Part shown: in pieces, positions 1-64,000 of the stretch
How positions within the stretch are numbered: position 1 is the first letter of the stretch
How the letters are laid out: every line of letters starts with the position of its first letter
IMG/VR virus record: IMGVR_UViG_2648501802_000002
From: a virus
Lineage: Duplodnaviria; Heunggongvirae; Uroviricota; Caudoviricetes
Strand: one strand, 5' to 3'
Length of the DNA: 64,000 nt
Notes under the pieces: model-generated
The model's input: the letters and a program-made list of their open reading frames with translations, nothing else
Database searches by the model: none
What the model was told of the DNA's origin: nothing
Made by a program: the position numbers and the translations under genes

Positions 1-951
1 GCCATCAACAATAGTTGTCACAGCCTGCTTGTGCGCTTCTCCTGATAAAGCCTGCATCTGGACAAAATCATTGGCTGCCGCATTAAGCGCCGTCAGAACA
101 TTACGCATATCCGGATCAGGTTCTTCTGCAACCATCCTTACCAGGCGCGCATCCTTATATGCCTTGGCAAAGATCGCGTTTTGTATACGGTCTACAAGTT
201 GCCGCGTTGGTCGCCCATCTTCCGTTACAAGGCCAGCAGCCTGTGTGGCACCAACTTGCGTCATGAATCCGCGAATAAACGCGTCATTACTGCGGCTAAG
301 CAGATCTCCACTTTCTGACGGGTTAAACAACGCCATCATCGCCGGTGTTATGCTGTCGGCATCAACAAAAGCCTTTTCACTGGCTGCCATTTCCTGGAGA
401 TCAGAAATATTTGAGTCCTTGGCAAACTGAACACGGTCAGCCTTCGTTAACCGGCGGCGCACCAGTACCGGAGCCGTCATTGATTCAACCTTTTCAGGCC
501 GTATGCCGAATTCGGTCGCATGTTCAATCAGGTACTCCCGATACCGATCCGCATTACCGTCCTGATAGGCTTTAATGATCCCCATGGTCCGCCCATTACC
601 TGACTCAACGGCATTGTCCTCACCAATTATTGGCGCGCCATGGCTGGATAAACCGGAATCGGTAAGCTGGGCAGGACGCAAATCCTTGGATATCTGGTTG
701 ACCTGAAGAAGGCTGGATGCGCGGGTCCGGTCGCGCGGCTGAAGTTCCTGGGGATAGTCTGGATTAATTTTCCCATCCAGAGTATTGGATACCAAAAGAA
801 CTGAGGCATCGACGATATCAAACGCTGTTTTTACCTCGTCTCCCTTCGCTGTCACCACATACGAAACCCGCCCGTAATCGGGCAGGTTTTTTAGCAGCTC
901 GATCAGCGTTTCTATGCTGGTGGCCATCACCACCTGATCGCTTAAGCTCAT
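1..951 (-). CDS. Partial CDS (N-terminal part; runs off the window start); ParB/Srx-like N-terminal domain protein
   Basis: Manual minus-strand translation from ATG near 949-951 (MSLSDQVVMATSIETL...) stays open to position 1; motifs QPRDRTR and SGNGRT resemble the ParB/sulfiredoxin fold. Absent from the ORF track because there is no stop in the window. Confidence 0.45.
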   Translation of the reverse strand, partial: MSLSDQVVMATSIETLIELLKNLPDYGRVSYVVTAKGDEVKTAFDIVDASVLLVSNTLDGKINPDYPQELQPRDRTRASSLLQVNQISKDLRPAQLTDSGLSSHGAPIIGEDNAVESGNGRTMGIIKAYQDGNADRYREYLIEHATEFGIRPEKVESMTAPVLVRRRLTKADRVQFAKDSNISDLQEMAASEKAFVDADSITPAMMALFNPSESGDLLSRSNDAFIRGFMTQVGATQAAGLVTEDGRPTRQLVDRIQNAIFAKAYKDARLVRMVAEEPDPDMRNVLTALNAAANDFVQMQALSGEAHKQAVTTIVDG

Positions 952-963
952 CCCTGTTACGCC

Positions 964-1329
964 TTATGCTGCCTCTTTAATGTTGGCGGCTATCCATGCC
1001 GCCGTGTGCTGTTTAACCTGGTCCAGATCGATGTATGTGCCAACATATTGACTCAAGTCCTGCAACGTACCGATAAATGCATCGGTGCTCTGATCGACGA
1101 ATTTATCAGCCAGGAAATCAGCAACCAGTTTTGGCACACCATCATGTACCGAAGGTTGTTTTTCCTCGCCACTACCGCCGCCGGACGCGCCGTACCCCAT
1201 CTGTTGCATGATCTGGTCAATTTCATCGCTGATATCCAGCAACTCCATGCCACTCGCGGTAGCCGCTTTGGACATCAGAGCATCCAACTTATCGCTGAGA
1301 TCCATTAACTCAATAGCTGATAGTGTCAT
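964..1329 (-). CDS. Hypothetical small acidic protein (position of ddrA in a P1 dar-like operon)
   Basis: ORF track 121 aa; co-directional with and overlapping the stop of the upstream 639-aa gene. Confidence 0.5.
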   Translation of the reverse strand: MTLSAIELMDLSDKLDALMSKAATASGMELLDISDEIDQIMQQMGYGASGGGSGEEKQPSVHDGVPKLVADFLADKFVDQSTDAFIGTLQDLSQYVGTYIDLDQVKQHTAAWIAANIKEAA

Positions 1330-3245
1330 GCCGCTACCCCCGCTTTCTGGATTGCTACCAGCAGATCAGCCAGGTGGCGAGCTGCGCCGTTAACCAGCTC
1401 TTCGTTTTCCTCAAAACGTCCGGCAGCCTGAAGGGCTGCAATCGCTTCCCGGACATTGCCCCGGGCGTTACGGATCTCCGCCATGTCAGTGCTTTGTATA
1501 TCCATCACGTTATTGAGATATTCAATGGCTTTATTAGCCTCTGCATCTGCTTCGCTAACCGTTTCATCAGGCTGTGCCGGGGCCGGTTCTGGCTGAGTAA
1601 TCTCACCGACTTCGGCCTGCAATGCATTGATCATGCTCTGCACCATTTTCTCGGTGCCAGCGCCCCCAGGAAACGCAATATTGGGGAAAGTTTTTTGAAA
1701 CTGAGTTTTCAGCATTACGCGGAACTCGTCTGGTGAGCTGGTGGCCAGCTCCAGAGCTTTTTGTGCATATTTGCCAAACGGACCATTAGTAAGTGTCTTC
1801 GCCAGGAAGTCGAAAGAATCCTCGCGAGGCAATAACTTCAGGTCGTACTCACTCATTTGCTGATCAGAAAGCGGGGTATCGTAAGTAGCAATGCCGTAGC
1901 GTGCATATTCATAATACGGGTCACCTTCATCAGGGCGCGGCAGAATTGCTTTGTTACCTTCAGGTATTGCGCCAGGGGCCGCCGGACGCATTTGCAGGGC
2001 ATATCGATATGCACCTACAGAGACTTCTGGTTCAGGCGAAGAGCTACCGGTATCCTCCGCTGGTTCAGGCTCGACGTTTTCCGGTTTATGTTCTTCTGGT
2101 TGGACCAGGTATTCCGATACATTACCCGCTTTATAGGCTTTAAACAGCTTGCCGATCGCATCTGCCATGTCCACACCCTGTATGGATTTAGCCTTGATCA
2201 TGTATACGCTGCCATCCGGATCGGTTAACTGGATATACCCTTCGCCGCCCCCAATGAATTGCTTCATTGATGCACCATTACTGAGCGTCACTTCCCCGTC
2301 CATATGCATACGATTTTTGATACTGGCAAGGCGATCCGTCAGCGCGCGAGAGTGCCCACCAGTCATCCCCGCTGGAGCAATGGTATCGCGCCCACCAGTG
2401 CGATTGAGCTGATCAATCTCCGTCTGCAAACGCTCATTCTCTTCATAAAGAGAATCCGCTTCCGATGCAACAGCGTTAATTTTCTGCTCCAGATCTGCCT
2501 TCTGCCCTTCTACCGCTGCCACCTGATCCGCGAGGTCGCTCATGGCATCCTCTTTCTGGTCACTGTCAGCCTGTAGTTGGGTTATTTCATCAACAAGGGC
2601 TTTTTTCTTCTTCTGCGCACGCTGGAATTTTGCCGAGTTTTTCTCTGCAAGGTTGGCAAGTTTCATGGTGACCTGCGCCAGCGTCATATCACGTCCACTC
2701 ATCGGAGCAACGGTGTGAGTAACGTCTTTTTTATTCAGTAAGAACTGGAAAGCAACCAGCGTATCGCTATTGGTGATCCGGTTTTCCGCTGTCGGGCTAT
2801 GAAACAGAATGCTGATAGTCTGACCATCACTGAGCGGAATAATGGCTGGCAGGACTGGCAGCCCGTTAACGTTACGTGCCCGGCCAATTTCAGCGCCGCC
2901 GATCGCGCGCGCGCCGCTCTGGGCCACATCCCCCGTTTTATCACTCCCCGCAGAGATTCCGGTACCATTCAGCTTCTGGTTCAATGCCCGGACAAATGCC
3001 TGCATGGTCCGGTGTAACTGCAAACGAGTAGAACTAATCGCCTCCAATAAATCCGTAGCACACCAGTGGATCGGCGTGTCATAGAAGAACGTTGCCTCGA
3101 TTTCCTCCAGGGTGTTGGATTCCGTCATCAGATAGCGGTCCTGACCAGCCATTAATGCGCGATATTCATCATCAGTCACCGGCGGGGGAAGCACGTCAAG
3201 CCCCGGCTTAATCGTCACCCCTTTATTGATATTGAACTGTTCCAT
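1326..3245 (-). CDS. Large coiled-coil protein, candidate DarA-like antirestriction / internal virion protein
   Basis: ORF track 639 aa; central coiled-coil (LQADSDQKEDAMSDLADQVAAVEGQKADLEQK); shares a domain with the upstream 203-aa protein (DGQxIxI...KNSAKFQ). The size and the paralogous upstream fragment fit P1 hdf-darA from memory; not verified by alignment. Confidence 0.5.
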   Translation of the reverse strand: MEQFNINKGVTIKPGLDVLPPPVTDDEYRALMAGQDRYLMTESNTLEEIEATFFYDTPIHWCATDLLEAISSTRLQLHRTMQAFVRALNQKLNGTGISAGSDKTGDVAQSGARAIGGAEIGRARNVNGLPVLPAIIPLSDGQTISILFHSPTAENRITNSDTLVAFQFLLNKKDVTHTVAPMSGRDMTLAQVTMKLANLAEKNSAKFQRAQKKKKALVDEITQLQADSDQKEDAMSDLADQVAAVEGQKADLEQKINAVASEADSLYEENERLQTEIDQLNRTGGRDTIAPAGMTGGHSRALTDRLASIKNRMHMDGEVTLSNGASMKQFIGGGEGYIQLTDPDGSVYMIKAKSIQGVDMADAIGKLFKAYKAGNVSEYLVQPEEHKPENVEPEPAEDTGSSSPEPEVSVGAYRYALQMRPAAPGAIPEGNKAILPRPDEGDPYYEYARYGIATYDTPLSDQQMSEYDLKLLPREDSFDFLAKTLTNGPFGKYAQKALELATSSPDEFRVMLKTQFQKTFPNIAFPGGAGTEKMVQSMINALQAEVGEITQPEPAPAQPDETVSEADAEANKAIEYLNNVMDIQSTDMAEIRNARGNVREAIAALQAAGRFEENEELVNGAARHLADLLVAIQKAGVAA

Positions 3246-3246
3246 G

Positions 3247-3858
3247 TTAATTTCCTGCTTTCAGTTGCTTAAGACGGCGTTTGAGTTCGCCATTCCGTGC
3301 CTTTTCGTTATTGAGTCGGCCCGTCTCCTTATCCAACTTCGCCCGCAAATCTGTGATCTGCTGTTGATTGAAAGACACCGAATTCTGCGCGGACTTATAA
3401 GCGGCAACCACCTGAGCATTCCGCTGTTTTGCTTCTTGCAGGCGCTGAAAGTTGGATTTAACTGCCGGTTTCTTGTCTACCGGATTGGCAACACGCTTCG
3501 CTTTGGCGATCAGTGATTTCTGGAATTTCGCAGAGTTTTTGCGGGCCGCTTGCCCCATGACGGTACCAAGCGTCTTGATATCTGGCGACTGTGCGTTAGG
3601 AATAGATTTTCCATTCAGTTTCACAGCCGATATATCACCAGTATCGTTTACCTGTATGGCAAGAATTTGTCCGTCGTTAAGAACCAGTTTTGCGGTTTTA
3701 ACTTTAACGCCATCTTTCGTTGTTGCGCGGTTGCTGGAGTCAACCTCAATTACCGTAACACCGGTTTTATTGATCGCCGCGATAAGGGATTTCAGCCCCT
3801 TTTCATTAACCTGGTCAAAATCGACCGTTGCATACTTATTTTTCGTCATCTGACACAT
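3247..3858 (-). CDS. Hdf-like protein (homolog of a fragment of the 639-aa protein)
   Basis: ORF track 203 aa; motif ...LNDGQILAIQVND...ARKNSAKFQ matches ...LSDGQTISILFHS...AEKNSAKFQ in the downstream 639-aa protein. Confidence 0.5.
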   Translation of the reverse strand: MCQMTKNKYATVDFDQVNEKGLKSLIAAINKTGVTVIEVDSSNRATTKDGVKVKTAKLVLNDGQILAIQVNDTGDISAVKLNGKSIPNAQSPDIKTLGTVMGQAARKNSAKFQKSLIAKAKRVANPVDKKPAVKSNFQRLQEAKQRNAQVVAAYKSAQNSVSFNQQQITDLRAKLDKETGRLNNEKARNGELKRRLKQLKAGN

Positions 3859-4279
3859 CCTGTGCGAGATTTATTACGTAACTTCTGCGGATTTGCTGAG
3901 TAACAGGGAAAATCCGATACAACGGGTTAATGAACGAGTCGCCATGCGTAACCATGACGTTGAAATGCCACAGTCGCTCTCCTTTACCCATATATTCAGT
4001 GGGTATGTACAACCATTCACTGTTTTCGCCCTGTTCAGCCGACGTCAGACAACGTTGTTCGCCTTCAATCACTGTCGTCGGCTTCTGAACATCGCGGATC
4101 CAATATCTGACCGTTGCGCCGCGCAAAAACGGGAATTTAGACCGGTATTTGAACGGCACCCGAATGAAACCCGGTTTAATTTCCACATCACCAAGTTCTA
4201 AATGCGTGATGTCCTTGCGTTTTAGCAAATAGCGATCGGCTAAGGCTAACGCAAGAACGCATACACCCCAGCCAATCAT
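3836..4279 (-). CDS. Hypothetical protein (position of P1 lydB-like gene)
   Basis: ORF track 147 aa; overlaps neighbours in operon fashion. Confidence 0.45.
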   Translation of the reverse strand: MIGWGVCVLALALADRYLLKRKDITHLELGDVEIKPGFIRVPFKYRSKFPFLRGATVRYWIRDVQKPTTVIEGEQRCLTSAEQGENSEWLYIPTEYMGKGERLWHFNVMVTHGDSFINPLYRIFPVTQQIRRSYVINLAQDVSDDEK

Positions 4280-4605
4280 TTCCCACCTCCCTTTTTCACC
4301 AAACTTGTAAGAACATTCAGAATGCTATCGATATTCACTCGTTTCATCCCTGAAATCACCTCATGACCGTTATTGCTGGCTATCGTTACCATTAAGTACG
4401 TAATTGATAACTCCCAGCCTTCGTGTTGCCCCAATAGGTACGCCACCGCGCCAGCTGTCACTGCAACAAAGATCTCCGTAACCAATCCCAACAAGTTGCC
4501 AGACTGGCGACCATCTCGGACATCCATCAGGAACGTGCCTATCCCACCAATTACTGAAAGCAGGAGCGCAATAGCAACTGGAGCTAATTCCTGTGTGTCA
4601 AGCAC
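4276..4605 (-). CDS. Small membrane protein, holin-like (P1 LydA-like position)
   Basis: ORF track 109 aa; hydrophobic helices (VAIALLLSVIGGIGTFLM; IFVAVTAGAVAYLLG) and charged C-terminus; first gene of a co-directional operon. Confidence 0.45.
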   Translation of the reverse strand: MLDTQELAPVAIALLLSVIGGIGTFLMDVRDGRQSGNLLGLVTEIFVAVTAGAVAYLLGQHEGWELSITYLMVTIASNNGHEVISGMKRVNIDSILNVLTSLVKKGGGK

Positions 4606-4705
4606 AAGTTCCCTCCTACGTTGTCAGGAGGTAATGGTATGCAAAGTAACTTCTCAACCGGTCATGTTACTTGACATCCTCCACGTCCTTTAGAGCGTGG
4701 AGGAT

Positions 4706-5177
4706 GTGTGCGCCCAGCATGGGCGCGATCTTGGAGGTGAAAGCCCTCCCGCGAGCTGACCACAGCGAGCGAAAGGAAGTGCAACTGCGTGAGGGCGGCT
4801 AGGCGTGGGGAGGAAGCACGGAATGAACCCGTGAGCCGATGAACAAGAATCGGATATGAGGCGCGATGGAGCAAGGCGAGCAGGCACATCACTGCGAAGC
4901 TTTCGTGACAAAGTCGCGTAGATCCGACGGTTGTGCGGGGAAGGATCGCGTTCTTACCTGGGGAGTTCTCGCCTCATGCCTGAAAGGGCAACGTCGTAAG
5001 ACGGAGCGAGAAGTCAGCAGAGGCCGTAGTAGTCAGGACTCCGACGAAGGGCCGAACGAGAAGGAAAGCCAAAAGATATGACTCTTGACAGGACATTGCG
5101 TCAGAAGCCGGGGAAGCCCGGTACGGACCCGCATGCCGGGTGGTGTGGCAGGGGCGCAGCCTTGTGCTCCCCCCTAT
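4706..5177 (+). ncRNA. Candidate ORF-less group II intron-like structured RNA (possibly a decayed remnant)
   Basis: GC-rich segment with no credible ORF. Starts GTGCGCCCAGCATGGG (group II GUGYG 5' consensus, close to Ll.LtrB GUGCGCCCAGAUAGGG from memory) directly 3' of a perfect 11-bp hairpin (CATCCTCCACG-N10-CGTGGAGGATG, 4675-4706). Many GNRA-like loops; ends ...CUCCCCCCUAU (AY 3' end). No RT/IEP ORF, and I could not pick out an unambiguous domain V by eye. Confidence 0.3.
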
Positions 5178-5603
5178 GCCGATCAAGCAGAACATTGTGC
5201 TGGGCCTCTGACGCATCTCCTTGATGGTCTTGGCATCGTGCTTAAGTGGATTGGTGTCGTCTCTGATAGGCTCATGGAGGCAGAATGAAACTCAAAAATC
5301 CGGGACAGCACGCAAAACAGGCTGCACAAAAAGCGCAGGTTGCGTAGGAGTGGAATCCCGCTCCCAAAAAATGGTGCAGAAGTTGCGGCAGTGGTCATCC
5401 GACGCACTGGAAAATAACAAACCCGCCGTGACCAGAATCGGAGGCCTGAGGGAGTGACCGTAAAACCGGATAACCCAGGCAGCAAATACCCGCTGGATGA
5501 GGCATGGTTCCGGCAGATAATACCGAAAACCGCCAGACACACTGGATAATCAGTAGAAATAACCCATTAAAATCATTATAATAATTGGGCACATTATTAT
5601 ATT

Positions 5604-6167
5604 ATGCTGAATAATAGAGACATGAATATTAATGAACTTAAAGACTGTATTCACTATGAAGTAATCGGTAGCGAGCGTCCTTTCTCCTGGCGAAAGGCAA
5701 TTGTTCGCGCAATAAAACATAGAAGAGTTCGTTATTTATTTTGGTGGCGCATAGCCAAATACCTTTTTGATAAAGGCGGATACTGTCGGAAGATTGCGGG
5801 GAAAATGGAACGTTTCATTCTTGATAAATATAGTGTAACAGTCCCTTTAACTGTAAATATAGGGAAAGGCTTTGATATTTCTTATCTCAACGGTGTTGTT
5901 ATCGGTCACAAAGTAACCATTGGTGAAAATTGTTCAATAAAACCAGGGGTAACTATTGGGCTACGTGGTGATTTTAATGATATGGATATTGTTATAGGAC
6001 ATAATGTGACCATTGGTTGTAATGCCACCATTCTTGGTGGCAAAGTGCGTATAGGAAACAATGTCACAATAGGTGCTCATGCATTGGTATTGCATGATAT
6101 TCCTGATGATTCAACATTCATCACTAAATTTCAGTCTGAAGTTATCTGCTCGTCCTCTTGCACATAA
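5604..6167 (+). CDS. Hexapeptide-repeat (left-handed beta-helix) acetyltransferase, WcaF/LacA-like; moron
   Basis: ORF track 187 aa; hexapeptide repeats ([22 protein letters not shown]...[33 protein letters not shown]); AT-rich island; convergent with tfa; TATAAT-like box near 5577. Confidence 0.8.
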
Positions 6168-6748
6168 CCCTGATTCATCAGCTCTGGCCATACGATATCC
6201 GGAGCTGTACTGGTGTCAATTCGACTCACTAATACTCTGTATTTTCTCCAGGAATCCAGTTGTGAATTTTCCTCGGTTGTTGCTATTTCAAGATTAACTG
6301 CATCCTGCAGAATTGCGATGTTATCTGTTGCCTCCTGAATCAACCTTGCCTTTTTCTCTTCCGCTTCCCGTATCCGAAACAGTTTTTCTGCTTCCTCATC
6401 CTTCACCCAGGATACGCCGTCCCACTTCTGATACTCCCCTGCTGGCGACAACCAGGTGACATTCTCTGGTAACGGTCCGAGTTCAGAAATAAACAACGCG
6501 TCCCCCGATGCCACGTCATAGACCGTTTTACCACGATGGTCTTCAACAATAATCCATGATTCATTTTCACTGTTAAAAACTGCCACAAAGCCAGCAGGAA
6601 TTTCCGGTGGGGCGATATCTGTAGAATTAGCTGGTAGCCCTGTATGAGGTGGAATATATGCGTCACCTTCACCAATAAACTCATTAGTTCCGGCGAGCAG
6701 GTTATAAATTTTTACAGTACGTGATTGTTCACTCATTCTGAATGCCAT
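6131..6748 (-). CDS. tfa: Tail fibre assembly protein Tfa
   Basis: ORF track 205 aa; N-terminus [41 protein letters not shown] is near-identical to lambda Tfa as I recall it. Confidence 0.9.
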
Positions 6749-7640
6749 TATGCAAGCCTCACAATATAATTAAATGCGATGTTTTTAACGGTGTTTTCCG
6801 AGTTACCAGCAGCGTTAACGGTGATGGTGTGTCCATGTGAACCAATCGCAACAGAGTGCGTATGAGCGCCAATATCAACTGTATGTGCATGCGCCCCTGC
6901 ACTTGCAGCGGTGCCTGATACTGAGTGGGTGTGTGCACCAGAAGAAGGCACAGTTCCATTCCCCACCACAGTGCCGCTTGATGAGCCATCAAGCCAGTCG
7001 AAATTCATACCGCCACCATCTGGTCTCCTTAATGGAACGGTATGAGTATGTGCGCCAGCACTATTTGCAGTACCAGATACATTGTGGGTATGTGCACCTG
7101 TGTTATTCGTTGATTTAGTACCGTAATCAAACGAAGATGTGGTTTTCGTACCCAAATCCGTATTGGATGCGCTGGCGCTGTGGGTGTGCGATTTAATGCC
7201 ATCCTGTTCCAGAGACAATACGTCCCGACCACTGGCGGGTTTGCCCTTGATTGTCCAGCCACGCATATCCGGGATCACGCCTGACGGATAAGCGGCTGCA
7301 AGTTTCGGGTATGCAGATTTGTCAAAAGTCTGTCCCTGCATCAGGGCGTAACCAGACGGCACAGTATCTGATGGCCACGGATGCGGAACACCAACAGGAA
7401 GGACCTCAATATCCCCGGAACCATCAAACGAAACGTTATTAATTTTACGGGCTGTTTTCAGCTTTGTAGCCGTTGAGGCATTGCCGGACAGCTCACCAGA
7501 AATGCCACCAACAACTGTTAGATCACCAGTTATTGTGCCGCCTGAACTTTCCAGTTTTTTAGCAACATCACTCTTAATAGAGTCGATTTCTTTTTTTCAG
7601 ATTAGTTATATCTGCTGGTATCGTTGTCACTGTTGCCATA
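6748..7640 (-). pseudogene. Side tail fibre C-terminal (receptor-binding) gene interrupted by a +1 frameshift in an A7 tract
   Basis: ATG near 7638-7640 with AAGGA Shine-Dalgarno; reads [16 protein letters not shown] then hits a stop. The long frame (..[23 protein letters not shown]...[15 protein letters not shown]...GAHTHSV...[11 protein letters not shown], lambda Stf-like C-terminus) opens at the homopolymer (plus-strand T7 at about 7594-7600). A6 would give one ORF of about 297 aa. Confidence 0.65.
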
Positions 7641-7812
7641 TTAATTCCTTACGCCCATTCCCGCAGCGGTTGTTCTAATTGAACTTCAAAACCATCAAAC
7701 ATTTGTTGTTTCAAACTGTTGTTTAAAATACGAACATTAACGAAGAAGCCATCATTTTTAATCACTGTTGGTTCTTCGTTCTCGCCGTTTGGTATTTCGG
7801 TATATGTAACAC

Positions 7813-9240
7813 CTACAACATCAAGAAGAATGTTGTTTTGCAGCTCTTCATTATCGTGGTGCCGAGTTCTCTTAAACCAAGGTATTGGATAACAGCAAGG
7901 ACGCTTGTTTTGGACAGAATATCGCGACCGACTGACGTTAAGTCAGTCTGAGAAACAGTGTCTGTACCGGTAAAGTACGGCAGTTTATTTGCGCCTGTAG
8001 CAAGACCAGCAAGCGCGGTTAAAGTTGCATCCAGAGGCTGTTTGCCTGCCAGCGCATTTGTCATTGTTGTCGCAAAGTTCGGGTCATTACCAAGTGCTGC
8101 GGCAAGCTCATTCAGGGTATCAAGAGCTTCTGGTGATGAACCAACCAATGCGGATATGGCAGCTCTTACATAAGCAGTCGTAGCAATCTGCGTATTATTT
8201 GTGCCCTGCGCAGCCGTAGGCGCAGTAGGGACTCCCGTTAATGCAGGGCTTGCCAAAGGCGCTTTGAGGGCTAGGGCATTGTTGATAGTTGTGCTGAAAT
8301 TCGGGTCGTTATTGATCGCAGCAGCTATTTCTTTAAGCGTATCCAGTGTGCCAGGTGCACCGTTGATAAGTGCCGTTATAGCTGACTTAACAAAGGCTGT
8401 ATTTGCGATCTGCGTGCTATTTGTACCTTGCGCTGCCGTCGGCGCGGTTGGCGTTCCTGTCAGACTCGGGCTTTCTATTGGCGCTTTGGTATCAGCAAGA
8501 CCTTTTACAGACTTAACGGCTTTAGGGGTAGCCGCCATTGTTTCGCTGTCGCTGTTAGTTTCGCTACTGAGCTGAACTAATCCCTTTTGCGTTGTGCTTG
8601 CATCCTGTGCCGTATACTTGCTTTTCGCCAGATCGTAGGCTTTTTTAGCTGCCAGCGAACTTGCAGCAACATCACTTCTGCTACTGGTTACAGAGTCTGA
8701 AATATCAATGCCGATCGTGCGGTTAATACGCTCGGATGTATCAATCATCTCCTGGGTAATGGCTGATACGCCAGCAGGGATATTCACCGTACAAACAAGC
8801 AGCTCTCCATCTCCTAACTGATATGAATCGGTATAGGTTCTGGCAACAAATTCAGCCGCATGAATATGTGACGCGGTATTAACCTGATAGGTATCCTCTC
8901 CAAGGAGGTATCTTCCCTTCAGCACAATTGCATATTTCTTGCCTTCACTAAGTGCAAGAGAAATATCCTTACGGTGCCGAATAGTTACCTGGTAGAATTC
9001 ACCAATATCCACTGACGCAGCGCCAGCAGTTTTATCACCATCCACTGAGGTGATTAACAGGTTCATACCACCGCCAGGCTTCGGCAGGAAACCGGCATAA
9101 AACCCAGGATCAACAATTCCCCTGAATTTTCGGTTTAGCGCGGCTGACAGATATGGTTCGTGGTATTGCACATCAGCCACCAGAGCCAGTGACTCGGGCG
9201 ATGGGTAAGTAACTGATGTAACAACTGTAACGTCATTCAT
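7813..9240 (-). CDS. Tail fibre protein, N-terminal/constant part (Stf / P1 S-like)
   Basis: ORF track 7813..9327; start set at internal MNDVTVVTSV. Contains TTQKGLVQLSSETNSDSETMAATPKAVKSV and repeated SP(A/S)LTG(T/V)PTAPTAAQGTN fibre repeats. Ends abruptly after YLGLRELGTT. Confidence 0.8.
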   Translation of the reverse strand: MNDVTVVTSVTYPSPESLALVADVQYHEPYLSAALNRKFRGIVDPGFYAGFLPKPGGGMNLLITSVDGDKTAGAASVDIGEFYQVTIRHRKDISLALSEGKKYAIVLKGRYLLGEDTYQVNTASHIHAAEFVARTYTDSYQLGDGELLVCTVNIPAGVSAITQEMIDTSERINRTIGIDISDSVTSSRSDVAASSLAAKKAYDLAKSKYTAQDASTTQKGLVQLSSETNSDSETMAATPKAVKSVKGLADTKAPIESPSLTGTPTAPTAAQGTNSTQIANTAFVKSAITALINGAPGTLDTLKEIAAAINNDPNFSTTINNALALKAPLASPALTGVPTAPTAAQGTNNTQIATTAYVRAAISALVGSSPEALDTLNELAAALGNDPNFATTMTNALAGKQPLDATLTALAGLATGANKLPYFTGTDTVSQTDLTSVGRDILSKTSVLAVIQYLGLRELGTTIMKSCKTTFFLML

Positions 9241-9251
9241 CAAGCATATCC

Positions 9252-9686
9252 TTATGCTATAGTCGTGTTGATGGCCATAACTGCGGTATATGTTTTTCCC
9301 ACATACAGCGAGTCTTCCTGAACACAAATAATTGCGATGGGCTTATTCTCGTTATCCAGAACAACCAGAGTGTTGAATGGATAGTTTTTCCCTTCCTGCA
9401 ACTGGCTTTGATCAAGGTCCATTCGGACAGTAATTATCCCGCCAGAGTAGGTTGGGACGAGGTTGATGGTGCAAAATTGACTGGTCAGTTCTGCCAACTC
9501 GAAAGTCTTTGGCAGTTCTCCAATGTCATAAGTACCATCTTCATTTTTGGTAACCAGCGAACTGGTGCCGAAAACGGCCTTGCTGATTAAAAATCGAGAG
9601 CCTTTGTTAATGGACGATTCAGCGCGTCGCTGATAGTAATAATCCAACAACTGACTCTTATAGAGATTTGTTGAGACGTCAGACAT
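9252..9686 (-). CDS. Tail/baseplate-associated protein (P1 R-like position)
   Basis: ORF track 144 aa; directly upstream of the tail fibre gene in the same operon. Confidence 0.45.
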   Translation of the reverse strand: MSDVSTNLYKSQLLDYYYQRRAESSINKGSRFLISKAVFGTSSLVTKNEDGTYDIGELPKTFELAELTSQFCTINLVPTYSGGIITVRMDLDQSQLQEGKNYPFNTLVVLDNENKPIAIICVQEDSLYVGKTYTAVMAINTTIA

Positions 9687-9764
9687 GATTTTCCCTAATC
9701 AATGTTGTGAAGCCTCATTGTAAGAGAAGTAACTTGTCACCCCGCCCTGCGGACGGGGTAATTG

Positions 9765-10604
9765 TCAGGCATCGCTATCCAGCAGCAAATCATCTGCGCG
9801 GGAGCGATCAAACGTAGGCGTTGCTTTCACAATAGTGCCGCCCGGCGTTGCAGTGATCGGGGCACTAATCGACGTAACTCCGGCAAGCGAAGTTGTATCC
9901 GAAGTTTCAAACCAGCAGTACGCTTTTTCGGTATCAGAAATCTCGTTCAAAGTGATCATGTCGGCCTGTTCATTTACAACAACCGACAAATAGAGCGTAA
10001 GCCCATCAAACACTATATGCAGTGGCAGTAGAGGCTTTACGAACTGATTAAACTTTCTGAGAATTTCTTCTGTAATTGCGGACTGATCTATCGTGCCAGT
10101 AATACCCATTGTCCTGGCCAGGTCGTTTATGGGAATACTGATCATCCCTCTGGAAGTCAGAAACATCTCGCCGAATGTGCCGCCAGTAGTCTCCAGTGTG
10201 CTTTCTGGTATTAGAACTGTGCCATAGGGATGACGCTCAAGGTCCACCGGTGCATATATCGGATCCCATAAAACAGAAATACCGTTAAATTCGCGGTAAA
10301 TTGTCTGGTTTATAGGACGTTCAGTTCCCTTAAAGTGGATCTCATCAAGCCGCTGTTGTAACAACATCGGAACGGAAGATGAGTTCGAGGTTCTGATAGT
10401 AAAGAACTGGCCAAGTTCATTTGTCCTGGTCTCCAGATCCTCCTTGCTCATGGAGAAAATAGACTTCCGGTTGGTAATTCGCTCCAACCATGGGTCAACA
10501 AAGGTGTCCATCATTGACTGAACCAAATCAGCCAATGATTTATAGAGCAATGACTTTTGCTTAGCTGATGTAAGCCGGTTATTAAACCAGGAACGCTGCA
10601 TCAC
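9765..10604 (-). CDS. Tail/baseplate protein
   Basis: ORF track 279 aa; operon context with overlapping stop/start. Confidence 0.45.
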   Translation of the reverse strand: MMQRSWFNNRLTSAKQKSLLYKSLADLVQSMMDTFVDPWLERITNRKSIFSMSKEDLETRTNELGQFFTIRTSNSSSVPMLLQQRLDEIHFKGTERPINQTIYREFNGISVLWDPIYAPVDLERHPYGTVLIPESTLETTGGTFGEMFLTSRGMISIPINDLARTMGITGTIDQSAITEEILRKFNQFVKPLLPLHIVFDGLTLYLSVVVNEQADMITLNEISDTEKAYCWFETSDTTSLAGVTSISAPITATPGGTIVKATPTFDRSRADDLLLDSDA

Positions 10605-12034
10605 TCCTCCTCATACGAAATATTAAAGGTGGAGCTTTCTGTATCCAGATAAACGAAATCGTAAAAGCCGTTGGACTCATTCCACTCGACAAATTCCAGA
10701 TAAAAGTCGCGGAAATAACCCAGCGTTTCGATAAACGCCCAAACGTCTTTTTTCTTAATCAGGATGTACTTTCCGACGCGGTTCGGATCAAAGAAAGTTG
10801 AGTCGCGCCCAAATTTTGTTTCCAGTGCCGACTTCAGCTCATCGGTCACATTCTCAATGGTCAGGCTTGCCGATATCCGTCCGGTGATGGTTATCTTAAA
10901 TGGTAGTTTTCTGACCTCTTTATAAGAGAATTTCTTGTTCAGTTCATTCGGTACCTTCTTAAAGGCAGTCAGGATCATTTCTTCAAGCTCTGACTGGCTT
11001 TTATTTGGATGCCATCCTGAAATAAATATCTTATTGATATTCTGAACATTATAAGCACCATCTAATTTCTCTTGCTGGCCTTCGCCCCATGCCTTTACCC
11101 AGGACAGCCCCGGGATGTTACGAACCAGAAAATACGTATAGTCCCCGCCCCATACGACCTGATCATCATAGGCAAGGTAATATTGTGCACGGTTACGTGT
11201 GATCTCCGTTGTTTCAGCATCGGTACCTGCGGTTATAGGTGTCGTTGTCTTAACTGAAATCAAATTAGCTAAATCAGCCGCAGAATCGACAGGCGTCAGG
11301 TTTTGGCCAGCAACCAGGGTTATATCGCCGTTGGTGCACCATACCTTAAGCGTAATTGTCGAACCTTCTGGCGGTATTTGCCCAATTAGCCCATCGCCGA
11401 ATCGAACCCCCAACTGCTCGGATGGTTTATAAAACTCAACGTAGACCTGGCTTTTACTACCGGCTAACCGGAACATAGTGCTGGAAGACCACTGCGTGGT
11501 CTTCCCATCGGTTGTCACGAATACTTCCAGCTTATAGCAGACAGCAGTAAGAGCCTTTGATAACACGACTTCCAGAAATTCTTTGGCTGCCGTAACGGTA
11601 TATGTCACCTCCTGGATTTCCAACTGTGCCACTTCTACCGTACCGGTGCCGTCAACCAACCTGCATACATCCATAGTCATGTAAGGGTACTGGTCGTCAG
11701 ATATTAAAGGCATGTTTTTGGGGATTACCGCTGGGGCATCTTCACTTGTGGCGGTGATCTCAATCATCCCCGATGACGGTGTTGGCTTGGTACCAACATA
11801 ACTGTTCGTTTCTGCCGCAGCCAGGATAGAGGAACGCCGCGTCGCGGTCGATATAAAGCCTTCAGCCAGCGCCGCATCGGCATACTGAAAGCACCTGTAG
11901 ACAATCTGGGTAATAAACAATGTCAGCATCGAGACAAATTGAGAGCCGACAAACTTCGACCAGAATGAATCTTTCTCGACAAGCTCTTCAAACTCTGCAC
12001 GAATACTGTCTTTAGTCGGTGTTGTTTTACTCAT
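10601..12034 (-). CDS. Baseplate protein (J/gp47-like; P1 BplA-like position)
   Basis: ORF track 477 aa; size and position within a myovirus-type baseplate cluster. Confidence 0.45.
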   Translation of the reverse strand: MSKTTPTKDSIRAEFEELVEKDSFWSKFVGSQFVSMLTLFITQIVYRCFQYADAALAEGFISTATRRSSILAAAETNSYVGTKPTPSSGMIEITATSEDAPAVIPKNMPLISDDQYPYMTMDVCRLVDGTGTVEVAQLEIQEVTYTVTAAKEFLEVVLSKALTAVCYKLEVFVTTDGKTTQWSSSTMFRLAGSKSQVYVEFYKPSEQLGVRFGDGLIGQIPPEGSTITLKVWCTNGDITLVAGQNLTPVDSAADLANLISVKTTTPITAGTDAETTEITRNRAQYYLAYDDQVVWGGDYTYFLVRNIPGLSWVKAWGEGQQEKLDGAYNVQNINKIFISGWHPNKSQSELEEMILTAFKKVPNELNKKFSYKEVRKLPFKITITGRISASLTIENVTDELKSALETKFGRDSTFFDPNRVGKYILIKKKDVWAFIETLGYFRDFYLEFVEWNESNGFYDFVYLDTESSTFNISYEEE

Positions 12035-12390
12035 AGCACCACGTCCTGTGTGATAGTTATATCCCTGATACGAATGGATATTTTCAACTTATCAAAAGCA
12101 TCTCCCTCGGCTACTGACAAGCCAGAAATCGGTATGTCAGGTAAATCTACCGTCAGTTTTTGCAACAGCATTGCCTCAACCGCAATTTGAACATGCGACA
12201 AGTTGGTCGGTTCGTGTTTAAACTGCGGTAAAACATTGCCCCATGACGGATCTCCGTATACCTCACCCTGATAAGTGTTTAGCCACTCATATAAACGAGC
12301 GCCCCAGGCCTCCTCCTGGGACTCATACGTTTTTACGCCGGATAACTCCAGCGTCAGCAAAGGATCAATTTCGTTATTGTTGGCCATCAA
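12031..12390 (-). CDS. Small baseplate assembly protein (gp25/W-like position)
   Basis: ORF track 119 aa; translationally coupled to its neighbours. Confidence 0.4.
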   Translation of the reverse strand: MMANNNEIDPLLTLELSGVKTYESQEEAWGARLYEWLNTYQGEVYGDPSWGNVLPQFKHEPTNLSHVQIAVEAMLLQKLTVDLPDIPISGLSVAEGDAFDKLKISIRIRDITITQDVVL

Positions 12391-15300
12391 TCAACTCTCG
12401 CGTAGTCATTCATCAACGGATCATCAATTGACAGTGGCACCGTGCGCATAACGCCCGGTTGAGGCGTGCTGACCTTTACGACAGTTCCCTGGCCTTTCGC
12501 CGAGTCTTTAGTGTGCTCTTCAATCCTGGCAAGCAATGAGGTCATCTGCGCAAACAGCCGCTTCGTTTCACCATCAAGTGAAACGGTATTATCAGCCAAC
12601 TGCATTGTCGGCTTGGCACCAGAGCCGCCAAGGTCACTAATAACCTGTCCGTCTATCTGCATACGACCGGTTGGTTGCTGCAAATCGTTGGCGGCAGTCG
12701 TCACCTGGGACGTGGAGGCTGGTTGAGGAGAGTTATTTGAGCGCATTCCCCGGGCATTAATGAGTTTGTCATACAGCCCATCAATCCCCATTTGTGCACC
12801 GAGTTGGTCAAAGTAACTTGAGTTGTTTGCTACCGGACGTGCCTCTTCAACTGGCATAGGTGTATCAACATACACATTGCCAGCAGCCGTTGCGGTTCCC
12901 CTTCCTCGTGCACGTTCTTCGAGGGTTCCCTGAACGACTTCCCGACGCATCCCCCGACCATTCATGAATTTGTTGACCAGATCGTTAACGCCAACAGCAT
13001 TACCGATTTTGTCTACCAAACCGCCTTTCTCAAACGGGCTATCACCAGGGGTAAACGCCAGACCAGTAGACTGATCGATAACGGCGTTATCAGGCAGTGG
13101 TCCCCTCACTCCATATTGCGCCCCACCCTGTGCTCCTGCTCCAGGTGTATAGATTTCACCACCTAAATAGCGAGCACGATGAGTATTGACCTTGATCGCG
13201 TACTCACGGTTTTCTTTCGATAAGTCACCTGTGCCTTTTTTCCACTTATTGATAGTGCCAAACCCAGCATTATATGCAGTGATGGCCTCGTTTAAGTCTC
13301 CATTGGCTTGCTTCAGATACTTGCTCATGAGAAGAGCCGCAGCTTCTGCCGATTTCACAGGATCAAATGCATCCTGTTCCGATATCCCTGTCTCTTTACG
13401 AGCAATACTCGTGAACTGGAACATCCCGAGTGCGCCACCACTTAACTTTCCATCTGGTGATCTTGTAAGCGGAGACTTTGCGTTAGGATCCCCTCCTGAT
13501 TCAGTTGCCGCAATCGAGTAAAGAGTGCCTTCAGGAAGGCCATATTTATTCTCTAGTTCAGCAAAATACGGAGCCAGCTTATCCAGATTTGCCTTACCTT
13601 CAGCGCCAAGGCTTCCGACTTTTACATCTAAGTTGCCATTGTTGTAGGTATCCGCAGCTTTCTGAATGTCATTCCTAGTGCCAGTAGTATTAAGCGACGA
13701 TGATGATGAGCTATTTTGACCAATAGCATTATCAATTTTCTGCAACGCTCGATTGCCCGTTTCTACGGCATTTGCATTGATAATCTGATTGGCAGTTTCT
13801 TTAACTGTTTTATTGCTATCTTTCGCCGTCTCTAGGGATGCATTTACAACACGAGTGACAATATTAGCCTTTTTAGGGGTATATTCAGTCTTAGGAGCAT
13901 TGTCCTCCTGACTTTCTTTAGCTGGTGTTTTTAATTCAGGTGTAACCTCTTTCGCATCCGCTTTGTTGACTAGCTTTGATGCAACCCAGGCCACAGGGGT
14001 GCTCTGAACAGCGGCATCGGCAACCTTACCAGGAAGCTCTTTTGCGGCATTCCATAGATTACTACCAGCCTCTTTAATGTATTTTCCCGGGTTCTTAATG
14101 AAATCAATTGCACTATCAATTGCATCACTGAAAACCTTTTTCAGGTTATCGACAGTAAAGAAGTCTTTGATGGCGTCTAATTTTTCGTTCAGACTCTTGG
14201 TTGTGTCACTGAACCAGGCTGAAATAGCATCGCCAATCTTGGCTGTGTAATCGTTGAATGTTGTGGATATGGTGTCACCAAGGTTAGAAATATATGTTTC
14301 TAAATTGGTAATCCCACTATCAATGGCCTGGGCAATACTTTCCGTCGAAAATGATTGCAACATATTGCCGATATCCTCAAATCCAAGTGATTTGAGAACG
14401 CCACCAATGGCATTGCTAATACCAGATACCAGTCCTCCCATATCGAGAACGTTAGCCAGTGTATAAGCCGCTTTTTGCTGAAAAGATGGATCTTCCCCAT
14501 CCTTAAGCCCAAAGGTCCGACGTTGTGCTTCTGTATCATTCCAACCGGTTACCGCATCATAGATACCTCCAGCCACCGTGCCGACTAGCGGAATTGCGCG
14601 TAAAGCCCCCTTTGCAAAAGCCTTAACACCTAGTTTCTCCAATCCCTTAGTTGCAAGTTTTCCGGCACCGCGAGTAGCCAATTCGCCAGCTTCTTTGGCA
14701 GCAGCTTTTTTCCCACCAAAGCCCAATAAGCTTGCAACTTTTTTTATACCTAAAGCGCCTAGTGCCATCGAGCCAACTTTCTTTAGTGCCCCACGGCAAA
14801 AAATAAGGGAAGCAATACCACCGGCCCCCTTCCCTAACAGGCTAAATAATTTGGACAGCAAGCCGCCCTTCTTTTTCCCGGTGTTTTTGGCTATCTGATC
14901 AAGGGCGCTGAGAATCTTGTCATTGCCCTCTTTAATTTCGCTGGTCTGATCCTGAAGTTCCTGAACCGTCCGTTTTTGGGTGTTAACCTGAACGACATCG
15001 GCACTACTTTGCGATTTACGCCTAAAAAAACCTTTTCTACGGCTGTTATCGTCATTGCCACGAATCACATCGGCAATTGACTTTCTGGCACCATTAAGCG
15101 AACCGCCAACTTCTTTTGATATTCCGCCAAGCTCCTTTCCTGCTGCCCACAATGGACCAGCAACGGCATAACCTAAAGCATCGACGGCACGAGTCTCTGA
15201 AGGGTTACCTATGCCTTCAGCTACTTTTGACAGTTTTTTTAATAAACCCGATTCAGCATTTAGACGCTCATCATCCTCTTTGCGCCTAGCTTTTTCAGCA

Positions 15301-15815
15301 CGTTCAGCACGGGCATCTTCCGCTGCGGCCTTACTCCCTGACTTCCCAATAAAACGACCACGCGCATCGCGTTGGTTTTGGCTTTTTTGCGCACCGCCTT
15401 TTTGACCGAACATTTCGCGAGCGTGTTCGGCTGCTTCGGTCCGTTGTGCCTTTACATCCTCTGGTATAGCCTTCCTGCGTCGTTTTTTACCCTTTGGTGT
15501 GGTTGATTTGGCCCGCTGTTCCTGTTGAGCAACATCTTCCTGAACTACACGAGAAACGTCCCCTAAGTTAAGCCGTTTCATTGCCTCAACAATAGGGTCC
15601 ACTGATGGCGCATTGGCCACAAAGTCTGGCCGTGAATTTTCGATTGTGCGATTTAATGCCGACACACTGCGAGAGACAGGATCAACAGTTGCAACGCGCC
15701 CCCCTTTCAAATCTTCAACAGCTTCCCGGATACCTGCAAGCTCTTCCAGCTCTTTTGCGCTGGCGGTTTCAACTGTCCTTATAACATCGTCAATGTTGGC
15801 GTTTTTTCGTTCCAT
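12387..15815 (-). CDS. Large tail/injection protein with lytic transglycosylase (SLT) domain; P1 Sit-like
   Basis: ORF track 1142 aa; SLT motif YSIAATESGGDPNAKS...GALGMFQFTS...AYNAGFG; Gly/Ala/Lys-rich extended regions. Size matches P1 Sit (about 1140 aa) from memory. Confidence 0.7.
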   Translation of the reverse strand: MERKNANIDDVIRTVETASAKELEELAGIREAVEDLKGGRVATVDPVSRSVSALNRTIENSRPDFVANAPSVDPIVEAMKRLNLGDVSRVVQEDVAQQEQRAKSTTPKGKKRRRKAIPEDVKAQRTEAAEHAREMFGQKGGAQKSQNQRDARGRFIGKSGSKAAAEDARAERAEKARRKEDDERLNAESGLLKKLSKVAEGIGNPSETRAVDALGYAVAGPLWAAGKELGGISKEVGGSLNGARKSIADVIRGNDDNSRRKGFFRRKSQSSADVVQVNTQKRTVQELQDQTSEIKEGNDKILSALDQIAKNTGKKKGGLLSKLFSLLGKGAGGIASLIFCRGALKKVGSMALGALGIKKVASLLGFGGKKAAAKEAGELATRGAGKLATKGLEKLGVKAFAKGALRAIPLVGTVAGGIYDAVTGWNDTEAQRRTFGLKDGEDPSFQQKAAYTLANVLDMGGLVSGISNAIGGVLKSLGFEDIGNMLQSFSTESIAQAIDSGITNLETYISNLGDTISTTFNDYTAKIGDAISAWFSDTTKSLNEKLDAIKDFFTVDNLKKVFSDAIDSAIDFIKNPGKYIKEAGSNLWNAAKELPGKVADAAVQSTPVAWVASKLVNKADAKEVTPELKTPAKESQEDNAPKTEYTPKKANIVTRVVNASLETAKDSNKTVKETANQIINANAVETGNRALQKIDNAIGQNSSSSSSLNTTGTRNDIQKAADTYNNGNLDVKVGSLGAEGKANLDKLAPYFAELENKYGLPEGTLYSIAATESGGDPNAKSPLTRSPDGKLSGGALGMFQFTSIARKETGISEQDAFDPVKSAEAAALLMSKYLKQANGDLNEAITAYNAGFGTINKWKKGTGDLSKENREYAIKVNTHRARYLGGEIYTPGAGAQGGAQYGVRGPLPDNAVIDQSTGLAFTPGDSPFEKGGLVDKIGNAVGVNDLVNKFMNGRGMRREVVQGTLEERARGRGTATAAGNVYVDTPMPVEEARPVANNSSYFDQLGAQMGIDGLYDKLINARGMRSNNSPQPASTSQVTTAANDLQQPTGRMQIDGQVISDLGGSGAKPTMQLADNTVSLDGETKRLFAQMTSLLARIEEHTKDSAKGQGTVVKVSTPQPGVMRTVPLSIDDPLMNDYARVD

Positions 15816-15896
15816 GATCTTATCGCCTACCGTTTCGGTTTAAGTTTTTCTTCCAGTTTCTCCAACAGGAAAAACGCATAGGATTCAGTAAGCCTT

Positions 15897-16637
15897 TCAG
15901 CGTCCTGAATCGGTATACCCCCATACAAAACCAGGTTGGACACTAAGGTCTGATAGCTTTTCAATCCCCACCTGTGGAATGAAGTCGGTAGCCCGAAAGG
16001 GCACCCACAGACGGGTATATGCACCCTCTGTGGACTCCTTTTTATCCTGATTTGGGCATTTATGCGGCGGGAGACGAAGACGCATTTCACCTTTATCGAT
16101 GTAGCACGGCAAACCATGTTCGAGCTTTTCATGAGCCAGTCGGATGTGTGCCGCCAGCTTCATAAATTCAGTATCAATGGCCATCCGTTTAATCGTTTCA
16201 TAACGACGCTCAGCCTGATCTTCACGAGTACCGCTAACATCGTTATAAAGCTCACACTGATAAGCGAATTCCCAAAAACGCAAATCAACGATCGCTTCTT
16301 TGAATTCCGCGTCGTCTTCAGGTGGCAATGCTGCACGGCGCATCTCCAGCATTTCCATTGCCCAACCATCAAGCGGCACGATACGCCATTGATAAGGCAC
16401 TCCCTCTACAGACACCTCAATATCGTCAATGAACGGTTCCGCTTCCAGGACCTGGATATCTTCAGCCAGGGCATTCATATCGCAATCGTAATAATGCTCT
16501 TTACCGCAATGTTTACAGGTGTAGGTGAATGTCTCGACCGGTGTTTCACGGGAGCCGGTAAATATCCACCATAACGCGGTAATCCGGTCCTGCGCCGTCC
16601 ATGTCAGGGGATCATGTTTCGCGGGTTCAGCCAGCAA
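15897..16637 (-). CDS. Hypothetical protein with Cys-rich zinc-ribbon-like motif
   Basis: ORF track 246 aa (TYTCKHCGKEHYYDCD); first gene of the non-lambdoid block, just past the truncated stf. Confidence 0.5.
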   Translation of the reverse strand: MLAEPAKHDPLTWTAQDRITALWWIFTGSRETPVETFTYTCKHCGKEHYYDCDMNALAEDIQVLEAEPFIDDIEVSVEGVPYQWRIVPLDGWAMEMLEMRRAALPPEDDAEFKEAIVDLRFWEFAYQCELYNDVSGTREDQAERRYETIKRMAIDTEFMKLAAHIRLAHEKLEHGLPCYIDKGEMRLRLPPHKCPNQDKKESTEGAYTRLWVPFRATDFIPQVGIEKLSDLSVQPGFVWGYTDSGR

Positions 16638-16642
16638 GGCTT

Positions 16643-17123
16643 TTAAATACGCGCTGCCGCCTGTGCGCTGTTAGCTGCATTCGTTTCTGAGGTTTTCGCC
16701 GCGTTCTTTCGATGATGCCGCTGCAGTTTCGGATTTCTTTGCCGCCGCTGCGCTCTGAGAGGCGGCTTCAGCGTTGCGTGCCGCTTCTTCCACCATTTCC
16801 TCAAAACGACGCAATGCCTCCGGCATGACATCATCTTCCGTCATGGCACCGAGAAAATCATTCAGCGTACCTGGTCTGGAACCTTCATAGACGGTAATGG
16901 TCCCGGCATGTGAAGGCGGAAAACCTTCAACCAGCAGGGTGACGCTGTACTGACCATACTCAACATCCATGCTGTAACGCCCGGCTTCATCCGGATTTTC
17001 AGAGGCCACCGTGTTCACCAGTACCGTGGTGCTGTTACGCTTTGCCTTCAGTTGAATAGTGCAGTTCTGTATTGGTTTTCCCGCACCATCTTTCAGCACA
17101 CCTGAGATTTTTACTGCTGCCAT
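16643..17123 (-). pseudogene. stf: Truncated/frameshifted 5' fragment of lambda-type side tail fibre gene stf
   Basis: MAAVKISGVLKDGAGKPIQNCTIQLKAKRNSTTVLVNTV...GRYSMDVEYGQYSV matches the lambda Stf N-terminus as I recall it. The frame ends after about 150 aa, and an overlapping frame (16643..16834) carries further Stf-like AAKTSETNAA text; no fibre shaft or C-terminus follows. Confidence 0.6.
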
Positions 17124-17186
17124 ATCCACTCCACAAAAAAGCCGCCTGAACCGGCGGGCTGTCATAACACTGTGTTACCTGGCTAA

Positions 17187-17782
17187 TCAGAACTTATAAC
17201 CGACACCACCGATGAAACCGTCAGTGCGCCAGTCGCCACTGCCGGAGCCTTCATAAGCAATATCAATGGCCACGGATTCGGTCGGGTTAAACTGCACGCC
17301 AGCTCCCCACGCCAGAGACGTGTTGCTGTGGCGATCGTCATCACTTCCGGTCAGCACATCGTGCGTTTTCCCCTTGTTGTCAGTTACGCGGAGATAATCC
17401 CCGGAGAACGTCGAAACACGGCTGTAAGCCACACCTGCCATCGCATAAGCACTGAACCATTCATTCACGCGTACAGATGGCCCCGCCATCATGCTGAACC
17501 AGCGGTTACGCACTGAATCTTCATGCCAGCGGGTATCGCTGTAATGCGTTTTTTGCTCATCTTTGGCATTGGCATAACTGAATGACGTCACCAGCCCCAG
17601 CGTGTCCGTAAATTCATAACGGTATTTCACGTTAATGCCCTTCAGGTCATCACTGCCTGGCATATCAGTATGGGCCCTGAAGATACCCGGCGCTTAGTGT
17701 GGACTGATGCTCTGCTGCGCTCGCTGGCGTACCAGCGGCAACCAGCCAGACTACTGCGGACAGAATAACAGCACATAATTTA
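17187..17782 (-). pseudogene. lom: Lom/Ail-family outer-membrane protein gene with a frameshift between signal peptide and mature part
   Basis: Mature part (ORF track 17187..17663: GSDDLKGINVKYRYEFTDTLGLVTSFSY...GVGYKF) is Lom-like. The signal peptide MRKLCAVILSAVVWLVAAGTPASAAEHQSTLSAGYL is in another frame starting near 17782 and stops at about 17670. Confidence 0.6.
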
Positions 17783-17789
17783 CGCATAA

Positions 17790-20700
17790 TTACCTCTCGC
17801 TTTTCTGCAATAAAAAAGGCGTCATTTCTGACGCCCGTATTGGGGTTATAAAATTCAGCTGATACTGATGCCTGCGGTGGCTTTCTTCATCACCACAACC
17901 AGCAAATCGCTGATACTTGCTGTGGGATACCAGCCATTTACCCACCATGCTGATACCGAAAACTCCAGTGTCATTACCACTGCCTGCAGGCATATCAATA
18001 ACACCCGTGTATATCAGAGTATTATCCAGAGCCGTTCGGTTATAAATTTCAGCCCCCGTTTTTTCTCCTATCAGACGGCATGACGAATAAGTATCGCTAT
18101 TTCTCCGTTCATCGTCTGGCACCGCTGAAAGCCACCGCCGGATAACAATTTGCCGGTCAAACGGCTGATCGTCATAAACCCTGACGGTAATGGTCCCTGA
18201 TGGCCACCGTTCCGGTGCACGGGAGTCACGGGGGAAAGCTTTGCCCACTGTTTTAACGAGATCGCCTTCAATCTGGTTCGCGGACAGTTTTCCCAGAACC
18301 CGGCAGTTCTCGTTAATCGTGACGTTGTTGAGCGTCCCGGAGTTCGCATTCACGTTACCGCTGATATCGGCATTTTTTGCCGTCAGCCGCCCGTCCGGTG
18401 TCAGGGAAAATGCCGGAGGATTACCGCCGCTGGTAATGGTGGGAGCCGTCAGATATTTCAGGAACACTTCATTCATAAATATCTGATCGCCCTGACCAAC
18501 AAACATCGGCTTTGTGTTGCCATTCGCAGGATTAATCATCGCAATCCTGTCCGCCGCCAGCAGCACCTGACTCTGCATACCGTCAGGGGTATTCTCAATA
18601 CCGGCACCAATACCCGCGATATAAAGGCGTCCGTCCTGCATCTGCTGCAGCTTCACAGCCCACATGCTGTTCAGGTTATTATTTGTATCAACCTGAACCT
18701 TCTGTATCTGCTGAATTGCCGCACTCTGGTCTTCCAGTTTCTTATTGACGGTCTGCGTGATTTCATTGCTGACATCCGTAATGGACGTCCTGATTTCAGC
18801 CAGGTCAGGCGCAAGCTGACCGTTATCAATCTGCGTCCACAGCTCCTGAGCCAGATGGCTTTTCCCTATCTCTCCTTTGAAAAAATCCAGATAGCCGGAT
18901 GCATCATCACTCGGCTGGCCAACAGCCTCCACAAATGCCGATTTGCCAACGGTGTTCACACTGCGGATGTAAAAATAATAATCATGGCCCGGTTTGATAT
19001 TGATACTGGCGGCTATCCAGTACAGCGCCGTGCCAAGATAGCGGGCTGTGGTTTCAACCTGCCTGATATCGGTAATCCGCTTTTCCGAGAACCAGAACTC
19101 AAACTGTACCGTCGGGTCATAAATGGCAAGATGCGGCGTGGCGGTTATCTGAAAATAGCCCGGCGTCAGCTCAATCCTCGACGGTGCTGCCGGTGCGGCA
19201 ATCCGGAACGATACCGACGCCGCATCGCCCTGCTGCCCCCACGCATTTACCGCCCGGACTGTCAGCCTGTAGTTCCCCAGCGCCAGTTGCGTGAAGCGGT
19301 ATGTGGTTTCCGTCGTCCGGGCCGTGCTGACCAGCCGCTCACTGCCGTCGTCCGCTGTTACGGTCAGACGGAGCAGGAAGCTCACGCCCTTCACCACCTT
19401 CGGTGTGTCCCATCGCGCCAGCACCTGATATTCCCCGCTGTCTGCAGTGACTTCTGCGGTCAGGTGCTGCACCGCTGGCGGCGTGACACCATTCACCGTG
19501 CCACTCTGTTCGCCGTCAAAGTGCGCCCCGTTATCCACGATGGCCTCTTTTTCCGGCACATGCTGCACGGCGGTGATGGCATACGTGCCGTCGTCGTTCT
19601 CACGGATACTCACGCAGCGGAACAGGCGCTGGCGCAGCGTCGGCAGCTTCAGCCCCCATACGCTGTATTCAGCAACACCCTCAGGAACACGGCTCACTTT
19701 TACCTTCACGCCGTCGTTGACGGACTGAACCTCCACGCTGACCGGATTGCCACTTCCGTCAACCAGGCTTATCAGCGTGGTACCGGAGGATGGCAGCGTG
19801 ATTTCACGGTCGAGCGTCAGCGTCCGGGTCTGGCTGTTCACCGCCAGCACACGACCACCGGTGCTGATACCGGCATAGTCATCATCGCAGATTTCAATAA
19901 CATCGCCCGGTACATGGCGAAGCCCTTCTGCGCCGACGCTGAAATCCACGGTCTGCGTCTCCAGCAGCTCCGTTTTAATCAGCCACAGCCCGGCGCGGTG
20001 TGCCTGCCCCCGGCTGGTACAGCCAAAGGCATCCATCTTCGTAACATTACGACCGTAACGGGCAATGGCCTGCGTATCTTCAACAAGCTCTGTCGCCGTC
20101 TCCCAGCCGTTGTCCGGGTCAATCCAGTTCACCTCAACGGCATTATGGCGGTCTTTCAGGGCGCTGAAGCTGTAGCGGAACGGCGCGCCATCATCCGGCA
20201 TCACCACATTACTGCGGTTATAGGTCCACGCCTTATCCGACGGTCGGTCCTGCACGAACGTCAGCGTCTGCCCGTTCCATACCGGCATACAGCGCATCGC
20301 CGAGCAGAAATCACTGAGAACGTCCCACGCCTTGCGCTGTGTGGTCAGGTACGCATTACAGGTGATGCGCGGCTCCGTGCCGCCAAAGCCGTCCGGCACT
20401 GACTGGTCGCAGTACTGGCCGATGACATACAGCGCCCATTTGTCCACATCCGCCGCACCAAGACGTTTCCCCATGCCGTAGCGCGGATGGGTCAGCATAT
20501 CCCACAGACACCAGGCCATGTTGTTGCTGTATGCTGGCTTAAACGTTCCGTCCCAGATACCGCTGTATTGTCGCGTCTGCGGGTTATAGTTCGACGGCAC
20601 CTGCAGAATGCGCCCGCGAAGATGATAATTACGACTCACCTGCTGGCTGCCGAACTGCTCCGAGTCCACCTGTACGCCGACCAGTGCCGTGTTCGGGTAG

Positions 20701-21332
20701 CACTGTTTCACATCGATGATTTCGGTGTATGACGACCAGAGCGTTTTGTTCTGCAGCTGGTCTGTGGTGCTGTCCGGCGTCATCCTGCGCATCCGGATAT
20801 TAAACGGGCGCGGCGGCAGGTTATCCACCACCACCGAGGCCAGATACTGCGAGGTGGTTTTGCCTTTAATGGTGATGTCTTTTTCCGTCACCCAGCCACC
20901 GTTACGCTGTATCTGAACCAGCAGGCGGACTTCCGACGGATTCCGGTCCCCCTTTGAGGTGGTTTCCACCAGTGCCTGCACACCGAAGGTAAAGCGCAGA
21001 CGGTCGATGTTTGCAGACGTGATGGTCCGGGTAATCGGCGTGTCGTACTTCACTTCCGTACCCAGCACCGTCTCGGAGCCGGAGGATTCAAACCCCTCCG
21101 GCGGTGTCTGCTCCTGCTCACCGGCACGGAACACCACCGTGACACCGGAGATGTTGGTATTCCCCTCAGTGTCCAGCACCGGCGTACTGTTCAGCAGCAC
21201 GCTTTTTAATCCATCCACCGGACCTTCAACCGGCCCTTCGCTGATGGCATCGATCACACTCAGCAACTGCGTGGACTTCAGGTTGTCCTTCGCTTCGCGC
21301 GGGGTATGCCCCTTACTGCTTCCTTTACTCAT
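17790..21332 (-). CDS. J: Tail tip host-specificity protein J (central tail fibre)
   Basis: ORF track 1180 aa; follows I/K/L/M in lambda order; size and position. Confidence 0.85.
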
Positions 21333-21392
21333 TCCTCACGCTCCATAAATGACAAAACCGCCCGCAGGCGGTTTCACATAAAACATTTTGCA

Positions 21393-22064
21393 TCAGCGAC
21401 CAATCACCACAACCTGACCACCGTCCCCTTCGTCTGCCGTGCTGATCTCCTGAGAAACCACGCGTGACCCCACGCGCATTTCCCCGTACAGAACAGGCAG
21501 AACATTGCCCTGGGCAACCATGTTATCCAGTGAGGAGAAATAGGTGTTCTGCTTACCGTTATCCGTTGTCTGTGTACGGGGAGTTCTGGCTTTCGGTGCC
21601 AGCATCTGCGCCACACCACCGAGGACCATACTGGCACCGAGAGAAAACAGGATGCCGGTCATACCACCGGCCCCAATGGCTGCCCCCCATGCTGCAAGGG
21701 TGGCTCCGGCGGTAAAGAATGATCCGGCAATGGCGGCAGCCCCCAGGACAATCTGGAATACGCCACCTGACTTGGCCCCGGCGACTCTGGGAACAATATG
21801 AATCACAGCGCCATCAGGCAGAGTCTCATGTAACTGCGCCGTTAACCCGGACGTGCTGACGTCCCGCCCGGCAATCCGTACCTGATACCAGCCGTCGCTC
21901 AGTTTCTGACGAAACGCCGGGAGCTGTGTGGCCAGTGCCCGGATGGCTTCAGCCCCCGTTTTCACACGAAGGTCGATGCGGCGACCAAATCGTTGTAAAT
22001 CCCCGTAAAGGCAGATGCGCGCCATGCCCGGTGACGCCAGAGGGAGTGTGTGCGTCGCTGCCAT
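21393..22064 (-). CDS. I: Tail assembly protein I
   Basis: ORF track 223 aa; MAATHTLPLASPGMARICLYGDLQRFGRRIDLRVKTGAEAIRAL matches lambda I as I recall it; Gly-rich hydrophobic middle. Confidence 0.85.
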   Translation of the reverse strand: MAATHTLPLASPGMARICLYGDLQRFGRRIDLRVKTGAEAIRALATQLPAFRQKLSDGWYQVRIAGRDVSTSGLTAQLHETLPDGAVIHIVPRVAGAKSGGVFQIVLGAAAIAGSFFTAGATLAAWGAAIGAGGMTGILFSLGASMVLGGVAQMLAPKARTPRTQTTDNGKQNTYFSSLDNMVAQGNVLPVLYGEMRVGSRVVSQEISTADEGDGGQVVVIGR

Positions 22065-22706
22065 TTGTCGGTGTACCTCTCTCGTTTGCTCAGTTGTTCA
22101 GGAATATGGTGCAGCAGCTCACCGTCACCACAGTAAATGGCGGCATGATTCGGCACCGATGAACCAAAACAGCACAGCAGCACATCGCCCGGCTGCGCCG
22201 CTGACAACGGCACCTGATACAGCCCTGTGGCCTCCAGATTATCCAGATAGAGATTCTGACCGTGACGCCACCAGTCATCCCCGCGATGAAAATCCGGCAT
22301 CTCAATCCCCGCCAGATGATAAGCATCCCGGAACAGCGTGTAACAGTCCGTCACCCCCGTGCTCAAAGCGCCGCCCGGTGAGATGCGGCACACAGCGGAA
22401 CTTATGAATCGCCCCCCGGCAGACCAGCCACCACGGCAAATCACTCTGCACCTGCAGCCGCCGGTCAGCCTCACTCAGCCAGGGCAGACCACCGGGGTGG
22501 CTGTGGACCAGCGCCACAATCTCACCCTGCATTTCTGCCTGCAGCCAGTCCTCCGGAGCCATCCGGAAATAATCCTCCGGCTCACCGGAAATATTCACGC
22601 CGGGAAAATATCTTTCCCCCTCCGGCGTGCTTACCACGAAGCCGCACGACTCCGCTGGCGCACATCGCCGGGCGTGCGCCAGAATCGCTGATTCTGTCTG
22701 TGTCAT
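21962..22706 (-). pseudogene. K: Tail assembly protein K (JAB/MPN plus NlpC/P60) split by a frameshift at a C5/G5 homopolymer
   Basis: Two overlapping ORFs (22302..22706 and 21962..22474) together reconstitute lambda-like K: HSHPGG JAB motif in the first, GVTDCYTLFRDAYHLAG...CCFGSSVPNHAAIY in the second. Frames switch at CACGGGGGTGAC (plus-strand CCCCC at about 22355-22359). Confidence 0.7.
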
Positions 22707-22711
22707 GGGAT

Positions 22712-23410
22712 TTACTGCGAAAGTTTGTTAATGGAAAGGAAGCCGCCAAAGTTGCCGACGTTATTGCGAAACTTACAGCCACTCAGGCATTTGCTGCATT
22801 TATCCTTCGTGATATCGGACGTCGGCTGGTCATATTCATCCGCGACCGCCGGACCGCTATAACCGCACTCATCGCCGCGATAGGTCCAGGTGCAGGTGTT
22901 GGCCAGCATGATACGTCCCGGAAAAACAGCGCCATCCGTTTCAGTCGGCGTGGACAGTACAAAAGAGGCACTGACCGCGCTCAGTTCGCTGCACTGCTCG
23001 ATGCGCCAGCGGCTGATCACCTCCTGCTCCGGATCGGCTTCGCTGTTTCCGTTGACGAAGTTCACCGCATCCAGAAAGCGGGCGTAAACCTTACGCCGGA
23101 CCACCGTTCCGCCGACCAGACTCTGCAGATCTTCCGCCATCCCGGTGATCATGCCGTGCAGGTTAGAGACCGTCAGTGTCGGACGGGCAGCACTGCCCTT
23201 GCCGTTCATCTCAAATCCACTCCCCTGAATGGGATAGGCCTGATACTGCCGACTCTGCCAGGTGACAGACTCACCTTTTTCGTTCTGCTCATTACAGAAA
23301 AAGTAGCGATCCCCGTCTACCTCTGTCAGGTCGATTTCCCAGAGCACCACGCTGGCAGACTGCTCCGCACGAATGCATTCATTCAGCGTTTCCTGTTGTA
23401 TGTCCTGCAT
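22712..23410 (-). CDS. L: Minor tail protein L
   Basis: ORF track 232 aa; lambda gene order M-L-K-I-J. Confidence 0.8.
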   Translation of the reverse strand: MQDIQQETLNECIRAEQSASVVLWEIDLTEVDGDRYFFCNEQNEKGESVTWQSRQYQAYPIQGSGFEMNGKGSAARPTLTVSNLHGMITGMAEDLQSLVGGTVVRRKVYARFLDAVNFVNGNSEADPEQEVISRWRIEQCSELSAVSASFVLSTPTETDGAVFPGRIMLANTCTWTYRGDECGYSGPAVADEYDQPTSDITKDKCSKCLSGCKFRNNVGNFGGFLSINKLSQ

Positions 23411-23748
23411 CAGATCACCACTTCGTCAAACTGACACGAAAAATCGGTATAGGTGATATGTTCTGTCGCTGACCACGTTCGACACACCACTCTGATTTTT
23501 CTGTTAATACCCGGCGGGCGCCAAAAAAAAGATTTATAGCCTTCATGCCGGGCTAAAAATTTTTCAAATGAATCACGTTCATTCGCCTCAACTTTGAAAT
23601 CACAGGTGAAAACGCGCAGAGAATGATTAAGTCCATTTGGACTTCGTTGCTCATAACCATCGCCAAATCTTACAGTTTTTATCGATGGTTTATTTTCTGT
23701 TTTCATTCCATCCTCTGGTAACCAGTGAAATTCTTCCGTATTAGCCAC
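23410..23748 (-). CDS. M: Minor tail protein M
   Basis: ORF track 112 aa; [17 protein letters not shown] and FDEVVI resemble lambda M. Confidence 0.8.
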
Positions 23749-26700
23749 TTAACATTCCCCCATCACGTCGCATATTTAACAGATTGCCCTGCACCCGCTG
23801 ATCAACCATCCCCATAAGTGCTTTTATTGCCTGAGGGCCAATCTCTCCATTCTGGCCGTCATTTTGAATAGTGATTTGGTATACAGGGGCATAGGTAATA
23901 TCTCCGCCTCCATTACCACTTTTACTATTAATAGCTCTGACACCAAGAGAACCATCGGAAGTTCGTGTTAATGGCATAATGGCTTCCGGACCAGCCTCAC
24001 CAAAAACACCAGCCCCTCTTGCAAAAGCAAAAAATTGCGGGGAATCATAAATACCGTTCGAATACGTGTTCAATGACGGAGACTCATAAACACCGCCCTT
24101 TGCATTCGGAATAAATTTACTAATAGCACTCCCGATAGTTCCTAAAATCCCCCCAGAAGAACTGTTACTAATGCTGTCGAAAATCCCAGTAATTGAAGCC
24201 TTTAATGCTATTCGACTAAGATCCGAAATCACGGAAGTAGCGAAAGAACGAAAATTTGCCTTGCCTGTCGTGACAAAATCACCCAGCGCATCGGTCATTC
24301 CATCAAACATCTGAGTCGTGGTTGATTTTATCTGCTCACTGATATCCTTAGTGTCATCCAGCCAGTTATTGAATCCCTGGGAGGCACCACTAACCCAGTC
24401 TCCTGCCTGAATATCGAGCTGCTCGTTTTTCTGTCTGACAATTTCTTTTTCTCGTTCCAGAGCATCATTCAGAGCCTGCATTTTCTCCTGAAAAACATGA
24501 TTTGACATCCCACGGGATTTATCTGCATAGTCACGTTCAAGTTGCAGACGCTGATTGTTATATTCACGTTCAATCCGCAGTAATTCCTGCTGGCGTTGCT
24601 GATTTTTATCGCCAACCCCATAACCAGCAATCTGAATATCATACCCCTGTTGACGATTATCAATCGAAGCCTGCAATGAATCACGCCATGCAGCTATTTC
24701 GGCGGATTCCTTGATTAGCCTGTTATTTTTTTCAATCGCAACATTTTTCTCCATCAACGCGGTTATTTCTTCCAGGTGTAAGAGAAGCGATTTCTGATCC
24801 TGGGTTAATTTCGATGACGGTCGTGACTCCAGGTCGGCAATCTGCTGACGCCACTTAACCAGTTCCTGTTCAGAGGAACTTAATTTAACGGTTAATTCAG
24901 TTTGTGAACTTAGTAACGCATTCTGTTGATTCAGATGATCAATCATTCGTTGGGCAGCATCATCCGAATAACCTTTCGCCTTTGGTTGCTTTGGATCTTT
25001 ATAACGCTCATTTATTTGAGCGATAAAATTATTATATTCTTCCTTTGAATACTGACTCTTTAGCTTTTCCAGTTTTGCAAGTTCACTAGCTCTCTGCTGC
25101 TCCCGGGTCTGATATTGTTTTGAAAAGGCATCTGCTCTCTGTCTGAGTTCAATTCCTTCCTGTTGTCGCTTGTTGTAATCGTTTATTGATGAATTTAGGA
25201 CGTCCTGAGCAATTTTTTCTGCTTGAAGTACGCCCAATTGCTGCTTTAATCGTGCCAGCCTTTTATTTTGAGCTCCGCCATCTCCAATGCCACCTAACCC
25301 GAAAACTCCGGGTCGGGTATTTTTTTCTATTTCATCAATTTGACGGAGAACATCTGAGATTTTTTGATCAAGGGAGGCCTCACGGCCAATGTCCAGCATG
25401 GAATCCCATGCCCATTTTGCGGAGTCTGCGACAGCTTTCCATGCAGTCTCAAGATAACCAAGATTTTCTTTAATCTGGTTGGTGCGCTGGATCATTGAGG
25501 ATGAGTATTCTTCTGTCGCAATGCGGGCGGCCTCCTGCTGGTTCCCTTCATCCTGTAGCGCCTTAATCTGGTTATAAGTCGCAAGTGTCAGAAAATGGTA
25601 CTGATCATTAAGTTTTGATATGGCACTGACAGGATCCTTTGCAATTTCATTGAAGTCATTAACCAGTTGTTCGGTTGATATTCCTGTTACTTCGCTCGTT
25701 TTTACTATCGCTGTCGTCACTTGCTCCAGCGAACTGCTCGCTACCTTTCCCGAACGCACAAGCTGATTTAATACTGCCGCCGCAGCACCAGTTGTCGAAT
25801 CAGCCGCATTCCCGGCACGTTGAGCTATATCGCCCAATTGCCCGCTGGTTGTCCCCAACTGATTTCCGGTAAGAATAAGAGATTTATTAAATTCGTCCTG
25901 CTCCTGAGAGCCTTTATAGTAAGCCAGTCCTAAGACCCCAACGGCTGCTGCGGCCAGGGTAAAAGGATTAATTAATCCCAGCACATAAGAACCTACACCT
26001 TTGATCGCCGGGCCAATCCCACCGAACATATCTTTTAGCTGGCCGCCCTGCTGCATTAACACCATAAATGGCGACTGACCAGTGGACAACCCAACAACAA
26101 TATCCGTCATTTGTGCAGGCAACATGCGCATAGCAAAAGCCGTTTGTTTTGCCGACATTCCGGTTTTGCTTAATTGTGATTGAGTAACCTCAAGCTCACT
26201 CCGCATAGCACGAAGTTTTCCAGAAAGCTCCTCATACATTTCAGGAGAAAGCATCCCCTTAGCTTTTGCTTCATTGAGCTGTTTCTGTTGTTCTACCAGA
26301 CGATTAAAAGCAGTTCCGACAGGATCAAGTTGAGCAATCAGACGTTGCAAAGCAACAACCTGTTCATCATGCGCTTTTGCTGCTTCTCGCTCTGCCTGAG
26401 CCTCTCCGGTAAGCTCTCGCCGTGTTTCCTGTATTTTTCGGCTATAATTCTCAAACTGAGAACCATTTATTTTCCCGGATGCAAACGCAGCATTAAGTTC
26501 ATCATGCTGTTGTTCAAGATTTCTTAGCGCCGCAGCCAGAGGGTCGATCTTGTCCAGCATTCTTTGAAAGGCCTGAGCCTGCGCTTCCTGCTGGGCGGCA
26601 GCAAGTTTTCCGGCCTTCTCGGCTTCTCTCTGCGCTTGCGCAACCCCGCTCAATTCCTCTGTGGTTTCATTAAGTTTACGGACAAGAAATTCATATTCTT

Positions 26701-26974
26701 CTTTATCAATAAGCCCTTTATCGAAAAATTTCTTTAATTCAGAATAGCGTCGACCGACAGTATCAATTGCGGCACCAACTGGATCAATAGCTGCTTTTAA
26801 TTTTGCGAGCGCGTTCTTCTCATCTTCTGTTGCCTTAGTCACTTTCCCTGCGCTATTTGCAGCAGTTTCCCCAGCCTGCGTCATTTTGACTAATGAGGAG
26901 GTCAGATTGTCAGCATTATTTTTCGCTCCAGTGCTATCAATAATTATTGCGAGACGCGAGGTTTGCTCTGCCAT
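23741..26974 (-). CDS. H: Tail tape measure protein
   Basis: ORF track 1077 aa; long coiled-coil-rich protein with a hydrophobic segment, immediately downstream of the G/GT chaperone pair. Confidence 0.85.
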
Positions 26975-26994
26975 TTATTAAAACTCCTGACAAC

Positions 26995-27021
26995 AAAAAA
27001 CCCACCGCGAAGTGGGTTTCA
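26995..27021 (-). terminator. Hairpin plus U-run between the chaperone GT and tape-measure genes (possible attenuator)
   Basis: Minus strand reads ACCCACUUCGCGGUGGGUUUUUUG about 20-45 nt upstream of the tape-measure start codon and its GGAG-like ribosome-binding site. Confidence 0.4.
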
Positions 27022-27139
27022 GGCGACATAATAGTAGATATAGCGATTACGAGGCCACGCAATGCTTTTCTCCAGGAGCATCATCGATTTAATTAAAGAC
27101 ACCATCACATCTCTGTAACAGAGTGTACGTAATTAACAA

Positions 27140-27373
27140 CTACACACACTGCTCCTGAAAATACTGGTCATCCAGTGCAAAGATCACTGCTTCAAATTCA
27201 TCGCGCTCAATCAATACCGGATGAGTGGCTAAATATTCATTTATCTCTGTCAGAGATAAAGGCAAAGGCACCCCAGCCATTCCAGCATAACGTCGGGCAC
27301 GGGATATTACCGAATAGGCGTACAACAACTCCTTAAGCACCGGGTCTATTTCTGGTTCCGGTATCGGTGGCAA
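27140..27373 (-). CDS. T segment of tail assembly chaperone (expressed as G-T fusion by -1 frameshift)
   Basis: ORF track 77 aa, in the -1 frame relative to G; that frame is open back across the G stop and is entered at the A AAA AAG slippery heptamer. Confidence 0.6.
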   Translation of the reverse strand: MPPIPEPEIDPVLKELLYAYSVISRARRYAGMAGVPLPLSLTEINEYLATHPVLIERDEFEAVIFALDDQYFQEQCV

Positions 27374-27447
27374 CCTGAGTTTTTCTCGCTTCCATCTTGC
27401 CTTTTCCCCCCTTTCTCCCCCGAACTCCGATAACCACCGCTGGGCAG

Positions 27448-27909
27448 CTATGGCTTTTTTATCGTATCCTGCTTCTGCTGCTCTTTACCCTGGGCGATGC
27501 TGGCTGCTTCTGCAAGGATCTGCCAGTACAACTCTGGATTCTGCTTAAGCAGCGCGATCCCTCGTTCTGCCGTATATTCCAGTGCAACCTCAACACCATT
27601 AACCAGTTCACCAACCCCTTTCCAGTCTTTCAGCAGATAACGAGCGGCATTATCAATGAGTAAATCATCAACAGAATCCACCTCGGAAACCTTTGAAATA
27701 TCAAACTCCTTCGTTCCGACGTGCAAACTGGCATCCATTTTCTCAATGTGGCGACGGATTAATGCATTACGGGAGCGATACTGATCGTTATCGCTGCTTG
27801 CCACCAACAGTTTTAACCCGTCTACAGGTTTTAAGTCCTTCATTGGCGTAAACCAGCGTTCTCCACCAATGATAATTTTCTGATTAAGAATAAACATCCA
27901 TAACCTCAT
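27448..27909 (-). CDS. G: Tail assembly chaperone G
   Basis: ORF track 153 aa; directly upstream of the tape measure gene; slippery site at its 3' end. Confidence 0.75.
   Translation of the reverse strand: MRLWMFILNQKIIIGGERWFTPMKDLKPVDGLKLLVASSDNDQYRSRNALIRRHIEKMDASLHVGTKEFDISKVSEVDSVDDLLIDNAARYLLKDWKGVGELVNGVEVALEYTAERGIALLKQNPELYWQILAEAASIAQGKEQQKQDTIKKP
27454..27462 (-). promoter_or_regulatory. Programmed -1 ribosomal frameshift site (A AAA AAG) for the G-T fusion
   Basis: mRNA reads ...GAU ACG AUA AAA AAG CCA UAG; the canonical X XXY YYZ heptamer sits 1 codon before the G stop, and the -1 frame continues KKAIAAQRWLSEFGG... into the T ORF. Confidence 0.65.
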
Positions 27910-27970
27910 TCAATGCGTCCCCCTGTAGGGCAGTACCACAGGAGGAATAACGGAAAATCAACTAATCGCC

Positions 27971-28921
27971 TCAGCACTGGCTTTTGCGATCACGGCAGCC
28001 GGGGAATTTTTTTTTTCTGGTTATCGTAGGTGCTTCATCTGCTGCGGTAATGCTCAATTGAACCTGGATAATGTCGCTATTACCCCCATCAGGCCATTCA
28101 CCTGACACCTGAACCTTCGGGAAACTGAAAGTGTATGCCCCCTCTCCATTCGAAAGCGTGAAGCTGAACGGAACTGTTTCTCCAGTCAGTGTTTTACTCC
28201 AGATTTCCCACGCGGCTTTAGACCATGAAAGCGTCACCGTACCGGACGGTGTAAAAGTAGTCGGAATATTTGCTCCTGCATAAGGCGAGCCAGTCCCGAT
28301 ACAACGCTGTGTCTGGAGTTTGTTATCGAACTGAATATCAAAACTGTCGATACAAAAACCGTTACCTCCGGCAACACCATTCAGGCTTACTGCTGAAACC
28401 TCCTTAAACGAATAACGTAGCTTTCCTGCACTATCCACAGGTTCGCCTTTGATAAAATTCGTATCATCGGCCTTTGATTCCCAGTCCAGTCCGGCAAAGG
28501 TTACGGTCGCTGTAATATCGCCGTCGTTAGGGATCTGCATTTTCCATGAGCCAACCTGCGCTCCTCTGACGACAGAGGCAATTCCGACATCGGACGCATA
28601 GGTCGCCAGAGAAAATGTTATTCGCTCATTCCCCATTGTCAGAGAATCGCCTGACCATTCCGCGCCGAAACAGGATGCAAGAAAATCATCATGTTGACCC
28701 CAGCGAAATTTGGTACCAACATCACCGCCGACATCCACAGTGCCAGGCGTCGCCCCCTGAGCCATCCGGGAGCCACCAATCTCATTATTTTCGCCTTTAT
28801 TATGGGTGGGTTTTACTCCCCAGCTTGTGCGTTTTAATAAACTCCAGTCACCACTTGCTGGCGTAGTGCCTGCAACCGTCTCCCGGATAAATGCCGAGAT
28901 AACCTTTGCACCTGAACTCAC
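27971..28921 (-). CDS. Major tail protein
   Basis: ORF track 316 aa; position upstream of G/GT; Ig-like Thr/Ser-rich C-terminal region. The odd C-terminus (RKKKFPGCRDRKSQC) follows an A10 tract, so the true 3' end is uncertain. Confidence 0.65.
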   Translation of the reverse strand: MSSGAKVISAFIRETVAGTTPASGDWSLLKRTSWGVKPTHNKGENNEIGGSRMAQGATPGTVDVGGDVGTKFRWGQHDDFLASCFGAEWSGDSLTMGNERITFSLATYASDVGIASVVRGAQVGSWKMQIPNDGDITATVTFAGLDWESKADDTNFIKGEPVDSAGKLRYSFKEVSAVSLNGVAGGNGFCIDSFDIQFDNKLQTQRCIGTGSPYAGANIPTTFTPSGTVTLSWSKAAWEIWSKTLTGETVPFSFTLSNGEGAYTFSFPKVQVSGEWPDGGNSDIIQVQLSITAADEAPTITRKKKFPGCRDRKSQC

Positions 28922-28947
28922 AGGAGCCTCCTATGTCATTAATTGCG

Positions 28948-29340
28948 CTAGAGCGCGCGATATGGAATTTGAAGATTAAGCTGGAACCAGCCATTCTTTT
29001 CGCCAACGGCTATTGAGGAAACAGCCTGGTAACTGAGACGATCGTCATCCTGAAACTCAAACAGTTCCCGCAATTTATCGGCTGTCTCAGTAATGAGTTT
29101 TGAACCAGAACCTGCGGGGACAAATAACTGAATAATGATTATCCCCGTGCGATAAACAATCGGCCCCGCGCCAATTTCATTAACTCCAGCCTGCCCGGGA
29201 ATATTACTTAACCGCGCCCAGATTAACTTACCGGAAGGATCGAACGTTGGCGCGTTCGGATACAATACGTCTTTTCCATCAATAATCGTCTGTGCCGTCA
29301 TTCTGGAAATAACCGTATTTCTGATTTCAGTAAACGTCAT
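28948..29340 (-). CDS. Tail terminator / tail completion protein
   Basis: ORF track 130 aa; gene order between head-tail joining genes and the major tail gene. Confidence 0.55.
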   Translation of the reverse strand: MTFTEIRNTVISRMTAQTIIDGKDVLYPNAPTFDPSGKLIWARLSNIPGQAGVNEIGAGPIVYRTGIIIIQLFVPAGSGSKLITETADKLRELFEFQDDDRLSYQAVSSIAVGEKNGWFQLNLQIPYRAL

Positions 29341-29717
29341 TTGTAAGCCTGTAAAACACCATGAAAAGCGTTGGCATACACGCCAGTTGGCGCTTGTTGT
29401 GAATGACCGTTTTCAAGAGCCTCTGCATAAGGAAGGTTATTCTGGATATAAATAACTCCGTAATTTGCAGCTTTCGAAATAACCCCGATCCCACGCTGAA
29501 CAGCAATCGTACCGTTCGGATCCACGTTATCAGATATACCAAAATCGGGATGCTGTAACGACACCAGGTTGTTATTTCTGAAACGTCCGGTATCAACCGG
29601 AGCAGCAATATCAATAGCAGTAAGAATCTGAATAGCGATGTAGCGAATCTTCAGCCCTACATCTTCCTCAATCATCCCGGCAAATATTGACGGTTCTATA
29701 TCCCATGCCTTTGCCAT
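29337..29717 (-). CDS. Tail completion / head-tail joining protein
   Basis: ORF track 126 aa; operon context. Confidence 0.5.
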   Translation of the reverse strand: MAKAWDIEPSIFAGMIEEDVGLKIRYIAIQILTAIDIAAPVDTGRFRNNNLVSLQHPDFGISDNVDPNGTIAVQRGIGVISKAANYGVIYIQNNLPYAEALENGHSQQAPTGVYANAFHGVLQAYK

Positions 29718-30101
29718 TTACGCTCTCCTTAACTGGATAGAGTAAACTGATGCGGAAGGATCTACACTTGCTGTAATTACCTCGTATCGTTGTAACTGCC
29801 TTGATACAGGATCATAAATCTCAATAATATGGTCGACAGCTGGTTTATCCGTAACCTCGCATACCAGAGCGGTTAATTTAAGGTCACCATGCAAAATATT
29901 AATCCCATCAATTCTGCCCAGCTTATAACGTGTCAACACGCCTCGCCCGGTATAGATTGCGGTGGATTCGCCGCCAGTTTCCGTCACAGGATCCCAGTGC
30001 CGGTGCGTAACGTAAGAACCAGAAAAATCACTCACGGCGTCCGCTAAATCCTCATCAAAAGCAGCGGCAACCTCTGACTGAATCTCTTCACGAAGCCCCA
30101 T
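29718..30101 (-). CDS. Head-tail adaptor protein
   Basis: ORF track 127 aa; operon context. Confidence 0.5.
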   Translation of the reverse strand: MGLREEIQSEVAAAFDEDLADAVSDFSGSYVTHRHWDPVTETGGESTAIYTGRGVLTRYKLGRIDGINILHGDLKLTALVCEVTDKPAVDHIIEIYDPVSRQLQRYEVITASVDPSASVYSIQLRRA

Positions 30102-30496
30102 TATCCCCCCCTCACAACCCTGACTTGTGAGCGACTAAGTCCGTACGGTTTCAGCAGTGCTATCGCAAGCTGTAAATCGGGTTCAAGCAATGCAGTGCTG
30201 TTTGCTGGCAACTCAGAAAATGATTTCGATACACTGACCCCGTCAGCCGACACGGCTTTACTGATAACAACGCCAGAATCATTTTTCTGCTGAAACAACT
30301 TACCGAATGAGGCAATTCTGGCTGCATATGCTCCCGCAAGTTTTACCTCTTCCGGAATACGGGATGGGTTAATTTTCAGGTTGAAGCCATTAAGCCAGGC
30401 ATTAGCCATTAAAACAGCTTTATTTTTAGCGTTCTCACTCGTCCAGGCGTTCCCAAACGCATTATCAACGTCATCACAGGTCACGTAAGTGATCAT
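30101..30496 (-). CDS. Head completion / DNA packaging-stabilising protein
   Basis: ORF track 131 aa; downstream of major capsid. Confidence 0.5.
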   Translation of the reverse strand: MITYVTCDDVDNAFGNAWTSENAKNKAVLMANAWLNGFNLKINPSRIPEEVKLAGAYAARIASFGKLFQQKNDSGVVISKAVSADGVSVSKSFSELPANSTALLEPDLQLAIALLKPYGLSRSQVRVVRGG

Positions 30497-30499
30497 GTG

Positions 30500-30676
30500 T
30501 TACTCCTGAGTTTTCCAGCCCATAGCCTTCCAGTTGTCAACTTCATCAGGATGAACATTAGCGATAGTTGGTGCGCCGGGAAACATCTGATAATCGGTCA
30601 CCATAACCACTAACTCAATTTGCGTTTTTTGTGCGGCTTCACGCTGTGCTCTTTGCTCTTTAGTTAATCCGGCCAT
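30500..30676 (-). CDS. Small hypothetical head-region protein (about 58 aa)
   Basis: Manual translation (MAGLTKEQRAQREAAQKTQIELVVMVTDYQMF...) fills the gap between capsid and head-completion genes; below the ORF-track size cutoff. Confidence 0.35.
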   Translation of the reverse strand: MAGLTKEQRAQREAAQKTQIELVVMVTDYQMFPGAPTIANVHPDEVDNWKAMGWKTQE

Positions 30677-30718
30677 ATGCCCCCCATTAAAAATGGGGCC
30701 GAAGCCCCGTTTGAATGT

Positions 30719-31858
30719 TTAACCAAGAATCAGACAACCATGTGCCGGCTTCACTGATGAAACACCCCATGCCAGTCCAACTTCATAGCGCACCTGGCGA
30801 TACTGACGATACAGTGCAATCTGGAACGTAATCCCTGAAATCGGGTCCGTAACATTCATTACATCATCAGCATTATCGCCACCTTCCGGCATTGCCGGAG
30901 TACGGGATGCCAGCAGAAACGCGTTGCGATCAAACGCCATATTTGCCGTAAAGGCCCCAACAACTGTGATGGCAGTATCATCGGCCAGATCCTGACGCAG
31001 TCCGGGCGCTGCAAGAGTAATCAGATTGCTGGTCGCTGCTGCCACAACATACTGATTCGGATCACCAGCGAACGTAACAATCTGACCTGCAGAAATACTC
31101 CCCGAACCAGTATCAATGGAAATAAGAACATCGCCTTCTTTTTTCTCTCCATTCACGAGATAACCAGTTGCAGCAACCTTTGGCGCTCGTTTCACACCTG
31201 CCGAACTGTGAATATTGAATCCCTCCAGACGCCCCAACACGCCCTCACGCAGTAGCTGTTCAGTGCCGGATTCATTCACTTTAAACAATACAGACTGTTT
31301 TCCGCGCAAATTAGCAATGGCAGTGGAGCCAAGCACCATCTGCAGATCGGTTGTCGGTGCGCCGTTATCCTCCAGAACCTGACGAGCCAGAGCAGCATCA
31401 GAAAGATCATCTTTAACACCAAACGGCGTTGTCCCTGCGGTTCCCACGGCGCGGGAAGCACCGAAATACAACGCACCAAGATCAGCCTCAACCTCGTTTG
31501 CAAGGGCGCGAAAAGCCTGCTTGAACTGATCAGCCAGAATGGTGTTGTAAGTCCCTGAAGGGCCAAGAGCCAGTTGTTCTTCACCATTCCATTTAACCGG
31601 TGCCATTTTGGATTTAGTAATTTTTACATCAACAGTGCCAATATTTTGATCACCGGTATTCGGAGCTGACGGCCCCGGTACGATATCTTCGGTTTTCGCC
31701 TCAGGCGCAACTGGCGCGGTTACCGTCTGATCTTTTGCTGCGGCGTCAGCTTTTGCGTTTTTTGCTACCGCAGGGATAAAACCTACCTGCTCACGGGATA
31801 CAACATCCAGGGCGGTATAAATAGTCGGGATCAACCCGGTCAGGGTATTTCCAGCCAT
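30719..31858 (-). CDS. Major capsid protein
   Basis: ORF track 30719..31951; start placed at internal MAGNTLTGLIPT, which has an AAGGA Shine-Dalgarno upstream; follows the scaffold gene. Confidence 0.75.
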   Translation of the reverse strand: MAGNTLTGLIPTIYTALDVVSREQVGFIPAVAKNAKADAAAKDQTVTAPVAPEAKTEDIVPGPSAPNTGDQNIGTVDVKITKSKMAPVKWNGEEQLALGPSGTYNTILADQFKQAFRALANEVEADLGALYFGASRAVGTAGTTPFGVKDDLSDAALARQVLEDNGAPTTDLQMVLGSTAIANLRGKQSVLFKVNESGTEQLLREGVLGRLEGFNIHSSAGVKRAPKVAATGYLVNGEKKEGDVLISIDTGSGSISAGQIVTFAGDPNQYVVAAATSNLITLAAPGLRQDLADDTAITVVGAFTANMAFDRNAFLLASRTPAMPEGGDNADDVMNVTDPISGITFQIALYRQYRQVRYEVGLAWGVSSVKPAHGCLILG

Positions 31859-31956
31859 AATTAAATATTCCTTAAAAATTTGCGTAATTGTGAATAGATG
31901 GAGTAATGAGCTATCCAGCCCTGACACCAGCTCCCATCCGGAAGCTGACAAATGTG

Positions 31957-32793
31957 TTAATCAACGATTGTGATACCGTCTTTCAATGCGTTTTGCTTAC
32001 CTGCAACATCCAGTGCATCAAAAGCAGAGCGTTTCATCGTTTTCTGACCAATATCATGCTGTGTCGGACGGGAGCCGCCGCCATTGTTGCCACTGGCTTT
32101 CAGGATGTAGTCTTTCTGAGGGTAATTTTCGACAAGGAACTCCAGCGCCTCATCAAACTGCGCCAGTTCGCCAGGCTTCGCGCGGGAATAAATTTTGTTG
32201 CCGGAAGCGTCATAAGCAACGATCCTCCCTTCTTCCACTTTGAATGCCTGCCCGAAGCGGGCTTGTAATAAATCTGCCGGGATCGCAATTTTATCGGCAA
32301 TATATTTTGAACCCGCAAAACTACCGCCAATCATAGAATCGTAAAGCTGCTTCTCCAGCATCTGAGAGCGTTGCTTTTCTTCATCTAATTGCTGCTGAAA
32401 ATTTTTCGTAATTTCTGCCTTAACCTGGTCAACCTGTCCCGCATCGAGCAGCTTTTTCTGGTCGATTTTTGACAGCATTTCCAGTGCCTCGATCGCCTTC
32501 TTCGGGTCTTCGATAGCGGCAAACTTAGCCAGTTTTTCCTCTGCAGCTTCTTTAGCCAGGCGATGATTTTTTGCCTCGCCATTAAGCTCTGTAATTTTTT
32601 TTGTCGCCAGCGGTGCATCGAAGCCAATTTCTTTACCATCGTCGTGCACATAAACTGGCAGGCCAGCAGTATCAATTTCTGCGTATTGTTTTCCGTTAAT
32701 CTCGACCGTTTTCAGTTTCATATTAGTACCTGGTTTAAGTCTTCCGACAGTTACGCTGCTCACCATCCGGATCGCAGCAATAAAAAAGGCCAC
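31957..32793 (-). CDS. Scaffolding protein
   Basis: ORF track 278 aa; charged alpha-helical protein between head-morphogenesis and capsid genes. Confidence 0.6.
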   Translation of the reverse strand: MAFFIAAIRMVSSVTVGRLKPGTNMKLKTVEINGKQYAEIDTAGLPVYVHDDGKEIGFDAPLATKKITELNGEAKNHRLAKEAAEEKLAKFAAIEDPKKAIEALEMLSKIDQKKLLDAGQVDQVKAEITKNFQQQLDEEKQRSQMLEKQLYDSMIGGSFAGSKYIADKIAIPADLLQARFGQAFKVEEGRIVAYDASGNKIYSRAKPGELAQFDEALEFLVENYPQKDYILKASGNNGGGSRPTQHDIGQKTMKRSAFDALDVAGKQNALKDGITIVD

Positions 32794-32825
32794 CCGAAGG
32801 TAGCCTGTTGTAATAAATGATTTAT

Positions 32826-33941
32826 TTAAATCCCTGCTTTTCTGAATACCTGTGCATCACGCTCACGGAGCTGCTTCAGCGTCAGCCATTCGCCTTTATC
32901 GGTGTAAAATTCATCTGGCGACATACCACCATCCCGAATCAGCTTTGCTCGGGTTTCCCCCACAATCTGTTTTTGTCTGGTGTAAGGCTGACGCAAAAAC
33001 CATTCCCTGTAGGTTGTATCTCCGGCCACCACGCCATCCATGCTGGCCCGCTCAGCCGGGGAAATATCGCGAACATCAATACCCAGTTCCTTCGCTGATT
33101 TCAGAATGAACGTTTCCGTTGAGCGGCAGCAGAAATGAATTTTTCCCGGCCCCTGCAAATAAGGCACGCTGTGACCTACAGGTTTATTATTCAGCGTATA
33201 TTTGAGGCGATCCCTGATTCGACATTGTGGCGTAGTACGATTATCAAGCGTTGATAACCATTGCTTACCCTTAATCAAATCATTATTCGCGCTGGCAAAA
33301 CTCTCACGGGCAGTAGCAGCAAGATGTCCAACCGCTGTTTTTGCAATGCTGGCCGCATTAGCCCGGCTCATCTGCAATGCACCATCCTGAAATCCCTTAC
33401 TGACATGTCCCCGAATTTTTCTTGCGATCTGCTCATTGGTATCCCCCAGCAAAAAACCCTGACGCACTGTATTTGTTATGCGTCTGAGCCGATCCGCCTC
33501 AAGATCTGAGGCCCACTCACTGAGCAGTCGTCCCTGGAATGGTCGCGCCATTGCAGCGGCATAAAGTGCATCAGGAGAGATACCAACCAGAGGGTGAACA
33601 TCAGCAACAAAATCAGGTAGCATAGAATCAAACAGACTTAACTGATAACCAGCCTCATAAATTGCCAGCTCGTTCAGCTCTCCGGAGAGACTGGTAAACA
33701 TGCTGTTAATAGCAGTGCGGTTAACCTTTCTGACGCTCGCCAGAAGTGACTCCAGGCGCTTAACGGTAAAATTACCTGGATCGAGGCTGTCCAGTGCTAT
33801 CAGCAGGCGAGCAGTAAGTTCCGCATCGCTGTCATTCAGTATTTTCACCATTCTGGCAGCCACGCCAGTGCTATAGCGGGATATCCAGACTGCATGAGCA
33901 ATTGATTCATCACGCAGCCGTTCATTCACGGTTTGCATCAT
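32826..33941 (-). CDS. Head morphogenesis protein (SPP1 gp7 / Mu F-like minor head protein)
   Basis: ORF track 371 aa; immediately downstream of the portal gene. Confidence 0.65.
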   Translation of the reverse strand: MMQTVNERLRDESIAHAVWISRYSTGVAARMVKILNDSDAELTARLLIALDSLDPGNFTVKRLESLLASVRKVNRTAINSMFTSLSGELNELAIYEAGYQLSLFDSMLPDFVADVHPLVGISPDALYAAAMARPFQGRLLSEWASDLEADRLRRITNTVRQGFLLGDTNEQIARKIRGHVSKGFQDGALQMSRANAASIAKTAVGHLAATARESFASANNDLIKGKQWLSTLDNRTTPQCRIRDRLKYTLNNKPVGHSVPYLQGPGKIHFCCRSTETFILKSAKELGIDVRDISPAERASMDGVVAGDTTYREWFLRQPYTRQKQIVGETRAKLIRDGGMSPDEFYTDKGEWLTLKQLRERDAQVFRKAGI

Positions 33942-35328
33942 TGATTTCCATCAGCATTACACTCTGATTTTTTAATTCATCGATCACTTCCTCTGGACGG
34001 GAATCCTGATCGATAAATTTCAACGCCTGCAACACCCGAACCGCATCAATCTGACGTATATCACCGCCCTGACGCAATGACTGAACAGCCAGCGCGGAGG
34101 ATGAGTCAAACACCTGGGCAGATACATCCAGTTCAGTGCGCACATCCACATTGCCACCGCAACTCTCTCCGATCCATTCCGCCATTATCTGGAGAATATT
34201 ATCGAGGGCATCTTCGAGGGAGTTCGCCATTGTATAAAGCGGCGAGTTTTCCTGCATTCGCTCTTCATTAGTCTGATCAACAGATTTGGTGGATGTATTT
34301 TCAGCACGCAGAAGTTTAGCGCCGGCATGACGCATCTGATTTTCCAGCTTCTCAAGTGATGTTTCGCCAGATTCTATCGCTGCGCCACTATGTTCAACAT
34401 ATTCGAGGCCATTTTTTGTTCTGTCCTCAAAAATCGTAGCGGTGGATGCACCAACCGTCAGTTCTTCATTCCTGTCCAGCCCGTAGGCCACCAGCAATGG
34501 AACGCGGGTAACATGAAGAATATTGTCCTGCTCGCTCTGGCTTTGCCAGTGCTTGATATTCAGCAAGCCAAGATTAAGCAATGGCGGTGTACCACGCATA
34601 AATCCTGTTTTCTTCGTGTACAGTGTTACCAGAGGAATATCATCACGGCTGGTATTCCATGACTCATGAAGCGTCCAGACAGATTCGCCATTAGTGCCTT
34701 CGCTACGTCGATAAATTTCAACTCGACGGGGCATAATATGGCGGATCTGCTCCACCTTCTTCTGCCCGAAATCATCACCATCAATAATGATGACCTCTTT
34801 TATACGCAAATCAGTGAGAACAACTTTCCCTTTTTCAACTTTCGATTTCCATCCAATAACCTGGCGTGGATTCAGCATCGTAACGTACGGACGACCACCG
34901 GTCGCGTTTTCATCGGCTTTTGTACGAATCTCTTTCATATCCGTTCGTGGATAGTCCACCAGCGCATGTGCCACACCATACTGAAATGCGAGGCTGAAAA
35001 ATTGCTGGGCCCACACATCCAGTCGGCTCCCCTCCATGTCGATATTTTCTGCATATTCCCTGATTTTTGCCGGCGTTTCCTCACTCAATACTGTCGGCTC
35101 TGCAAATATGCGCCCAATATTTTGCTTGATGCTTTCTTCATACACAGGAAGTAGCGTAGCCACAGACAGGCGTTTTTTATAAGCGTCTTCATCTTCGTTA
35201 GGCCATTTTGGGAGATAATTTTCCCCCTGCCTGCGCATTTCAAGCGTACCGCCCATCAGTGCGTCGTTAATATCCCACGCCTCCAGCATATCGTTATAGT
35301 CGAGGTTGGGTGTTGATATATCAGCCAT
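33922..35328 (-). CDS. Portal protein
   Basis: ORF track 468 aa; follows terminase large subunit; acidic C-terminus. Confidence 0.8.
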   Translation of the reverse strand: MADISTPNLDYNDMLEAWDINDALMGGTLEMRRQGENYLPKWPNEDEDAYKKRLSVATLLPVYEESIKQNIGRIFAEPTVLSEETPAKIREYAENIDMEGSRLDVWAQQFFSLAFQYGVAHALVDYPRTDMKEIRTKADENATGGRPYVTMLNPRQVIGWKSKVEKGKVVLTDLRIKEVIIIDGDDFGQKKVEQIRHIMPRRVEIYRRSEGTNGESVWTLHESWNTSRDDIPLVTLYTKKTGFMRGTPPLLNLGLLNIKHWQSQSEQDNILHVTRVPLLVAYGLDRNEELTVGASTATIFEDRTKNGLEYVEHSGAAIESGETSLEKLENQMRHAGAKLLRAENTSTKSVDQTNEERMQENSPLYTMANSLEDALDNILQIMAEWIGESCGGNVDVRTELDVSAQVFDSSSALAVQSLRQGGDIRQIDAVRVLQALKFIDQDSRPEEVIDELKNQSVMLMEINDANRE

Positions 35329-35330
35329 AA

Positions 35331-36641
35331 TTAAATCCGAAGTGATGTGACTCTTCCGGTCGGTTTGACAATAGGGAATTGCTTAACGATGAAATAACCT
35401 CCTGCATCATTCGGGTGATCATTGCCAGATTTTTTATCAGGCTCCCCCTTCTCATCCCAGACCTGTTGCTCCAGAGATTCGGCATATAACGGGCAACGCT
35501 TCACATTAACTTTATAGCGACGCTCACCATTGGCATTGCAGAACATTGCATTCATTGAGTTAACGCGATCTTTTACTGGCGGGTTCGAGCTGTTCACCAC
35601 AACGTTAAAACCAGCCTGCTTAAGCTGGGCTATATCCGTCGTACTTGCGTTACTTGATTTTCTGGAATCCCCGGAAGCATCTGGATAAATATAAATTTCC
35701 CTCACTTTCCGGTAATCATTCCCATCATACAGCCAGAAGCGTTCTTTAATGATGCGGATCATATCCGGCGTATCGTAGGCATTGATGATTTCAGTTACCG
35801 CACATGGAAGCCCCAAACGCAGCACATGGACGATTCCCGCCATCTTTCCAACGTTAAAATCCATCCCAATATAAATCGGCTCCCCTGGCTGCTCCACTTC
35901 TTCGCAATTATTCAGTTTCCGGTCAAACTGATGGTAAACAGTACCACTTGTCAGGTTAGTAAACTGTCCTCGAAGATAGGCTTTAATCAGCTCTGGAGGG
36001 TATGATTCAAGAAGCGAAGGAATGTAATCTGCTGGCAGGTTCTTTTCATTATCGAAAGTAGATGCCTGCACCAGACCATACAGTGAGGCCAGCTCTGTTT
36101 TTTCACGCACGGCTTTAACAAACTGCTCGTAGACAAATTTGAATCCTTCCGGCGTGGTTGTAACGTCAATACCGTTGCGAAGTCCATCAATCTTATAACG
36201 CATACGTGCAATTATCTTGCGCCACGCCGTTCTGGCTTTTTCCTTCGGCAAAATGTCCAGTTCATCCACCAACGCATTACCAATTTTGAAACCGACGATC
36301 GTTTGTGGCTTCTCCATCGATCTGCAGATAGTGGTTCCCCGATACTGGCGTCCGTAATAAAAGTGAACCTCTTTATTTCCCTCATTAATTTTTACGTTCA
36401 ATCCCCAGTCAGCAGCAACTTCTTCCACTGTAGGGTAAAAAATATCGCGAATTTGGGGATACGTTGGCGCAAAATATCCCTGATTTATACCTGGATGCTC
36501 CCAAATCCCCTTGCATATGCCGCCACACCCAACCCATGTTTTGCCCGAGCCAAAACCAGCAATATAGGCTTTAAATTTATGGGGCATTGAAAGAAATCGC
36601 GCCTGAGGCACATTAAGCGTCGGAGAGATCATCTTCATCAC
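35331..36641 (-). CDS. Terminase large subunit
   Basis: ORF track 436 aa; Walker A (AGFGSGKTWVG) and C-terminal nuclease-like acidic motifs (IYIYPDASGDSR). Confidence 0.9.
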   Translation of the reverse strand: MMKMISPTLNVPQARFLSMPHKFKAYIAGFGSGKTWVGCGGICKGIWEHPGINQGYFAPTYPQIRDIFYPTVEEVAADWGLNVKINEGNKEVHFYYGRQYRGTTICRSMEKPQTIVGFKIGNALVDELDILPKEKARTAWRKIIARMRYKIDGLRNGIDVTTTPEGFKFVYEQFVKAVREKTELASLYGLVQASTFDNEKNLPADYIPSLLESYPPELIKAYLRGQFTNLTSGTVYHQFDRKLNNCEEVEQPGEPIYIGMDFNVGKMAGIVHVLRLGLPCAVTEIINAYDTPDMIRIIKERFWLYDGNDYRKVREIYIYPDASGDSRKSSNASTTDIAQLKQAGFNVVVNSSNPPVKDRVNSMNAMFCNANGERRYKVNVKRCPLYAESLEQQVWDEKGEPDKKSGNDHPNDAGGYFIVKQFPIVKPTGRVTSLRI

Positions 36642-37707
36642 TCCTTACTCTGGCATCAACCACATTAATATTGATCGCCACAGGCTGGGGATGTTCATTA
36701 TCTTCCACCGTTTCGATCTCTTTGCGCAGCTTCTGGTTTTCCATTCTGCGCCGTTCAATTTCCAGTTCCTGTAGCCGTTTATCTGCACATAAAGCCCCGC
36801 CAGCAGAAAACAAACGCAACAATTCACGCCGGGCGGCAGCCTTATCCTCCAGCAGGATCTCAACGCCGAATTTTCCGAATTTTGCCCCTGCATATAATTG
36901 CCGCGCATCCCCATCAAGCAGAGTGGTATCAGCCATATAAAGCTGTCCCGTTCCCTCACCGCAGCACTTCGGGCAGTCCGGATTGGGTATGGCGTTATCA
37001 ACAAAGCCGAGGCCTCCATATTCCGGTTCGGGTTTGCCATCTCTGGAAGCCTGCGCCGCTGCCTTGTCGAATTCTGCTATATCGCGCCACTGGTAGAGAT
37101 GATTCTCGCCCCAGCAATAACGGCAGTTAACACGGCGAAATTGTGCAAGCTGATTGGGGTCGGCCAGGACAATAGCCATCAACTGACTCACTAGTAAATC
37201 CAGGTCTGCGGTATAGCGTTTCTGGTACTGATTGCGGAAGTAGCTGATAGCGCGAAAAACCCTGGCATTTCTAAGCATACGACTGGCGTTGCTGTTAGCT
37301 GTCGCACCTTGCCCCTCATAACCGGCTAGTCGGTACGCCTCTGTCGGCTTTTTACCCTGAGCAACAAGCATCGCAAACTTAGCCTGCTGGTCAGAAATGC
37401 CGAATTCATCGGGACAGAACGAAAATTCCTCCGCGTCGCCCTCATTCAGGCCCGCATCGAATACTGGCTTTTTTTCCTGAGATTTTTCGTTCCGCTTTTG
37501 TGCAGTCTGCGCAGATTTTTTCTGCGCACTTTTTTGCGCAGTTTTGCACATTTCTGTCTGCGCATTTTTCGGAGTTTTTTTGATGTAACGACGGGCTGTT
37601 GCGTAATTCAGTCCCCTTGCTTCACACCATGCCACCGGAGATATACCGGAGCGGGTGTATTCAGCAATATACTCCTGCTGCAACGCCCCCCAGTCCGGTC
37701 TGCTCAT
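36613..37707 (-). CDS. Terminase small subunit-like DNA-binding protein
   Basis: ORF track 364 aa; N-terminal HTH (ISPVAWCEARGLNYATARRYIKK); immediately upstream of and overlapping the large terminase gene. Confidence 0.5.
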   Translation of the reverse strand: MSRPDWGALQQEYIAEYTRSGISPVAWCEARGLNYATARRYIKKTPKNAQTEMCKTAQKSAQKKSAQTAQKRNEKSQEKKPVFDAGLNEGDAEEFSFCPDEFGISDQQAKFAMLVAQGKKPTEAYRLAGYEGQGATANSNASRMLRNARVFRAISYFRNQYQKRYTADLDLLVSQLMAIVLADPNQLAQFRRVNCRYCWGENHLYQWRDIAEFDKAAAQASRDGKPEPEYGGLGFVDNAIPNPDCPKCCGEGTGQLYMADTTLLDGDARQLYAGAKFGKFGVEILLEDKAAARRELLRLFSAGGALCADKRLQELEIERRRMENQKLRKEIETVEDNEHPQPVAININVVDARVRSDEDDLSDA

Positions 37708-37710
37708 CAG

Positions 37711-37962
37711 TTAGTCCTGATTTTTATCCACCCTGAGTAGTTCGCGCAGAGCAAAGGCATCCCCTTTTCTGGCAAGCTTAAACAATGCCGCTCGTAACTC
37801 GGCTTCACCTTTCGCTCTGCCCTTACGGATGGCCGCATAAAAATCTGTCATTGCTTCCCGATTTTCTTTCAGTCGGTTCAGATCAACATCCAGAACGTCA
37901 GCGATTTGTTGTGCAGTCATCCGGCACGCTGCCAGAGACTCGACTTTCGAATACGGAATCAT
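37711..37962 (-). CDS. Small HTH DNA-binding protein
   Basis: ORF track 83 aa; HTH-like MTAQQIADVLDVDLNRL. Confidence 0.4.
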   Translation of the reverse strand: MIPYSKVESLAACRMTAQQIADVLDVDLNRLKENREAMTDFYAAIRKGRAKGEAELRAALFKLARKGDAFALRELLRVDKNQD

Positions 37963-38851
37963 TTGTCACCCCCATTGATATGCAGGGTGTCTTCTTCCTG
38001 TATTTTTCGTGAAGGATTTTTACTGCAGCGTTGTTCCAGGTGACCTGATGGTGAATGCGTTTATGGCTGGCACCCATCAGTGAGATTTTTACGCACGACG
38101 GCGCATACATGACGGAGTAAAAACTTTTAACGTAGGTTCCGGAATCCAGATACAGCTCGGTCATTCCGCCGCTGTTTTTCTGCGTCTGTTTCTGCCCTAA
38201 CTGGACAGCACCGATCGTCATAAACAATTCACCACAGCGACCGAGATTCGTGTACGTATTCACATCCTCGTTAATGCGCCCCATGAATGAGAACGGTCGA
38301 TCAACCGAACAGATAAAGCTGTTCATTGCCTTGCGTTTCACCCACGAAGCATGGCCGCCATTGTCACCAAGAAAATCCCCGCCCTGCGACATAGCGATGG
38401 AAAGAGCAGGTATTGATTCGTAGTACGCCAGCATTTCAGAAAGGATCGCATCCAGTTTCCTTATCGGAAAATAGGCCTGGTCATAGTTGCGATCCACCCG
38501 AAACTGGAACTCGTGATAATCATCATCGAGCTGAATGAAGTATTTACACCCGACCAGTTTTGCCAGGTCGAAACAGGCATTACGGGCGTAAAAAATTGAG
38601 CGGCGGTCACAGAAATTATCGGCTTCGTCAAAACGACTGGCGATATCGGCTTTGGAAAACACCAGCACCTGTTCACCAAATTCAGCCATGTACTGATTCC
38701 GTGTCTTATCTTCATCATCAACAACGATAAAAATTTTCCCGGTATAGCCAGCACGACGCAACGTCCGGTAAGTCAGAACTTTGTCCGGTCGCCCGTGAGT
38801 CAGAATAAAGGCGCAAAAATCATCACGCATATTCCTCCTCCTCACCACCAT
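37898..38851 (-). CDS. Hypothetical protein, possible nucleotide-sugar transferase-like fold (acidic DxD-like motifs)
   Basis: ORF track 317 aa; IFIVVDDED and IQLDDDYHEF motifs; overlaps and is coupled to the upstream ParB-like gene. Confidence 0.4.
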   Translation of the reverse strand: MVVRRRNMRDDFCAFILTHGRPDKVLTYRTLRRAGYTGKIFIVVDDEDKTRNQYMAEFGEQVLVFSKADIASRFDEADNFCDRRSIFYARNACFDLAKLVGCKYFIQLDDDYHEFQFRVDRNYDQAYFPIRKLDAILSEMLAYYESIPALSIAMSQGGDFLGDNGGHASWVKRKAMNSFICSVDRPFSFMGRINEDVNTYTNLGRCGELFMTIGAVQLGQKQTQKNSGGMTELYLDSGTYVKSFYSVMYAPSCVKISLMGASHKRIHHQVTWNNAAVKILHEKYRKKTPCISMGVTNDSVFESRVSGSVPDDCTTNR

Positions 38852-39614
38852 GCATGATCTCCACCATGCGCTGCGTCATCCGGACAAATCCATTTTCAAT
38901 AGCCTGCTGATAATCAATGATCACCAGCGCCGACTCCTCGAAAAAACACTGAATTTCAGAGGGGGCGTGAGCGTAATAGTCCGCAATTCTGCTGAAATTA
39001 AACACCGTGTGACGTTCTGCCGCACACAGGAGGAATTTCTCAATATCAGGCTCAAGGGACGCCGAACGTATCCGGCTGATCAGCTCCTGAGTTTTCGTAT
39101 CGTCGTACAGTTCACTGATATCCGGTTTACCGCCCGACGGCTCATAAACAGGCGTATCAATTTTCGTCGCATACGGCTCCTCCTCATTTCCTGTACCGGG
39201 CAAAACATCCGTCAACAGTTCATCAATTTCTGTCGGGATGAAGCCTGTCAGGGAGACATCAAAATCAGCATTGATTAGGTCCGACAGCTCCATCCGCAAC
39301 AGATCTTCATCCCAGCCAGCATTCATCGGCAGGCGATTATCTGCCAGGCGGTACGCCTTTTTCTGCTCATCCGTCAGGCCAGACAGAACAATGACCGGAA
39401 CAGAATCCATTTTGAGCATTTCAGCCGCCATAACACGACCGTGACCCGCAATAATTTCGCCCTTTTCGTCAATCAGCACCGGATTAGTCCAGCCGAATTG
39501 CTTAATACTTTCTACCAGTTGTGCCACCTGCTCAGGGCTGTGCGTCCTGGCGTTGTGCGCATACGGTGACAATTCTTGTAATGGGCGATAGACTATCTTT
39601 AATTTCTCGCTCAT
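38823..39614 (-). CDS. ynaK: ParB-like nuclease domain protein (full-length counterpart of Rac ynaK)
   Basis: ORF track 263 aa; ParB N-terminal motif (PVLIDEKGEIIAGHGRVMAA). Confidence 0.7.
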   Translation of the reverse strand: MSEKLKIVYRPLQELSPYAHNARTHSPEQVAQLVESIKQFGWTNPVLIDEKGEIIAGHGRVMAAEMLKMDSVPVIVLSGLTDEQKKAYRLADNRLPMNAGWDEDLLRMELSDLINADFDVSLTGFIPTEIDELLTDVLPGTGNEEEPYATKIDTPVYEPSGGKPDISELYDDTKTQELISRIRSASLEPDIEKFLLCAAERHTVFNFSRIADYYAHAPSEIQCFFEESALVIIDYQQAIENGFVRMTQRMVEIMHGGEEEEYA

Positions 39615-39751
39615 ACAGCCTTGCTTTATGAATAAAACGCACCCCAGCAGCCAGTGCTACTGGGGACGGAGGGGTTGCTGGTAAAGTTAGGTATTGGATC
39701 AATGAGTGAGTCAACATAATATTAAACTCACAATTATAAATCAGCCATATA

Positions 39752-41227
39752 TTAGGAGCGCCAAAAAAAACCTGAAAACAATATAATAACAGGATAAATT
39801 TCAAGGCGACCAAGAATCATAGCTATGCACATTAAACATTTTGCAATGTCATTAAGCACTCCGAATGACGATGCAGTAGCCCCAAAACCTAATCCCATAT
39901 TATTAATACATGCAGCCACTGTTGCAAATGATGTAAGAAAATCATATCCCATACCATTTAACACCAGTATAAAAAACACCGTGAAGAGAGTATAAAGAAA
40001 AAAGAAACTCCATACAGACCTCATTACACGATCTGTAACTATCTTCCCTCCTACATTTACACTCAACAACGCTCTGGGATGAGAAAGCTGATTTATCTCG
40101 TGTTTGCTTTGTTTGAAAAGTATAAGAAATCGAAGTGACTTAATTCCACCACAAGTTGAACCTATACATCCCCCAAAGAAACTTGACAACAGCAAAAACA
40201 CTATCGTGTGCGTGGGCCAACTTGCATAATCCTGCGTAGCTAAACCATTATCAGTGAGCATGGAGCTGGCAAGAAAAAACGAATGAATAAAACTTCCATG
40301 CAAGTCATACATACCTATATGCCAGACCTGGAAAGAGGTAACAATGATCACCCCTAAGGCTATTAACAGAAAGAAACGAAGTTCAATATCTCTGATTAAA
40401 GGTTTTATCGTTTTCCTGCTAATAACAATATACCAAAGAGTGAAGTTGAAAGCCGATAGCAGGGAAAAAGAACCAGCCACCAGCTCAACCAAATAGTTAT
40501 TAAAATATCCGATACTCTCGCTATGAGTTGAGAAACCACCAAGCGAAACTGTGGAAATCCCGTGACAAATAGCATCAAACAAAGGCATTCCTGCAAGTCT
40601 ATAACAGACAATACAAGCAATACCTAATAAAGAATAAGTTATCCACAGTGTCCGTGACGTATCGGCCAGGCGGGGAGTGAGTTTGTCATCCTTAAATGGC
40701 CCCGGCATTTCTGACTGATAAAGCTTTGCACCACCAATACCCAATAATGGCAATACAGCAACCGCCAGAACAATAACTCCTAAACCACCTATAAAATTTA
40801 ACTGTGACCGATAGTACAAATATGCCCGAGGTAATGAACTAACATCATCAATTACAGTTGCTCCTGTTGTTGTTATTCCAGAAACCCCTTCAAACAGAGC
40901 ATCAATGAACGTTAAATTAAGTTCTGAGTCAATCCATAAAGGGAATGCACTAATAACAGAAAACAAAATCCAAAACATTACAATTATAATAAACCCATCA
41001 CGGGTACGTAATTGAATGCCAGATTTCTTAGTTGTATACCACGCTCCGCCACCAATGCAAAAAAATATAACGAAAGTTATAAAGAAAACGAACAGGCTTT
41101 TTTCTTTATAAAACAATGCTACAACCATTGGTGGCAACATTGAAAGACTATAGAGCCAAACCAGGAACCCACACATATGAGTAACAACTCTTACATGAGA
41201 TGTATTCATATCTAAATATTCTTTCAA
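39752..41227 (-). CDS. trkG: TrkH/TrkG-family potassium uptake membrane protein (Rac prophage TrkG)
   Basis: ORF track 491 aa; polytopic membrane protein with repeated selectivity-filter-like glycines (SGITTTGATV, GGLGV, LGGFST); AT-rich moron in the position Rac has trkG after rz. Confidence 0.85.
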   Translation of the reverse strand: MKEYLDMNTSHVRVVTHMCGFLVWLYSLSMLPPMVVALFYKEKSLFVFFITFVIFFCIGGGAWYTTKKSGIQLRTRDGFIIIVMFWILFSVISAFPLWIDSELNLTFIDALFEGVSGITTTGATVIDDVSSLPRAYLYYRSQLNFIGGLGVIVLAVAVLPLLGIGGAKLYQSEMPGPFKDDKLTPRLADTSRTLWITYSLLGIACIVCYRLAGMPLFDAICHGISTVSLGGFSTHSESIGYFNNYLVELVAGSFSLLSAFNFTLWYIVISRKTIKPLIRDIELRFFLLIALGVIIVTSFQVWHIGMYDLHGSFIHSFFLASSMLTDNGLATQDYASWPTHTIVFLLLSSFFGGCIGSTCGGIKSLRFLILFKQSKHEINQLSHPRALLSVNVGGKIVTDRVMRSVWSFFFLYTLFTVFFILVLNGMGYDFLTSFATVAACINNMGLGFGATASSFGVLNDIAKCLMCIAMILGRLEIYPVIILFSGFFWRS

Positions 41228-41346
41228 TTATAACCACCTTGCTGCAATATTATGATTATACTGTATAAAATTTAACTCCTCTTAGATCTTACTTCACTGT
41301 TCCTTATGAAACAATCATCAAAATGAATCATATTGTAGTTAAGATT

Positions 41347-41823
41347 TTACTTTAAACACTGCTCGGTTATGTATTGCTGAGCACCTTCAAGTTGGGCCTG
41401 CATCATTACCAGTCGTTCCCGGAGGGTGAAATAATCCCGTTCAGCGGTGTCTGCCAGTCGGGGGGAGGCTGCATTATCCACGCCGGAGGCGGTGGTGGCT
41501 TCACGCACTGACTGACAGACTGCTTTGATGTGCAACCGACGACGACCAGCGGCAACATCATCACGCAGAACATCATTTTCAGCTTTCGCATCAGCTAACT
41601 CCTTCGTGTATTTTGCATCGAGCGCAGCAACATCACGCTGACGCATCTGCATGTCAGTAATTGCCGCGTTCGCCAGCTTCAGTTCTCTGGCATTTTTGTC
41701 GCGCTGTTCTTTGTAGGCGATGGCGTTATCACGGTAATGATTAACACCCCATGACAGGCAGACGACGATGCAGATAACCAGAGCGGAGATAATCGCGGTT
41801 ACTCTGTTCATTGCTGACCCCAC
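41347..41823 (-). CDS. rzpR: Rz i-spanin
   Basis: ORF track 158 aa; N-terminal TM then coiled-coil; follows endolysin. Confidence 0.8.
41406..41591 (-). CDS. rzoR: Rz1 o-spanin lipoprotein (embedded in Rz, +1 frame)
   Basis: ORF track 61 aa; lipobox LVVVGC, Pro-rich ([15 protein letters not shown]); entirely within rz. Confidence 0.7.
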
Positions 41824-42305
41824 AAACAGATTTCACGCTCAATCTCACGACGAGTCATGAGACCTTTCCATTGCTTACCGCCAGCATATGTCCAGCGACG
41901 TAGCTGATCACATGCGCCTTTGATATCGCCCTGGTTTATTTTGCGAAGAAGCGTCGATGTTCTGAAATTGCCAGCACCCACGTTGTAAACGAATGAGTAA
42001 AGAGCGCCGCGCGTTGTTTCCGGTATATCGACTTTGATGTACGGGTTAATTTGTCTGGCGACCGTGGCAAGGTCTTTATTCAAGAGTGTTTTGCATTCTG
42101 CTTTGGTATACGTTTTACCGAGCATGATGTCTTTTCCTGTATGCCCGTGACATACAGTCCATACACCAACAATATCTTTGTATGGTATGTAGCTGACACC
42201 TTCCAGACCATCGTTACCACTTGGGCCAGTGATTAACACTGATGCTATAGCAATTGCTCCGCCACCAATAGCAGCAGCAACGACTTTTCGTAATGATGGA
42301 GGCAT
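41808..42305 (-). CDS. SAR endolysin (T4 E-type lysozyme with N-terminal signal-anchor-release domain)
   Basis: ORF track 165 aa; N-terminal Gly/Ala-rich SAR helix ([18 protein letters not shown]), catalytic region resembling phage 21 R. Confidence 0.85.
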
Positions 42306-42520
42306 TATTCACCTCTCGCAGCCTTGCGCTTATCTTCTTTAATCTTGAAATAAAGGTTTGTCAGGTACGTCAGCAGGCCAAATACCAGACTACCCAGCAC
42401 ACCGATTGCAGCCCACTGTGACGGAGTTACTCTATCGAGCAACTGTAAAAACCAGTAGCCAGCACTGCCTGCGGAGGTGCCGTAGGCAATGCCTGTTGAA
42501 ATTTTGTCCATGGATTTCAT
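42305..42520 (-). CDS. Pinholin, phage 21 S21-type (dual start)
   Basis: ORF track 42305..42577; start placed at [26 protein letters not shown]..., which matches S21 as I recall it; two TMs and a charged C-terminus. Confidence 0.85.
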
Positions 42521-42771
42521 AGCCTCACCTCCGCACGGAACGGATGGCATAGTTATTATGTGTAGGCTTTCAGACACATCAATCAGAGCCTTAATTGATA
42601 TATATGCTGGAGACGATGCAATATAAAAAGCTCGCCGTAGCGAGCTAATAAAATGTATTTCTCTGATATTATGTTTATTTGTATTAGCTCAGACTTGACA
42701 TCACAGGTTTCGTATATAGAACATCATCAAATCTGTCAGTTTGCTATGAATGAGATATAGTAACTGAAGAG

Positions 42772-43167
42772 CTAACCTCGCATGTCAAAGCCAGATTTCT
42801 GAAAATCTCTGTAGACTTCCGGATTGTTGAAGGCCGGAAATTTGGCTTTATGAGCTGCGGACTTTATCGCTTCGCAATAGGCTTTATCACCGTTACTGGT
42901 AGATATTTTTAACGCCGTACCATCCTGAGAGAATTCCATATGCAACCTGCATTTTTTCCCTTTCCAGTTATGCGGCTCATCAAGTTTGGCATTAATTGCA
43001 GCTCTGATTCCCCGCGCTTGCGCCCCCCATTCATCCTGATCATCCCAGCGTCCTGAACTGCAACTACCTGTAGCAGTAGTTTTGTGGCAATCTGAAGGGT
43101 GTAAAGGTGTGCATCCCGCAACAAAACCGACCCAAAAAGTCAACATAACGATTTTCTTTAATCCCAC
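42772..43167 (-). CDS. Lipoprotein (paralog B), unknown function; moron
   Basis: ORF track 131 aa; signal peptide and lipobox (FVAGC); shares GKxCxLxMxxxxxGxxLxxxxxxGDxxxCxAxxxAxxxxxxPAxxxPEVYxxFQ with the upstream lipoprotein. Confidence 0.65.
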   Translation of the reverse strand: MGLKKIVMLTFWVGFVAGCTPLHPSDCHKTTATGSCSSGRWDDQDEWGAQARGIRAAINAKLDEPHNWKGKKCRLHMEFSQDGTALKISTSNGDKAYCEAIKSAAHKAKFPAFNNPEVYRDFQKSGFDMRG

Positions 43168-43317
43168 TTCTTGCTCCTCAATCCATTAAAATCTCAGCAA
43201 TAGTAGTTGTTACGTCCGCCACTGGCTCAGAGCTGACTATCCGCTAAATTTAGCTCAGTGCCGTAGCTGTGTCAGAACAAACCTAAGCCGAAACCGTTTA
43301 TTACAAAACAATAAATA

Positions 43318-43746
43318 TCAGGGTTTAAAATCCAGCACCCCATTTTGAAATACTTTATATACTTCCGGCGAAGGGGGGGCAGGTATATCAGCATTCTTTA
43401 TCGCATTCATCGCTTCACGACATAAATCGAGGTCTCCACTTTCTCTTTTAACCTCCAGTAGAAGGCCATTCGGGGCCATATGCATTCTCAGTGTACACTC
43501 TTTTCCTGAATACTTACTCGCATCCCCGAACTGTTTTTCGATGGCGCTCTTGATTTGATGGGCATACAGACGGATATCCTCACTAACATCAGAAGTACGT
43601 TCAGATGAACTCACATACTGTGTCTCTATTGCTTTATCGGAGTAATATGATGTACGGTCATGATAATTTGTCGATACAGCATCAGTGCACCCGATAATAA
43701 TCCCACTAATAATCAACGTAAGAATTGATGCGCTACGAAAACCCAT
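43318..43746 (-). CDS. Lipoprotein (paralog A), unknown function; moron
   Basis: ORF track 142 aa; lipobox (IIGC); paralog of 42772..43167; AT-rich surroundings. Confidence 0.65.
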   Translation of the reverse strand: MGFRSASILTLIISGIIIGCTDAVSTNYHDRTSYYSDKAIETQYVSSSERTSDVSEDIRLYAHQIKSAIEKQFGDASKYSGKECTLRMHMAPNGLLLEVKRESGDLDLCREAMNAIKNADIPAPPSPEVYKVFQNGVLDFKP

Positions 43747-44682
43747 TTTTCCTCACATATGTCATATAGTAAAGGATTATATATACCGTTGTTTTGGACG
43801 CTCAAACAGCGAATCAGATCAAATAAAACGCACATTTGTTAACATTTACACAAAGTCTGCGTGGGATATTCTGAAAGAATATCCATAATGTGGAGAGAAT
43901 CTATTGAAGTGCATGGTGCCGGGTGCCTCCCGGTGAACAAAATGTTCGTGATACCTGTCGGCGACAGAAAAGGTTAATGGTATCACCCCACCGCACAGGG
44001 GGATTCACCATGCAGGAGTTTTCTTAGCAAACTCACTGCGCGCCCGGCAACTCCCAACCACATAAAATGCGGAGTTTGTGGTATTTATGCATATAACTCG
44101 CAGGAATTATCTTAAAAAACTGATGTCGATCCGGATTAAAAAGAAGCAGGTCATCATCAGATGACTGGAAAAAAGGAAAACAAAAAATACTCATCATACA
44201 GTTTTGATTGCAGGGATGAGCCTGCTATGCACAATATGCAGAATATAAGCAAGATAAAAATATGCAGGCATATTATTTCGGATTTTGTTATTAACACAAC
44301 CTTTTTAATAATCATTTGGCATACAATAAACCAGCCCAAAAAGAACCGCCTAAACAGGCGGTTGGTCAATACAAAGGATGCTTCGTCTTTATTATAGTAA
44401 TCTGAGGCGTCGAGTGTCTTGTATCAGACAACATATTGTCCCGCTAAACAGCGAATTACAAACCACCCTGCAATGATCTCTCATCTCATTTTATATGAGT
44501 TGACGACATCAGGATAACGCATCATCAGCCCCTGCCAAGAAATATCAAAACTCCCGCCAGCAATGTGTTATCACAATATTGTAAAAAAAACACAGCACCG
44601 AAACTATAACTGGTCTCTGTTATAATTTGGAGCAGAAAGACCAGTTGCCCAACTAGCAGCATTCTCCCCTGCTTTCCTGACG

Positions 44683-44712
44683 TAAAAAAACCGCATTGAG
44701 CGGTTTTTTTAC
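44683..44712. terminator. Bidirectional intrinsic terminator downstream of the Q-like gene (tR'-like)
   Basis: AAAAAAACCGC-ATTGA-GCGGTTTTTTT perfect hairpin flanked by A- and T-runs, about 80 bp downstream of the Q-like stop. Confidence 0.65.
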
Positions 44713-44790
44713 GATGTCCATGTCTGCAATCCGCCTCGCGATACAGCTTTACGAAGCATAGCAAAATTGAAGCAGTTTATACGTAAGAAA

Positions 44791-45384
44791 TCAAGCCATT
44801 TTCTCAGCAAATGATTCACGCATGGGAATATATAGGGCATACTCAGCAACAGCTAACCAATTAGCAATCCGTTTTTCGCATGTGCTAAAACACCACTCTG
44901 GGTGTGCATCATTTAGCAATTCAGCCATTTTGCGCTTAGTCATCCCCCGCCCTTCATAGCGTTGCCGGAGAATGCAAATCAATCCTGGATGCTCTGCCAG
45001 CACCTCACTTATGACTCGATCAATACATAACGCCTCTGCATCAGTACAATGCGCCAGCCAGCTCTTTTGCTTGCCGTTGATCATCTCTCGCAAAAACGCT
45101 TCCAGCTCAGCTTTCTCTATTCCCGCTTTTTTCATTCTGCGCAGGGCTTCATTAATGGCTGTTTTCGTCAGTTTTTTGGATGCCAACAACTGATTGAACA
45201 TATTCCCTGACCTGCCACCGCCAATATACGACCAGCGCCCCACATACGTAGTTTTCCCTGAATCCAGACACTTTCCAGCGTGGTGAGGCGAAGGTGTTCT
45301 CCGCTTTTTCCTGTATTCGTTGGGTAAATCATAAATGACCTTTCTTTCTCCAGATTTCTTGTGTGCGAAAAACCCCTTCAGCAT
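44791..45384 (-). CDS. Putative late-gene antiterminator (Q-like)
   Basis: ORF track 197 aa; Cys/His-containing basic protein immediately upstream of a strong terminator and the lysis cassette. Positional inference only. Confidence 0.4.
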   Translation of the reverse strand: MLKGFFAHKKSGERKVIYDLPNEYRKKRRTPSPHHAGKCLDSGKTTYVGRWSYIGGGRSGNMFNQLLASKKLTKTAINEALRRMKKAGIEKAELEAFLREMINGKQKSWLAHCTDAEALCIDRVISEVLAEHPGLICILRQRYEGRGMTKRKMAELLNDAHPEWCFSTCEKRIANWLAVAEYALYIPMRESFAEKMA

Positions 45385-45619
45385 GCATCAGGCGCAATTC
45401 TTCTTTGGTGTAATCGCTGGTTTTTACCCGCCCGTCGATTAGATCGTGGCATGAGCTACAGGCTATCGCCGCCTGCATATCGTGTGGTTTTGTCGCTGTT
45501 CCGCACGTCCCCGCCAGCCTGTAATGCGCCAGCACAGAGGTTTCGGGATTGTGATTGCAGTAGCCAGGGATTCTGATCTGGCATATCTGGCCTTTAGCCG
45601 CTTTACGTAAATTCACCAT
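45329..45619 (-). CDS. Small Cys/His-rich zinc-binding phage protein (nin-region type)
   Basis: ORF track 96 aa; CNHNPETSVLAHYRLAGTCG...CSSCHDLIDG. Confidence 0.55.
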   Translation of the reverse strand: MVNLRKAAKGQICQIRIPGYCNHNPETSVLAHYRLAGTCGTATKPHDMQAAIACSSCHDLIDGRVKTSDYTKEELRLMHAEGVFRTQEIWRKKGHL

Positions 45620-46218
45620 TACGCAAACTCCAGTAGTTGTGCGGCCACATTTTCAACTTCCTCCTGAGAGGAGAATTTACGGAACAGAATCCAGTTCCAC
45701 AGCACATTCAGTACAGATTTATAAACCTGCTGAAACTCGACTTCGTCCATATTCGCAAAAGCGATGGATTTTGCCCGACGCCCACGGCTACCGTCCGGAT
45801 AAATATGCTCGGTGTAAAATCCGGCCTGAATGGTTACCCACTCGCGGAAAGCCTCAAACGACTTTAGCAACGCCGTATCCCGGGTTCTACGAGTCGCAAC
45901 GGTGTTAAGGTATTGCTCTGCGGCATCACTCAGGGCTGGCGTGTGTTCCCGACCAACTGATTCGCACAGGTAATCAACGAAACCAGACAGCAGTTCTCGT
46001 TCGCGAGGCGTGATCGCCCCACCGACCGGAGTCCAGTAATCGAATCCCAGTTGCAGGAGTTTGAAAAAACGCTTGTGGAATGCGTAGTTACGCACACGCT
46101 TAAAATCTGCGTGTATCCACTCACCTATTTTGATTTGATGCAGAAAATCGCAACTCTCCGGCGTCGCCGGGAGAAGTAAACCAGAAGAAGTTTGTTTGAC
46201 CAGTTGTATATGCGCCAT
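45619..46218 (-). CDS. Hypothetical nin-region protein
   Basis: ORF track 199 aa; coupled to the downstream gene. Confidence 0.55.
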   Translation of the reverse strand: MAHIQLVKQTSSGLLLPATPESCDFLHQIKIGEWIHADFKRVRNYAFHKRFFKLLQLGFDYWTPVGGAITPRERELLSGFVDYLCESVGREHTPALSDAAEQYLNTVATRRTRDTALLKSFEAFREWVTIQAGFYTEHIYPDGSRGRRAKSIAFANMDEVEFQQVYKSVLNVLWNWILFRKFSSQEEVENVAAQLLEFA

Positions 46219-46717
46219 TTCTCAATCTCTCGATGGCGCAGTGCAGCAGATGCCAGTTGTTCAAGCTAGCACGCAAATTGTAAACCAGAATGCCAGGAAA
46301 AAACAAAACCCGCCGAAGCTGGTTGTGTGCGGTTGCGTTGAAGTCTCCTAGCCAAAGAGTAGCGGTGACCACTCCCCGCCGATAATCTTAGTTGTTTAAT
46401 TTCGTAAGCTAACTAGGCTAAAAGCTCTCTGTTGTCTGCCTGTTGTACAATTAACAAAATGAACAACGAACTAGATATACCAACGCCAGAATGGTGCAAC
46501 AAATCCCAAACAACACAGCAATGCAACAATAACATATGTTATTTTCCTCTCACGGGATTCAGTCCTGAATTCTCATAAAGCTAATCTTTTTTTAAAAACA
46601 TACTGTTAGATCACATGCACTTTCTTTCTTAACATCGTTGACTTCGCATGCGAAGCGTTTAAAATCAACAATTTGCACTTAAGGTATTTATTTTCCCAAA
46701 CACATAGAGAGTAAATT

Positions 46718-48109
46718 ATGACTGAGAACACGACTCCAACAGCAGACTTTAGTCCTAGTAAAAGATTTTTTGTGAGTATGCTAACTCGAGATATCGACTT
46801 AAACGATGCCATACTTGATCTGCTTGATAACTGCGTCGATGGGGCTTTACGTACAATAAAAGACACAAAAAAAACTTCAAAACCATATGAAGGATTTTAT
46901 GCGAAACTTACGATTAATAAAGATGTCTTTATTATAGAAGACAATTGCGGAGGTATCCCTAAAAGCTTCCGAGAATATGCTTTTAAAATGGGACGACCCC
47001 ATCAAAAAGAAGAAGAAAATGAAGGCACCGTTGGCGTCTATGGTATTGGTATGAAAAGAGCCATTTTTAAAATGGGTAGAGATTGCTCAATACAATCGAA
47101 TAATCCCGATGGCGCATTCACTGTAGATATAACACCTGATTGGATCGATGGTGATGGTTGGAAAATACCGATGCACGAGAGTGACTATGATAACAAAAAT
47201 CCAACAGGCACAACTATAGAGATAAAAAAACTCCATTCTAATGTGGCACAAAAATTTAATGAGAGCACATATCTTACTGATCTCTTTTTACAGATAAAAC
47301 ACTCATTGTCATTTATTATTCAAAAAGGATTTAAAATAGAATTAAATGGAGTTGTTGTTGAACATAATCCGATTAACATCATAACTGATCATTCTAAAAT
47401 AGAACCATACATATATAAAGCTAAAATAGACGATGTTGATATCGATTTAGTTGTTGGCTTCTATAAAAATTTAGAAGATGACAATGATGATGTTTTAGAA
47501 AAAAGGAGTTCTGATGATGCTGGATGGACTGTCATTTGCAATGACCGCGTTGTTCTATATTGTGATAAGACACATCTCACAGGTTGGGGCTTTGCTAATG
47601 TACCAAGGTTTCATACCCAATTTATAGCAATTTCTGGGGTTGTTCGCTTTACCAGTAAAAACCCAGAAAAATTACCAATAACAACAACGAAACGAGGTGT
47701 CGATCTTAGTTCTACATTGTACAATGATGTACGAAATAAAATGATTGAAGGGATGATGCATTTTATTCGATTCACCAATCAGTGGAAAGGTGAGCATCTT
47801 GAAGAAGGGAAAAAATTACTTAAGTCAGCTCAGTCACATGAAGCTCAATCTTTATTTGAAATTACCCCACAATCAACTCCAGAAGATAAAAAAAATAACT
47901 GGTCCAACCCTAATAGAAACAAAAATGAGTGGCGATATACACCTAAGCTGCCTACCCCAGTAAAAAAAAGCTCTACTGTACGAATAATCTTCACCAGAGA
48001 GAAAGAAGATGTTAAAATTTTATCTAAATATTTCTTTGGACATGAAGATGCTAGCGCTTCTGATGTGGGGATGCAATGCTTTGATACGGTGATTGAAGAG
48101 GTGAAGTGA
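46718..48109 (+). CDS. MORC/MutL-like GHKL (Bergerat-fold) ATPase with C-terminal region of unknown function
   Basis: ORF track 463 aa; N-box LDLLDNCVDGA, G1 box IIEDNCGGIP, G2 box GVYGIGMKRAIF; low-GC island; opposite strand to all flanking phage genes. Confidence 0.8.
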   Translation: MTENTTPTADFSPSKRFFVSMLTRDIDLNDAILDLLDNCVDGALRTIKDTKKTSKPYEGFYAKLTINKDVFIIEDNCGGIPKSFREYAFKMGRPHQKEEENEGTVGVYGIGMKRAIFKMGRDCSIQSNNPDGAFTVDITPDWIDGDGWKIPMHESDYDNKNPTGTTIEIKKLHSNVAQKFNESTYLTDLFLQIKHSLSFIIQKGFKIELNGVVVEHNPINIITDHSKIEPYIYKAKIDDVDIDLVVGFYKNLEDDNDDVLEKRSSDDAGWTVICNDRVVLYCDKTHLTGWGFANVPRFHTQFIAISGVVRFTSKNPEKLPITTTKRGVDLSSTLYNDVRNKMIEGMMHFIRFTNQWKGEHLEEGKKLLKSAQSHEAQSLFEITPQSTPEDKKNNWSNPNRNKNEWRYTPKLPTPVKKSSTVRIIFTREKEDVKILSKYFFGHEDASASDVGMQCFDTVIEEVK

Positions 48110-49098
48110 TGTCTGGACAATACATTCCCTATCACTTAAGGCATAATAAGTCTATTGATAGAGAGATTTTTCTCGAAAGCCTAAACCTCTTAAGCAAAAG
48201 ACTAAATATTCAAGAATATACATATATAGGTTTTGGTGGTCCGATGCTTGAAGATTTTAGAATCATGCATAATCGTATCGCTCTTTCTGATATGATTTCT
48301 CTCGAAGAACAAGAGTCTACTCACATCAGACAAAAATATAATTTGCCTTATAATTGTATTGATTGTAAGCTAATATCAGCTCATGACTTTATTCTTGATT
48401 ATAGTTTTTCTAAACCATCAATAACATGGTTAGACTATGCCTCCCCGAAAAAAATACAAACGGATCTAGATGATATACACTTACTAAGTACTAAAGTAAG
48501 CTCTTTTGATATTTTGAAGGTCACCTTCCCCATAAATCCTAGTTCTTATTACCAACGTAGAGTTGGAGAAAGTTTAGATATTTTTAAAGAAGCTTTTATT
48601 AATTCATTAAAATCATTGCTTGGGAAAAAGTATCTTGATTTTAATCTTCAGATATCAAATGCAGATCTTTCAGATCGTAAGATTAAAGCTCTTTTAATAC
48701 GAATTATTACAAACGCTTTTAGATCAGCAATAGAACGTGGTCTTTCAGGACGTAAGGATAAGATTCAGTATTACCCATTATCTTTAAATCAATATAATGA
48801 TGGCAGTCATACCATGTTGACAATATCAGGTTTTTTCTCCTCAGAACAAGAATATATAGAGTTATCTAAGGCATGCGACCTTTCTAACTGGCAATTTTAT
48901 TCAACAAATTGGGAAGACGTGCAAGAAATAGCAATACCAACACTAACAATTAAAGAAAAGATAAATTTAGATAGTAAACTGCCTGATAAAGAAGCATATC
49001 AGGCAGCCGCTGAAGAGTTCTCTTTAAACGAAAATGAACGGGATAACTATTATAAATACTATAGGTTATACCCTAACTTCCAAAGAATTATGGTTTAA
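48109..49098 (+). CDS. Hypothetical protein coupled to the GHKL ATPase (candidate effector/partner)
   Basis: ORF track 48106..49098; ATG overlaps the upstream stop (TGATG); 329 aa with no motif I can assign; low GC. Confidence 0.7.
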   Translation: MSGQYIPYHLRHNKSIDREIFLESLNLLSKRLNIQEYTYIGFGGPMLEDFRIMHNRIALSDMISLEEQESTHIRQKYNLPYNCIDCKLISAHDFILDYSFSKPSITWLDYASPKKIQTDLDDIHLLSTKVSSFDILKVTFPINPSSYYQRRVGESLDIFKEAFINSLKSLLGKKYLDFNLQISNADLSDRKIKALLIRIITNAFRSAIERGLSGRKDKIQYYPLSLNQYNDGSHTMLTISGFFSSEQEYIELSKACDLSNWQFYSTNWEDVQEIAIPTLTIKEKINLDSKLPDKEAYQAAAEEFSLNENERDNYYKYYRLYPNFQRIMV

Positions 49099-50217
49099 AT
49101 ATTCGGGCTGTACTCTTTTATTTAATAAATTGTACAGCCCCTTTAATATATATTCAGCAACTATTGGTGACACGCTATTTCCTATTTGTCTGAAACTATG
49201 CCATTTAGTTACATGAAAGCGAAACCAATCAGGGAAGCCTTGTAATCTAGCAGCTTCTCTTGGTGTAATCACTCTTGGATGATAAGGGTGGATCGGCCTG
49301 ACGGCTTGAAAGCTTCCTTTATCTCTAGCGGTTCCCGCCCTTAAAGTCGGGCAAAAACCATTTGGATCTAATCTTGTAGATCTTGAAATTTTATCAGTTT
49401 CCCCAAAAGATAAGGAAGCATAACGCTCTTGGACGATTTTGCTATGTAATGTTCCGGTACATCCAGATATGATATTATTTTTTAACTTAGCGATCGATTC
49501 TGTATCACCAACATTCCGAGGGATCTGCCCCCATAATTTTTCATAAAATCCCCCTTTTCGATCTTTTTTAATTGTTCGCCAACTCTCAGAGTCTGATTGC
49601 CAATTGGCATCGATAATATCTGGTAATCCATACAAAGCATCTTTTACAGTAACCGGATCAATCATTTTAGGCATAAATACTTCATCTGAAATATCAAGCT
49701 TCAATGATTTTTTTACACCGATAAAAAAATATCTAGTTCGAATAGTTGGAGCACCATAATCAGATGCTTTTACCTTGATGGGATCAAGAATATCATAATC
49801 ACCGCTAACCAAATTAAATGCTTTATTTCTAATGCCAGAATATTTCTCTTGCATAATACCTGGAACATTTTCTGCCAAAAAGAATAATGGCTGTAATTCT
49901 GATACTAAACGGTAGAAATGCATGTAAAGCTGATTCCTGCTATCATCAGGATTCCCCTTGCCTATTGAACTAAATCCTTGGCACGGAGGACCGCCAATAA
50001 TACCATCTATGGGCATATCGTTTTTAAAAAAACCCTTAATTATTTCTGCATTTAGTAAAGAAACATCTTCTTGGACGTGCAAACTTCTTGGAAAATTAAT
50101 TGCGTGAGTATTAATAGCATGTTGATCAATTTCAACTGCCATTTTAACATCAAATCCAGCACGTGCAGCACCAAGACTTAGACCTCCAACGCCAGAAAAC
50201 AAATCTATTACATTCAT
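49066..50217 (-). CDS. DNA cytosine-5 methyltransferase (Dcm-type)
   Basis: ORF track 383 aa; motif I DLFSGVGGLSLG, motif IV GGPPCQGFS, motif VI ENVPG; convergent with the GHKL operon, 3' ends overlapping. Confidence 0.9.
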   Translation of the reverse strand: MNVIDLFSGVGGLSLGAARAGFDVKMAVEIDQHAINTHAINFPRSLHVQEDVSLLNAEIIKGFFKNDMPIDGIIGGPPCQGFSSIGKGNPDDSRNQLYMHFYRLVSELQPLFFLAENVPGIMQEKYSGIRNKAFNLVSGDYDILDPIKVKASDYGAPTIRTRYFFIGVKKSLKLDISDEVFMPKMIDPVTVKDALYGLPDIIDANWQSDSESWRTIKKDRKGGFYEKLWGQIPRNVGDTESIAKLKNNIISGCTGTLHSKIVQERYASLSFGETDKISRSTRLDPNGFCPTLRAGTARDKGSFQAVRPIHPYHPRVITPREAARLQGFPDWFRFHVTKWHSFRQIGNSVSPIVAEYILKGLYNLLNKRVQPEYLNHNSLEVRV

Positions 50218-50648
50218 ATAGTTGCAACGTCTCTTATTAGTTTCTATGTATTATAACACAACTGTTCTTGATGTTTTAACCCCATAAGATAACCTCATAA
50301 AGGCTATCCCTTGAAAATACCGGATCGCATAAATTTAATCTTTCAAAACTACTTGTCTATTAATCGAGCAATTTAAGGTTTTTTTAGTCATGTCGATACC
50401 GACATAGTTAACTAAACCCATTTCATCGTCCAACAAATGGGGGTAATACACTTTGATTTATAGTCGGGTGGGTTTTTCTCTATCTGCCTTTGGTGTTCAT
50501 GCCCAAGGCAGATAGCCTCAAGCACCCGCAGCAATTCTACTTAACTATCCTTTTCCCGCAAATCGTTTTTATCCCCAGCGGCAAATCGAATACACAACCA
50601 GCGCCACCGCCATCGCAATTCCTACCGTTGTGAATGCTTCAGTCCAGG

Positions 50649-50906
50649 TCATCGTGAAACATCCTCCACGCTTATAAGTCCGCTTCGCTCCAGGTAGTCC
50701 ATCACTTTATCCGGCAATTTGCAGCCCGGTTTCGCTTTCTTCAGTTGACTAACCAATTGTTTAACCAGCATTGTCAATTCGCGAACTTGTTTCCCGGGCT
50801 CCCCTTTGCCCTGAAGCAGGGCAGCGCGGCAAGCGTTCCATCCCTCAGCATATGTTTCAGTTACACCATCGAGATGGCATGTAAGCAAATCCATTTCTTC
50901 CGGCAC
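50649..50906 (-). CDS. Hypothetical protein (possibly the 3' part of an amber-interrupted longer ORF starting near 51152)
   Basis: ORF track 85 aa; same frame is open upstream to a TAG at about 50973-50975, preceded by a 58-codon ORF from ATG at about 51150-51152. Confidence 0.45.
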   Translation of the reverse strand: MPEEMDLLTCHLDGVTETYAEGWNACRAALLQGKGEPGKQVRELTMLVKQLVSQLKKAKPGCKLPDKVMDYLERSGLISVEDVSR

Positions 50907-51312
50907 TACTGGCGCTGGAAAAACGGCATAGGGTGGCGTCCATTTTGGCGCTTTATCTCCAGCCGAACGCTGCTACCAGTCATCCGGTTTGTATTCATAA
51001 AAATCACCAACTGGCTCTGCTTCCAGCGATGCCAGAGCAATTTTGAATAATTCGCCCTCTACCCGTGCCATCCCTGAATTGGGGTGGCATTTCTCAATCG
51101 CTATTTTTAATTTAGCTTCTTCGATTAATTGCTTTTTGGTTAATTCAGTCATTTTTCATTACCGCCCTTTCGGGCCGCCTCCTAATATTTTGAGGGTGCA
51201 GCCCCCCCTCCGGTTAAGGATTAAATTTTATTTACAGTGCTAAATTTAATTATTCAGATTTGGATTATGATTTCTCTTTCAGTTCACGCAGTTCCCTGAT
51301 TGTTAATTTGGC

Positions 51313-51750
51313 TCACAACAGCACATCCTGAAAATTACCCTGATAGAACGCCAGTACACGCTGCATGACTTCGCTCTTCCGGCACTCGCGACAGATTATA
51401 TTCAGACGCCTGTCATAGCGGCGTATTTCTCCGTCTGGTAATGACCAGATAAGGTCCGGATCAACTACAGCAGGTTTCTTCACCTTTGCCCTCGATAGTT
51501 TTTTGCGGGCGTTTTGCCAGTCTTTACGCGCCTGTTCAGACGGGAATAACCCGTAACCAGAGTTGTATACATCGCCACTGGCAACCAGCTCACTGGCGAG
51601 AACACTCATCAGATATCTTGTCGCACCTGTCTTGGCTTCCAGTTGCCGTAACGTCTCGCGACCGCTCAGACGTACAAGTTCAACAACCTGCCCTTTAATT
51701 TTTTCCCGCTCTTCTGGTGTAAATACTTTTGCCATAAGCGCCTCCGGCAA
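51313..51750 (-). CDS. Hypothetical nin-region protein
   Basis: ORF track 145 aa. Confidence 0.55.
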   Translation of the reverse strand: MPEALMAKVFTPEEREKIKGQVVELVRLSGRETLRQLEAKTGATRYLMSVLASELVASGDVYNSGYGLFPSEQARKDWQNARKKLSRAKVKKPAVVDPDLIWSLPDGEIRRYDRRLNIICRECRKSEVMQRVLAFYQGNFQDVLL

Positions 51751-52563
51751 TCACTTTTCCGATGCAACACAGCGAGAAGAATCAGTAATCTGTCGAACAA
51801 TATCCCGGTGCTTGTTCAGCTCCCGCAGCGCGGCGCAGACACGCTCCCACTTCTGGACATGATTTTTCGCCCGACGCAGTTCGCGGTTTGCCATATGCAG
51901 CGATGGCAGAACGAGGTCATCCGCTCGCGTTTCGGTAAACGATGGCAACGACTGCACAATGTCCGCCACAGTTTCTGTTTTAATATCTTCCTGTGTTGCA
52001 GCTTCCTGTCCCGGTAACGCAACACCTGCTGGTTGAGGAAAGGCTTTACCATCAGTTTCCGTTACCGATGCAGCTTTCGGCTCTGCTGGTAAATTATCGC
52101 CCGGCATGCAGTAACGAAATTTACCGTTCTGATTAACGCGAATCAGACGACCTTTACTGATTGCCATTGCCAGCGTTGAAGCCACTTTGCGTGATGTGAT
52201 GCCGAAAAACGTAGCCAGTTCATCCGCCGTTTGTGGGCCACGTTGTTCAATCGTCGCAGTTAAATCGCACTCCGAAATTTTTGCGACTGTTGCCGTGGTG
52301 GTTTCTTCCGGCAGTTCTGCCTGCTCTGGCTGTTCCTGCTGAACGTTGTTATCAGCCACGCGCCAGGTGTATACGCTTTTATCAACGAAGCCAGCCTTTT
52401 TCAGTTCCCACAGCTCGTTCAGCACTTCTTCACGACTGATATCAAGTCGCGCAGCCAGTTCTACCGACGTAGCTTTCCCCATTGCTTTCAGTGCGTCAAA
52501 AACAGTCTCCATTAAATTTTTCTCCCGGTAAAAACTACTTCGCAATTCCTGGCTGGACGACAT
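51751..52563 (-). CDS. Hypothetical protein with winged-helix-like N-terminus (ydaW position)
   Basis: ORF track 270 aa; immediately downstream of the DnaC-like gene. Confidence 0.55.
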
Positions 52564-53281
52564 TCGGACGCCAGCTCTCCCAGTTAAAATTCACCCATCG
52601 CCCGCCGTTCATGGTCATGCGATCCATAATCCGCTCGCCGAGCAATGTTTTCATGGCCTCATAGTTCAGGTTTGTCAGCATTCCCACGCTACGCATCGAC
52701 GCTGTCCGTCGATCAATAATCTGGTGCAGTACCACCTGCTCGTTTTTCGTCTCGCGCTGAATGCCAATTTCATCAAGAACCAGCAGATCCACTTCGCACA
52801 GTTCCCGCAAAAATTTTTCGCCTGACTGCCCGTCGTCATAGCTGGCGTGGAGGGCACTCATAACATCAGCCACGGTAACCACAATCACTGTCTGACCGTC
52901 TTTCAGCAGGCGATTCCCGATAGCTGCCGCTAAGTGATTCTTCCCGGTACCAGGTTTTCCGCTGAACGCAAAATTTGTACACCCGGTCATCAGTTCATCA
53001 GCGATGGATTTCGCCTGACTCAACGCGTATCGCTGCCCTTCGTTCTGCACCTGGTAATTCGAAAACGAGCATTTGCGGTGCAATGGCTGGATGCCAGAGC
53101 GATTCAGAATTTTTTCCACCCGCAACTGACGATTCTGACGGTTGATCTCCTCACAACGTTTCTGGCCTTCGGAAAGTTGCCACTCGCGCCACTCCGCTAC
53201 CGTCTTGAATGGCGCGGTTACATGTGACGGGGCCAGTCTGCGGATACGTTCAAGAACGTCGCCTGTCGCAATATTTTTCAT
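52535..53281 (-). CDS. ydaV: DnaC/IstB-like helicase loader ATPase
   Basis: ORF track 248 aa; Walker [16 protein letters not shown] and Walker B LLVLDEIG. Confidence 0.85.
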
Positions 53282-53287
53282 GGTCAG

Positions 53288-54076
53288 TTACCCCCTGAAG
53301 CCTGGCGGGATCGCACTATCCGGTAACGAGACGGTGTTAACCTGTCGGAGTAACGTCTCAGGTCGAACACCTTTCGGCGCGAACAAGCCCTGGTATTCGT
53401 TGGCGATGCTGTGTCGAATCACCTGCTCAGGTGAAAAACCCTGCTGGCGGAATTTTTCCAGCTCCCGTATCGCCCCGTTAGCGCCCTGCTCCGTTCGAAT
53501 CGGTTTTCGCAATGCCTGCCTGAACTGAACCCACTCATGCCAGAGTGTTTCCGGCAACCAGTCAGGCAGCTCGATAGCCTCCGGTTCGAATTTTTTAGAC
53601 GCTCGTTTTTGGCGAGGGGGATTTAGGGGGAGATAAGTATTTATATCTTCCTCTTTCTCTTCCTCTGGTAACGCTTTTTGATCCGTTTTTGTAACGCTGG
53701 CAGCGTTACCTTTTCGTTTCAGTTCTCGTATTTTTGTTACTCTCTCGTTTGTAACCGCCCGTTTTTTAGAGCTTTTCCCGTTATGGCGCTCAAAGTTAGG
53801 AAGCGACAACACACCATTAGTTTCGACCAGCCATCCAACCTGAATTAACGCATCAGCAAAACCAGCCATAAAAGTGATGCGATCTATTGCACTTTTTGTA
53901 ACGCCGCGAGCGTTACACTCTGCGTTACCGTCTATCATTTGTTGATCCGCCCATGCCCAGAAGCGAATGACTTTCCCTAATGCGGCATCTGGATCAATAT
54001 TCAGAATCTCAGCAAGCCTGAATATTTCCGGCTTATCCGGCGTAATAACTTCGAGCTTTATCCAGTTTGAAGCCAT
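53288..54076 (-). CDS. ydaU: Replication initiation-like protein (O-like position), gene carries iteron-like palindromes
   Basis: ORF track 262 aa; position between ydaT and the DnaC-like gene; palindromes GTAACGC-N5-GCGTTAC inside and just upstream. Confidence 0.6.
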   Translation of the reverse strand: MASNWIKLEVITPDKPEIFRLAEILNIDPDAALGKVIRFWAWADQQMIDGNAECNARGVTKSAIDRITFMAGFADALIQVGWLVETNGVLSLPNFERHNGKSSKKRAVTNERVTKIRELKRKGNAASVTKTDQKALPEEEKEEDINTYLPLNPPRQKRASKKFEPEAIELPDWLPETLWHEWVQFRQALRKPIRTEQGANGAIRELEKFRQQGFSPEQVIRHSIANEYQGLFAPKGVRPETLLRQVNTVSLPDSAIPPGFRG

Positions 54077-54110
54077 TTGTTTTCACCTTGTAACGCTCGC
54101 AGCGTTACAT
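53690..54110. repeat. Three copies of palindrome GTAACGC-N5-GCGTTAC plus half-sites (candidate ori iterons / operator sites)
   Basis: GTAACGCTGGCAGCGTTAC (about 53691), GTAACGCCGCGAGCGTTAC (about 53897), GTAACGCTCGCAGCGTTAC (about 54090), with extra GCGTTACC/GTAACG half-sites; spaced about 200 bp apart. Confidence 0.55.
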
Positions 54111-54153
54111 TTAACTGATACCGAACAAAACAGTTCGGTACGATTAATTTCAA

Positions 54154-54576
54154 TCAATGCACTACGACAGAATCGCTAGGAGAACCGCCGCCGCTGAAAT
54201 GCGCTTTCCGGTAAACGGCTTGGACTGCATCATCATGCGCATCAATTGCCGTACTTAACGCTTCCTGCGCCGCCAGTAATGCACGGCGTTCCAGGGTATC
54301 GAAGATGCAGAGTCGGTGACGCAGCTCGCGCGGAAGGATTGCCAGAATTGCTGGGATCAGCTTCTGAATTTTTTCCCTTTGCGCATTCGTTTCACCTTTC
54401 AACCAACGGTGATAGATATTCTGCTGATTGTTCCAGTCCTTGCCTGGAACCAGGGGCAATTCGCCGCCCCCCTGGCGCAGATATTCTTCAGTAATTGCAT
54501 TGGCTACCCATGCCTGCCTTTTTTCGGCTGCCAGGGCAAACAACACCGATTCGATGTGCTCATGCTTGATTTTCAT
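54154..54576 (-). CDS. ydaT: YdaT-like early protein (cII-position)
   Basis: ORF track 140 aa; follows the cro-like ydaS. Confidence 0.6.
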   Translation of the reverse strand: MKIKHEHIESVLFALAAEKRQAWVANAITEEYLRQGGGELPLVPGKDWNNQQNIYHRWLKGETNAQREKIQKLIPAILAILPRELRHRLCIFDTLERRALLAAQEALSTAIDAHDDAVQAVYRKAHFSGGGSPSDSVVVH

Positions 54577-54598
54577 GAATCATTTGCCTCTTGATGTT

Positions 54599-54895
54599 TC
54601 AGGTATGATCAAATGAGGATTTGTTACTGTCATTTAGTTGCTTCACTGACATATTCTGCGAACAACATGCCGAACGTCGTAAATATGACCAGTCAATATC
54701 AGGACGAAGTTCTTCGCACAGCACCTCACCTCTTGTTGCACGTTCAATTGCTGGACATCTCTCGGCAGGCAATTGACGTACCCCTTTGATCCATTGATTT
54801 ACGCTTGGAGGTGATACACCTAAAAGCCTAGCCATTGCTGTTTGCCCACCGACAACAGCACAAGCTTGCTTGAATGAATAGTTCTCTTTTTTCAT
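54599..54895 (-). CDS. ydaS: Cro-like HTH regulator YdaS
   Basis: ORF track 98 aa; HTH (FKQACAVVGGQTAMARLLGVSPPSVNQWIKG); divergent from racR. Confidence 0.8.
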   Translation of the reverse strand: MKKENYSFKQACAVVGGQTAMARLLGVSPPSVNQWIKGVRQLPAERCPAIERATRGEVLCEELRPDIDWSYLRRSACCSQNMSVKQLNDSNKSSFDHT

Positions 54896-55018
54896 CGAAT
54901 GAACTCCAAAAACACACAGAGATATTAGGCGACGCCTAATACAAATGTCAATAGGCTATGCCTAATACAATGAGAGTAGGGATTGCCTAATGCAATGAGC
55001 ATAGGAGAATATTAAGCA
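54896..55018. promoter_or_regulatory. Divergent promoter/operator region between ydaS and racR with repeated GCCTAAT(A/G)CAA motifs
   Basis: AGGCGACGCCTAATACAA, AGGCTATGCCTAATACAA and GGGATTGCCTAATGCAA: three direct repeats in the 123-bp intergenic region. Confidence 0.6.
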
Positions 55019-55495
55019 ATGCTTAGTGGTAAAGACTTAGGCCGAGCGATAGAGCAGGCCATTAACAAAAAAATCGCATCGGGATCCGTCAAATCAAAGG
55101 CGGAGGTCGCACGCCACTTCAAAGTCCAACCACCATCAATCTATGACTGGATTAAGAAAGGCTCCATAAGTAAAGATAAACTTCCAGAATTATGGCGTTT
55201 CTTTGCTGATGTTGTTGGTCCAGAGCATTGGGGGCTTAACGAATACCCCATACCAACCCCCACCAATCCAGATACAAAAAGTGAACTTTTAGATATAAAC
55301 AACCTTTATCAAGCAGCCTCTGATGAAATAAGAGCGATTGTAGCTTTCCTGTTATCTGGAAATGCTACAGAACCAGATTGGGTTGACCACGATGTTCGCG
55401 CCTACATAGCAGCGATGGAAATGAAAGTGGGTAAGTATCTGAAAGCTCTAGAATCTGAACGGAAAAGCCAGAACATCACAAAAACTGGAACTTAA
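55019..55495 (+). CDS. racR: Prophage repressor RacR (cI-like)
   Basis: ORF track 158 aa; N-terminal HTH (SKAEVARHFKVQPPSIYDWIKKG); divergent from cro-like gene; matches K-12 RacR length. Confidence 0.8.
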   Translation: MLSGKDLGRAIEQAINKKIASGSVKSKAEVARHFKVQPPSIYDWIKKGSISKDKLPELWRFFADVVGPEHWGLNEYPIPTPTNPDTKSELLDINNLYQAASDEIRAIVAFLLSGNATEPDWVDHDVRAYIAAMEMKVGKYLKALESERKSQNITKTGT

Positions 55496-55574
55496 ACTTA
55501 TATGGTCTGACGGAAAACTCCTGGATTCCGTTATTTAACCCCCCCATCACTTTCTCCAGTCGCCATCACCTATT

Positions 55575-55640
55575 AGGTTACGCTTAAAACATTAGGCATA
55601 GCCTATTGACAATCAATTAGGCATTACCTATAGTTCCAGC
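55575..55640. promoter_or_regulatory. Second cluster of TTAGGCAT/GCCTA operator-like repeats downstream of racR
   Basis: CATTAGGCATAGCCTATTGACAATCAATTAGGCATTACC: inverted and direct copies of the operator half-site seen in the ydaS-racR intergenic region. Confidence 0.4.
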
Positions 55641-55803
55641 ATACCACCCACCCCGCCCCACAGAACGCCAGGCAATACTTCGAGTTACCAGGTAGTGGTC
55701 AGGGGTTAAGTAGCCAGCCCGAGGCGTATGAACATGACGGCGGGATTCAAATTTTGCAGTGCAGCAGTTAGTTCCGCCACCCGGCGTTAAGGGGATAGAT
55801 AAG

Positions 55804-55938
55804 ATGGTGCATTACGAAGTAGTTCAGTATTTGATGGATTGTTGCGGTATCACTTACAACCAGGCTGTGCAGGCTTTACGCAGCAACGACTGGGATCTCT
55901 GGCAGGCAGAAGTCGCTATACGTAGCAACAAGATGTGA
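55804..55938 (+). CDS. ydaG: Small protein, YdaG-like (44 aa)
   Basis: Manual translation MVHYEVVQYLMDCCGITYNQAVQALRSNDWDLWQAEVAIRSNKM; size and position match Rac ydaG from memory. Confidence 0.5.
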   Translation: MVHYEVVQYLMDCCGITYNQAVQALRSNDWDLWQAEVAIRSNKM

Positions 55939-55948
55939 GATTCGCAAA

Positions 55949-56104
55949 ATGCAAAAAATCGACCTCGGCAACAACGAATCCCTGGTGTGCGGCGTGTTCC
56001 CCAACCAGGATGGAACGTTCACTGCCATGACGTATACCAAAAGCAAAACATTTAAAACCGAAACTGGTGCGCGCCGATGGTTGGAGAAGCACACAGTAAG
56101 CTAA
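55949..56104 (+). CDS. ydaF: Small protein, YdaF-like (51 aa)
   Basis: Manual translation MQKIDLGNNESLVCGVFPNQDGTFTAMTYTKSKTFKTETGARRWLEKHTVS; position between ydaG and sieB. Confidence 0.5.
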   Translation: MQKIDLGNNESLVCGVFPNQDGTFTAMTYTKSKTFKTETGARRWLEKHTVS

Positions 56105-56589
56105 CGATTAAAACGTCTACTCCTGCTGTTCCAGAATAACTTCATAAAATGGGAGTATTTTTCGGTGACGAGATAATAAGAACAGTTTGCGCTATCACTC
56201 TGATGTTGAATGATGCCCTTCCGTTCTAATTTTTTCATAACCGGGTTACGGCAAGGAGAAGTGATAATAAGATTTCCTGTTTTAAGGAAATCTTTAAATA
56301 CAGCGATTTCTTTCTCAGATAAACGAAGCAATACTCGTTGCTCTGGTAGTAATGAATAATGCTTTTGAATATGTGCTCGCAATCTTGAGAAGGAAATGGC
56401 GACCACGAAAGAAAAGGCAAAAACGATAATCTGAAAGAGCCAAGGTATTTCAGTATAAGCATTGAATGCGACAGTAAACTCTTTCGGTATCAGCCAGAGA
56501 GTGAGACCAAAAATGATAATCGTATACATAAGTCTTTCGAGTGGCTCGTTAGCAAAAAGTTTCAACAATGGAGTAAATACATCCAACAT
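56101..56589 (-). CDS. sieB: Superinfection exclusion protein SieB
   Basis: ORF track 56101..56712; start placed at internal MLDVFTPLLKLFANEPLERLMYTIIIFGLTLWLIPKEF, which matches Rac SieB as I recall it; 2 TMs. Confidence 0.8.
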   Translation of the reverse strand: MLDVFTPLLKLFANEPLERLMYTIIIFGLTLWLIPKEFTVAFNAYTEIPWLFQIIVFAFSFVVAISFSRLRAHIQKHYSLLPEQRVLLRLSEKEIAVFKDFLKTGNLIITSPCRNPVMKKLERKGIIQHQSDSANCSYYLVTEKYSHFMKLFWNSRSRRFNR

Positions 56590-57030
56590 ATCAATAACTC
56601 TCAACTGTAAGGGTATTGAAATGTTAACACAAGCTCTCGCTGTAGGGGTATAGCCGAGACCACCGAAGCCCGGAGGTGGTGAAATAAAACCGGGCACAAC
56701 ACGAAGGCGCATTTCCGATATCCATAAAGAGTCGGTCTTGTCTGTTAAATTTAAATGGTGGGAGTGCGCCTCCGGTTGTAAATAACGACATTGCTGTGTG
56801 TAGTCCTGGCGGCATCAGTTTTTTTCTTGAAGTTCGGCTGATGTCCGCCCTTTTTAAAGTGAATTTTGTGATGCGGTGAATGCGGCTAAGCGCACGTGGC
56901 ACAGTTAAAAGTCATGTTTGTCCTTATTGGTTTGGGTGGGAAAGCCGACTGTAATTGTTAACTGGTTGCAGTCACCTGGAGGCACCAGGCACCGCATCAA
57001 CAAAGTTCATTTGTAAAAATGGAGATAATT

Positions 57031-57252
57031 ATGATTGCACATCACTTCGGAACTGATGAAATACCACGTCAGTGTGTGACTCCTGGCGATTATGTTCTTC
57101 ATGAAGGCCGGACATATATTGCCTCGGCAAACAATATTAAAAAGCGAAAACTATATATTCGTAACCTGACCACAAAAACATGCATTACTGACCGCATGAT
57201 TAAAGTCTTCCTCGGTCGTGATGGTTTACCTGTAAAGGCGGAGTCATGGTGA
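57031..57252 (+). CDS. kilR: Cell-division (FtsZ) inhibitor KilR
   Basis: ORF track 57019..57252; [31 protein letters not shown]...; 73 aa from the internal Met. Confidence 0.75.
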
Positions 57253-57422
57253 TGACTAAGAAAATAAAATGTGCTTACCACCTTTGCAAAAAAGACGTTG
57301 AAGAAAGCAAAGCTATTGAAAGAATGCTTCACTTCATGCACGGGATTTTATCAAAAGACGAACCGAGAAAATATTGCAGTGAAGCTTGTGCCGAAAAAGA
57401 CCAGATGGCACATGAACTTTAA
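57252..57422 (+). CDS. ydaE: Small zinc-ribbon protein YdaE-like (56 aa)
   Basis: Manual translation [56 protein letters not shown]; start overlaps the kilR stop (TGATG). Confidence 0.55.
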   Translation: MTKKIKCAYHLCKKDVEESKAIERMLHFMHGILSKDEPRKYCSEACAEKDQMAHEL

Positions 57423-57496
57423 TTAATTGACTATTCGAAACTGAATTTATGCCAGAAATGGCAGGTATTCGCTCAACCTTAATTAAGGAGAAAAAC

Positions 57497-57772
57497 ATGA
57501 TTACCAATTATGAAGCCACTGTTGTAACTACCGATGACATTGTTCACGAGGTGAATCTGGAAGGAAAGCGCATTGGCTACGTAATTAAAACAGAAAATAA
57601 AGAAACCCCATTCACTGTGGTTGATATCGATGGTCCATCAGGCAACGTAAAAACACTTGATGAAGGTGTCAAAAAAATGTGCCTGGTGCATATCGGAAAG
57701 AATCTGCCCACAGAAAAAAAAGCCGAATTTCTGGCAACTCTAATTGCAATGAAATTAAAAGGTGAAATCTGA
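57497..57772 (+). CDS. racC: RacC
   Basis: ORF track 57449..57772; internal start MITNYEATVVTTDDIVHEVNLEGKRIGYVIKTENKETPFTVVDIDG matches Rac RacC as I recall it (91 aa). Confidence 0.75.
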   Translation: MITNYEATVVTTDDIVHEVNLEGKRIGYVIKTENKETPFTVVDIDGPSGNVKTLDEGVKKMCLVHIGKNLPTEKKAEFLATLIAMKLKGEI

Positions 57773-57873
57773 AAGAAATAGCCTGCGTATGGCGCAGGCT
57801 ATGAACAGTGTGTATCCGGCAAGATCATTCACTGAACAAAACGAATTTTAATCTGAGTTGAGGTTAAAAAACA

Positions 57874-60800
57874 ATGAGCACAAAACCACTCTTCCTGTTA
57901 CGGAAAGCGAAAAAATCATCCGGTGAACCTGACGTCGTCCTGTGGGCAAGCAACGATTTTGAATCGACCTGTGCCACTCTGGACTACCTGATCGTTAAGT
58001 CAGGTAAAAAACTGAGCAGCTATTTTAAAGCTGTTGCCACGAATTTTCCTGTCGTTAATGACCTGCCCGCTGAAGGTGAGATCGATTTTACCTGGAGTGA
58101 ACGCTATCAACTCAGCAAAGACTCCATGACATGGGAACTAAAACCGGGAGCAGCACCAGACAACGCTCACTATCAAGGCAATACCAACGTCAACGGCGAA
58201 GACATGACTGAGATTGAGGAGAATATGCTACTCCCAATTTCTGGCCAGGAACTGCCCATTCGTTGGCTTGCTCAACACGGTAGCGAAAAACCGGTAACGC
58301 ACGTTTCACGCGACGGACTCCAGGCATTACACATTGCTCGGGCTGAAGAACTACCGGCTGTTACTGCCCTGGCTGTTTCCCACAAAACCAGCCTGCTCGA
58401 CCCGCTGGAAATTCGCGAACTCCACAAACTGGTTCGTGACACTGACAAAGTTTTCCCTAATCCTGGTAATTCAAACCTGGGACTGATAACTGCTTTTTTC
58501 GAAGCATACCTGAACGCTGACTACACCGATCGAGGACTGCTGACAAAAGAGTGGATGAAGGGTAATCGTGTTTCACACATCACTCGCACGGCTTCCGGTG
58601 CTAATGCTGGCGGCGGAAACCTCACCGATCGCGGCGAAGGTTTCGTACACGATCTGACGTCACTGGCGCGCGACGTAGCCACTGGCGTACTGGCCCGTTC
58701 AATGGATCTGGACATCTATAACCTTCATCCGGCACACGCTAAACGCATTGAGGAAATTATCGCTGAAAATAAACCGCCCTTTTCTGTTTTCCGCGACAAA
58801 TTCATCACCATGCCTGGCGGGCTGGATTATTCCCGCGCCATCGTGGTTGCGTCCGTAAAAGAAGCACCAATTGGGATCGAGGTCATCCCCGCGCACGTCA
58901 CTGAATATCTGAACAAAGTACTGACTGAAACCGATCATGCCAACCCTGATCCGGAAATCGTGGATATTGCCTGCGGTCGCTCCTCTGCCCCGATGCCGCA
59001 GCGAGTAACAGAAGAAGGAAAACAGGATGATGAAGAAAAACCGCAACCATCTGGAACAACGGCAGTTGAACAGGGAGAGGCTGAAACAATGGAACCGGAC
59101 GCAACTGAACATCATCAGGACACGCAGCCGCTGGATGCTCAGTCACAGGTAAATTCTGTTGATGCGAAATATCAGGAACTGCGGGCAGAACTCCATGAAG
59201 CCCGGAAAAACATTCCATCAAAAAATCCTGTCGATGCCGATAAATTGCTTGCTGCATCACGTGGTGAATTTGTTGACGGAATTAGCGACCCAGACGATCC
59301 GAAATGGGTAAAGGGGATCCAGACTCGCGATTGTGTGTACCAGAACCAGCCAGAAACGGAAAAAACCAGCCCGGATATGAATCAACCTGAGCCAGTAGTG
59401 CAACAGGAACCGGAAATAGCCTGCAATGCCTGCGGCCAGACTGGCGGGGATAACTGCCCTGACTGTGGTGCGGTGATGGGCGACGCAACATACCAGGAAA
59501 CATTCGATGAAGAGAGTCAGGTTGAAGCTAAGGAAAATGATCCGGAGGAAATGGAAGGCGCTGAACATCCGCACAATGAGAATGCTGGCAGCGATCCGCA
59601 TCGTGATTGCAGTGATGAAACTGGTGAAGCGTCAGCTCCTGTAGCAACTGAAATCATGTGGCCGTCATATTTCGAGCCTGGCCGCTATGAAAACCTCCCG
59701 AACGAGGTTTATCACTCCGCCAACGGAATAAGCAGCACGATGCTGAAGGATGCCCGTATCAGCCTGATGTATTACCATGGACGGCACATTGCCGGAACTA
59801 TTCCGAACGAGGAAAGTGATGCACTGCTGCGTGGGCGGATCATTCACAGCTATGTTCTGGAAACGGATAAATTCGCTGATGAATATGCCATTCCGGTACC
59901 GGTTCCTGAATATGTGGTTACTACTTCTAACGAACTGATCGCCATCATTAAAAAACACAATGCCAGTCTGCCAGCACTGATGACACCAGAGCAGATGAAA
60001 GAGTGGATCGAAAGCTACAACAGCACTCTTATACAGCCACTGTCTGTAAGTGCCGGGGCCGAAGAAACAGGCATCCTTTACGGTTCGCTTCCGGTGGAAT
60101 TTCGGCGTATTCCTGAGGGGGAAAAACACACAGCATCAGCAATGAAAGCCTGTATTAAAGAATACAACGCAAGCCTCCCTCCTCTGTTGAAAACCAGTGG
60201 AGCACGGGAGCAGCTTCTGGATCAAATTGAAACTGTAGCCCCAGAACTAGCAAAAAAAGAACGTGCTAAATCTTTGCCTTACAACATCAGTGGCACAAAA
60301 GAGCAATTAACCGAAATCGCACGGCAAATTCGCCCGGAACTGGTGACTCTGGAGGACTGGCAAAAACGCCAGCAAGAAGAAAACGCCGGGAAAACGTTTA
60401 TCAGTCCGGATATGTATGAACAGGCAAAAAATATTCACGCGGCACTACAAAACAATACCGATGCAGCAAGGTTACTCAACCACCCGGATCGCAAATCTGA
60501 AATCAGCTATTTCGGGTTTGATGAAGAAACCGGGCTGGAAATCAGGGTCCGTCCTGATATCGAAATCCGGCTGCCATACGAAAGCATTTGCGCTGACGTG
60601 AAGTCAGTCAGCCTCGGTTATGTGCGACAGGAACGACTTAAAGATCGCCTGCACCGTGAAATTATTGAACGTGATTATCATCTCAGCGCCGCAATGTATT
60701 GCGATGTGGCAAACCTGGACAAATTTTTCTGGATCTTCGTCAACAAAGATGCTGGCTATCACTGGGTGGCAGTCGTGGAAGCCTCGCAGGAACTCCTGGA

Positions 60801-60945
60801 ACTTGGTCGACAGGAATATCGCCGGACGCTACGCCAGATAAACGAAGCCCTGGAGACAAACAACTGGCCAGCACCGATTACCGAAAGTTATACCGACGAA
60901 TTAAACGACTTTGATCTTCGTCGTCTTGAAGCACTGAGCATCTGA
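57874..60945 (+). CDS. recE: Exonuclease VIII RecE (5'-3' dsDNA exonuclease, PD-(D/E)xK C-terminal domain) with long acidic N-terminal region
   Basis: ORF track 1023 aa; C-terminal nuclease region (...[11 protein letters not shown]...CADVKSVS...); directly upstream of the annealing protein gene in Rac order. Confidence 0.8.
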
Positions 60946-60956
60946 GGAAGGACACA

Positions 60957-62009
60957 ATGAACGAATTAACTCAACAAGAAAATATTAACTCTAATGTTGC
61001 GGTTTTCAGCCCTCAGTCCCTGGCTGCAATTCAGACATTTTCCCAGGTAATGGCTTCCGGCATGGCTACTGTACCGGAACACCTCCGGGGAAATCCATCA
61101 GACTGCATGGCCATCACCATGCAGGCGATGCAGTGGCAAATGAACCCTTACGCAGTAGCTCAGAAAACTTTCGTTGTGAATGGTGTGCTCGGATATGAAG
61201 CGCAACTGGTTAATGCCGTAATCAGTACTCGTGGGCCGCTAACCGGGCGTATTGAATATGACTGGTTCGGGCCGTGGGAAAAAATTATCGGGAAATTTGA
61301 AATCAGGAAGAGCGACAAAGGGAAAGAATATCGTGTACCTGGCTGGAAGCTGGCCGATGAAAACGGGATCGGTGTTCGTGTCCAGGCAACACTACGCGGC
61401 GAAAGTAAACCACGCGTACTGGAATTACTTCTGGCGCAGGCCAGAACACGTAACTCAACGCTATGGGCCGACGATCCTCGCCAGCAGCTTGCCTATCTGG
61501 CGCTGAAACGCTGGGCGCGCCTTTATTGCCCCGAAGTGATTCTTGGAGTGTACACCAGGGACGAACTGGACGAGCCACAGGAAAAAATCATTAATCCGGT
61601 TCAGGAACATAAAAACACTTCCGCTTGCCGCGCTGAACGTGAAACAACAATTATTGAGCAGGATGCCGGGGAAAACTGGATCGATGCTTTCCGTGAACGT
61701 ATTGAGCAGGCACAAAGCACCGGGGAAACAACAGCACTTCGCCAGGAAGTGGAAGATCATAAAAATACACTTGGCGCTCTCTATACGGAACTTAAAGGAA
61801 AAGTGGTTCAGCGTCATCACCGTCTCAATGCTATTGCCCGTATCGAGAAGATGATAAATGACCTACCTTCTTCAGGTGATCCAGAAGCAGAACAAAAATT
61901 TACTGCTCTGGAAAATACGCTGAATGCTGCCCGGCCACATCTGGGTGAATTATATGAGGCGTATAAAACGACACTGACAGATATGAAACCAGAATATATC
62001 GGCTCCTGA
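60957..62009 (+). CDS. Single-strand annealing protein, RecT/Redbeta superfamily (not the K-12 RecT sequence)
   Basis: ORF track 350 aa; segment TLWADDPRQQLAYLALKRWARLYCPEVILGVYTRDE resembles the Redbeta/RecT conserved core; positioned after recE. Confidence 0.55.
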   Translation: MNELTQQENINSNVAVFSPQSLAAIQTFSQVMASGMATVPEHLRGNPSDCMAITMQAMQWQMNPYAVAQKTFVVNGVLGYEAQLVNAVISTRGPLTGRIEYDWFGPWEKIIGKFEIRKSDKGKEYRVPGWKLADENGIGVRVQATLRGESKPRVLELLLAQARTRNSTLWADDPRQQLAYLALKRWARLYCPEVILGVYTRDELDEPQEKIINPVQEHKNTSACRAERETTIIEQDAGENWIDAFRERIEQAQSTGETTALRQEVEDHKNTLGALYTELKGKVVQRHHRLNAIARIEKMINDLPSSGDPEAEQKFTALENTLNAARPHLGELYEAYKTTLTDMKPEYIGS

Positions 62010-62072
62010 TATTGACTTTGGCGGTGTAGCCTCACCGCCATCACAAAATTTTATTTTATGAGAGAAAAGACA

Positions 62073-62267
62073 ATGCGGTATGAAAAAGTCAAACCATGCC
62101 CTTTTTGTGGTTGTCTATCAGTAACGGTAAAAGCCATTTCAGGATATTACCGCGCGAAGTGTAACGGATGCGAATCCCGAACCGGCTATGGTGGAAGTGA
62201 AAAAGAAGCACTCGAACGATGGAATAAACGAACCACTGGAAATAATAATGGAGGTGTTCATGTATAA
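62073..62267 (+). CDS. ralR: Restriction alleviation protein RalR (Lar family zinc ribbon)
   Basis: ORF track 62058..62267; MRYEKVKPCPFCGC...AKCNGCESRTGYGGSEKEALERWNKR; CxxC...CxxC. Confidence 0.8.
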   Translation: MRYEKVKPCPFCGCLSVTVKAISGYYRAKCNGCESRTGYGGSEKEALERWNKRTTGNNNGGVHV

Positions 62268-62448
62268 AATTACCGCCACTATTGAAAAGGAAGGTGGCAC
62301 TCCTACTAACTGGACAAGGTACTCAAAAACAAAATTAACCAAATCAGAATGCGAAAAAATGCTCTCAGGTAAAAAAGAAGCAGGCGGTTCCAGAGAGCAG
62401 AAAGTAAAACTGATAAATTTTAATTGCGAGAAACTTCAGTCGTCGTGA
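62260..62448 (+). CDS. ydaC: YdaC-like small protein
   Basis: ORF track 62188..62448; start placed at the ATG preceded by GGAGG (MYKITATIEKEGG...), overlapping the ralR stop. Confidence 0.5.
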   Translation: MYKITATIEKEGGTPTNWTRYSKTKLTKSECEKMLSGKKEAGGSREQKVKLINFNCEKLQSS

Positions 62449-62547
62449 ATTGCATTGTATTCAAATTAAAACTTCATAGCTGATTATTAATAATCAACAT
62501 CGGGCGTCAATTTCAGTCTAACATTGGCGCCTGCCAGAGGTGATGCG

Positions 62548-62763
62548 ATGGCACAAGTAATCTTTAATGAAGAGTGGATGGTTGAATACGGCCTGATGCT
62601 TCGCACTGGTCTGGGGGCCAGACAAATTGAAGCATACCGCCAGAACTGTTGGGTGGAAGGCTTCCACTTCAAACGAGTATCTCCTTTAGGGAAGCCAGAC
62701 AGTAAGCGAGGGATTATCTGGTACAACTATCCAAAGATAAATCAGTTTATCAAAGACTCATGA
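62548..62763 (+). CDS. xis: Excisionase (Xis-like, YdaQ)
   Basis: ORF track 62524..62763; start at [21 protein letters not shown]; small basic protein immediately upstream of and abutting int. Confidence 0.7.
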
Positions 62764-62764
62764 T

Positions 62765-64000
62765 ATGTCTAAATTACCAACAGGTGTCGAGATTCGAGGT
62801 AAATACATTCGCATCTGGTTCATGTTTCGAGGAAAACGATGTCGGGAAACATTGAAAGGCTGGGAGGTTACTAACAGTAACATTAAAAAGGCCGGGAATT
62901 TAAGAGCGTTGATAGTTCATGAAATCAACTCCGGTGAATTTGAGTATTTAAGACGTTTTCCCCAGTCCAGCACTGGGGCAAAAATGGTGACAACGAGGGT
63001 CATAAAAACGTTCGGGGAGCTTTGTGATATCTGGACAAAAATTAAAGAGACAGAGTTAACAACAAACACAATGAAGAAAACGAAATCACAATTAAAAACA
63101 CTCAGGATAATAATTTGTGAGAGTACACCTATATCACATATTCGTTATAGCGATATCTTAAACTACCGGAATGAACTGCTGCATGGAGAAACGCTTTACC
63201 TGGATAATCCAAGATCCAACAAAAAAGGAAGAACCGTGCGCACAGTTGATAACTATATCGCCCTGCTCTGTTCGTTGTTACGTTTTGCGTATCAGTCGGG
63301 ATTTATATCAACCAAACCATTTGAAGGAGTAAAAAAATTACAGCGAAACAGAATAAAGCCTGATCCGTTATCTAAAACAGAATTCAATGCATTAATGGAA
63401 AGTGAAAAAGGACAGAGCCAGAACTTGTGGAAATTTGCCGTTTACTCCGGGCTTCGTCACGGGGAACTGGCTGCTCTGGCGTGGGAGGATGTGGATTTCG
63501 AGAAGGGAATTGTGAATGTCAGAAGAAACCTGACGATACTTGATATGTTCGGTCCCCCAAAAACAAATGCCGGGATCCGGACGGTAACATTACTACAGCC
63601 AGCTCTTGAAGCACTGAAGGAGCAATACAAACTGACCGGGCATCATCGCAAAAGCGAAATCACTTTTTATCATCGGGAGTACGGCAGAACCGAAAAGCAA
63701 AAACTGCATTTTGTTTTCATGCCCAGGATGTGTAACGGAAAACAGAAACCTTATTACTCGGTAAGCAGTTTGGGTGCGAGATGGAATGCAGCAGTAAAAC
63801 GTGCTGGTATTCGCCGCCGTAATCCGTACCATACGCGACATACTTTTGCCTGCTGGCTGTTGACGGCAGGAGCGAACCCGGCATTTATAGCCAGCCAGAT
63901 GGGGCATGAAACTGCGCAGATGGTGTATGAAATTTACGGTATGTGGATTGATGACATGAACGACGAACAGGTAGCTATGTTGAATGCGCGGTTATCGTAG
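62765..64000 (+). CDS. intR: Tyrosine integrase (Rac IntR-like)
   Basis: ORF track 411 aa; C-terminal catalytic region HTRHTFACWLLTAGANPAFIASQMGHE; ends exactly at the window end, so attachment site and flank are not visible. Confidence 0.9.
   Translation: MSKLPTGVEIRGKYIRIWFMFRGKRCRETLKGWEVTNSNIKKAGNLRALIVHEINSGEFEYLRRFPQSSTGAKMVTTRVIKTFGELCDIWTKIKETELTTNTMKKTKSQLKTLRIIICESTPISHIRYSDILNYRNELLHGETLYLDNPRSNKKGRTVRTVDNYIALLCSLLRFAYQSGFISTKPFEGVKKLQRNRIKPDPLSKTEFNALMESEKGQSQNLWKFAVYSGLRHGELAALAWEDVDFEKGIVNVRRNLTILDMFGPPKTNAGIRTVTLLQPALEALKEQYKLTGHHRKSEITFYHREYGRTEKQKLHFVFMPRMCNGKQKPYYSVSSLGARWNAAVKRAGIRRRNPYHTRHTFACWLLTAGANPAFIASQMGHETAQMVYEIYGMWIDDMNDEQVAMLNARLS

Follow-up and report, generated by a model that had tools for sequence, protein, structure and literature searches.

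The five genes at positions 964-4605 of the window, by which we mean the whole stretch of 64,000 nucleotides that was analysed, are, with a probability of roughly 0.93, a darA late operon that belongs to a P1-like phage-plasmid (genus Punavirus) and occupies its usual position in the genome. Judged from the sequence, their assignment to P1 lydA-lydB-hdf-darA-ddrA as an orthologous operon, and more than a merely Dar-like one, is fully supported. The lambdoid prophage situated beside the P1-like block is not part of the Dar system, and in our judgement the join between the two reflects misassembly or else a secondary rearrangement.

The darA operon and its identity with that of phage P1

ORF calling on the minus strand returned exactly the five co-directional, tightly coupled genes at 964-4605 that an earlier note on this DNA had described, with intergenic gaps of -4, -23, +1, and -4 nt in the order lydA-lydB-hdf-darA-ddrA. 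All five reading frames are intact. The ParB-domain protein mentioned there as lying downstream is encoded by the 5' part of ddrB, which begins 12 nt beyond ddrA, is collinear with P1 ddrB and runs off the window start, so that the remainder of the gene lies beyond the window. The features are the following:

4634..4652, minus strand: LPdar, P1 late promoter of the darA operon (-22 box and -10), 19 nt, AAGTTACTTTGCATACCAT, matching the LPdar annotated in P1 NC_005856 at 19/19 positions
4276..4605, minus strand: lydA, holin, 109 aa, GTG start (P1 LydA 109/109 aa; Pfam Phage_holin_3_3; PHROG 1527 holin)
3836..4279, minus strand: lydB, LydA-holin antagonist, 147 aa (P1 LydB 145/147 aa; Pfam LydB, E=8e-104, full length)
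3247..3858, minus strand: hdf (homolog of DarA fragment), capsid-internal DarA partner, 203 aa (P1 Hdf 199/203 aa; Pfam DarA_N, E=3.8e-21)
1326..3245, minus strand: darA (defence against restriction protein A), capsid-internal, 639 aa (P1 DarA 629/639 aa; Pfam DarA_N, E=1.5e-42, and DarA_C, E=5.7e-17)
964..1329, minus strand: ddrA, Dar component, 121 aa (P1 DdrA 118/121 aa; PHROG 1855 "DdrA-like anti-restriction protein", E=1e-57)
1..951, minus strand: ddrB, 5' part, 317 codons, open frame without stop (Pfam ddrB-ParB, E=1e-39; PHROG 2299 positions 1-317 of 995)

The homology to P1 stops 13 nt upstream of LPdar, at position 4665 of the window. LPdar is described as requiring the P1 activator Lpa. 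For hdf, an alternative start at Met4 would give a 200-aa form, which is the form called by PGAP in relatives. No Pfam family was found for DdrA in the Pfam search.

Over its whole length, the operon DNA is approximately 98% identical to that of P1 and of 18 other P1-like phages. The darA operon of P1 itself (NC_005856 27542-31230) does not differ from it in the order, lengths and overlaps of the genes or in the promoter, and its DNA is 98.1% identical. The protein comparison with P1 LydA, LydB, Hdf, DarA, and DdrA, which had been proposed as a check, gave matches for all five (97.5-100% identity, 19 amino-acid substitutions in total), confirming the fit to the P1 gene set that had been suspected.

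The claim of a domain shared by the 203-aa and the 639-aa protein was likewise borne out, since Hdf and DarA align with 28% identity over 105 aa (BLASTP, E=6e-4) and have the Pfam domain DarA_N in common. This similarity is far beyond chance, because the entire operon shares 98% DNA identity with P1. Hdf matches chain H ("Hdf") of PDB entry 9ukm over residues 1-203 (E=3e-121) and also the Hdf-like PHROG, and DarA matches chain I of the same entry over residues 1-639. Due to the P1 DNA identity and the PDB matches the identity of the operon is therefore settled. That there is no homology to the P1 Dar proteins, and that Hdf and DarA share nothing but a generic structural repeat, e.g., a coiled coil, at a locus that is not Dar, is ruled out: coiled-coil stretches occur in both proteins and DarA has weak matches to coiled-coil families, but what they have in common is specifically the DarA_N domain, well above the Pfam cut-offs in both proteins, which are each approximately 98% identical to P1 Hdf and DarA, respectively, and match 9ukm.

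The components that define a Dar system are present in their usual arrangement, namely a DarA of ~639 aa with both DarA_N and DarA_C, Hdf as a small paralog of the DarA N-terminus just upstream of darA, and DdrA and DdrB directly downstream of darA, the latter by its N-terminal 317 aa. Co-transcription with lydA and lydB from LPdar is predicted by the identical promoter and by genes that overlap or abut. The ten DarA substitutions relative to P1 are located at positions 10, 35, 275, 279, 319, 333, 395, 503, 583, and 607, none of them in the capsid-contact loops 102-116, 321-326, and 342-346, and all four substitutions in Hdf (27, 61, 78, and 85) are situated outside the capsid-binding helix 135-203 (loops and helix from PMC12810830). 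In an exact protein look-up, no identical DarA (639 aa) or Sit (1142 aa) was on record. The same look-up for BplA (477 aa) returned only ordinary P1-like contigs with an intact pmgB followed by tub and pmgC.

The surrounding block and its relatives

The operon is embedded in a longer stretch of P1-like DNA:

1..16652, minus strand: P1-like (punavirus phage-plasmid) block of 16.6 kb in P1 gene order, holding the operon

The gene order of this block is ddrB, ddrA, darA, hdf, lydB, lydA, an insertion composed of an intron remnant, an acetyltransferase gene, tfa and a fibre gene, and then R, 16, bplA, pmgA, sit, and the 5'-truncated pmgB. Positions 1-12000 of the window are covered to 73-76% at 97% identity by P1, P7, SJ46, and RCS47, and positions 12000-16652 match pmgA-sit-pmgB. 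The operon had been regarded as unexpectedly placed beside lambdoid head genes, a view that does not hold: the order around it is native to P1, and the lambdoid coat gene lies 26 kb away. The window lacks the rest of the P1 genome, i.e., lpa, the head genes 23, pro, and prt, as well as darB, ulx, and the replication and partition genes. The genes for gp23, Pro, Lpa, DarB, and Ulx are located elsewhere in the P1 genome, and no P1 DNA was found beyond position 16652.

Upstream of LPdar, P1 carries lydC, cin and the invertible C segment, whereas the element in the window has a group II intron remnant, a serine acetyltransferase gene and a fixed fibre/tfa module, which at 6351-7380 is 84-89% identical to lambdoid fibres. 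The same operon with the same neighbours, including a fibre region without cin, was observed in the E. coli and Salmonella P1-like elements P7, SJ46, RCS47, JL22, vB_EcoM-813R1, NZ_CP083486, and JAAQMK010000018.

To the P1-like contig JAAQMK010000018 the block is 99.3-99.5% identical with one small indel (7597). Compared to this contig, 1,587 nt of S, a tail fibre gene, are missing at 7858/7859, where the junction is blunt, and a homopolymer frameshift at 7597 affects the distal fibre gene. The stop-rich stretch 7510-7858, which lies inside the S region, was considered as an intron and rejected, as a 92-aa ORF ends and a distinct distal fibre gene begins within it; this fibre gene is known from other P1-like plasmids and is affected here by the deletion and the homopolymer frameshift. 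In the P1-like relatives, S, the distal fibre gene and pmgB are intact and the sequence continues into tub and pmgC, whereas in the window lambdoid DNA follows from inside pmgB. If the defects in S, the fibre gene and pmgB are real, this copy would be unable to make infectious particles and its Dar operon would be a relic.

Among 5,426 complete E. coli genomes, 472 contain the operon at an identity of at least 95%. Its 492 places are distributed over plasmids (481) and chromosome records (11), and the carriers are almost always P1-like plasmids of ~95 kb. PK8241 is one of the chromosome-record cases, where the P1-like element shows ordinary P1 gene order and no lambdoid genes over the 44 kb examined.

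The join to the lambdoid prophage

Two features locate the boundary of the block and the nearest lambdoid head gene:

16652..16653, no strand: blunt junction where the P1-like block meets a Rac-like lambdoid prophage, with the end of P1 homology and the start of lambdoid homology at the same base
30719-31951, strand not given: coat protein gene of the P22-coat type, nearest lambdoid head gene, 26 kb from the operon

At this junction pmgB has lost its initial 126 nt, and stf is interrupted behind the part for its N-terminal domain. Homologous recombination via the fibre/tfa module was rejected as a cause of the join, as 9 kb separate that module from the junction, which lies within pmgB and shows a microhomology of 1 nt. 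The lambdoid relatives that were matched, both phages and prophages, align to the lambdoid part of the window only, and none of them carries a P1-like block; a module embedded among a lambdoid phage's own genes and recurring in related lambdoid phages, as is typical of a lambdoid moron, was not observed.

We think that misassembly is likelier than a real fusion at 16652/16653, because the lambdoid side beside the junction carries many small indels. In detail, 11 indel columns and 6 substitutions were counted in its first 1.5 kb against a 99.7%-identical relative, a ratio indicative of sequencing or polishing errors and not of evolution. It is possible, though doubtful, that the join is real and that a defective P1-like fragment became joined to a chromosomal Rac-like prophage at the tail end of the latter. 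Such a fusion would have originated by illegitimate recombination or by a deletion after integration, leaving the Dar operon intact and probably as a silent relic. The sequence is indeed continuous without Ns, the operon does occur on chromosome records (PK8241 among them), and the other damage to the block, i.e., the S deletion, the fibre frameshift and the pmgB truncation, is compatible with decay. Nevertheless, the join is blunt and lacks an IS element, and the P1 side, at 99.5% identity to intact plasmids without a single indel over 8.8 kb, argues against a long decay. The element of PK8241, with its ordinary P1 order and no lambdoid genes over the 44 kb examined, likewise speaks against a real fusion. 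Furthermore, no record was found to span the junction when window positions 14500-19000 were compared by megablast with the 5,426 complete E. coli genomes, and three contig collections gave the same result: no exact match to a junction 40-mer in the genome contig collection, and none to a junction 26-mer in the viral or metagenome contig collections.

It appears improbable that the join is real and that the source chromosome carries a composite prophage, in which at least 16.6 kb of P1-type late genes, including an intact Dar operon with its own promoter, have been joined to a Rac-like siphovirus prophage at its tail end and in which the operon might be kept as still useful. A true fusion, in which a siphovirus prophage harbours a myovirus late-gene block with its antirestriction operon intact, would be modestly interesting. 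In that case, a P1-like phage that resides in the same cell or superinfects it could possibly be supplied with Dar proteins in trans, and it is tempting to regard the operon as a possible first step to capture by a different capsid lineage. The hybrid of P1 and lambdoid DNA that the window seems to show should not be accepted as it stands. Its anomalies comprise two blunt junctions (7858/7859 and 16652/16653) and small indels clustered in the tail and fibre genes. Indels that may be errors are located at 7597, 16707-18139, 22354, 22538, 22541, 27006-7, and 28005.

Presumed action of the Dar proteins

Expression, packaging and antirestriction are described here after published work on P1, the window itself providing the gene identity, the intact frames, the identical promoter and the P1 gene order. 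Late in lytic growth, a lydA-lydB-hdf-darA-ddrA-ddrB transcript would be made from the Lpa-dependent LPdar, and the timing of lysis would be set by the holin LydA and its antagonist LydB. Hdf-DarA pairs would then enter the P1 procapsid, bind the inner capsid surface at penton-hexon junctions and touch the DNA, and the P1 prohead protease would remove the N-terminal 70-90 residues of DarA. The pair would favour heads of normal size and would be required for loading DdrA, DdrB, and DarB as well as Ulx. At infection, the Dar proteins are expected to exit with the DNA and to shield it in cis from type I restriction. This scheme follows the mechanism established for P1 (PMC12810830, PMC9024508, PMC12707154), where the Dar proteins are packaged into the virion and protect DNA in cis from type I restriction (PMC9024508, PMC12707154, PMC12810830).

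The earlier note had raised the question of whether the operon works with the lambdoid capsid, which finds no support, as a distance of 12 kb lies between the operon and the first lambdoid DNA, which follows a blunt junction without homology that cuts two genes. That a lambdoid phage captured the Dar module, with DarA and Hdf packaged into and injected from its capsid, is very improbable. The physical adjacency in the window and the intact operon and promoter would fit, but the operon lies inside a 16.6-kb block whose P1 genes, for baseplate, tail and fibres, are unusable by a siphovirus, and far from the coat gene. Since no P1 DNA follows past 16652, lpa is not in the window, and none of the close lambdoid relatives matched here carries the block. 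In addition, DarA and Hdf attach to particular sites on the inner face of the P1 capsid protein gp23, and DarA is cleaved by P1 Pro (PMC12810830), whereas the coat protein encoded here is of the P22-coat type.

For the preferred reading as the late operon of a P1-like phage-plasmid, the Dar operon of the window is already known and is an ordinary P1 operon. Its discovery value is little, as it represents the well-studied P1 Dar system with 19 amino acids different. According to references cited in later papers, the genetics of P1 Dar date back to 1987, and the P1 virion proteome was published in 2022 and the in-capsid Dar structure in 2026 (PMC9024508, PMC12810830). The same strategy, an antirestriction protein that is packed into the head and co-injected with the DNA, is followed by phage T4, which is named beside P1 in this regard (PMC12810830). 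The T4 protein is the internal protein IPI*, and its target is the type IV nuclease GmrSD and not type I systems. Unlike DarA and Hdf, this protein has no head-size role described in the P1 Dar literature.

Identity and distribution of the operon

Five co-directional minus-strand genes were found at 964-4605 of the window, in exact agreement between the ORF list and an earlier note that had called a Dar-like antirestriction operon from sequence alone. All five products equal their P1 counterparts in length, and residue identities given below refer to global alignments with the P1 proteins.

4276-4605, minus strand: lydA, 109 aa, GTG start, 109/109 residues identical
3836-4279, minus strand: lydB, 147 aa, ATG start, 145/147 residues identical
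3247-3858, minus strand: hdf, 203 aa, ATG start, 199/203 residues identical
1326-3245, minus strand: darA, 639 aa, ATG start, 629/639 residues identical
964-1329, minus strand: ddrA, 121 aa, ATG start, 118/121 residues identical

With gaps of -4, -23, +1, and -4 nt, consecutive genes overlap or abut. A 317-codon open frame situated 12 nt past ddrA runs off the window start and represents a partial ddrB gene; due to its Pfam ddrB-ParB domain (E=1e-39) it had been described as encoding a ParB-domain protein.

The proposed similarity of the 203-aa and 639-aa proteins was borne out by BLASTP (28% identity over 105 residues, E=6e-4) and by the Pfam domain DarA_N, which occurs in both far over the cut-off. 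Further Pfam matches are DarA_C in DarA, LydB, and Phage_holin_3_3, and the PHROGs annotations comprise 'DdrA-like anti-restriction protein', 'Hdf-like antirestriction', 'lysis determining protein', and holin. DarA and Hdf match in full length chain I ('Defense against restriction protein A') and chain H ('Hdf'), respectively, of the P1 structure PDB 9ukm. Using megablast, window 900-4700 matched 19 P1-like phage records with 99% query coverage and 98.1-98.6% identity, including P1 (NC_005856, AF234172/3, AJ000741), P7, SJ46, and RCS47; DdrA, DarA, Hdf, LydB, and LydA are the annotated features beneath the match. The family assignment is thus correct: the locus is the P1 operon itself, and the finding is already known. 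In case of hdf the start is ambiguous, since P1 and the PDB entry carry the 203-aa form, and PGAP and the gene calls of relatives a 200-aa form starting at Met4, with AGGA approximately 9 nt upstream.

The operon occurs with at least 95% identity in 472 of 5,426 complete E. coli genomes, where 481 of its 492 places are on plasmids. Its promoter LPdar (-22 box and -10) at 4634-4652 is the same as the annotated P1 LPdar in all 19 nt, and P1 homology ends at 4665, 13 nt further upstream. LPdar, a late promoter, depends on the P1 activator Lpa; lpa is absent from the window, since no P1 DNA is present past 16652.

The P1-like block and its fibre region

Window 1-16652 is P1-like throughout, in the order ddrB, operon, S, R, 16, bplA, pmgA, sit, and pmgB, and 2187-16652 shares 99.3-99.5% identity with the P1-like contig JAAQMK010000018 (L012). 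Upstream of LPdar, P1 carries lydC, cin, and the invertible C segment, whereas the window element contains a fixed fibre tip and the following features.

4666-5540, plus strand: group II intron remnant (5' part), lying between LPdar and the acetyltransferase gene
5604-6167, plus strand: hexapeptide-repeat (serine) acetyltransferase gene
6131-6748: tail-fibre assembly gene

The intron remnant is recognized by the Rfam families group-II-D1D4-3 (4789-4953, 95.5 bits) and D1D4-1 (4971-5052), and starts with GTGCG at approximately 4709, straight after a perfect hairpin at 4675-4706. Neither an intact reverse-transcriptase ORF nor a domain V/VI match was found in it. It sits at the position of lydC-cin in P1 and is kept in P1-like plasmids. 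The acetyltransferase gene, which is found in many cin-less P1-like plasmids, is convergent with the tail-fibre assembly gene, and their ends overlap. The cin-less variant is common: 31 complete E. coli genomes contain window 3500-7500 at a coverage of at least 80%, nearly always on plasmids of about 95 kb.

Relative to L012 and a second relative with intact fibre genes, L005, the P1-type tail fibre is disrupted at two sites. At 7858/7859, a blunt out-of-frame join leaves out 1,587 nt belonging to S and to the small ORF that follows, so that S, after approximately 460 codons, runs into the middle part of a 92-aa ORF. At 7597, an A6 run has gained an A, which causes a frameshift in the distal fibre gene (start ATG 7628).

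Predicted function of the Dar proteins

In P1, where the mechanism was demonstrated, Dar proteins exit together with the DNA and shield it, in cis, against type I restriction (PMC12707154; PMC12810830), and all four Dar proteins encoded by the operon were detected in the virion proteome (PMC9024508). According to passages of PMC12810830 that cite Piya 2017, Hdf and DarA are packaged first, and deletion of either gene yields particles without any of the other Dar proteins and lowers normal-size heads from ~80% to ~15%. In cryo-EM, 55 DarA-Hdf pairs line the inside of the capsid at penton-hexon junctions and touch the DNA; DarA residues 1-69 are missing, which agrees with removal by the prohead protease Pro (PMC12810830). 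By orthology, Hdf and DarA of this copy would be loaded first and be needed for the other Dar proteins and for normal head size, and the Dar proteins would leave with the DNA and give it the same protection in cis. LydA and LydB, designated holin and LydA antagonist in the P1 record annotation and Pfam, would have the same roles here.

None of the 10 DarA substitutions relative to P1 falls in the capsid-contact loops 102-116, 321-326, and 342-346 (loops from PMC12810830), and all four Hdf substitutions are outside the capsid-binding helix 135-203. With all of these substitutions outside the capsid contacts, the sequence gives no reason to expect a function different from that in P1.

The earlier note considered the neighbourhood of lambdoid head genes unexpected. 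This view is not supported: genes for the P1 baseplate, tail, and fibres surround the operon, which is separated by 12 kb from the first lambdoid base and by 26 kb from the P22-type coat gene (30719-31951). DarA and Hdf attach to specific sites on the P1 capsid protein, and DarA is a substrate of the P1 protease (PMC12810830). The related lambdoid phages that were matched aligned to the lambdoid part of the window only, and a module working with the lambdoid head finds no support.

The junction and the lambdoid prophage

P1 homology stops and lambdoid homology starts at the same point, 16652/16653, in a blunt junction with a microhomology of 1 nt, where pmgB lacks its first 126 nt and stf is cut after the N-terminal domain. 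Compared to a 99.7%-identical chromosome, the first 1.5 kb on the lambdoid side show 11 indel columns versus 6 substitutions; these indels span 16707-18139, several being length changes in short single-base runs, and break stf, lom, and the J C-terminus. Further small indels, relative to relatives with 99.2-99.7% identity, occur at 22354, 22538, and 22541 (splitting the tail-tip gene K), 27006-7, and 28005. The 8.8 kb leading up to the junction on the P1 side are free of indels. Divergence does not normally give rise to such a surplus of indels relative to substitutions; the pattern points to poor sequence quality and resembles sequencing or polishing error. Together with the clustering of the anomalies in tail and fibre sequences, which recur from prophage to prophage, it argues for an assembly or polishing error as the likelier cause, with a probability of about 0.65-0.7.

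The junction is not spanned in any complete E. coli genome, exact searches in collections of genome, viral, and metagenome contigs did not recover it, and all contigs with identical BplA run past pmgB into normal P1 genes. A real illegitimate fusion at this blunt join ranks below error and appears rather unlikely. In the GenBank series ON470581-ON470617, P1-like and Rac-like phage records (e.g., vB_EcoM-673R5 and vB_EcoS-673R7) each closely match one part of the window; if the shared number, judged from the names only, denotes a common host strain, both elements co-reside as separate replicons. Only a real chromosomal P1/Rac composite retaining a functional Dar operon would add interest, and this reading is very improbable.

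The sequence from 16653 to the window end is a lambdoid prophage with the stf N-terminal domain, lom, J, tape measure, P22-type coat, portal, terminase, trkG, recE/recT, and the RalA sRNA, the last of which marks it as Rac-like.

62266-62444, minus strand: RalA antitoxin sRNA, 212 bits, over the Rfam gathering threshold
43857-44043, minus strand: STnc100 sRNA, over the Rfam gathering threshold
37898-39614, minus strand: TET-associated glycosyltransferase (Pfam TAGT, E=8e-35) and ParB_N-domain protein, adjoining the terminase genes
46718-50217: low-GC island (35-38% GC) with a 463-aa HATPase_c_3 protein, a 330-aa Methyltransf_35 protein, and a convergent C5 cytosine DNA methylase

The glycosyltransferase/ParB_N pair may constitute a DNA-modification module, and the low-GC island possibly represents a cassette for restriction-modification or defence.

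Follow-up and report, generated by a model that had tools for sequence, protein, structure and literature searches.

A predicted group IIC intron remnant beside the late promoter of P1-like phage-plasmids

The stretch of DNA analysed here (64,000 nucleotides, referred to as the window) belongs to a P1-like phage-plasmid and carries the darA, hdf, lydB and lydA genes on the minus strand at 1326-4605. Homology to phage P1 continues through the late promoter LPdar and ends near 4665. Beyond this point P1 harbors lydC and cin, whereas in the window a hairpin is followed by about 0.9 kb free of annotated genes and then by a gene encoding a hexapeptide acetyltransferase. The nature and origin of this segment, on which nothing specific was found in the literature on P1-like plasmids, is the question raised by the locus. 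A preliminary description, made from the sequence, had proposed that it holds a class C group II intron devoid of its ORF.

The general properties then reported for the segment hold. Its GC content is 0.55-0.615 over 4600-5400, against 0.34-0.50 in the flanks, and the RefSeq entries of homologous plasmids show no CDS from the holin to the acetyltransferase, in agreement with the view that about 0.9 kb lacks a credible ORF; the longest ORF in the segment (119 aa, minus strand) has no Pfam match. A 20-codon ORF with a GGAGG motif does occur at 5285-5347, as had been noted, and is unlikely to be a gene, because a 1-nt indel shifts its frame after codon 8 in intron-free sister plasmids. The layout of the locus is as follows.

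4674-4707, plus strand: hairpin of the 5' exon, with a perfect 12-bp stem, a 10-nt loop and no T-run, older than the intron
4703-4707, plus strand: predicted IBS1 (GAUGU), which ends the 5' exon and falls within the hairpin's 3' arm, with 5/5 Watson-Crick pairs to EBS1
4708-5183, plus strand: predicted group IIC intron remnant of 476 nt, GUGCG...CUAUGCCGAU, without an IEP ORF, delimited by empty-site alignment
5184-5603, without strand: 3' exon or spacer outside the intron, GC-rich and unannotated, present at empty sites too
5604-6167, plus strand: hexapeptide acetyltransferase gene

Boundaries of the insertion and the hairpin preceding it

Comparison with intron-free loci provided the exact ends of the element. 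Two sister P1-like plasmids (NZ_CP033848.1 and CP054337.1) have an empty site reading ...GGATGT/CAAGCAG..., that is ...CGTGGAGGATGT/CAAGCAGAAC..., or over a further stretch ...CGTGGAGGATGT/CAAGCAGAACATTGTGCTGGG..., with the slash marking the point of insertion and no target-site duplication. Since these plasmids carry the unoccupied site, the 476 nt represent a precise insertion. The group II GUGYG start recognized earlier is indeed present as GTGCG at 4708-4712, immediately 3' of the stem, and BLAST matches to full-length introns of Vibrio, Sinorhizobium, Burkholderia and Ralstonia all begin at this motif. The 3' end had been placed at ...CUCCCCCCUAU (about 5176), which is 7 nt short; according to the empty-site alignment the true end is ...CCCCCUAUGCCGAU at 5183, with a terminal AU of the AY type at 5182-5183.

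The hairpin consists of the arms ACATCCTCCACG (4674-4685) and CGTGGAGGATGT (4696-4707). It had been described as a perfect stem of 11 bp at 4675-4706; the stem is real and perfect, but 12 bp long, and T4707, previously assigned to the space between hairpin and GTGCG, is its final paired base. Perfect stems of at least 11 bp with loops of 3-12 nt occur at three loci in the 64-kb window, against 0.22 expected by chance from 100 Markov simulations of the window. The hairpin is also present at the empty sites (L008, L009) and in pMUB-MIN10-2, in the latter overlapping the end of a minus-strand DUF1353 gene (last 5 codons and stop). Given that no T-run follows, the hairpin is not a terminator. Thus, the proposed insertion just 3' of a terminator-like hairpin is correct as to position, directly behind the 12-bp stem, and not as to the terminator.

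Also, the occurrence in pMUB-MIN10-2 raised the idea that the intron had divided a DUF1353 gene, to which the minus-strand ORF at 5186-5542 would belong. The idea was rejected: the ORF has neither a Pfam match nor BLASTP similarity, and the 3' flank is unchanged at empty sites; no gene is interrupted by the intron at 4708-5183. This 420-bp flank (5184-5603) occurs in about 37 P1-like plasmids only and is absent from every phage record searched. It has no Pfam or Rfam match, and as a candidate structured RNA its fold is not unusual (z-scores of -1.15 and -1.42).

Ribozyme domains and affiliation with class IIC

Two covariance models match the element, and the following features were located there.

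4789-4953, plus strand: domain I core, matching RF02001 (group-II-D1D4-3) with 95.5 bits (gathering score 32, E=1.4e-19)
4811-4815, plus strand: AGGAA epsilon' motif, aligned to the AGGAA of the RF02001 consensus
4886-4890, plus strand: predicted EBS1 (ACAUC), in the loop GCACAUCA of the hairpin 4880-4895, placed by covariation
4908-4909, plus strand: point at which 6 nt are missing from a domain I helix, in the plasmid sub-lineage of the window only
4971-5052, plus strand: domain II/III region, matching RF01998 (group-II-D1D4-1) with 46.8 bits (gathering score 35)

On the strength of these matches, the exact boundaries against the empty site and the class hallmarks given below, the segment at 4708-5183 of the plus strand is identified as a group II intron of bacterial class C (IIC), reduced to a 476-nt remnant, as first suggested for a site 3' of the hairpin. 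The outcome of the covariance search was in part negative: RF02001 and RF01998 exceed their gathering scores, but no match to RF00029 (domain V/VI) was obtained at E<=1. The missing match is uninformative as a refutation, because the nearest intact full-length relative (L004, plasmid pVb0267) likewise gives none at E<=10; an absent Rfam domain V match cannot serve to reject IIC introns. The intact intron scores 121.6 bits with RF02001, against 95.5 for the window. In addition, the intron folds more stably than shuffled versions of itself (z-score of -2.76).

That the segment is no intron at all, and instead the remains of a protein-coding gene or a spacer that is GC-rich by chance, has next to no probability. 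Spurious ORFs of 48-80 codons do overlap it. The 48-codon ORF, starting at 5078, is not the IEP and has no Pfam domain at or above the gathering cut-off. The Rfam match (E = 1e-19), the exact excision boundaries against empty sites and the alignment of domain V rule out a gene or spacer, and the homology to 80 full-length introns covers their RNA parts and not their ORF.

These relatives were sampled as 80 loci encoding relatives of the pVb0267 IEP. The nearest intact intron, 1,830 nt long, lies downstream of traA in the IncC plasmid pVb0267 (NZ_MF627444; L004:4002-5831), and the window is 81.5% identical to it over 4709-5065 and 97.5% over 5116-5155 (domain V). Its IEP contains the RVT_1 and GIIM domains only, with no endonuclease domain. 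This intron forms part of a proteobacterial IIC clade, with members in Paraburkholderia xenovorans LB400, Massilia, Tepidimonas and megaplasmids of Sinorhizobium meliloti, that shares its ends (5' GUGCGCCCAG, 3' CCCCUAUGCCGAU) and the position of the EBS1 loop with the window. Clade members encode a 455-aa RT/maturase and have an invariant domain V, canonical terminators and A-rich EBS1 loops, whereas the window copy has an ACAUC EBS1, no ORF and a damaged domain V. Nearly all of the 66 full-length relatives scored lie 0-8 nt after a GC hairpin with a T-run (mean dG of -20.5 kcal/mol), and a few directly follow domain VI of another copy.

The exon-binding register was derived from 49 distinct relatives, in which exon positions -1 to -5 have their partners in the five loop nucleotides that follow 'GC'. 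Pairing reaches a mean of 4.12/5, against 2.89 +/- 0.12 with loops shuffled among loci, and none of 10,000 shuffles attained the observed mean. In the window this register sets ACAUC (4886-4890) opposite GAUGU (4703-4707), with all five positions paired. An EBS3-IBS3 pairing was not recovered: in 50 relatives the first base of the 3' exon showed no covariation with any column of domain I (best value 0.66, in invariant columns). The small domain I suggests that EBS2 is absent.

Class IIC introns are characterized by abbreviated size, a domain V distal stem 2 bp shorter than in IIA/IIB, a CGC triad in place of AGC, an AGGAA sequence in epsilon', a short EBS1-IBS1 pairing, no EBS2 and insertion after terminators or other inverted repeats (PMC1702495). 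With the class members B.h.I1 (Bacillus halodurans) and O.i.I1 (Oceanobacillus iheyensis), described by Toor et al. 2006 (PMC1702495), the window shares the small ribozyme, the insertion at a stem-loop, AGGAA, the 3-bp distal stem of domain V and its 2-nt bulge, and the exon pairing demonstrated for it is the short EBS1-IBS1 only. The CGC triad and endonuclease-free IEP of that class are matched by the relatives of the window and not by the window copy, which differs further by having no IEP ORF and by the deletion of domain V basal pairs and of the first triad base. Another departure concerns the target. The hairpin is not a rho-independent terminator, and IBS1 lies in its stem and not in a T-tract 3-11 nt downstream; lacking a T-run, it is counted as an 'other inverted repeat' in the wording of PMC1702495. 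Because the missing T-run and the position of IBS1 inside the stem set the site apart from those of relatives, its recognition by the intron is assumed by analogy.

Loss of the RT gene and state of domains V and VI

As reported earlier, the intron has no RT ORF: a tblastn search of the whole window with the IEP of a relative yielded no match below E=1. A search for a close full-length copy in E. coli came no nearer than L006 (94.5% identity), located on plasmid pRHBSTW-00014_2 (CP056903.1), in which the beginning of the IEP is preserved; it is itself truncated at the 5' end, frameshifted in the IEP and cut by IS66. The 3' part of the window intron was mapped against L006 for domain IV, and against L004 and L005 for domain V.

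5066-5114, plus strand: 5' half of domain IV, equivalent to what lies ahead of the IEP start codon in the closest relative, and identical to L006 up to 5114
5115-5121, plus strand: deletion junction with A+GCCCGG microhomology; left homology ends at 5114 and right homology begins at 5116
5113-5144, plus strand: domain V, damaged, from the RNAalifold consensus of 63 sequences (13 pairs)
5146-5181, plus strand: domain VI with the bulged candidate branch-point A5176, from the RNAalifold consensus

In L006 the IEP (MGSEGEV...; RVT_1) starts 14 nt further on than the equivalent of 5114. GCCCGG is found twice, in domain IV (L006 ...GGGGATAGCCCGGGCG...) and in the 5' strand of domain V (...GAACCGCCCGGUGCGG...), and the three sequences read as follows.

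L006, domain IV: ...CAGAAGCCGGGGATAGCCCGGGCGCATC-ATG(IEP)...
Window, at the junction: ...CAGAAGCCGGGGAAGCCCGGUACGGACCCGC...
Full-length introns, start of domain V: ...CGAACCGCCCGGUGCGGACCCGC...

This comparison shows the deletion junction, at which the two GCCCGG repeats have been joined. About 1.35 kb was removed: the IEP was lost altogether, along with the 3' half of domain IV and the very beginning of domain V. Of the two terms offered before, 'ORF-less or decayed', the absence of the ORF stands and 'decayed' is the better word, since the element is a deletion derivative with a clipped domain V and not a naturally ORF-less design.

The ORF may instead have been lost at cDNA synthesis, if the RT jumped between the GCCCGG repeats on an intact donor RNA during retrohoming. 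The 6-nt direct repeat at the junction fits template switching and replication slippage or recombination equally, and every known copy at the locus is deleted, no full-length intron at the P1-like site having been recovered among the E. coli genomes, IMG/VR and metagenome matches. A microhomology deletion at the DNA level that became fixed early would leave an indistinguishable pattern. Other E. coli remnants of the lineage (L007, L091, L006 and L005) carry differing internal deletions and truncations, and because of these differences decay at the DNA level is seen to be common in the lineage. Loss by template jump is regarded as unlikely, though it deserves to be kept in mind, and a deletion in DNA is preferred.

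Domain V of the relatives has the form A-CCGCCCGGU-GCG-GACC-CGC-AU-GCCGGGUGG-U, invariant in 59 full-length relatives. RNAalifold analysis of 63 sequences resolved it into a 13-bp helix with a 2-nt bulge, a 3-bp distal stem with a 4-nt loop and a CGC triad, the G of which forms a G-U pair in the consensus. In the window three of the 13 pairs are broken, by the mispairs A5114xG5143, A5115xG5142 and A5123xC5132. In none of the other sequences among the 63 are column pairs 9/38 and 10/37 occupied by A-G, or 18/27 by A-C. The first two pairs are basal, 10/37 (C-G in 61 of the 63 sequences) holding the first triad nucleotide, and 18/27 belongs to the 3-bp distal stem; all the positions affected are invariant in the 59 full-length relatives. 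As the deletion replaced the first C of CGC, the triad of the window is AGC (5115-5117), with its first base unpaired. The 2-nt bulge (A5133, U5134), the 3-bp distal stem and the GACC loop are kept.

Domain VI is supported by a compensatory change from C-G to G-C at columns 44/80 (41 versus 22 sequences). Both domains V and VI, for which a foldable structure had been anticipated, can therefore be recognized, and domain VI keeps its bulged A at the expected 7-8 nt from the 3' end, but domain V has lost 3/13 of its pairs. By eye, the distal stem of domain VI has one mismatch relative to the E. coli relatives L005 and L007.

Distribution, divergence and probable history

The occurrence of the element was analyzed in complete genomes, plasmids and environmental contigs. 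Copies numbered 29 in complete genomes of E. coli and about 37 in the plasmids of PLSDB. All 29 of the E. coli genomes covering the query contain the same ORF-less form at the same locus, and the exact 28-mer of the deletion junction was retrieved from only three IMG/VR contigs and one metagenome contig, all colinear with the window over 4500-5700. A second plasmid lineage, represented by pET6.1-IncY, has an identical junction and domain V. This plasmid and L006 retain GTCAAGTCG at the site of the 6-nt deletion (4908-4909).

Between the window and the second plasmid lineage, the intron differs by 9 substitutions in 476 nt (1.89%) plus 2 indels and the noncoding 3' flank by 7 in 377 (1.86%), an argument for a neutral rate that rests on few substitutions, because two diverged plasmid lineages are being compared. 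The intron has thus diverged at the same rate as its neutral flank, as expected of a sequence under neutral, vertical inheritance.

Other genomic contexts of the lineage were inspected for signs of further movement. A second homing into the same hairpin was considered for the ccdB-sopA context (L007, L092) and set aside, as 4,258 matching plasmids provided no empty-site counterpart, and for the L091 context, where only half of the hairpin is kept. Both contexts are best read as DNA-level rearrangements that would have moved exon and intron together.

Taken together, the data make it highly probable that the element is the relic of one IIC retrohoming event, inactivated by deletion and carried vertically by a sub-clade of P1-like plasmids. 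The target would have been the 12-bp hairpin, which in the P1-like phage-plasmid immediately precedes the late promoter LPdar/lydA. To judge from the anatomy of the site and the biology of class IIC, the intron RNP may have recognized the stem-loop together with the 5-nt IBS1 (GAUGU paired to EBS1 ACAUC). The exact ends and the EBS1-IBS1 match suggest reverse splicing after T4707 and subsequent copying into DNA. The deletion of about 1.35 kb then joined a GCCCGG repeat in domain IV, 14 nt before the start codon of the IEP, to the one in the 5' strand of domain V. It left domains I-III and VI, one half of domain IV and a domain V with 3/13 pairs broken. This remnant would have been passed on neutrally and vertically as a passive passenger in one P1-like plasmid sub-clade. 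As it lacks an IEP in cis and its catalytic helix is damaged, the intron most likely neither splices nor moves. Domains I-III and VI are largely intact, and some residual splicing by hydrolysis, or activity with an IEP acting in trans, is conceivable.

A different proposal, that of a functional, non-autonomous ORF-less IIC intron spliced and/or mobilized by an IEP acting in trans from another intron of the host, is considered improbable. Domains I-III score well above the Rfam thresholds, domain VI has its bulged A, the fold is more stable than shuffles, EBS1 still matches IBS1 perfectly and AGC is the canonical triad of IIA/IIB and most group II introns. Moreover, trans-moving ORF-less introns are documented (PMC2882425), and the host chromosome could encode a related IEP. 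These points are opposed by the three broken pairs of domain V, one of which holds the first triad nucleotide and all of which are invariant in 59 full-length relatives, by the loss of the domain IV 3' strand and by a divergence equal to that of the noncoding flank. Also, the junction is confined to a single locus across E. coli genomes, IMG/VR and metagenomes, and there is no RT in the window and no close IEP on E. coli plasmids among the matches listed: 96 of 1,522 PLSDB records match the IEP at 60% identity or more (the organism tally covers all identities together), and none of the 30 best of the 1,522 is an E. coli plasmid with an IEP more than 60% identical.

Slightly less credit still is given to a bolder scenario, by which an enterobacterial IIC branch would have switched its target to one non-terminator hairpin, with the 3' arm serving as IBS1 and EBS1 ACAUC copying the ACAUC of the 5' arm, and in which the 476-nt derivative with its AGC triad would still be reactive with an IEP in trans. 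If correct, P1-like phages would carry a natural minimal IIC ribozyme and a sequence-specific hairpin homing site.

That the plasmid has co-opted the remnant as a cis element, whether to start, insulate or end transcription between the dar/lyd late operon and the gene for the acetyltransferase or to provide a stable structured RNA, is very improbable. The element is retained in all members of the plasmid sub-clade, on the same strand as the downstream acetyltransferase gene, and outward-facing promoters are known in IIC-attC introns (PMC3001079). However, no sigma-70-like and no terminator-like site was found on the plus strand inside the intron; promoter-like sites occur only at 5554-5615, beside the acetyltransferase gene and outside the intron. 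Gene order is the same in the intron-free sister plasmids, and divergence proceeds at the neutral rate, with lineage-specific indels in helices.

Degraded copies of group II introns are frequent among Enterobacteriales. A survey of these bacteria recorded 111 group II intron fragments (55 distinct) in 90 genomes, and argues that fragment copies were inactivated before spreading (Leclercq & Cordaux 2012, PMC3522654). The fragments described there resemble the window copy in being degraded, non-proliferating copies on mobile elements; the window copy is internally deleted and not truncated, as both exact ends are kept. The P1-like/LPdar locus and this IIC lineage were not met with where that paper and its supplements mention parC, ygiV, 'terminator' or two strain names.

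Mobilization of ORF-less group II introns in trans is described for Thermosynechococcus elongatus (Mohr et al. 2010, PMC2882425). Those introns share with the window copy both ends, most ribozyme domains and the lack of a domain IV ORF, but they are multicopy and dispersed over different sites, have an undamaged domain V and share the genome with helper IEPs, whereas the window copy occupies one site, with a damaged domain V and no helper detected (no RT in the window).

The element is an ordinary mobile-element relic and not a new kind of RNA, having lost the RT gene and part of the catalytic hairpin. As such it is a new, well-delimited example of a degraded group II intron, involving no new mechanism or RNA class, and accounts for about 0.5 kb that had gone unannotated, as 'intergenic' DNA, in P1-like phage-plasmids of a widespread group. 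It also offers a natural example in which one microhomology deletion yields a delta-ORF intron and, presumably, kills the ribozyme. Mildly unusual are the non-terminator hairpin with IBS1 in its stem and the single deletion that takes the ORF and clips domain V. Presence or absence of the intron provides a clean marker of one plasmid sub-clade.

Plasmid contexts of the intron lineage

Besides the window, the lineage of the group IIC intron was recovered in the following plasmid contexts:

L007:3003-3321 and L092, a second mini-derivative of the same lineage (plasmids p504211_50 and pEsST2350_SE_2)
L091:2500-2762, a lineage context on plasmid pP136-4
L006:3001-4400, a lineage context on plasmid pRHBSTW-00014_2, adjoining aafD
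L093:2501-2571, a domain V-VI remnant of 71 bp with 84.5% identity (plasmid p1-H9 and many similar plasmids)

The second mini-derivative, carried by about 30 PLSDB plasmids, is flanked by a ccdB remnant and sopA and consists of the 5' 175 nt fused to the 3' 110 nt, differing in this from the form found in the window. A decayed copy of the window's hairpin (CATCCTCCACG...TGTGTAGGATGT) is located upstream, and no empty site was found for the ccdB-sopA context. The pP136-4 intron breaks off after about 260 nt and has just the hairpin's 3' half upstream of it. The copy in pRHBSTW-00014_2 is truncated at the 5' end, and its intron-encoded protein (IEP, the RT/maturase) carries a frameshift and is interrupted by IS66. 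The remnant in p1-H9 lies against the 3' terminus of a bcsC gene carried by the plasmid, next to IS3 elements. The same 5' exon accompanies an intron of this lineage in unrelated plasmids, suggesting that the ancestral locus has been shuffled at the DNA level.

Chromosomal remnants and tandem insertions

A copy of the lineage was also identified in a chromosome, and full-length relatives as adjacent insertions:

L005:2830-3068, a 3' remnant of the IIC lineage of about 240 bp in the ygiV-parC intergenic region of the E. coli FORC_082 chromosome
L032:~1830-1880, L054:353-440 and L079:~1415-1500, relatives whose insertion point immediately follows another copy's ...CCCCUAUNCCGAU end

The chromosomal remnant comprises the final codons of the IEP, a domain V in which one pair is mismatched, and domain VI, and its terminus reads ...CUAUGCCGAU|CAAG. 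The 72-bp domain V-VI core has about 1,376 chromosomal matches in 5,426 complete E. coli genomes (84.5-92% identity), at places that carry no annotated feature. Among the full-length relatives, the preceding copy's domain VI appears to act as target hairpin for the intron that follows, producing tandem IIC insertions.

The hairpin border and the downstream spacer

The same hairpin as in the window is present in a further P1-like plasmid:

L003:3006-3038, plasmid pMUB-MIN10-2

Here a DUF1353 gene encoded on the minus strand shares its five final codons (TSSTP) and its stop with the hairpin. To the right of the hairpin, the sequence bears no relation to the window; therefore, the hairpin is the border between the conserved lyd/dar block and the variable tail-fibre/host-range block.

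The 420-bp spacer 3' of the intron (window 5184-5603) is GC-rich (~0.53-0.56), has an unremarkable folding energy and was detected in only about 37 P1-like plasmids. It contains no RefSeq-annotated CDS and has no match in Pfam, Rfam or phage records. The 20-codon ORF that the preliminary description had pointed out (5285-5347, preceded by GGAGG) stays in frame only through codon 8 in both intron-free sister plasmids (L008 and L009; NZ_CP033848.1 and CP054337.1).

Other structured elements of the window

Two RNAs gave Rfam gathering-level matches elsewhere in the window:

62266-62444, minus strand, RalA (antitoxin sRNA of RalR), 212.5 bits
43857-44043, minus strand, STnc100, 86.6 bits

Apart from the hairpin at 4674-4707, the whole window has perfect hairpins with stems of 11 bp or more only at 41078-41110 and 44681-44713. 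Both are A/T-rich, and the latter (AAAAAAACCGC...GCGGTTTTTTT) looks like a bidirectional terminator.

What the first reader, a model, noticed from the sequence alone, without database searches (positions are those of the whole stretch)
5560..6170. AT-rich acetyltransferase moron convergent with tfa
A hexapeptide-repeat (LbH) acetyltransferase gene on the opposite strand from all surrounding tail genes, in a sharply AT-rich island with its own TATAAT-like box. Such enzymes acetylate sugars, amino groups or antibiotics. Beside tail fibre genes this suggests lysogenic conversion of a surface polysaccharide (which would block superinfection through the same receptor) or a resistance determinant.
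Basis: partly seen in the sequence, partly recalled or inferred. Interest (0 to 1): 0.4.

Follow-up and report, generated by a model that had tools for sequence, protein, structure and literature searches.

The report
Tail-fibre-linked phage acetyltransferase-like gene
An intact, strongly conserved hexapeptide-repeat "acetyltransferase" gene with its own promoter sits beside the tail-fibre genes of a P1-like phage-plasmid, as its relatives do in many temperate phages, but this version has lost the two catalytic residues such enzymes normally use, so its job in the lysogen is still open.

Summary
Window 5622-6167 (+) encodes an intact 181-aa left-handed beta-helix (LbH) protein. The ATG at 5604 is not conserved. 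A conserved TAGAAA-17-TATAAT lies at 5554-5582. The gene is convergent with tfa and overlaps it by 37 bp.

The element is a P1-like phage-plasmid. P1's lydC-cin-Sv'-U' block is replaced by a group II intron fragment plus this gene.

The protein belongs to the phage family phrog_2154 (function unknown), in the CysE/WcaB branch of LbH acyltransferases. It is not a serine acetyltransferase and not a Vat/CatB resistance enzyme: it misses every curated cut-off and lacks the RHP motif.

In 12 of 32 family clusters the gene lies directly downstream of, and convergent with, a tfa gene. The block 5534-~7400/7510 (gene, tfa, fibre tip) is 95-96% identical in P2-like prophages. The allele occurs in 182 of 5426 complete E. 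coli genomes. dN/dS is about 0.06, so the protein is under strong selection.

The twist: the catalytic Asp-His dyad is replaced by Thr79/Tyr94, only in this sub-clade (His in 243 of 262 homologues).

Best guess (about 0.4): a lysogen-expressed modifier of an envelope glycan precursor. A non-canonical or non-catalytic role is a serious rival. It is a new variant of a known kind, of moderate interest.

The parts
5554..5582 (+). Sigma-70-like promoter TAGAAA-17 nt-TATAAT belonging to the LbH module
   Evidence: Consensus scan scores 10/12. Both hexamers are conserved (TATAAT, or TACAAT in two loci) in alleles that have three different upstream flanks; sequence conservation starts at about 5553. 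Promoter activity has not been tested.
5622..6167 (+). LbH (hexapeptide-repeat) acyltransferase-family CDS of 181 aa; the alternative upstream ATG 5604 gives 187 aa. N-terminal four-helix domain plus LbH coils.
   Evidence: ORF list. Pfam Hexapep 6.6e-13. phrog_2154 3e-79 over the full length. PGAP start in pSCEC128. ATG 5604 is not conserved. dN/dS is 0.06. The AF2 model shows helices 9-76 at pLDDT about 95, with the LbH part less confident.
5838..5840 (+). Codon ACA = Thr79 (187-aa numbering), at the position of CysE Asp143 and the WcaB Glu
   Evidence: Alignment A4 with E. coli CysE and WcaB. This position is D/E in 184 of 262 homologues and is never D/E in the Tyr clade.
5883..5885 (+). 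Codon TAT = Tyr94, at the position of the general-base His (CysE His158)
   Evidence: Alignments A1 and A4. His occurs in 243 of 262 homologues; Tyr occurs in 15, all from the window's own clade. Among the locus clusters, 30 of 32 have His and 2 have Tyr.
5534..7400 (.). Mobile host-range cassette of promoter, LbH gene, tfa and the fibre C-terminal (receptor-binding) part, shared with P2-like prophages
   Evidence: The block is 95-96% identical to IMG/VR loci L096, L097, L100 and L102, where it lies between gpU and the baseplate/fibre operon. Homology starts at 5534 and ends at 7380-7509. The L124-type loci are 84% identical from 5547.
6131..6748 (-). Tail fibre assembly gene tfa (205 aa), convergent with the LbH gene. 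Its C-terminus runs about 14 aa beyond the usual ...WPxxP end, giving the 37-bp overlap.
   Evidence: Pfam Caudo_TAP 2.3e-39. Comparison of Tfa C-termini.
6748..7637 (-). Distal tail-fibre gene (Collar domain and HxH fibre repeats) served by tfa. It is frameshifted here at an A7 run (about 7589-7595).
   Evidence: Pfam Collar and Phage_fiber. Sequence reading and alignment with plasmid U2501, which has A6.
4666..5533 (+). Filler that replaces P1 lydC-cin-cixL. It contains a 5' fragment of a group II intron (D1-D4, 4789-5052) with no RT ORF and no domain V/VI.
   Evidence: P1 homology ends at 4665. Rfam RF02001 95.5 bits and RF01998 46.8 bits. There are no long ORFs. The same filler is found in 29 of 5426 E. 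coli genomes and is unannotated there.
7870..7889 (+). Orphan cixR site; there is no cixL and no cin anywhere in the window
   Evidence: Exact match to P1 cixR. tblastn with P1 Cin, LydC and U' finds nothing in the 64 kb.

Best explanation
Shown. The gene is an intact moron under purifying selection. [quoted passage not shown] It carries its own sigma-70-type promoter-like site. It forms the outer end of a roughly 1.9-kb cassette (LbH gene, tfa, receptor-binding end of the fibre). That cassette recombines between P2-like prophages and P1-like phage-plasmids. In this window the cassette and a group II intron fragment occupy the place of P1's cin inversion switch and alternative fibre.

Inferred. 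The gene is expressed in the lysogen, independently of the late tail operon that it faces. It acts on a cytoplasmic precursor of an envelope glycan (a nucleotide-sugar, or an undecaprenyl-PP-linked repeat unit of O-antigen, colanic acid or capsule). This changes the cell surface seen by incoming phages, giving receptor masking, superinfection exclusion or serotype conversion. The known parallel is the prophage LbH enzyme NeuO, which lies next to the CUS-3 tailspike gene.

Caveat. This allele, and only its sub-clade, has replaced the canonical Asp-His catalytic dyad with Thr79/Tyr94. If it transfers an acyl group at all, it does so by a non-canonical route: a Tyr or substrate-assisted base, or an amine acceptor.
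For: Family assignment: Pfam Hexapep. phrog_2154 at 3e-79. The nearest curated models are EpsC, cysE and WcaB. The best PDB profile matches are SATs at 5e-23.

Functional protein: dN/dS is 0.06-0.07 at dS 0.66-0.68. The 'YLxG' and 'KPGV' pocket segments are conserved within the Tyr clade.

Own promoter: it is conserved across three different flanks.

Tail-fibre linkage: 12 of 32 family clusters at 90% identity have a convergent tfa within -36 to +50 bp. Pfam confirms Caudo_TAP or fibre domains in those neighbours. Annotated examples are JL22, Hafnia yong2 and Citrobacter phiNP.

Cassette: it is 95-96% identical in P2-like prophages. The allele occurs in 182 of 5426 complete E. coli genomes, in 156 chromosomal and 58 plasmid places; the 14 listed rows all have tfa next to it.

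Glycan link: neighbours of distant chromosomal relatives are enriched in glycosyltransferases (GT2 17, GT1 8, Wzy 3 of 100). WcaB is the colanic acid acetyltransferase.

Precedent: neuO lies directly beside the CUS-3 endosialidase tailspike gene, and its capsule O-acetylation confers phage resistance (PMC13001214). Prophage acetyltransferase-like proteins were among the strongest K-locus predictors in Klebsiella (PMC13123978).
Against: The Asp143/His158-equivalent dyad is gone (Thr79/Tyr94). That His is regarded as the general base in SAT and in LbH acetyltransferases generally (PMC8786284; PMC3046976).

No glycan-synthesis gene accompanies the gene in any phage context.

The LbH allele does not co-vary with the fibre. 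JL22 has a tfa and fibre tip 76-90% like the window's, but an LbH protein only 36-38% identical.

Many family members lie elsewhere: after int in P2-like phages, next to a transposase, or as three tandem paralogues.

No substrate can be read from the sequence. The AF2 model of the LbH part is mediocre and the Foldseek search returned nothing significant.

No expression or phenotype data exist; the only paper that mentions a family member calls its role unknown (PMC9603915).
Confidence: 0.4

Rival explanations
1. Neofunctionalised, non-catalytic LbH protein (pseudoenzyme). The Tyr clade keeps the trimeric beta-helix and a ligand pocket but no longer transfers acyl groups. It would work by binding: sequestering a glycan precursor or acetyl-CoA, or blocking or regulating a host or phage protein.
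For: Both dyad residues are lost together, and only in this clade: T/K/V with Y, against D/E with H in 181 of 262 homologues. Further pocket changes are clade-specific: the Glu166-equivalent is lost and Q becomes P in 'KPGV'. Purifying selection is nevertheless very strong, and the allele is spread widely.
Against: From my own knowledge, not tested here: some LbH N-acyltransferases work without a catalytic base. Tyr could serve as the base. No partner protein is conserved next to the gene. Nothing here measures activity.
Confidence: 0.25
2. A defence or counter-defence enzyme unrelated to the envelope. It would acetylate a small molecule or a component of a competing phage, and it sits where temperate phages keep such cargo.
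For: In P2-like phages the family lies in the int-proximal accessory region, in one case next to an abortive-infection protein. In phiNP it lies next to hicAB. Alleles at the same locus are very divergent: 36-38% identity between the window and JL22.
Against: No PADLOC model matches. It is a single gene with no sensor or effector partner. No known defence system uses an LbH protein (my own knowledge).
Confidence: 0.15
3. A passive hitch-hiker. The site beyond the last gene of the fibre operon tolerates insertions, and the gene spreads only because tfa and fibre cassettes recombine often. On this view it gives no benefit to phage or host.
For: The gene travels inside the fibre cassette. Truncated or recombined copies exist (L132 and L137).
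Against: dN/dS of 0.06 at dS 0.68 is incompatible with neutrality. The promoter is conserved. The synteny holds across LbH identities as low as 34%.
Confidence: 0.05
4. A genuine serine O-acetyltransferase (an auxiliary metabolic gene) that raises O-acetylserine and cysteine supply, as the PGAP name implies.
For: The best curated and PDB matches are SATs. The databases name it 'serine acetyltransferase'.
Against: TIGR01172 scores 74 bits against a cut-off of 210.65, and PRK11132 scores 46 against 397. The equivalents of Asp143, His158, Arg192 and His193 are all absent. None of 91 family members has RHP, against 43 of 80 distant chromosomal relatives. The protein ends ...SSCT, not in Ile as E. 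coli CysE does; that this Ile binds CysK is my own knowledge.
Confidence: 0.03
5. An antibiotic-modifying xenobiotic acetyltransferase (Vat or CatB type).
For: Weak LbH-repeat similarity only.
Against: Vat and CatB models score 22-27 bits against cut-offs of 300-475. The protein belongs to a different LbH branch and lacks the extended loop that carries the catalytic His in the Vat/CatB/MAT/GAT-type branch (that these enzymes carry the His on such a loop: PMC3046976; that this protein lacks one: inferred).
Confidence: 0.02

Closest known systems
phrog_2154, including SacF of P1-like phage JL22 and 'Sat' of Citrobacter phage phiNP (all uncharacterised)
   Same: Full-length homology (3e-79 to the PHROG). 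The same position and orientation next to tfa. In JL22 it occupies the same P1 locus.
   Different: Those members keep the catalytic His and a D/E partner; the window's clade has Tyr/Thr. In JL22 the gene lies inside an intact Cin-invertible segment, between cixL and cixR. Here cin and cixL are gone. The role was stated to be unknown (PMC9603915).
NeuO, the polysialic acid O-acetyltransferase of prophage CUS-3 (E. coli K1)
   Same: A prophage-borne LbH protein encoded directly beside the receptor-recognising tail gene. It modifies that phage's own receptor polysaccharide and affects phage resistance (PMC3046976; PMC13001214). This is the best functional model.
   Different: It belongs to a different LbH branch. 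Only repeat-level similarity is detectable (31% over 97 columns with 29% gaps, E 0.002 against the single sequence). NeuO has a catalytic His and Trp and a phase-variable heptanucleotide tract. The window gene has neither the His nor any repeat tract.
WcaB, the colanic acid acetyltransferase of E. coli
   Same: The same short architecture: an N-terminal helical segment followed by LbH coils. It is in the same branch (59 bits; 29% identity). It is a cytoplasmic enzyme of a surface polysaccharide pathway.
   Different: The score is far below the equivalog cut-off (59 against 195). WcaB keeps the Glu/His pair and sits inside a glycan gene cluster.
CysE, serine O-acetyltransferase
   Same: It gives the best structural-database matches over residues 43-166, and the fold type is shared.
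   Different: All residues that define the enzyme are missing, and the scores are below the cut-offs. There is no long N-terminal domain.
Membrane-bound serotype-converting enzymes of temperate phages (Oac of Sf6, GtrABC, and the phage D3 system)
   Same: The proposed biological outcome is the same: lysogen surface modification that blocks superinfection (reviewed in PMC13123978).
   Different: Those are integral membrane proteins that act on the periplasmic side and are usually encoded next to int/att. This is a soluble LbH protein encoded next to tfa.

Membership tests
LbH (hexapeptide-repeat) acyltransferase superfamily | Tandem hexapeptide repeats scoring above the Pfam Hexapep gathering score | tested here: met
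   PF00132 scores 48.2 bits against a cut-off of 27, E 6.6e-13.
LbH (hexapeptide-repeat) acyltransferase superfamily | Catalytic general-base histidine | tested here: not met
   Tyr94 is at the His position. His is present in 243 of 262 homologues. The role of this His is described in PMC3046976 and PMC8786284.
LbH (hexapeptide-repeat) acyltransferase superfamily | Homotrimer with acyl-CoA bound at the subunit interfaces | not testable with these tools
   Only a monomer AF2 model was possible (pLDDT 77, with the LbH part at 62-82).
Serine O-acetyltransferase (CysE) | Score above the curated equivalog cut-off | tested here: not met
   TIGR01172 scores 74.2 against 210.65, PRK11132 scores 46.1 against 397, and EpsC scores 85.5 against 150. 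None of the 17 family members tested shows a best E-value (1.8e-19 to 4.7e-26) strong enough to approach these cut-offs.
Serine O-acetyltransferase (CysE) | Asp143-His158 dyad and the Arg192-His193 (RHP) serine-binding motif | tested here: not met
   The aligned residues are Thr79, Tyr94 and 'NDM-D' in place of 'GDRH'. RHP occurs in 0 of 91 family members, against 43 of 80 distant chromosomal relatives.
Serine O-acetyltransferase (CysE) | C-terminal tail ending in Ile, which binds CysK (established knowledge) | tested here: not met
   The protein ends ...VICSSSCT.
WcaB (colanic acid acetyltransferase) | Score above the equivalog cut-off, and location in a glycan gene cluster | tested here: not met
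   TIGR04016 scores 59.4 against 194.65. The neighbours are phage genes.
Vat / CatB xenobiotic acetyltransferases | Score above the curated cut-offs | tested here: not met
   The scores are 22-27 bits against cut-offs of 300-475.
phrog_2154 (phage LbH proteins, function unknown) | Full-length match to the PHROG profile | tested here: met
   E 3e-79, residues 5-184 on profile positions 2-182 of 185.
Phage moron | Own promoter, orientation independent of the neighbouring operons, deviant composition, and present or absent between related phages | tested here: met
   The promoter-like site is conserved. The gene is on the opposite strand. GC is 37.5% against 47%. It is absent from P1 and present in 35 P1-like plasmids. 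No terminator was found, and transcription has not been tested.
NeuO-type phage capsule O-acetyltransferase | Sequence membership (MAT/GAT-like branch with catalytic His and Trp) and demonstrated glycan O-acetylation | tested here: not met
   Only repeat-level similarity was found. Activity cannot be tested here. The resemblance is one of gene position and proposed role only.
Known anti-phage defence systems | Match to a PADLOC model | tested here: not met
   There are no hits at E up to 1 for the window protein or for two homologues.

The most novel reading that the evidence does not exclude
The window's sub-clade is an LbH 'acetyltransferase' that has given up the Asp-His chemistry yet remains under very strong selection. 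On this reading it is either a pseudoenzyme that works by binding (for example sequestering a receptor-glycan precursor, or poisoning a host LbH trimer) or an enzyme with a new Tyr-based or base-free mechanism and a new acceptor. It is disseminated among E. coli prophages and P1-like plasmids as a fixed passenger of a tail-fibre host-range cassette, which would make it a new type of fibre-linked exclusion factor.
Probability: 0.25. Interest if true: 0.6.

Novelty: new variant of a known kind. Interest (0 to 1): 0.35.

Why it matters
P1-like phage-plasmids and P2-like prophages are abundant in clinical and livestock E. coli, and they carry resistance genes. This allele alone is present in about 3.4% of complete E. 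coli genomes, under annotations that are misleading and mutually inconsistent.

If the protein alters a surface glycan or otherwise blocks superinfection, it affects three things: serotype, phage-therapy host range, and competition between phage-plasmids. Its physical coupling to the receptor-binding end of the fibre would then mean that 'what I bind' and 'what I change' move together in one recombination event.

The clade-specific loss of the catalytic dyad under strong purifying selection gives a clean, testable case of enzyme neofunctionalisation in a phage accessory gene. The practical lesson now is that the gene should not be annotated or interpreted as serine acetyltransferase, nor as a resistance gene.

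Tried and rejected
1. Structure route. AF2 with a 37-sequence alignment gave pLDDT 77, but the beta-helix was poorly formed. Foldseek against the PDB gave no match with E <= 0.001; the top hits were SATs at E 0.13-1 with rmsd about 10 Å. I did not use the model for residue-level claims.

2. I first thought the odd C-terminus (...CSSSCT) was a junction artefact caused by the overlap with tfa. I rejected this: the roughly 90%-identical (aa) alleles, which have an 11-bp gap before tfa, end ...YNSSHT. It is the tfa gene that carries the unusual extension.

It was useful only as an outgroup.

4. My first column mapping for the His/Tyr count was wrong. It was redone.

5. PADLOC found nothing.

6. 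NCBIfam on 17 family members gave no equivalog.

7. Contexts of the Tyr-clade members P0014 and P0009 were uninformative: a transposase fragment, UDG, and short contigs.

8. A strict co-variation test of LbH with tfa failed. JL22 pairs a similar tfa with a very different LbH, so a receptor-matched pair cannot be argued from co-inheritance.

9. The sub-threshold Rfam IS009 hit inside tfa (79 bits against a gathering score of 117) was not pursued further; it lies wholly inside the tfa coding sequence.
Full report
WHAT IS THERE. The window is a P1-like phage-plasmid. Positions 1-4665 are 97.9% identical to P1 ddrB-darA-hdf-lydB-lydA and the late promoter LPdar. Homology to P1 resumes at about 7857, at the cixR site inside the tail-fibre gene S. 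Between these points P1 carries lydC, cin, cixL and the alternative fibre genes Sv' and U'. The window instead carries three things. The first is an 868-bp stretch (4666-5533) with no long ORF, containing the 5' part of a group II intron (Rfam D1-D4 models at 4789-5052; no reverse-transcriptase ORF and no domain V/VI). The second is the reported ORF. The third is a different tfa and fibre tip. No cin, lydC or U' homologue exists anywhere in the 64 kb, and only an orphan cixR remains. The same 1.6-kb arrangement occurs in 35 plasmids, mostly from E. coli.

The ORF 5604-6167 (+) is the only + strand gene among - strand neighbours. It matches Pfam Hexapep (6.6e-13) and, over its whole length, phrog_2154, a PHROG of unknown function (3e-79). 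The true start is almost certainly ATG 5622 (181 aa). That is the PGAP start, and the ATG at 5604 is missing in alleles about 90% identical at the protein level. A TAGAAA-17-TATAAT site at 5554-5582 is the best promoter-like match nearby. It is conserved in alleles with three unrelated upstream flanks, and sequence conservation begins at about 5553. GC is 37.5% (GC3 29%), against 53-58% just upstream and 45% in tfa. Within this mosaic genome that is only z = -1.66, and 6.6% of equal-sized windows are as low. The gene overlaps the 3' end of tfa by 37 bp. The cause is a Tfa protein about 14 residues longer than usual after its ...WPxxP end, not a truncated LbH gene. Comparison with the 84%-identical (nt) L124-type allele (about 90% at the protein level) gives dN/dS = 0.06 at dS = 0.68. 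It is therefore a functional protein-coding gene and not a fragment.

WHICH SUBFAMILY. The nearest curated models are EpsC (85 bits, cut-off 150), cysE (74, cut-off 211) and WcaB (59, cut-off 195). Vat and CatB models score 22-27 bits against cut-offs of 300-475. No model reaches its cut-off for this protein, and the best E-values among 16 further family members (1.8e-19 to 4.7e-26) are no stronger. The best solved structures by profile search are serine acetyltransferases (5e-23, residues 43-166). I aligned the protein with E. coli CysE and WcaB, fetched from K-12. This shows the serine-binding 'DRHP' is absent. RHP occurs in 0 of 91 family members but in 43 of 80 distant chromosomal relatives. 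The flanks of those distant relatives fall into two groups: cysS and cysK-type (PALP) genes, marking true SATs, or glycosyltransferases and Wzy, marking glycan acetyltransferases. The phage family therefore belongs to the CysE/WcaB branch but is neither a SAT nor a resistance enzyme. The database names are not reliable: 'serine acetyltransferase', 'transferase', 'DapH/DapD/GlmU-related' and 'wcaB domain protein' all appear.

THE TWIST: THE CATALYTIC DYAD IS GONE. In SAT, His158 is the general base, activated by Asp143 (PMC8786284). A catalytic His was reported to be shared by all LbH transferases crystallised up to 2011 (PMC3046976). WcaB has Glu/His at these columns. The window protein has Thr79 (codon 5838-5840) and Tyr94 (codon 5883-5885). 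Among 262 homologues from the two database searches, 243 have His and 15 have Tyr. All 15 belong to the window's own clade, which extends down to 52% identity and includes Hafnia phage yong2. In that clade the acid position is T, K or V and never D or E. Other pocket positions also differ in a clade-specific way. The clade is nevertheless under strong purifying selection and is widespread. Canonical O-acetyl transfer therefore cannot be assumed. The protein either uses another mechanism or has become a binding protein.

THE TAIL-FIBRE LINK IS REAL AND GENERAL. Scans of IMG/VR, GenBank phages and assemblies gave 91 family members in 32 clusters at 90% identity. In 12 clusters a tfa gene lies immediately downstream and convergent, from -36 to +50 bp. 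Pfam confirms Caudo_TAP in 8 of 29 downstream neighbours scanned (one per cluster, 3 clusters having none) and fibre domains in several more. The 12 clusters span LbH identities of 34-100% and include unrelated myoviruses: P1-like JL22, Hafnia yong2 and Citrobacter phiNP. Other members lie after int in P2-like phages, once beside an Abi gene, or at prophage ends. The window block 5534 to about 7400/7510 (promoter, LbH gene, tfa, fibre C-terminal part) is 95-96% identical in P2-like prophages. There it sits between gpU and the converging baseplate/fibre operon. A host-range cassette that includes the LbH gene has therefore moved recently between P2-like and P1-like elements. The allele is found in 182 of 5426 complete E. 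coli genomes, in 156 chromosomal and 58 plasmid places. The pairing is not strict. JL22 has a similar tfa and fibre tip (76-90%), but its LbH protein is only 36-38% identical and of the His type.

HOW IT MOST LIKELY WORKS. Shown: an intact, selected LbH-family gene with a conserved promoter-like site, physically coupled to the receptor-binding end of the fibre. Inferred: it is expressed in the lysogen and acts in the cytoplasm on a precursor of an envelope glycan, changing the surface that incoming phages meet. Several lines support this. WcaB is kin. Distant relatives are flanked by glycosyltransferases. The closest functional precedent is NeuO, an LbH O-acetyltransferase encoded directly beside the CUS-3 tailspike gene, which acetylates that phage's own receptor and raises phage resistance. 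Prophage acetyltransferase-like proteins were also among the strongest predictors of capsule type in Klebsiella. NeuO is only a functional analogue, since sequence similarity is at repeat level only. I put this model at about 0.4. The main rival (about 0.25) is a non-catalytic or mechanistically new protein, because of the lost dyad. A defence or counter-defence role unrelated to the envelope is at about 0.15: the gene lies in accessory-gene regions, but PADLOC finds nothing. Neutral hitch-hiking, a true SAT and antibiotic resistance are each unlikely.

NOVELTY AND SCORE. The gene is annotated in databases. A paralogous allele, 'sacF' of JL22, was noticed in print with the remark that its purpose is unknown (PMC9603915). 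Four results are new here. The SAT and resistance readings are excluded. The recurrent tfa-linked synteny is quantified. The cassette shared between P2-like and P1-like elements is defined. The clade-specific loss of the catalytic dyad under strong selection is documented. That makes it a new variant of a known kind (a phage LbH moron) and moderately interesting (0.35). If the pseudoenzyme or new-mechanism reading proved true, it would deserve about 0.6.

Noticed in passing
window 7589-7595 (- strand A7 run), within the fibre gene 6748-7637: The distal tail-fibre gene that tfa serves starts at ATG 7637 ('[16 protein letters not shown]...'). It is frameshifted by one extra A relative to plasmid U2501, which has A6. 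This could be a pseudogene, a homopolymer sequencing error or slippage.
   Followed up: partly
window 7813-9240 (-) and 7650-7850: The P1-type S gene stops at 7813, about 20 codons after the orphan cixR (7870-7889), so only the constant part Sc is encoded. It is followed by the 3' two-thirds of a 92-aa ORF known from plasmid U2501. pSCEC128 and several IMG/VR relatives have an intact 1181-aa S gene here. The fibre locus looks like a frozen, possibly dead-end product of Cin-type rearrangement.
   Followed up: partly
window 4666-5533, Rfam hits at 4789-4953 and 4971-5052 (+): A truncated, ORF-less 5' fragment of a group II intron fills the place of P1 lydC-cin. The same filler is present in 29 of 5426 complete E. 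coli genomes and is unannotated there. Part of it (about 5188-5381) is 80% identical to a piece of a tape-measure gene in another genome.
   Followed up: partly
L009 (phage JL22) 2328-7789; sacF at 5022-5498: In JL22 the homologous LbH gene lies inside the intact Cin-invertible segment, between exact cixL and cixR sites, and is co-directional with the silent Sv'-U'. After inversion it would sit downstream of the expressed alternative fibre operon, so its expression might switch together with host range.
   Followed up: partly
L008 7992-9697 (Enterobacteriaceae bacterium BIT-l23 chromosome): Three different paralogues of the family (49%, 38% and 40% identical to the window protein) lie in tandem, outside any obvious prophage. 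This is suggestive for a protein that normally forms trimers.
   Followed up: no
L013 (Streptococcus phage 9874) 5010-5489, and 19 other S. thermophilus phage records: A distant LbH relative (31% identity) lies between the last tail/receptor-binding structural gene and the holin in the dairy S. thermophilus phage records related to phages 9871-9874.
   Followed up: no
window 6207-6405 (-), inside tfa: Sub-threshold Rfam match to the sRNA candidate IS009 (79 bits against a gathering score of 117). It lies wholly inside the tfa coding sequence and may simply reflect tfa-derived sequence in the family's seed (inference, not checked).
   Followed up: no
window 62266-62444 (-) and 43857-44043 (-): Rfam matches above the gathering score: RalA, the antitoxin sRNA of the RalR/RalA type I toxin-antitoxin pair (212 bits), and STnc100 (87 bits).
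   Followed up: no
window 6131-6172 (-): Tfa here ends ...[22 protein letters not shown], about 14 residues longer than nine other Tfa/U proteins, which stop 2-5 residues after WP. The extension is what creates the overlap with the LbH gene. No + strand terminator follows the LbH gene, so its transcript would run antisense into tfa.
   Followed up: partly
L001 (pSCEC128) 1117-2325: The otherwise near-identical plasmid pSCEC128 carries an insQ/TnpB gene between ddrB and ddrA that is absent from the window.
   Followed up: no

Follow-up and report, generated by a model that had tools for sequence, protein, structure and literature searches.

The tail fibre operon in the window (the whole stretch of viral DNA analysed here, 64,000 nucleotides long) is very probably a defective, decaying copy of a known non-invertible P1-like fibre operon that has suffered two private lesions, and its A-run is not a regulatory element. 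Every element of the locus aligns to a defined gene of close relatives, and therefore the arrangement is not a chance pattern. In the proposed course of events an illegitimate deletion of about 1.6 kb would have joined gene S out of frame to codon 24 of a 92-aa gene, at a point 21 bp beyond the cix crossover; S would thereby have lost its C-terminal 505 residues and the small gene its start. The second lesion, one extra A (A6 to A7), throws the distal fibre gene out of frame after codon 16. As sequenced, the operon would be unable to make a complete fibre, and the distal fibre probably docks on the C-terminal half of S that is missing. The preliminary description had presented the locus as fragmented; this is indeed what the sequence shows, but part of it is the normal architecture, in which S, the 92-aa protein and the 296-aa distal fibre have separate genes. 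The features are collected in Table 1.

Table 1. Coordinates of the fibre operon, its lesions and homopolymer indels elsewhere in the window
Feature	Position	Strand	Remarks
Convergent hexapeptide-repeat acetyltransferase	5604..6167	+	PF00132
Tfa, tail fibre assembly protein	6131..6748	-	intact, 205 aa; PF02413, E = 2.3e-39
Distal receptor-binding fibre gene	6748..7639	-	frameshifted after codon 16 as sequenced; PF07484, PF03335
A7 run (plus-strand T7)	7591..7597	-	A6 or A5T at the same position in relatives
Remnant of 92-aa phrog_1361 gene	7649..7858	-	codons 24-92 and stop; lacks start codon and RBS
Truncated gene S	7813..9240	-	475 codons; 94.6 % nucleotide identity to P1 Sc over 1,544 nt; PF03406 fibre repeats
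Deletion joint	7858..7859	n/a	reads ...CTCGGCAC / CACGATAATG...; adjoins an imperfect GGCAC repeat
cix-type crossover site	7867..7892	-	26 bp, end of Sc; P1-equivalent crossover point 7879/7880
Gene R, tail-fibre structural/assembly protein	9252..9686	-	intact, 144 aa; colinear with P1 R
P1 late promoter LPs-like sequence	9717..9735	-	upstream of R; 18/19 bases match the annotated P1 LPs core
Indel C5/C4	22354		splits C40 peptidase gene (vs FDAARGOS_1279)
Indel T10/T9	28007		alters tail-tube C-terminus (vs FDAARGOS_1279)
Indel C4/C5	45237		inside DUF1133 gene (vs FDAARGOS_1279)

The P1-like element and its parent operon

Judged by its gene content, the segment 1-16651 is very probably part of a P1-like (Punavirus) phage-plasmid; Sc, R, gene 16, bplA, pmgA, sit, lydA/B, hdf and darA lie in the same order as in P1, with 94-98 % identity. 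All the other P1-like genes of the window are intact, which shows that the element is not generally decayed, and it is somewhat unexpected that both lesions lie within one operon. The LPs-like sequence would be the promoter of this operon. In relatives PF26881 is assigned to R, and the acetyltransferase is annotated as a serine acetyltransferase; together with the Tfa gene it forms a cassette that, in a P1-like sub-lineage, stands in place of U/U'/Sv'/cin. A related acetyltransferase/Tfa replacement has been reported in JL22 (PMC9603915).

The intact parent operon, a type already documented in P1-like phage-plasmids, was found in at least 10 P1-like contigs with an identical Tfa (JAAQMK010000018.1 and CAJCQB010000016.1, for example), the exact Tfa protein occurring in 45 index blocks of the collection, of which 23 were read. 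It consists of R, S (966 or 974 aa), the 92-aa phrog_1361 protein, the 296-aa distal fibre, Tfa and the acetyltransferase. Compared with these parents the window resolves into two aligned blocks, colinear and 98.6-99.6 % identical, which meet at 7858/7859. The gene order of the L015-L024 type (R, S, 92-aa gene, 296-aa fibre, Tfa, acetyltransferase, lydA) is kept; the window departs from that type in having only 461 native codons of S, 69 of the 92 codons of the small gene, and no open 296-codon fibre frame. A local mosaic, in which an NZ_CP123334-type distal fibre 5' end had been joined to an elppa9-type S C-terminus in place of 1.4 kb, was also considered and is ruled out by the ten contigs that carry the arrangement intact.

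A tblastn search of the 64-kb window with P1 Cin revealed no gene for a Cin/Pin/Gin-type invertase (best E = 1.1), nor does the window hold a remnant of cin DNA, a second, inverted crossover site (at up to 3 mismatches) or an alternative, oppositely oriented fibre end with its chaperone; at the locus the opposite strand holds only the acetyltransferase. The absence of an invertase had been remarked upon before as unusual for such a locus. The absence stands, but relatives of the sub-lineage also lack cin, a trait common to the group (PMC9603915, PMC6906374). Furthermore, lydC-cin-Sv'-U'-U-S is already known in the literature as a variable region, and P1-like elements with degenerate switches have been described.

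The deletion joint and the start-less frame

In the S reading frame, native residues 1-461 run as far as ...YLGLRELGT; 14 residues read out of frame (TIMKSCKTTFFLML) and a stop come next. Comparison with the S gene of L020 shows that 505 codons have been lost from the C-terminal end of the 966-aa parent, so that the abrupt end of the constant-part fibre gene, noticed at the outset, is borne out, with native S stopping just beyond cix. The deletion, which also takes 23 codons from the start of the 92-aa gene, measures 1,587 bp against L016 and L020 and 1,611 bp against L015 and L018. With up to 3 mismatches allowed, the window contains this one cix site and no other, where chance expectation is 0, and the site maps onto the annotated cixR of P1, whose crossover is at 36480/36481.

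Since the left breakpoint lies near this site, it might be supposed that a Cin/Pin-type invertase made the deletion between cix and a secondary cix-like site in direct orientation. The breakpoint is, however, 21 bp to the Sv side of the crossover point and outside the 26-bp site, the right end carries no cix-like sequence and shares only GGCAC, and the window does not itself supply the enzyme. The offset and the absence of a cix-like far end led to this candidate being rejected, and its chance of being correct is very slight.

The deletion joint is unmatched in 5,426 complete E. coli genomes, PLSDB, GTDB representative genomes and IMG/VR, and exact-protein look-ups returned no record for the truncated S or for the 204-aa internal ORF. 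A second unusual joint, at 16651/16652, connects the P1-like piece to a truncated Rac-like stf gene and likewise has no match in these four collections. Because both joints are unmatched in every other sequence searched, it is possible that a chimeric assembly lies behind the two of them.

The third frame of the locus, described beforehand as open without an obvious start, extends for 73 codons across 7649-7870, and none of its possible starts would yield 40 aa or more. It had been left unassigned, with the suggestion that it might align to a fibre or Tfa C-terminus. It is neither of these: the frame contains the last 69 codons of the 92-aa phrog_1361 gene, and the remnant, once translated, agrees at every position with residues 24-92 of the L016/L020 protein. 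The full-length 92-aa protein matches phrog_1361 with E = 1.8e-35; this family has no assigned function and 14/14 homologs are named "hypothetical". The protein has no Pfam family match and no PDB sequence match. Its AlphaFold model is good (pLDDT 85.7), but the only matches to it in BFVD (E about 1e-3) are phage proteins that are themselves uncharacterised, while against the PDB nothing meaningful was found (best E 0.04, TM about 0.4, ribosomal protein S10-like folds). From the position of its gene one might guess that the protein is a fibre joint or chaperone.

The A-run in the distal fibre gene

The distal fibre gene has the proper start and Shine-Dalgarno sequence that had been ascribed to it, with the ATG now placed at 7637-7639 and AAGGA at 7646-7650 on the minus strand. 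As sequenced, 16 native codons are followed by RNRLY and a stop, giving 21 codons in all. The A7 tract and the need for a +1 shift were likewise recognised correctly, but the run had been placed at 7594-7600 and is in fact three nucleotides away (Table 1). Skipping one base in the tract reopens the frame to the stop at 6748-6750, that is 296 codons, and the 296-aa product of the A6 version combines a collar domain with a needle tip like that of T4 gp37. With one A removed the protein is identical to those of L016, L018 and L020 at 296/296 positions, and therefore the frameshift is either very recent or not real.

An A6 tract and a 296-aa ORF are present in 10/10 parent contigs. A six-base tract was also found in 19/19 complete E. 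coli plasmids with the segment, an 85-nt query spanning 84 nt each time, and in 6/6 metagenome or viral contigs. Thus in 35/35 relatives examined the tract is six bases, A6 or (in several) A5T, and its length is constant. The preliminary description had envisaged a tract invariant at A7 across relatives, with no intact homolog; the opposite is seen, intact A6 homologs being abundant, which leaves a private mutation or an error as the options. Decay and sequencing error had rightly been listed as equal alternatives.

It had also been proposed that variation in the length of the homopolymer could act as a phase switch. The tract does lie near the 5' end of a host-range gene, and a change of a single base toggles the frame. 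A contingency tract that reversibly turns the receptor-binding fibre on and off is nevertheless very unlikely, as seven bases are short for such a tract, the 35 relatives show no length polymorphism and several have an interrupted run. Furthermore, the proximal fibre gene is separately truncated, so that restoration of A6 would give no working fibre and the "on" state would still lack a shaft.

The constancy of the tract lends no more support to programmed frameshifting than to phase variation. In principle the shift could be bypassed by +1 ribosomal slippage of tRNA-Lys at AAA-AGA, or by transcriptional slippage, to give some full-length fibre. A +1 slip at CUG AAA AAA/A GAA would restore the exact wild-type peptide; A-runs and hungry AGA codons promote slippage, and AGA is a rare Arg codon. 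The site is, however, unconserved, the homologs all being single in-frame ORFs with six bases, and A7 is far below the usual run length for productive slippage by RNA polymerase, which makes bypass just as improbable as a phase switch. Similarly slim is the likelihood that a real, heritable A7 serves as a low-frequency reversible or leaky gate (through A7/A6 slippage or +1 decoding at AAA-AGA) with the shaft provided in trans from another fibre locus of the same cell; that shaft would have to come, for example, from a Rac-like or P2-like cassette with the same small-gene/distal-fibre junction module.

For the extra A, a real recent mutation and a homopolymer error of the consensus are about equally likely. 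That it arose in sequencing or polishing, the true gene being A6 and intact whether or not the deletion is real, has slightly less than an even chance. A comparison of 41.7 kb of the window with the FDAARGOS_1279 chromosome (99.95-99.98 % identity) shows only 11 substitutions and yet 3 single-base homopolymer indels (Table 1), of which at least 2 disrupt genes that are intact in the reference, and ten further small indels are clustered in 16707-18141. Given these homopolymer indels elsewhere in the assembly, A7 may not exist in the cell. At such a frequency the 16.6-kb P1-like part should contain about one error, and a single indel does separate it from the closest relatives; that part has just six long homopolymers, among them the tract, and the repaired protein is, as noted above, 100 % identical to those of relatives. 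Relative to 7 of the 10 parent contigs the extra A is the sole indel over 7.86 kb. Against an error, the P1-like part is otherwise free of indels across 15 kb compared with L018 and L020. Moreover, genuine slippage from A6 to A7 is also common in genes freed from selection, as this one would be after the S deletion.

Related fibre operons and implications

The operon shares with the P1 R-S-U operon, with its Cin/cix invertible C segment, the late promoter, R, the constant part of S with cix ending Sc, and the neighbouring genes on both flanks (16, bplA and sit; lydA/B and darA). Unlike P1, the window has one cix, no cin and no inverted Sv'/U', and its variable part is a different, split cassette. 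In comparison with the non-invertible P1-like operon, Tfa is identical, the small-gene remnant is identical and the distal fibre is identical minus one A, the differences being the missing 1,587 or 1,611 bp and A7 in place of A6. Residues 78-296 of the repaired fibre match the T4 gp37 tip (PDB 2XGF; E = 1.8e-82), including the His-x-His repeats, although here the tip is a separate 296-aa gene with a lambda/Mu-type Tfa chaperone (PF02413) rather than the end of the 1,026-aa gp37.

Split cassettes with a 92-93-aa gene are also found in invertible P1-like plasmids (NZ_CP123334), 48-kb P2-like phage-plasmids (NZ_CP070136) and a Rac-like prophage (NZ_CP069957), all in the order proximal fibre, small phrog_1361 gene, distal fibre, Tfa. 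In the first two types 97-99 % identity covers the small gene and the initial ~220 nt of the distal-fibre gene, whereas the Rac-like prophage is alike only in its gene order and in a small protein of 47 % identity. All three differ from the operon described here in their distal tips, and some keep a recombinase and an inverted alternative fibre.

The source assembly contains homopolymer indels and unique joints, and caution is called for before its pseudogenes are interpreted. The start-less frame can now be annotated as a phrog_1361 remnant. What looked like a frameshift switch in a host-range gene comes down to either a private lesion or an error of sequencing and carries little biological weight. 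Since the P1-like sub-lineage to which the operon belongs is normally split in its fibre and free of invertase, neither the split fibre nor the lack of Cin is an anomaly.

The P1-like fibre operon and its intact relatives

Window positions 1-16651 are colinear with phage P1 at 94-98 % nucleotide identity, in the order ddrB', ddrA, darA, hdf, lydB, lydA, fibre locus, R, gene 16, bplA, pmgA, sit and truncated pmgB. The tail-fibre locus carries the constant part (Sc) of gene S and, at its boundary with the variable part (Sv), the cix crossover site, where the annotated P1 crossover 36480/36481 corresponds to 7879/7880. The preliminary description of the locus as fragmented is borne out by the reading frames, save that its A-run is displaced by 3 nt from the true position. 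The distal fibre frame has a proper start and runs for 16 residues to the A-run, stopping after 21 codons; with one base skipped there, it stays open as far as the stop at 6748-6750, for 296 codons in total. The S frame has 475 codons and ends in 14 unrelated residues after YLGLRELGT, while a third frame is open across 7649-7870 without a usable start.

Features of the window and differences from the FDAARGOS_1279 chromosome
Feature	Position	Strand	Remarks
Group II intron fragment, ORF-less	4789-5052	plus	in 4606-5603 gap; Rfam RF02001 95.5 bits, RF01998 46.8 bits
A7 run in distal fibre gene	7591-7597	minus	T7 on plus strand
Distal fibre gene start	AAGGA 7646-7650, ATG 7637-7639	minus	
Constant part (Sc) of P1 gene S	7813-9240	minus	94.6 % over 1,544 nt; PF03406 repeats
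cix site at Sc/Sv boundary, 26 bp	7867-7892		sole site of its kind in 64 kb
C5/C4 vs FDAARGOS_1279	22354		splits C40 peptidase (gpK-like) gene
T10/T9 vs FDAARGOS_1279	28007		
STnc100 sRNA match	43857-44043	minus	86.6 bits; in prophage
C4/C5 vs FDAARGOS_1279	45237		changes N-terminus of DUF1133 gene
RalA antitoxin sRNA	62266-62444	minus	212 bits; adjoins ralR

No full-length match to the locus was found in complete-genome collections, where the only relatives have either a single long S gene (1,181 or 1,339 aa) or an invertible split locus (NZ_CP123334). Parents were retrieved by exact-protein look-up with the window Tfa (6131-6748), which returned at least ten P1-like contigs of ~59-100 kb (for example JAAQMK010000018.1 and CAJCQB010000016.1), all with the same arrangement: R, S (966 or 974 aa), a 92-aa protein, a 296-aa fibre protein, identical Tfa, a convergent hexapeptide acetyltransferase, lydA, lydB, hdf and darA. 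Against each of the ten parents the window aligns in two blocks abutting at 7859|7858, the downstream one (7858-1, 7.86 kb) at 98.6-99.2 % identity.

A collar domain (PF07484) is present in the repaired distal fibre, whose residues 78-296 match the receptor-binding tip of T4 gp37 (PDB 2XGF, E = 1.8e-82); the gene after it encodes a lambda/Mu-type fibre assembly chaperone (PF02413). Since the same cassette is carried by P2-like phage-plasmids and a Rac-like prophage, this gene order suggests that S would form the proximal shaft and the 296-aa protein the distal, receptor-binding segment. Short distal-fibre genes like this one seem to be annotated too rarely, because the homologous gene of plasmid pPSS-10_3 (NZ_AP027688.1, 2532-3422) is called in RefSeq only a partial pseudogene "missing N-terminus", despite a 296-codon frame open from its ATG, and in several other records the start of such a gene is unannotated.

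A deletion in S and an extra base in the distal fibre gene

Between the two blocks 1,587 bp are missing relative to parents L016 and L020, and 1,611 bp relative to L015 and L018. The joint reads ...CTCGGCAC|CACGATAATG..., with GGCAC at both parental ends; it is an illegitimate joint near a short imperfect repeat. The final 505 codons of S and the opening 23 codons of the 92-aa gene are lost; S stops 14 codons past the joint because the frames across it do not match. An origin of the deletion through the invertase Cin is excluded, since the breakpoint lies 21 bp from the crossover point. The frame previously left unassigned corresponds to codons 24-92 of the 92-aa gene, and its translation agrees exactly with the L016/L020 protein. 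Over its whole length the complete protein matches phrog_1361 (E = 1.8e-35), a family with no assigned function; it has no Pfam family or PDB match, its homologs are only "hypothetical", and its confident model (pLDDT 85.7) resembles uncharacterised phage proteins only.

In all ten parents the run is A6 and the 296-codon gene is open, and the extra A is the sole indel of the downstream block in seven of them; with one A removed, the window protein is identical (296/296) to those of L016, L018 and L020. A six-base tract (A6 or A5T) is also present in 19/19 complete E. coli plasmids with the segment, where an 85-nt query always covers 84 nt, and in 6/6 metagenome and viral contigs retrieved by pattern search. 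A contingency tract would be expected to vary in length among relatives. The phase switch considered earlier is therefore rejected: six bases are found in 35/35 relatives with no length variation, the tract is short and in some relatives interrupted (A5T), and the ON state would still lack a shaft since S is truncated separately. Programmed frameshifting would be expected to be conserved, and in every homolog the gene is one ORF without a change of frame. Trace read-through is conceivable, since slipping by +1 at AAA-AGA would yield the wild-type peptide; nothing suggests selection for it.

From 16652 on, a Rac-like lambdoid prophage occupies the window, with 99.6-99.98 % identity to the FDAARGOS_1279 chromosome; over 41.7 kb the two differ by 11 substitutions and three single-base homopolymer indels, at least two of which disrupt genes intact in that reference. 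Ten further small indels, mostly of homopolymer length, cluster within 1.5 kb (16707-18141; reference, an otherwise 99.6 % identical genome) and throw the stf N-terminus, lom and the 3' end of J out of frame. The following 4 kb has none. The cluster resembles a stretch of low coverage or one left unpolished. Homopolymer-length noise in the assembly thus amounts to roughly one per 14 kb, which predicts about one error for the P1-like part; exactly one indel is observed there. The extra A could thus be such an error; about equally, it could be a real mutation, the distal gene having been free to decay after the S deletion.

The absent invertase and the rearranged element

As first described, no Cin-like protein is encoded within the 64-kb window. 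cin is also missing from relatives of its sub-lineage, whose acetyltransferase-lydA interval holds instead the ORF-less group II intron fragment, at the place of lydC and cin in P1. Conserved in the related P1-like plasmids, whose records carry no annotation there, this fragment yielded neither a domain V/VI match nor an intron-encoded protein. The literature counts the lydC-cin-Sv'-U'-U-S stretch among the hypervariable regions that P1-like phage-plasmids possess; the acetyltransferase/Tfa replacement has been described in JL22 (PMC9603915), as have P1-like elements whose cin and C segments are degenerate (PMC6906374).

Within the prophage, an IS3-family element of ~1.3 kb present in FDAARGOS_1279 is missing at ~43783-43787. 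A low-GC island (0.35-0.38) at 46718-50217, whose counterpart in the near-identical reference holds ATP-binding protein, O-methyltransferase and DNA cytosine methyltransferase genes, might serve in defence or modification as a module.

The P1-like segment stops within pmgB and is fused at 16651/16652, with 1-2 bp of microhomology, to the truncated N-terminal stf gene of the prophage. Neither 5,426 complete E. coli genomes nor the GTDB representatives contain this joint, which reflects either the capture of a P1-like plasmid by the chromosome or a chimeric assembly. Whichever origin holds, the fibre locus is part of a rearranged element. It is a copy, degenerate or in part mis-sequenced, of a P1-like fibre operon already known.

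Follow-up and report, generated by a model that had tools for sequence, protein, structure and literature searches.

A blunt join between a P1-like phage-plasmid segment and a Rac-locus lambdoid prophage is most probably a contig-concatenation artefact

Among the questions raised by the 64,000-nt stretch of viral DNA analysed here (hereafter the window; IMG/VR record IMGVR_UViG_2648501802_000002), the one that concerns us relates to the origin of its tail genes. A first-pass annotation described, at 16600-17170, a module junction where a truncated lambda-type stf gene is fused to a P1-like block of Sit, baseplate and tail-fibre genes, giving a chimeric content of siphovirus and myovirus tail components. 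Is this mosaic a product of phage evolution or of sequence assembly?

At the locus itself, P1-like homology stops and lambdoid homology starts at one base, C16652, with an overlap of 1 nt (junction at 16652..16653, unstranded, from three-way alignment and BLAST endpoints), and an alignment against P1 and lambdoid genomes, which had been proposed as a way to place the breakpoint, thus sets the switch exactly there. Megablast searches with two queries (9000-22000 and 15600-17800) against 5,426 complete E. coli genomes were used to look at both sides: on the left, P1-like plasmids match up to 16652 with 97-98% identity (97-99.9% over all the plasmid and phage comparisons), and on the right lambdoid prophages match from 16652 with up to 99.6%. 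The join sets codon 157 of stf against codon 42 of pmgB, two non-homologous points, and both genes are destroyed by it. In the three-way alignment the two parents have no similarity around the breakpoint, which argues against an exchange of homologous tail-fibre modules. A repeat search of 15000-18500 revealed neither an IS end, a target duplication, a significant direct or inverted repeat nor an att site at the junction, and the only matches around the join were of 12-22 nt, at the level of chance. A site-specific or transpositional integration of P1 at 16652 finds no support, given the lack of an IS end or target-site duplication and an overlap of only 1 nt. Cin/Pin-mediated recombination at this position was rejected, as the sole cix-like site in the window (7867-7892) lies 8.8 kb away and is partnerless. 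The GC profile shows a modest step from 0.48 to 0.52, which is compatible with two sources and does not separate the hypotheses. Megablast found no record spanning the junction in the 5,426 complete E. coli genomes, 72,556 plasmids (PLSDB) and 50,697 phages (INPHARED), and a 40-mer and a 22-mer of the junction have no exact match in GTDB representative genomes, IMG/VR or JGI metagenome contigs. The frameshifted Stf (from two possible starts), the aberrant J and Sit have no exact protein match on record either.

The left part of the window (1..16652, minus strand, extending past the left end) is a P1-like segment of the Punavirus/IncY phage-plasmid type, which contains ddrA, darA, the gene of a DarA-N protein, lydAB (lydB and the holin), a group II intron remnant and a plus-strand acetyltransferase gene, together with tfa, tail-fibre parts (S), R, 16, bplA, pmgA, sit and a shortened pmgB (pmgB'). 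The segment is 97-98% identical to many E. coli P1-like plasmids and 99.3-99.5% identical to the plasmid contig JAAQMK010000018.1, and the Pfam families Phage_P1_Gp16, Phage_P1_tail_fiber_R, LydB and DarA are found on its relatives. The 246-aa protein, the 1142-aa SLT protein and the baseplate-like set that had been noticed beside stf are pmgB', Sit and then pmgA, bplA, 16, R and S. The window's 246-aa gene is PmgB by the annotation of phages P1, SJ46 and phi456, and the remnant of this P1 morphogenetic gene (15897..16652, minus strand; ORF at 15897-16637) has lost the first 42 of 293 codons to the junction: in the VL7S7 plasmid pmgB encodes 293 aa (L001:10913-11794), and the match with the window ends inside the gene, at L001:11668. 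The sit gene (12387..15815, minus strand) encodes 1142 aa with a Pfam SLT lytic transglycosylase domain (E=3e-25) and is Sit by annotation in P1-type phages. It is followed by the P1 block of baseplate and tail-fibre attachment genes (9252..12390), with pmgA (12031-12387), bplA (10601-12034, with Pfam Baseplate_J and Gp6-like_1st), gene 16 (9765-10601) and R (9252-9686), all on the minus strand. This colinear pmgB-sit-pmgA-bplA-16-R-S block, at high identity to P1-like elements, is a P1 late region, and the P1-type nature of the genes downstream of stf is borne out by homology searches, which match P1-like plasmids and phages up to 16652. An intact 293-aa pmgB continuing into the upstream P1 genes is absent from the window. 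Exact copies of the BplA protein are indexed in 49 collection blocks of public assemblies, all on P1-like contigs of plasmid size with none exceeding 200 kb, and in the eight of eight places shown it sits in the normal P1-like gene order, beside an intact 293-aa pmgB.

The P1 block itself has another blunt breakpoint, at 7858..7859 (unstranded). Here the three closest plasmids (JAAQMK010000018.1, L015:14177-15763) have 1587 nt, comprising part of gene S and the beginning of the following ORF, that the window lacks, and gene S breaks off near codon 460. A one-base insertion (T) at 7597, 261 nt from this point, frameshifts the 296-aa ORF of the fibre C-terminus, in a stretch otherwise identical to the relatives. 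This second breakpoint may be another contig join or a collapse, or a real deletion. A perfect 26-bp crossover-like site of the Din-invertase type, TTCTCTTAAACCAAGGTATTGGATAA, which we take to resemble cix/hix/gix, is present at 7867-7892, at the boundary between the constant and variable parts of gene S and 8 nt from the breakpoint. Neither a partner for this site nor a cin gene was found in the window or at the JAAQMK010000018.1 locus (L015), and Cin/Pin-mediated recombination at 7858/7859 is unsupported, the crossover-like site being a lone one. Elsewhere in the block, domains D1-D4 of a group II intron are detected at 4789-5052 on the plus strand (Rfam RF02001, 95.5 bits; RF01998, 46.8 bits), in an ORF-poor gap of about 0.9 kb between the P1 holin and acetyltransferase genes that is unannotated in related plasmids; no intron-encoded protein accompanies these domains, and the intron is therefore either ORF-less or truncated. 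The acetyltransferase gene itself (5604-6167, plus strand), a hexapeptide-repeat "serine acetyltransferase" opposed to the tail-fibre operon, appears to be a cargo or moron gene, frequent in this sublineage of P1-like elements. P1 itself carries cin and the invertible C segment at this position.

The rest of the window (16652..64000) is a lambdoid prophage of the Rac locus, with the late genes on the minus strand and recE-intR on the plus strand, whose content comprises stf', lom, J, tail, head and terminase genes, trkG, lysis and replication genes, racR, recE/recT, xisR and intR. It is colinear, with 99.9-100% identity, with positions 849374-898058 of the FDAARGOS_1279 chromosome, between uspF/pinR and ttcA, and the two differ by 24 substitutions over 47 kb. 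In related strains, the Rac-type prophage of this lineage encodes pinR just past stf. In FDAARGOS_1279 the tolA-like prophage gene is also interrupted by an IS3-family element (L007:27509-28841), which is absent at 43783-43787 of the window and in ST2747. Two expected components of a Rac-type prophage were detected with Rfam on the minus strand: the RalA antitoxin sRNA (62266-62444, 212 bits), opposite ralR, and the sRNA STnc100 (43857-44043).

The three genes closest to the join on this side are all damaged. Their order on the minus strand is J (21332-17790), lom (17787-17187) and stf, which starts at the ATG at 17123 (MAAVKISGVLKDG...). The stf' remnant (16653..17123, minus strand) retains 157 codons from the start of a lambdoid side-tail-fibre gene that encodes 791 aa when complete, and its N-terminus corresponds to the Pfam family PF08400, "Prophage tail fibre N-terminal" (E=1.3e-68, residues 3-132), in agreement with the lambda Stf N-terminus recognised by the first-pass annotation. 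The stop reported after about 150 codons is the TAA at 16671-16673, after 150 codons, and is due to a run at 16707-16709 that is one T longer than its counterpart in E. coli 042, ST2747 and FDAARGOS_1279, shifting the frame after ...AAASSK. The overlapping frame with further Stf-like text is the true Stf frame, which can be followed for 18 codons more (KNAAKTSETNAANSAQAAA) in the ORF 16834-16643 before foreign DNA begins after codon 157. Hence stf is indeed truncated, by two separate lesions and not by the single one first described, the 1-nt frameshift and then the junction 55 nt beyond. Stf is left without a complete ORF, and with 157 of 791 codons kept it lacks the shaft and the C-terminal receptor-binding part, as had been noticed. 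Codon 157 is the entry into a low-complexity Ala/Ser/Thr repeat, and the intact 791-aa stf (WP_000741766.1) is present in E. coli 042, FDAARGOS_1279 and ST2747. The lom gene (17187..17787, minus strand) is frameshifted by an extra C at 17675-17677, its 158-aa open frame covering positions 42-199 only of the Pfam Ail_Lom profile, where the intact lom of relatives encodes 199 aa. The 3′ end of the tail-tip gene J (17790..21332, minus strand) is scrambled by indels at 17976-18141, which results in 1180 aa in the window versus 1159 aa in relatives. The segment formed by lom and the 5′ end of stf, with the 3′ end of J, occurs at four places in ST2747, which explains a contig break there.

All these lesions fall in an indel-dense zone of low-quality consensus that begins at the join (16652..18141, unstranded). 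Relative to FDAARGOS_1279, the 1490 nt of 16652-18141 have 11 single-base indels, versus 3 in the 45.9 kb of 18142-64000 (binomial p=1e-14). The positions of these indels also differ from the copy in the ST2747 record CP007394.1, which agrees with FDAARGOS_1279, indicating that the errors belong to the window. The P1 side is clean, with zero indels at 13.2-16.65 kb against three plasmids. Such a burst of indels is the pattern of tapering coverage at a contig end, and it is unexpected at a genuine junction sequenced at full depth. A natural pseudogenisation of stf was discarded, since its frameshift is just one of the 11 window-specific indels clustered at the join. The zone is made of multi-copy sequence, in which a true junction too could be left badly polished; the sister assembly CP007394.1, however, polished the same stretch cleanly.

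This sister assembly, the chromosome record CP007394.1 of E. coli ST2747, offers an independent view of the same locus. A local BLAST of window positions 22144-46021 (23.9 kb) against it gave 0 mismatches and 24 single-base indels, and this divergence by indels only indicates one strain that was sequenced and assembled on separate occasions by a method prone to indels. For the right-hand 20 kb of the window (44000-64000) CP007394.1 is the best match, at 100.0%, and the comparison of 16652-28245 shows 6 mismatches, all of them in the 1.5 kb beside the junction. On the P1-like side, window positions 1-1195 are 100% identical to positions 2141052-2139858 of this "chromosome". From sequence identity, the window most probably comes from one of the two companion records, CP007392 or CP007393. 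CP007394.1 does not reproduce the junction at 16652: it has undamaged copies of stf (791 aa), lom and J, which run on without a break to pinR/uspF. There is instead, at 2139858-2176945, about 37 kb of patchy P1-like DNA inside the Rac-locus prophage, with genes for a RepB-family initiator (repA), ParA/ParB, a Dam-family methylase (dmt), rdgC, a KilAC antirepressor/Icd (ant/icd), Ref, a head-processing protease (pro), a lysozyme (lyz) and an SSB, several of them "incomplete". On either side of this P1-like DNA lies one copy of a duplicated 6.1-kb stretch of lambdoid tail genes, equivalent to window positions 22144-28245 and rich in frameshifted pseudogenes: the tape-measure gene is present twice, both copies "frameshifted", together with fragments of L, K, ydaY and the tube gene. 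Both P1/lambdoid joins of CP007394.1 are blunt (window-equivalent 28245|P1 and P1(1195)|22144), and its lambdoid flanks lack 22 bases in the window-equivalent 22358-24607 and 12 in 26036-28016, being otherwise perfect. Two isogenic assemblies have thus given three different and mutually incompatible P1/prophage junctions, and the P1-like insert of CP007394.1, a public reference record, very probably results from misassembly.

The way in which these records were produced has been described. In 2014, Xavier et al. (PMC3983296) sequenced an ST2747 parent and two nitrofurantoin-resistant derivatives with PacBio RS II C2 chemistry, from a 3-10-kb library at about 28x coverage, and some 14 HGAP scaffolds were ordered by MapSolver into a "gapless chromosome". 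The resulting "chromosomes" CP007392-CP007394 measure 5,054,424, 4,998,910 and 5,090,326 bp, with no plasmid reported (PMC3983296). They differ by up to 91 kb, approximately one P1 plasmid, despite being isogenic. This procedure applies to the window if, as its sequence identity suggests, it comes from that project. In a later work on P1-like plasmids, P1-type DNA is listed "in the chromosome of E. coli ST2747 (CP007393.1)" (PMC6906374).

Altogether, the join at 16652 is most probably a contig-concatenation artefact, where a P1-plasmid contig and a chromosomal contig were abutted, and not the signature of a hybrid phage. This reading is supported by the blunt join, the error-dense flank, the conflict with the sister assembly, the absence of the junction elsewhere and the concatenation of scaffolds. 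ST2747 would carry a free P1-like phage-plasmid and a separate lambdoid prophage at the Rac locus, and its 28x PacBio C2/HGAP assembly would have broken in the tail region of the prophage, where the 3′ end of J, lom and the 5′ end of stf are multi-copy and are followed by the low-complexity repeat of stf. About 14 scaffolds, plasmid contigs included, would then have been ordered on a reference map and butted together without gaps, bringing the clean end of a P1 contig, within pmgB, against a ragged and poorly covered end of a chromosomal contig, within stf. We infer that this happened when the scaffolds were ordered rather than in HGAP itself. On this view stf, lom and J would owe their frameshifts to consensus errors, and no hybrid siphovirus/myovirus tail would be encoded. 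Consequently, the biological module junction with chimeric tail content put forward in the first-pass annotation is not supported, in view of the sister assembly, the indel density and the concatenation of scaffolds; among the three origins offered there, it is the assembly chimera that is favoured, and neither a genuine recombinant or decaying prophage nor two nested elements.

A quite unlikely alternative is a genuine cointegrate, in which a P1-like phage-plasmid entered the Rac-locus prophage of ST2747 through illegitimate (microhomology) recombination, with the destruction of stf and pmgB, leaving a defective composite in which siphovirus and myovirus tail genes coexist. A microhomology of 1 nt is also expected from end-joining or illegitimate recombination, and the presence of P1-like DNA in the same prophage of a second ST2747 assembly is mildly supportive. 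All three P1/prophage joins of the two assemblies fall, in fact, within 11.6 kb of one prophage, a non-random distribution that might point to a true association but is also accounted for by an assembly gap common to both and filled with unplaced contigs. P1 DNA has been reported as chromosomal in ST2747 CP007393.1 (PMC6906374), other E. coli chromosome records contain long P1-like segments (NZ_CP015229.1, NZ_CM169485.1 and NZ_CP080139.1), and the strains were selected on a DNA-damaging drug (PMC3983296). Against the cointegrate, the isogenic assembly has an intact stf and different joins, which would need different structures in isogenic strains; the duplicated and error-dense flanks, typical of unmerged contig ends, are left unexplained; and the scaffolds were concatenated by a published procedure, with a junction that is unique among the searched collections. 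Our literature search for chromosomally integrated P1-like elements gave nothing relevant. Nitrofurantoin is a DNA-damaging agent, and real rearrangements in the nitrofurantoin-resistant derivatives are conceivable. A true integration in ST2747, possibly provoked by this damage, with the differing joins of the sister assembly reflecting an ongoing rearrangement of a plasmid-prophage cointegrate, is nevertheless very unlikely.

It is more improbable still that HGAP joined, inside a contig, a rare chimeric molecule caught by a few reads, either real or formed in vitro, for instance a chimera from blunt ligation during SMRTbell preparation or an infrequent recombination product of induced lambdoid DNA with multicopy P1 DNA. 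A blunt join, with a low-quality stretch on one side only, is what few supporting reads would give, and from the known biology of both elements we infer that their copy number can rise after SOS induction. The published ordering of scaffolds, however, suffices as a cause, the lack of errors on the P1 side speaks for a contig end of normal coverage rather than for one lone read, and such a molecule would still be an artefact in practice, with the same consequence. The chance is negligible that the window represents an old decaying prophage, vertically inherited in the lineage, in which a P1-type fragment took the place of the distal fibre genes. In its favour, the two ORFs that meet at the join are pseudogenes, with frameshifts in lom and J as well; but each side matches functional elements at 99.5-100% identity, the "decay" amounts to single-base indels peculiar to the window and clustered within 1.5 kb, and the join is found in no related genome, with stf, lom and J intact in the other assembly of the same strain.

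With concatenation as the favoured explanation, the junction is best classed as not a real biological feature, and its value is that of a quality flag: at least one public "complete chromosome" of ST2747, and probably the source of the window too, has plasmid DNA in a prophage. The consequences are false pseudogenes (stf, lom, J and pmgB), false calls of "chromosomal P1" (as cited in PMC6906374) and false prophage boundaries, and scans for mosaic phages or for phage-plasmid integration should leave out the ST2747 records. If the integration were true, it would be a rare documented case of a P1-type plasmid-prophage integrated into another prophage. The P1-like segments in other chromosome records could be genuine integrations or similar assembly problems; in strain 06-00048, the same P1-like segment is found on both a 136-kb record and a chromosome record.

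Both halves of the window are ordinary members of known families, the P1-like IncY phage-plasmids and the Rac-locus lambdoid prophages. The P1-like phage-plasmids (pRHBSTW-00312_2, CP056621.1; the VL7S7 plasmid; JAAQMK010000018.1; and P1/SJ46) share the gene order of window positions 1-16652 with 97-99.5% identity. In these relatives, however, a complete 293-aa pmgB is followed by more P1 genes in a plasmid-sized replicon, whereas the window's pmgB is cut and abuts lambdoid DNA, and the closest plasmids also keep the 1587 nt of gene S that the window lacks. On the other side, prophages similar to that of the window are found in E. coli 042 and phage 2G7b, and the FDAARGOS_1279 prophage (NZ_CP069957.1, 845-898 kb) is colinear with it from stf codon 157 to intR. 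There, the 791-aa stf is followed by more fibre genes, tfa', pinR, ydfK, uspF and ompN, whereas the window has P1 DNA in place of all that lies beyond codon 157, and indels in stf, lom and J. CP007394.1 shares with the window the strain background, the P1-like plasmid DNA and the prophage, and it likewise has P1 DNA in the tail region with indel-dense flanks, but its joins lie at 28245 and 22144 and not at 16652, a different subset of the plasmid is present, and 6.1 kb of tail genes are duplicated. Natural mosaicism between the lambda stf/tfa and the P1, P2 and Mu S/U fibre genes proceeds by exchange inside homologous fibre segments, with the reading frames kept. The fibre and tfa genes of the window's P1 segment have 80-90% matches in thousands of E. 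coli chromosomes. The join at 16652 likewise involves the fibre loci of lambdoid and P1-type phages, but unlike natural fibre mosaicism it connects non-homologous points and destroys both frames.
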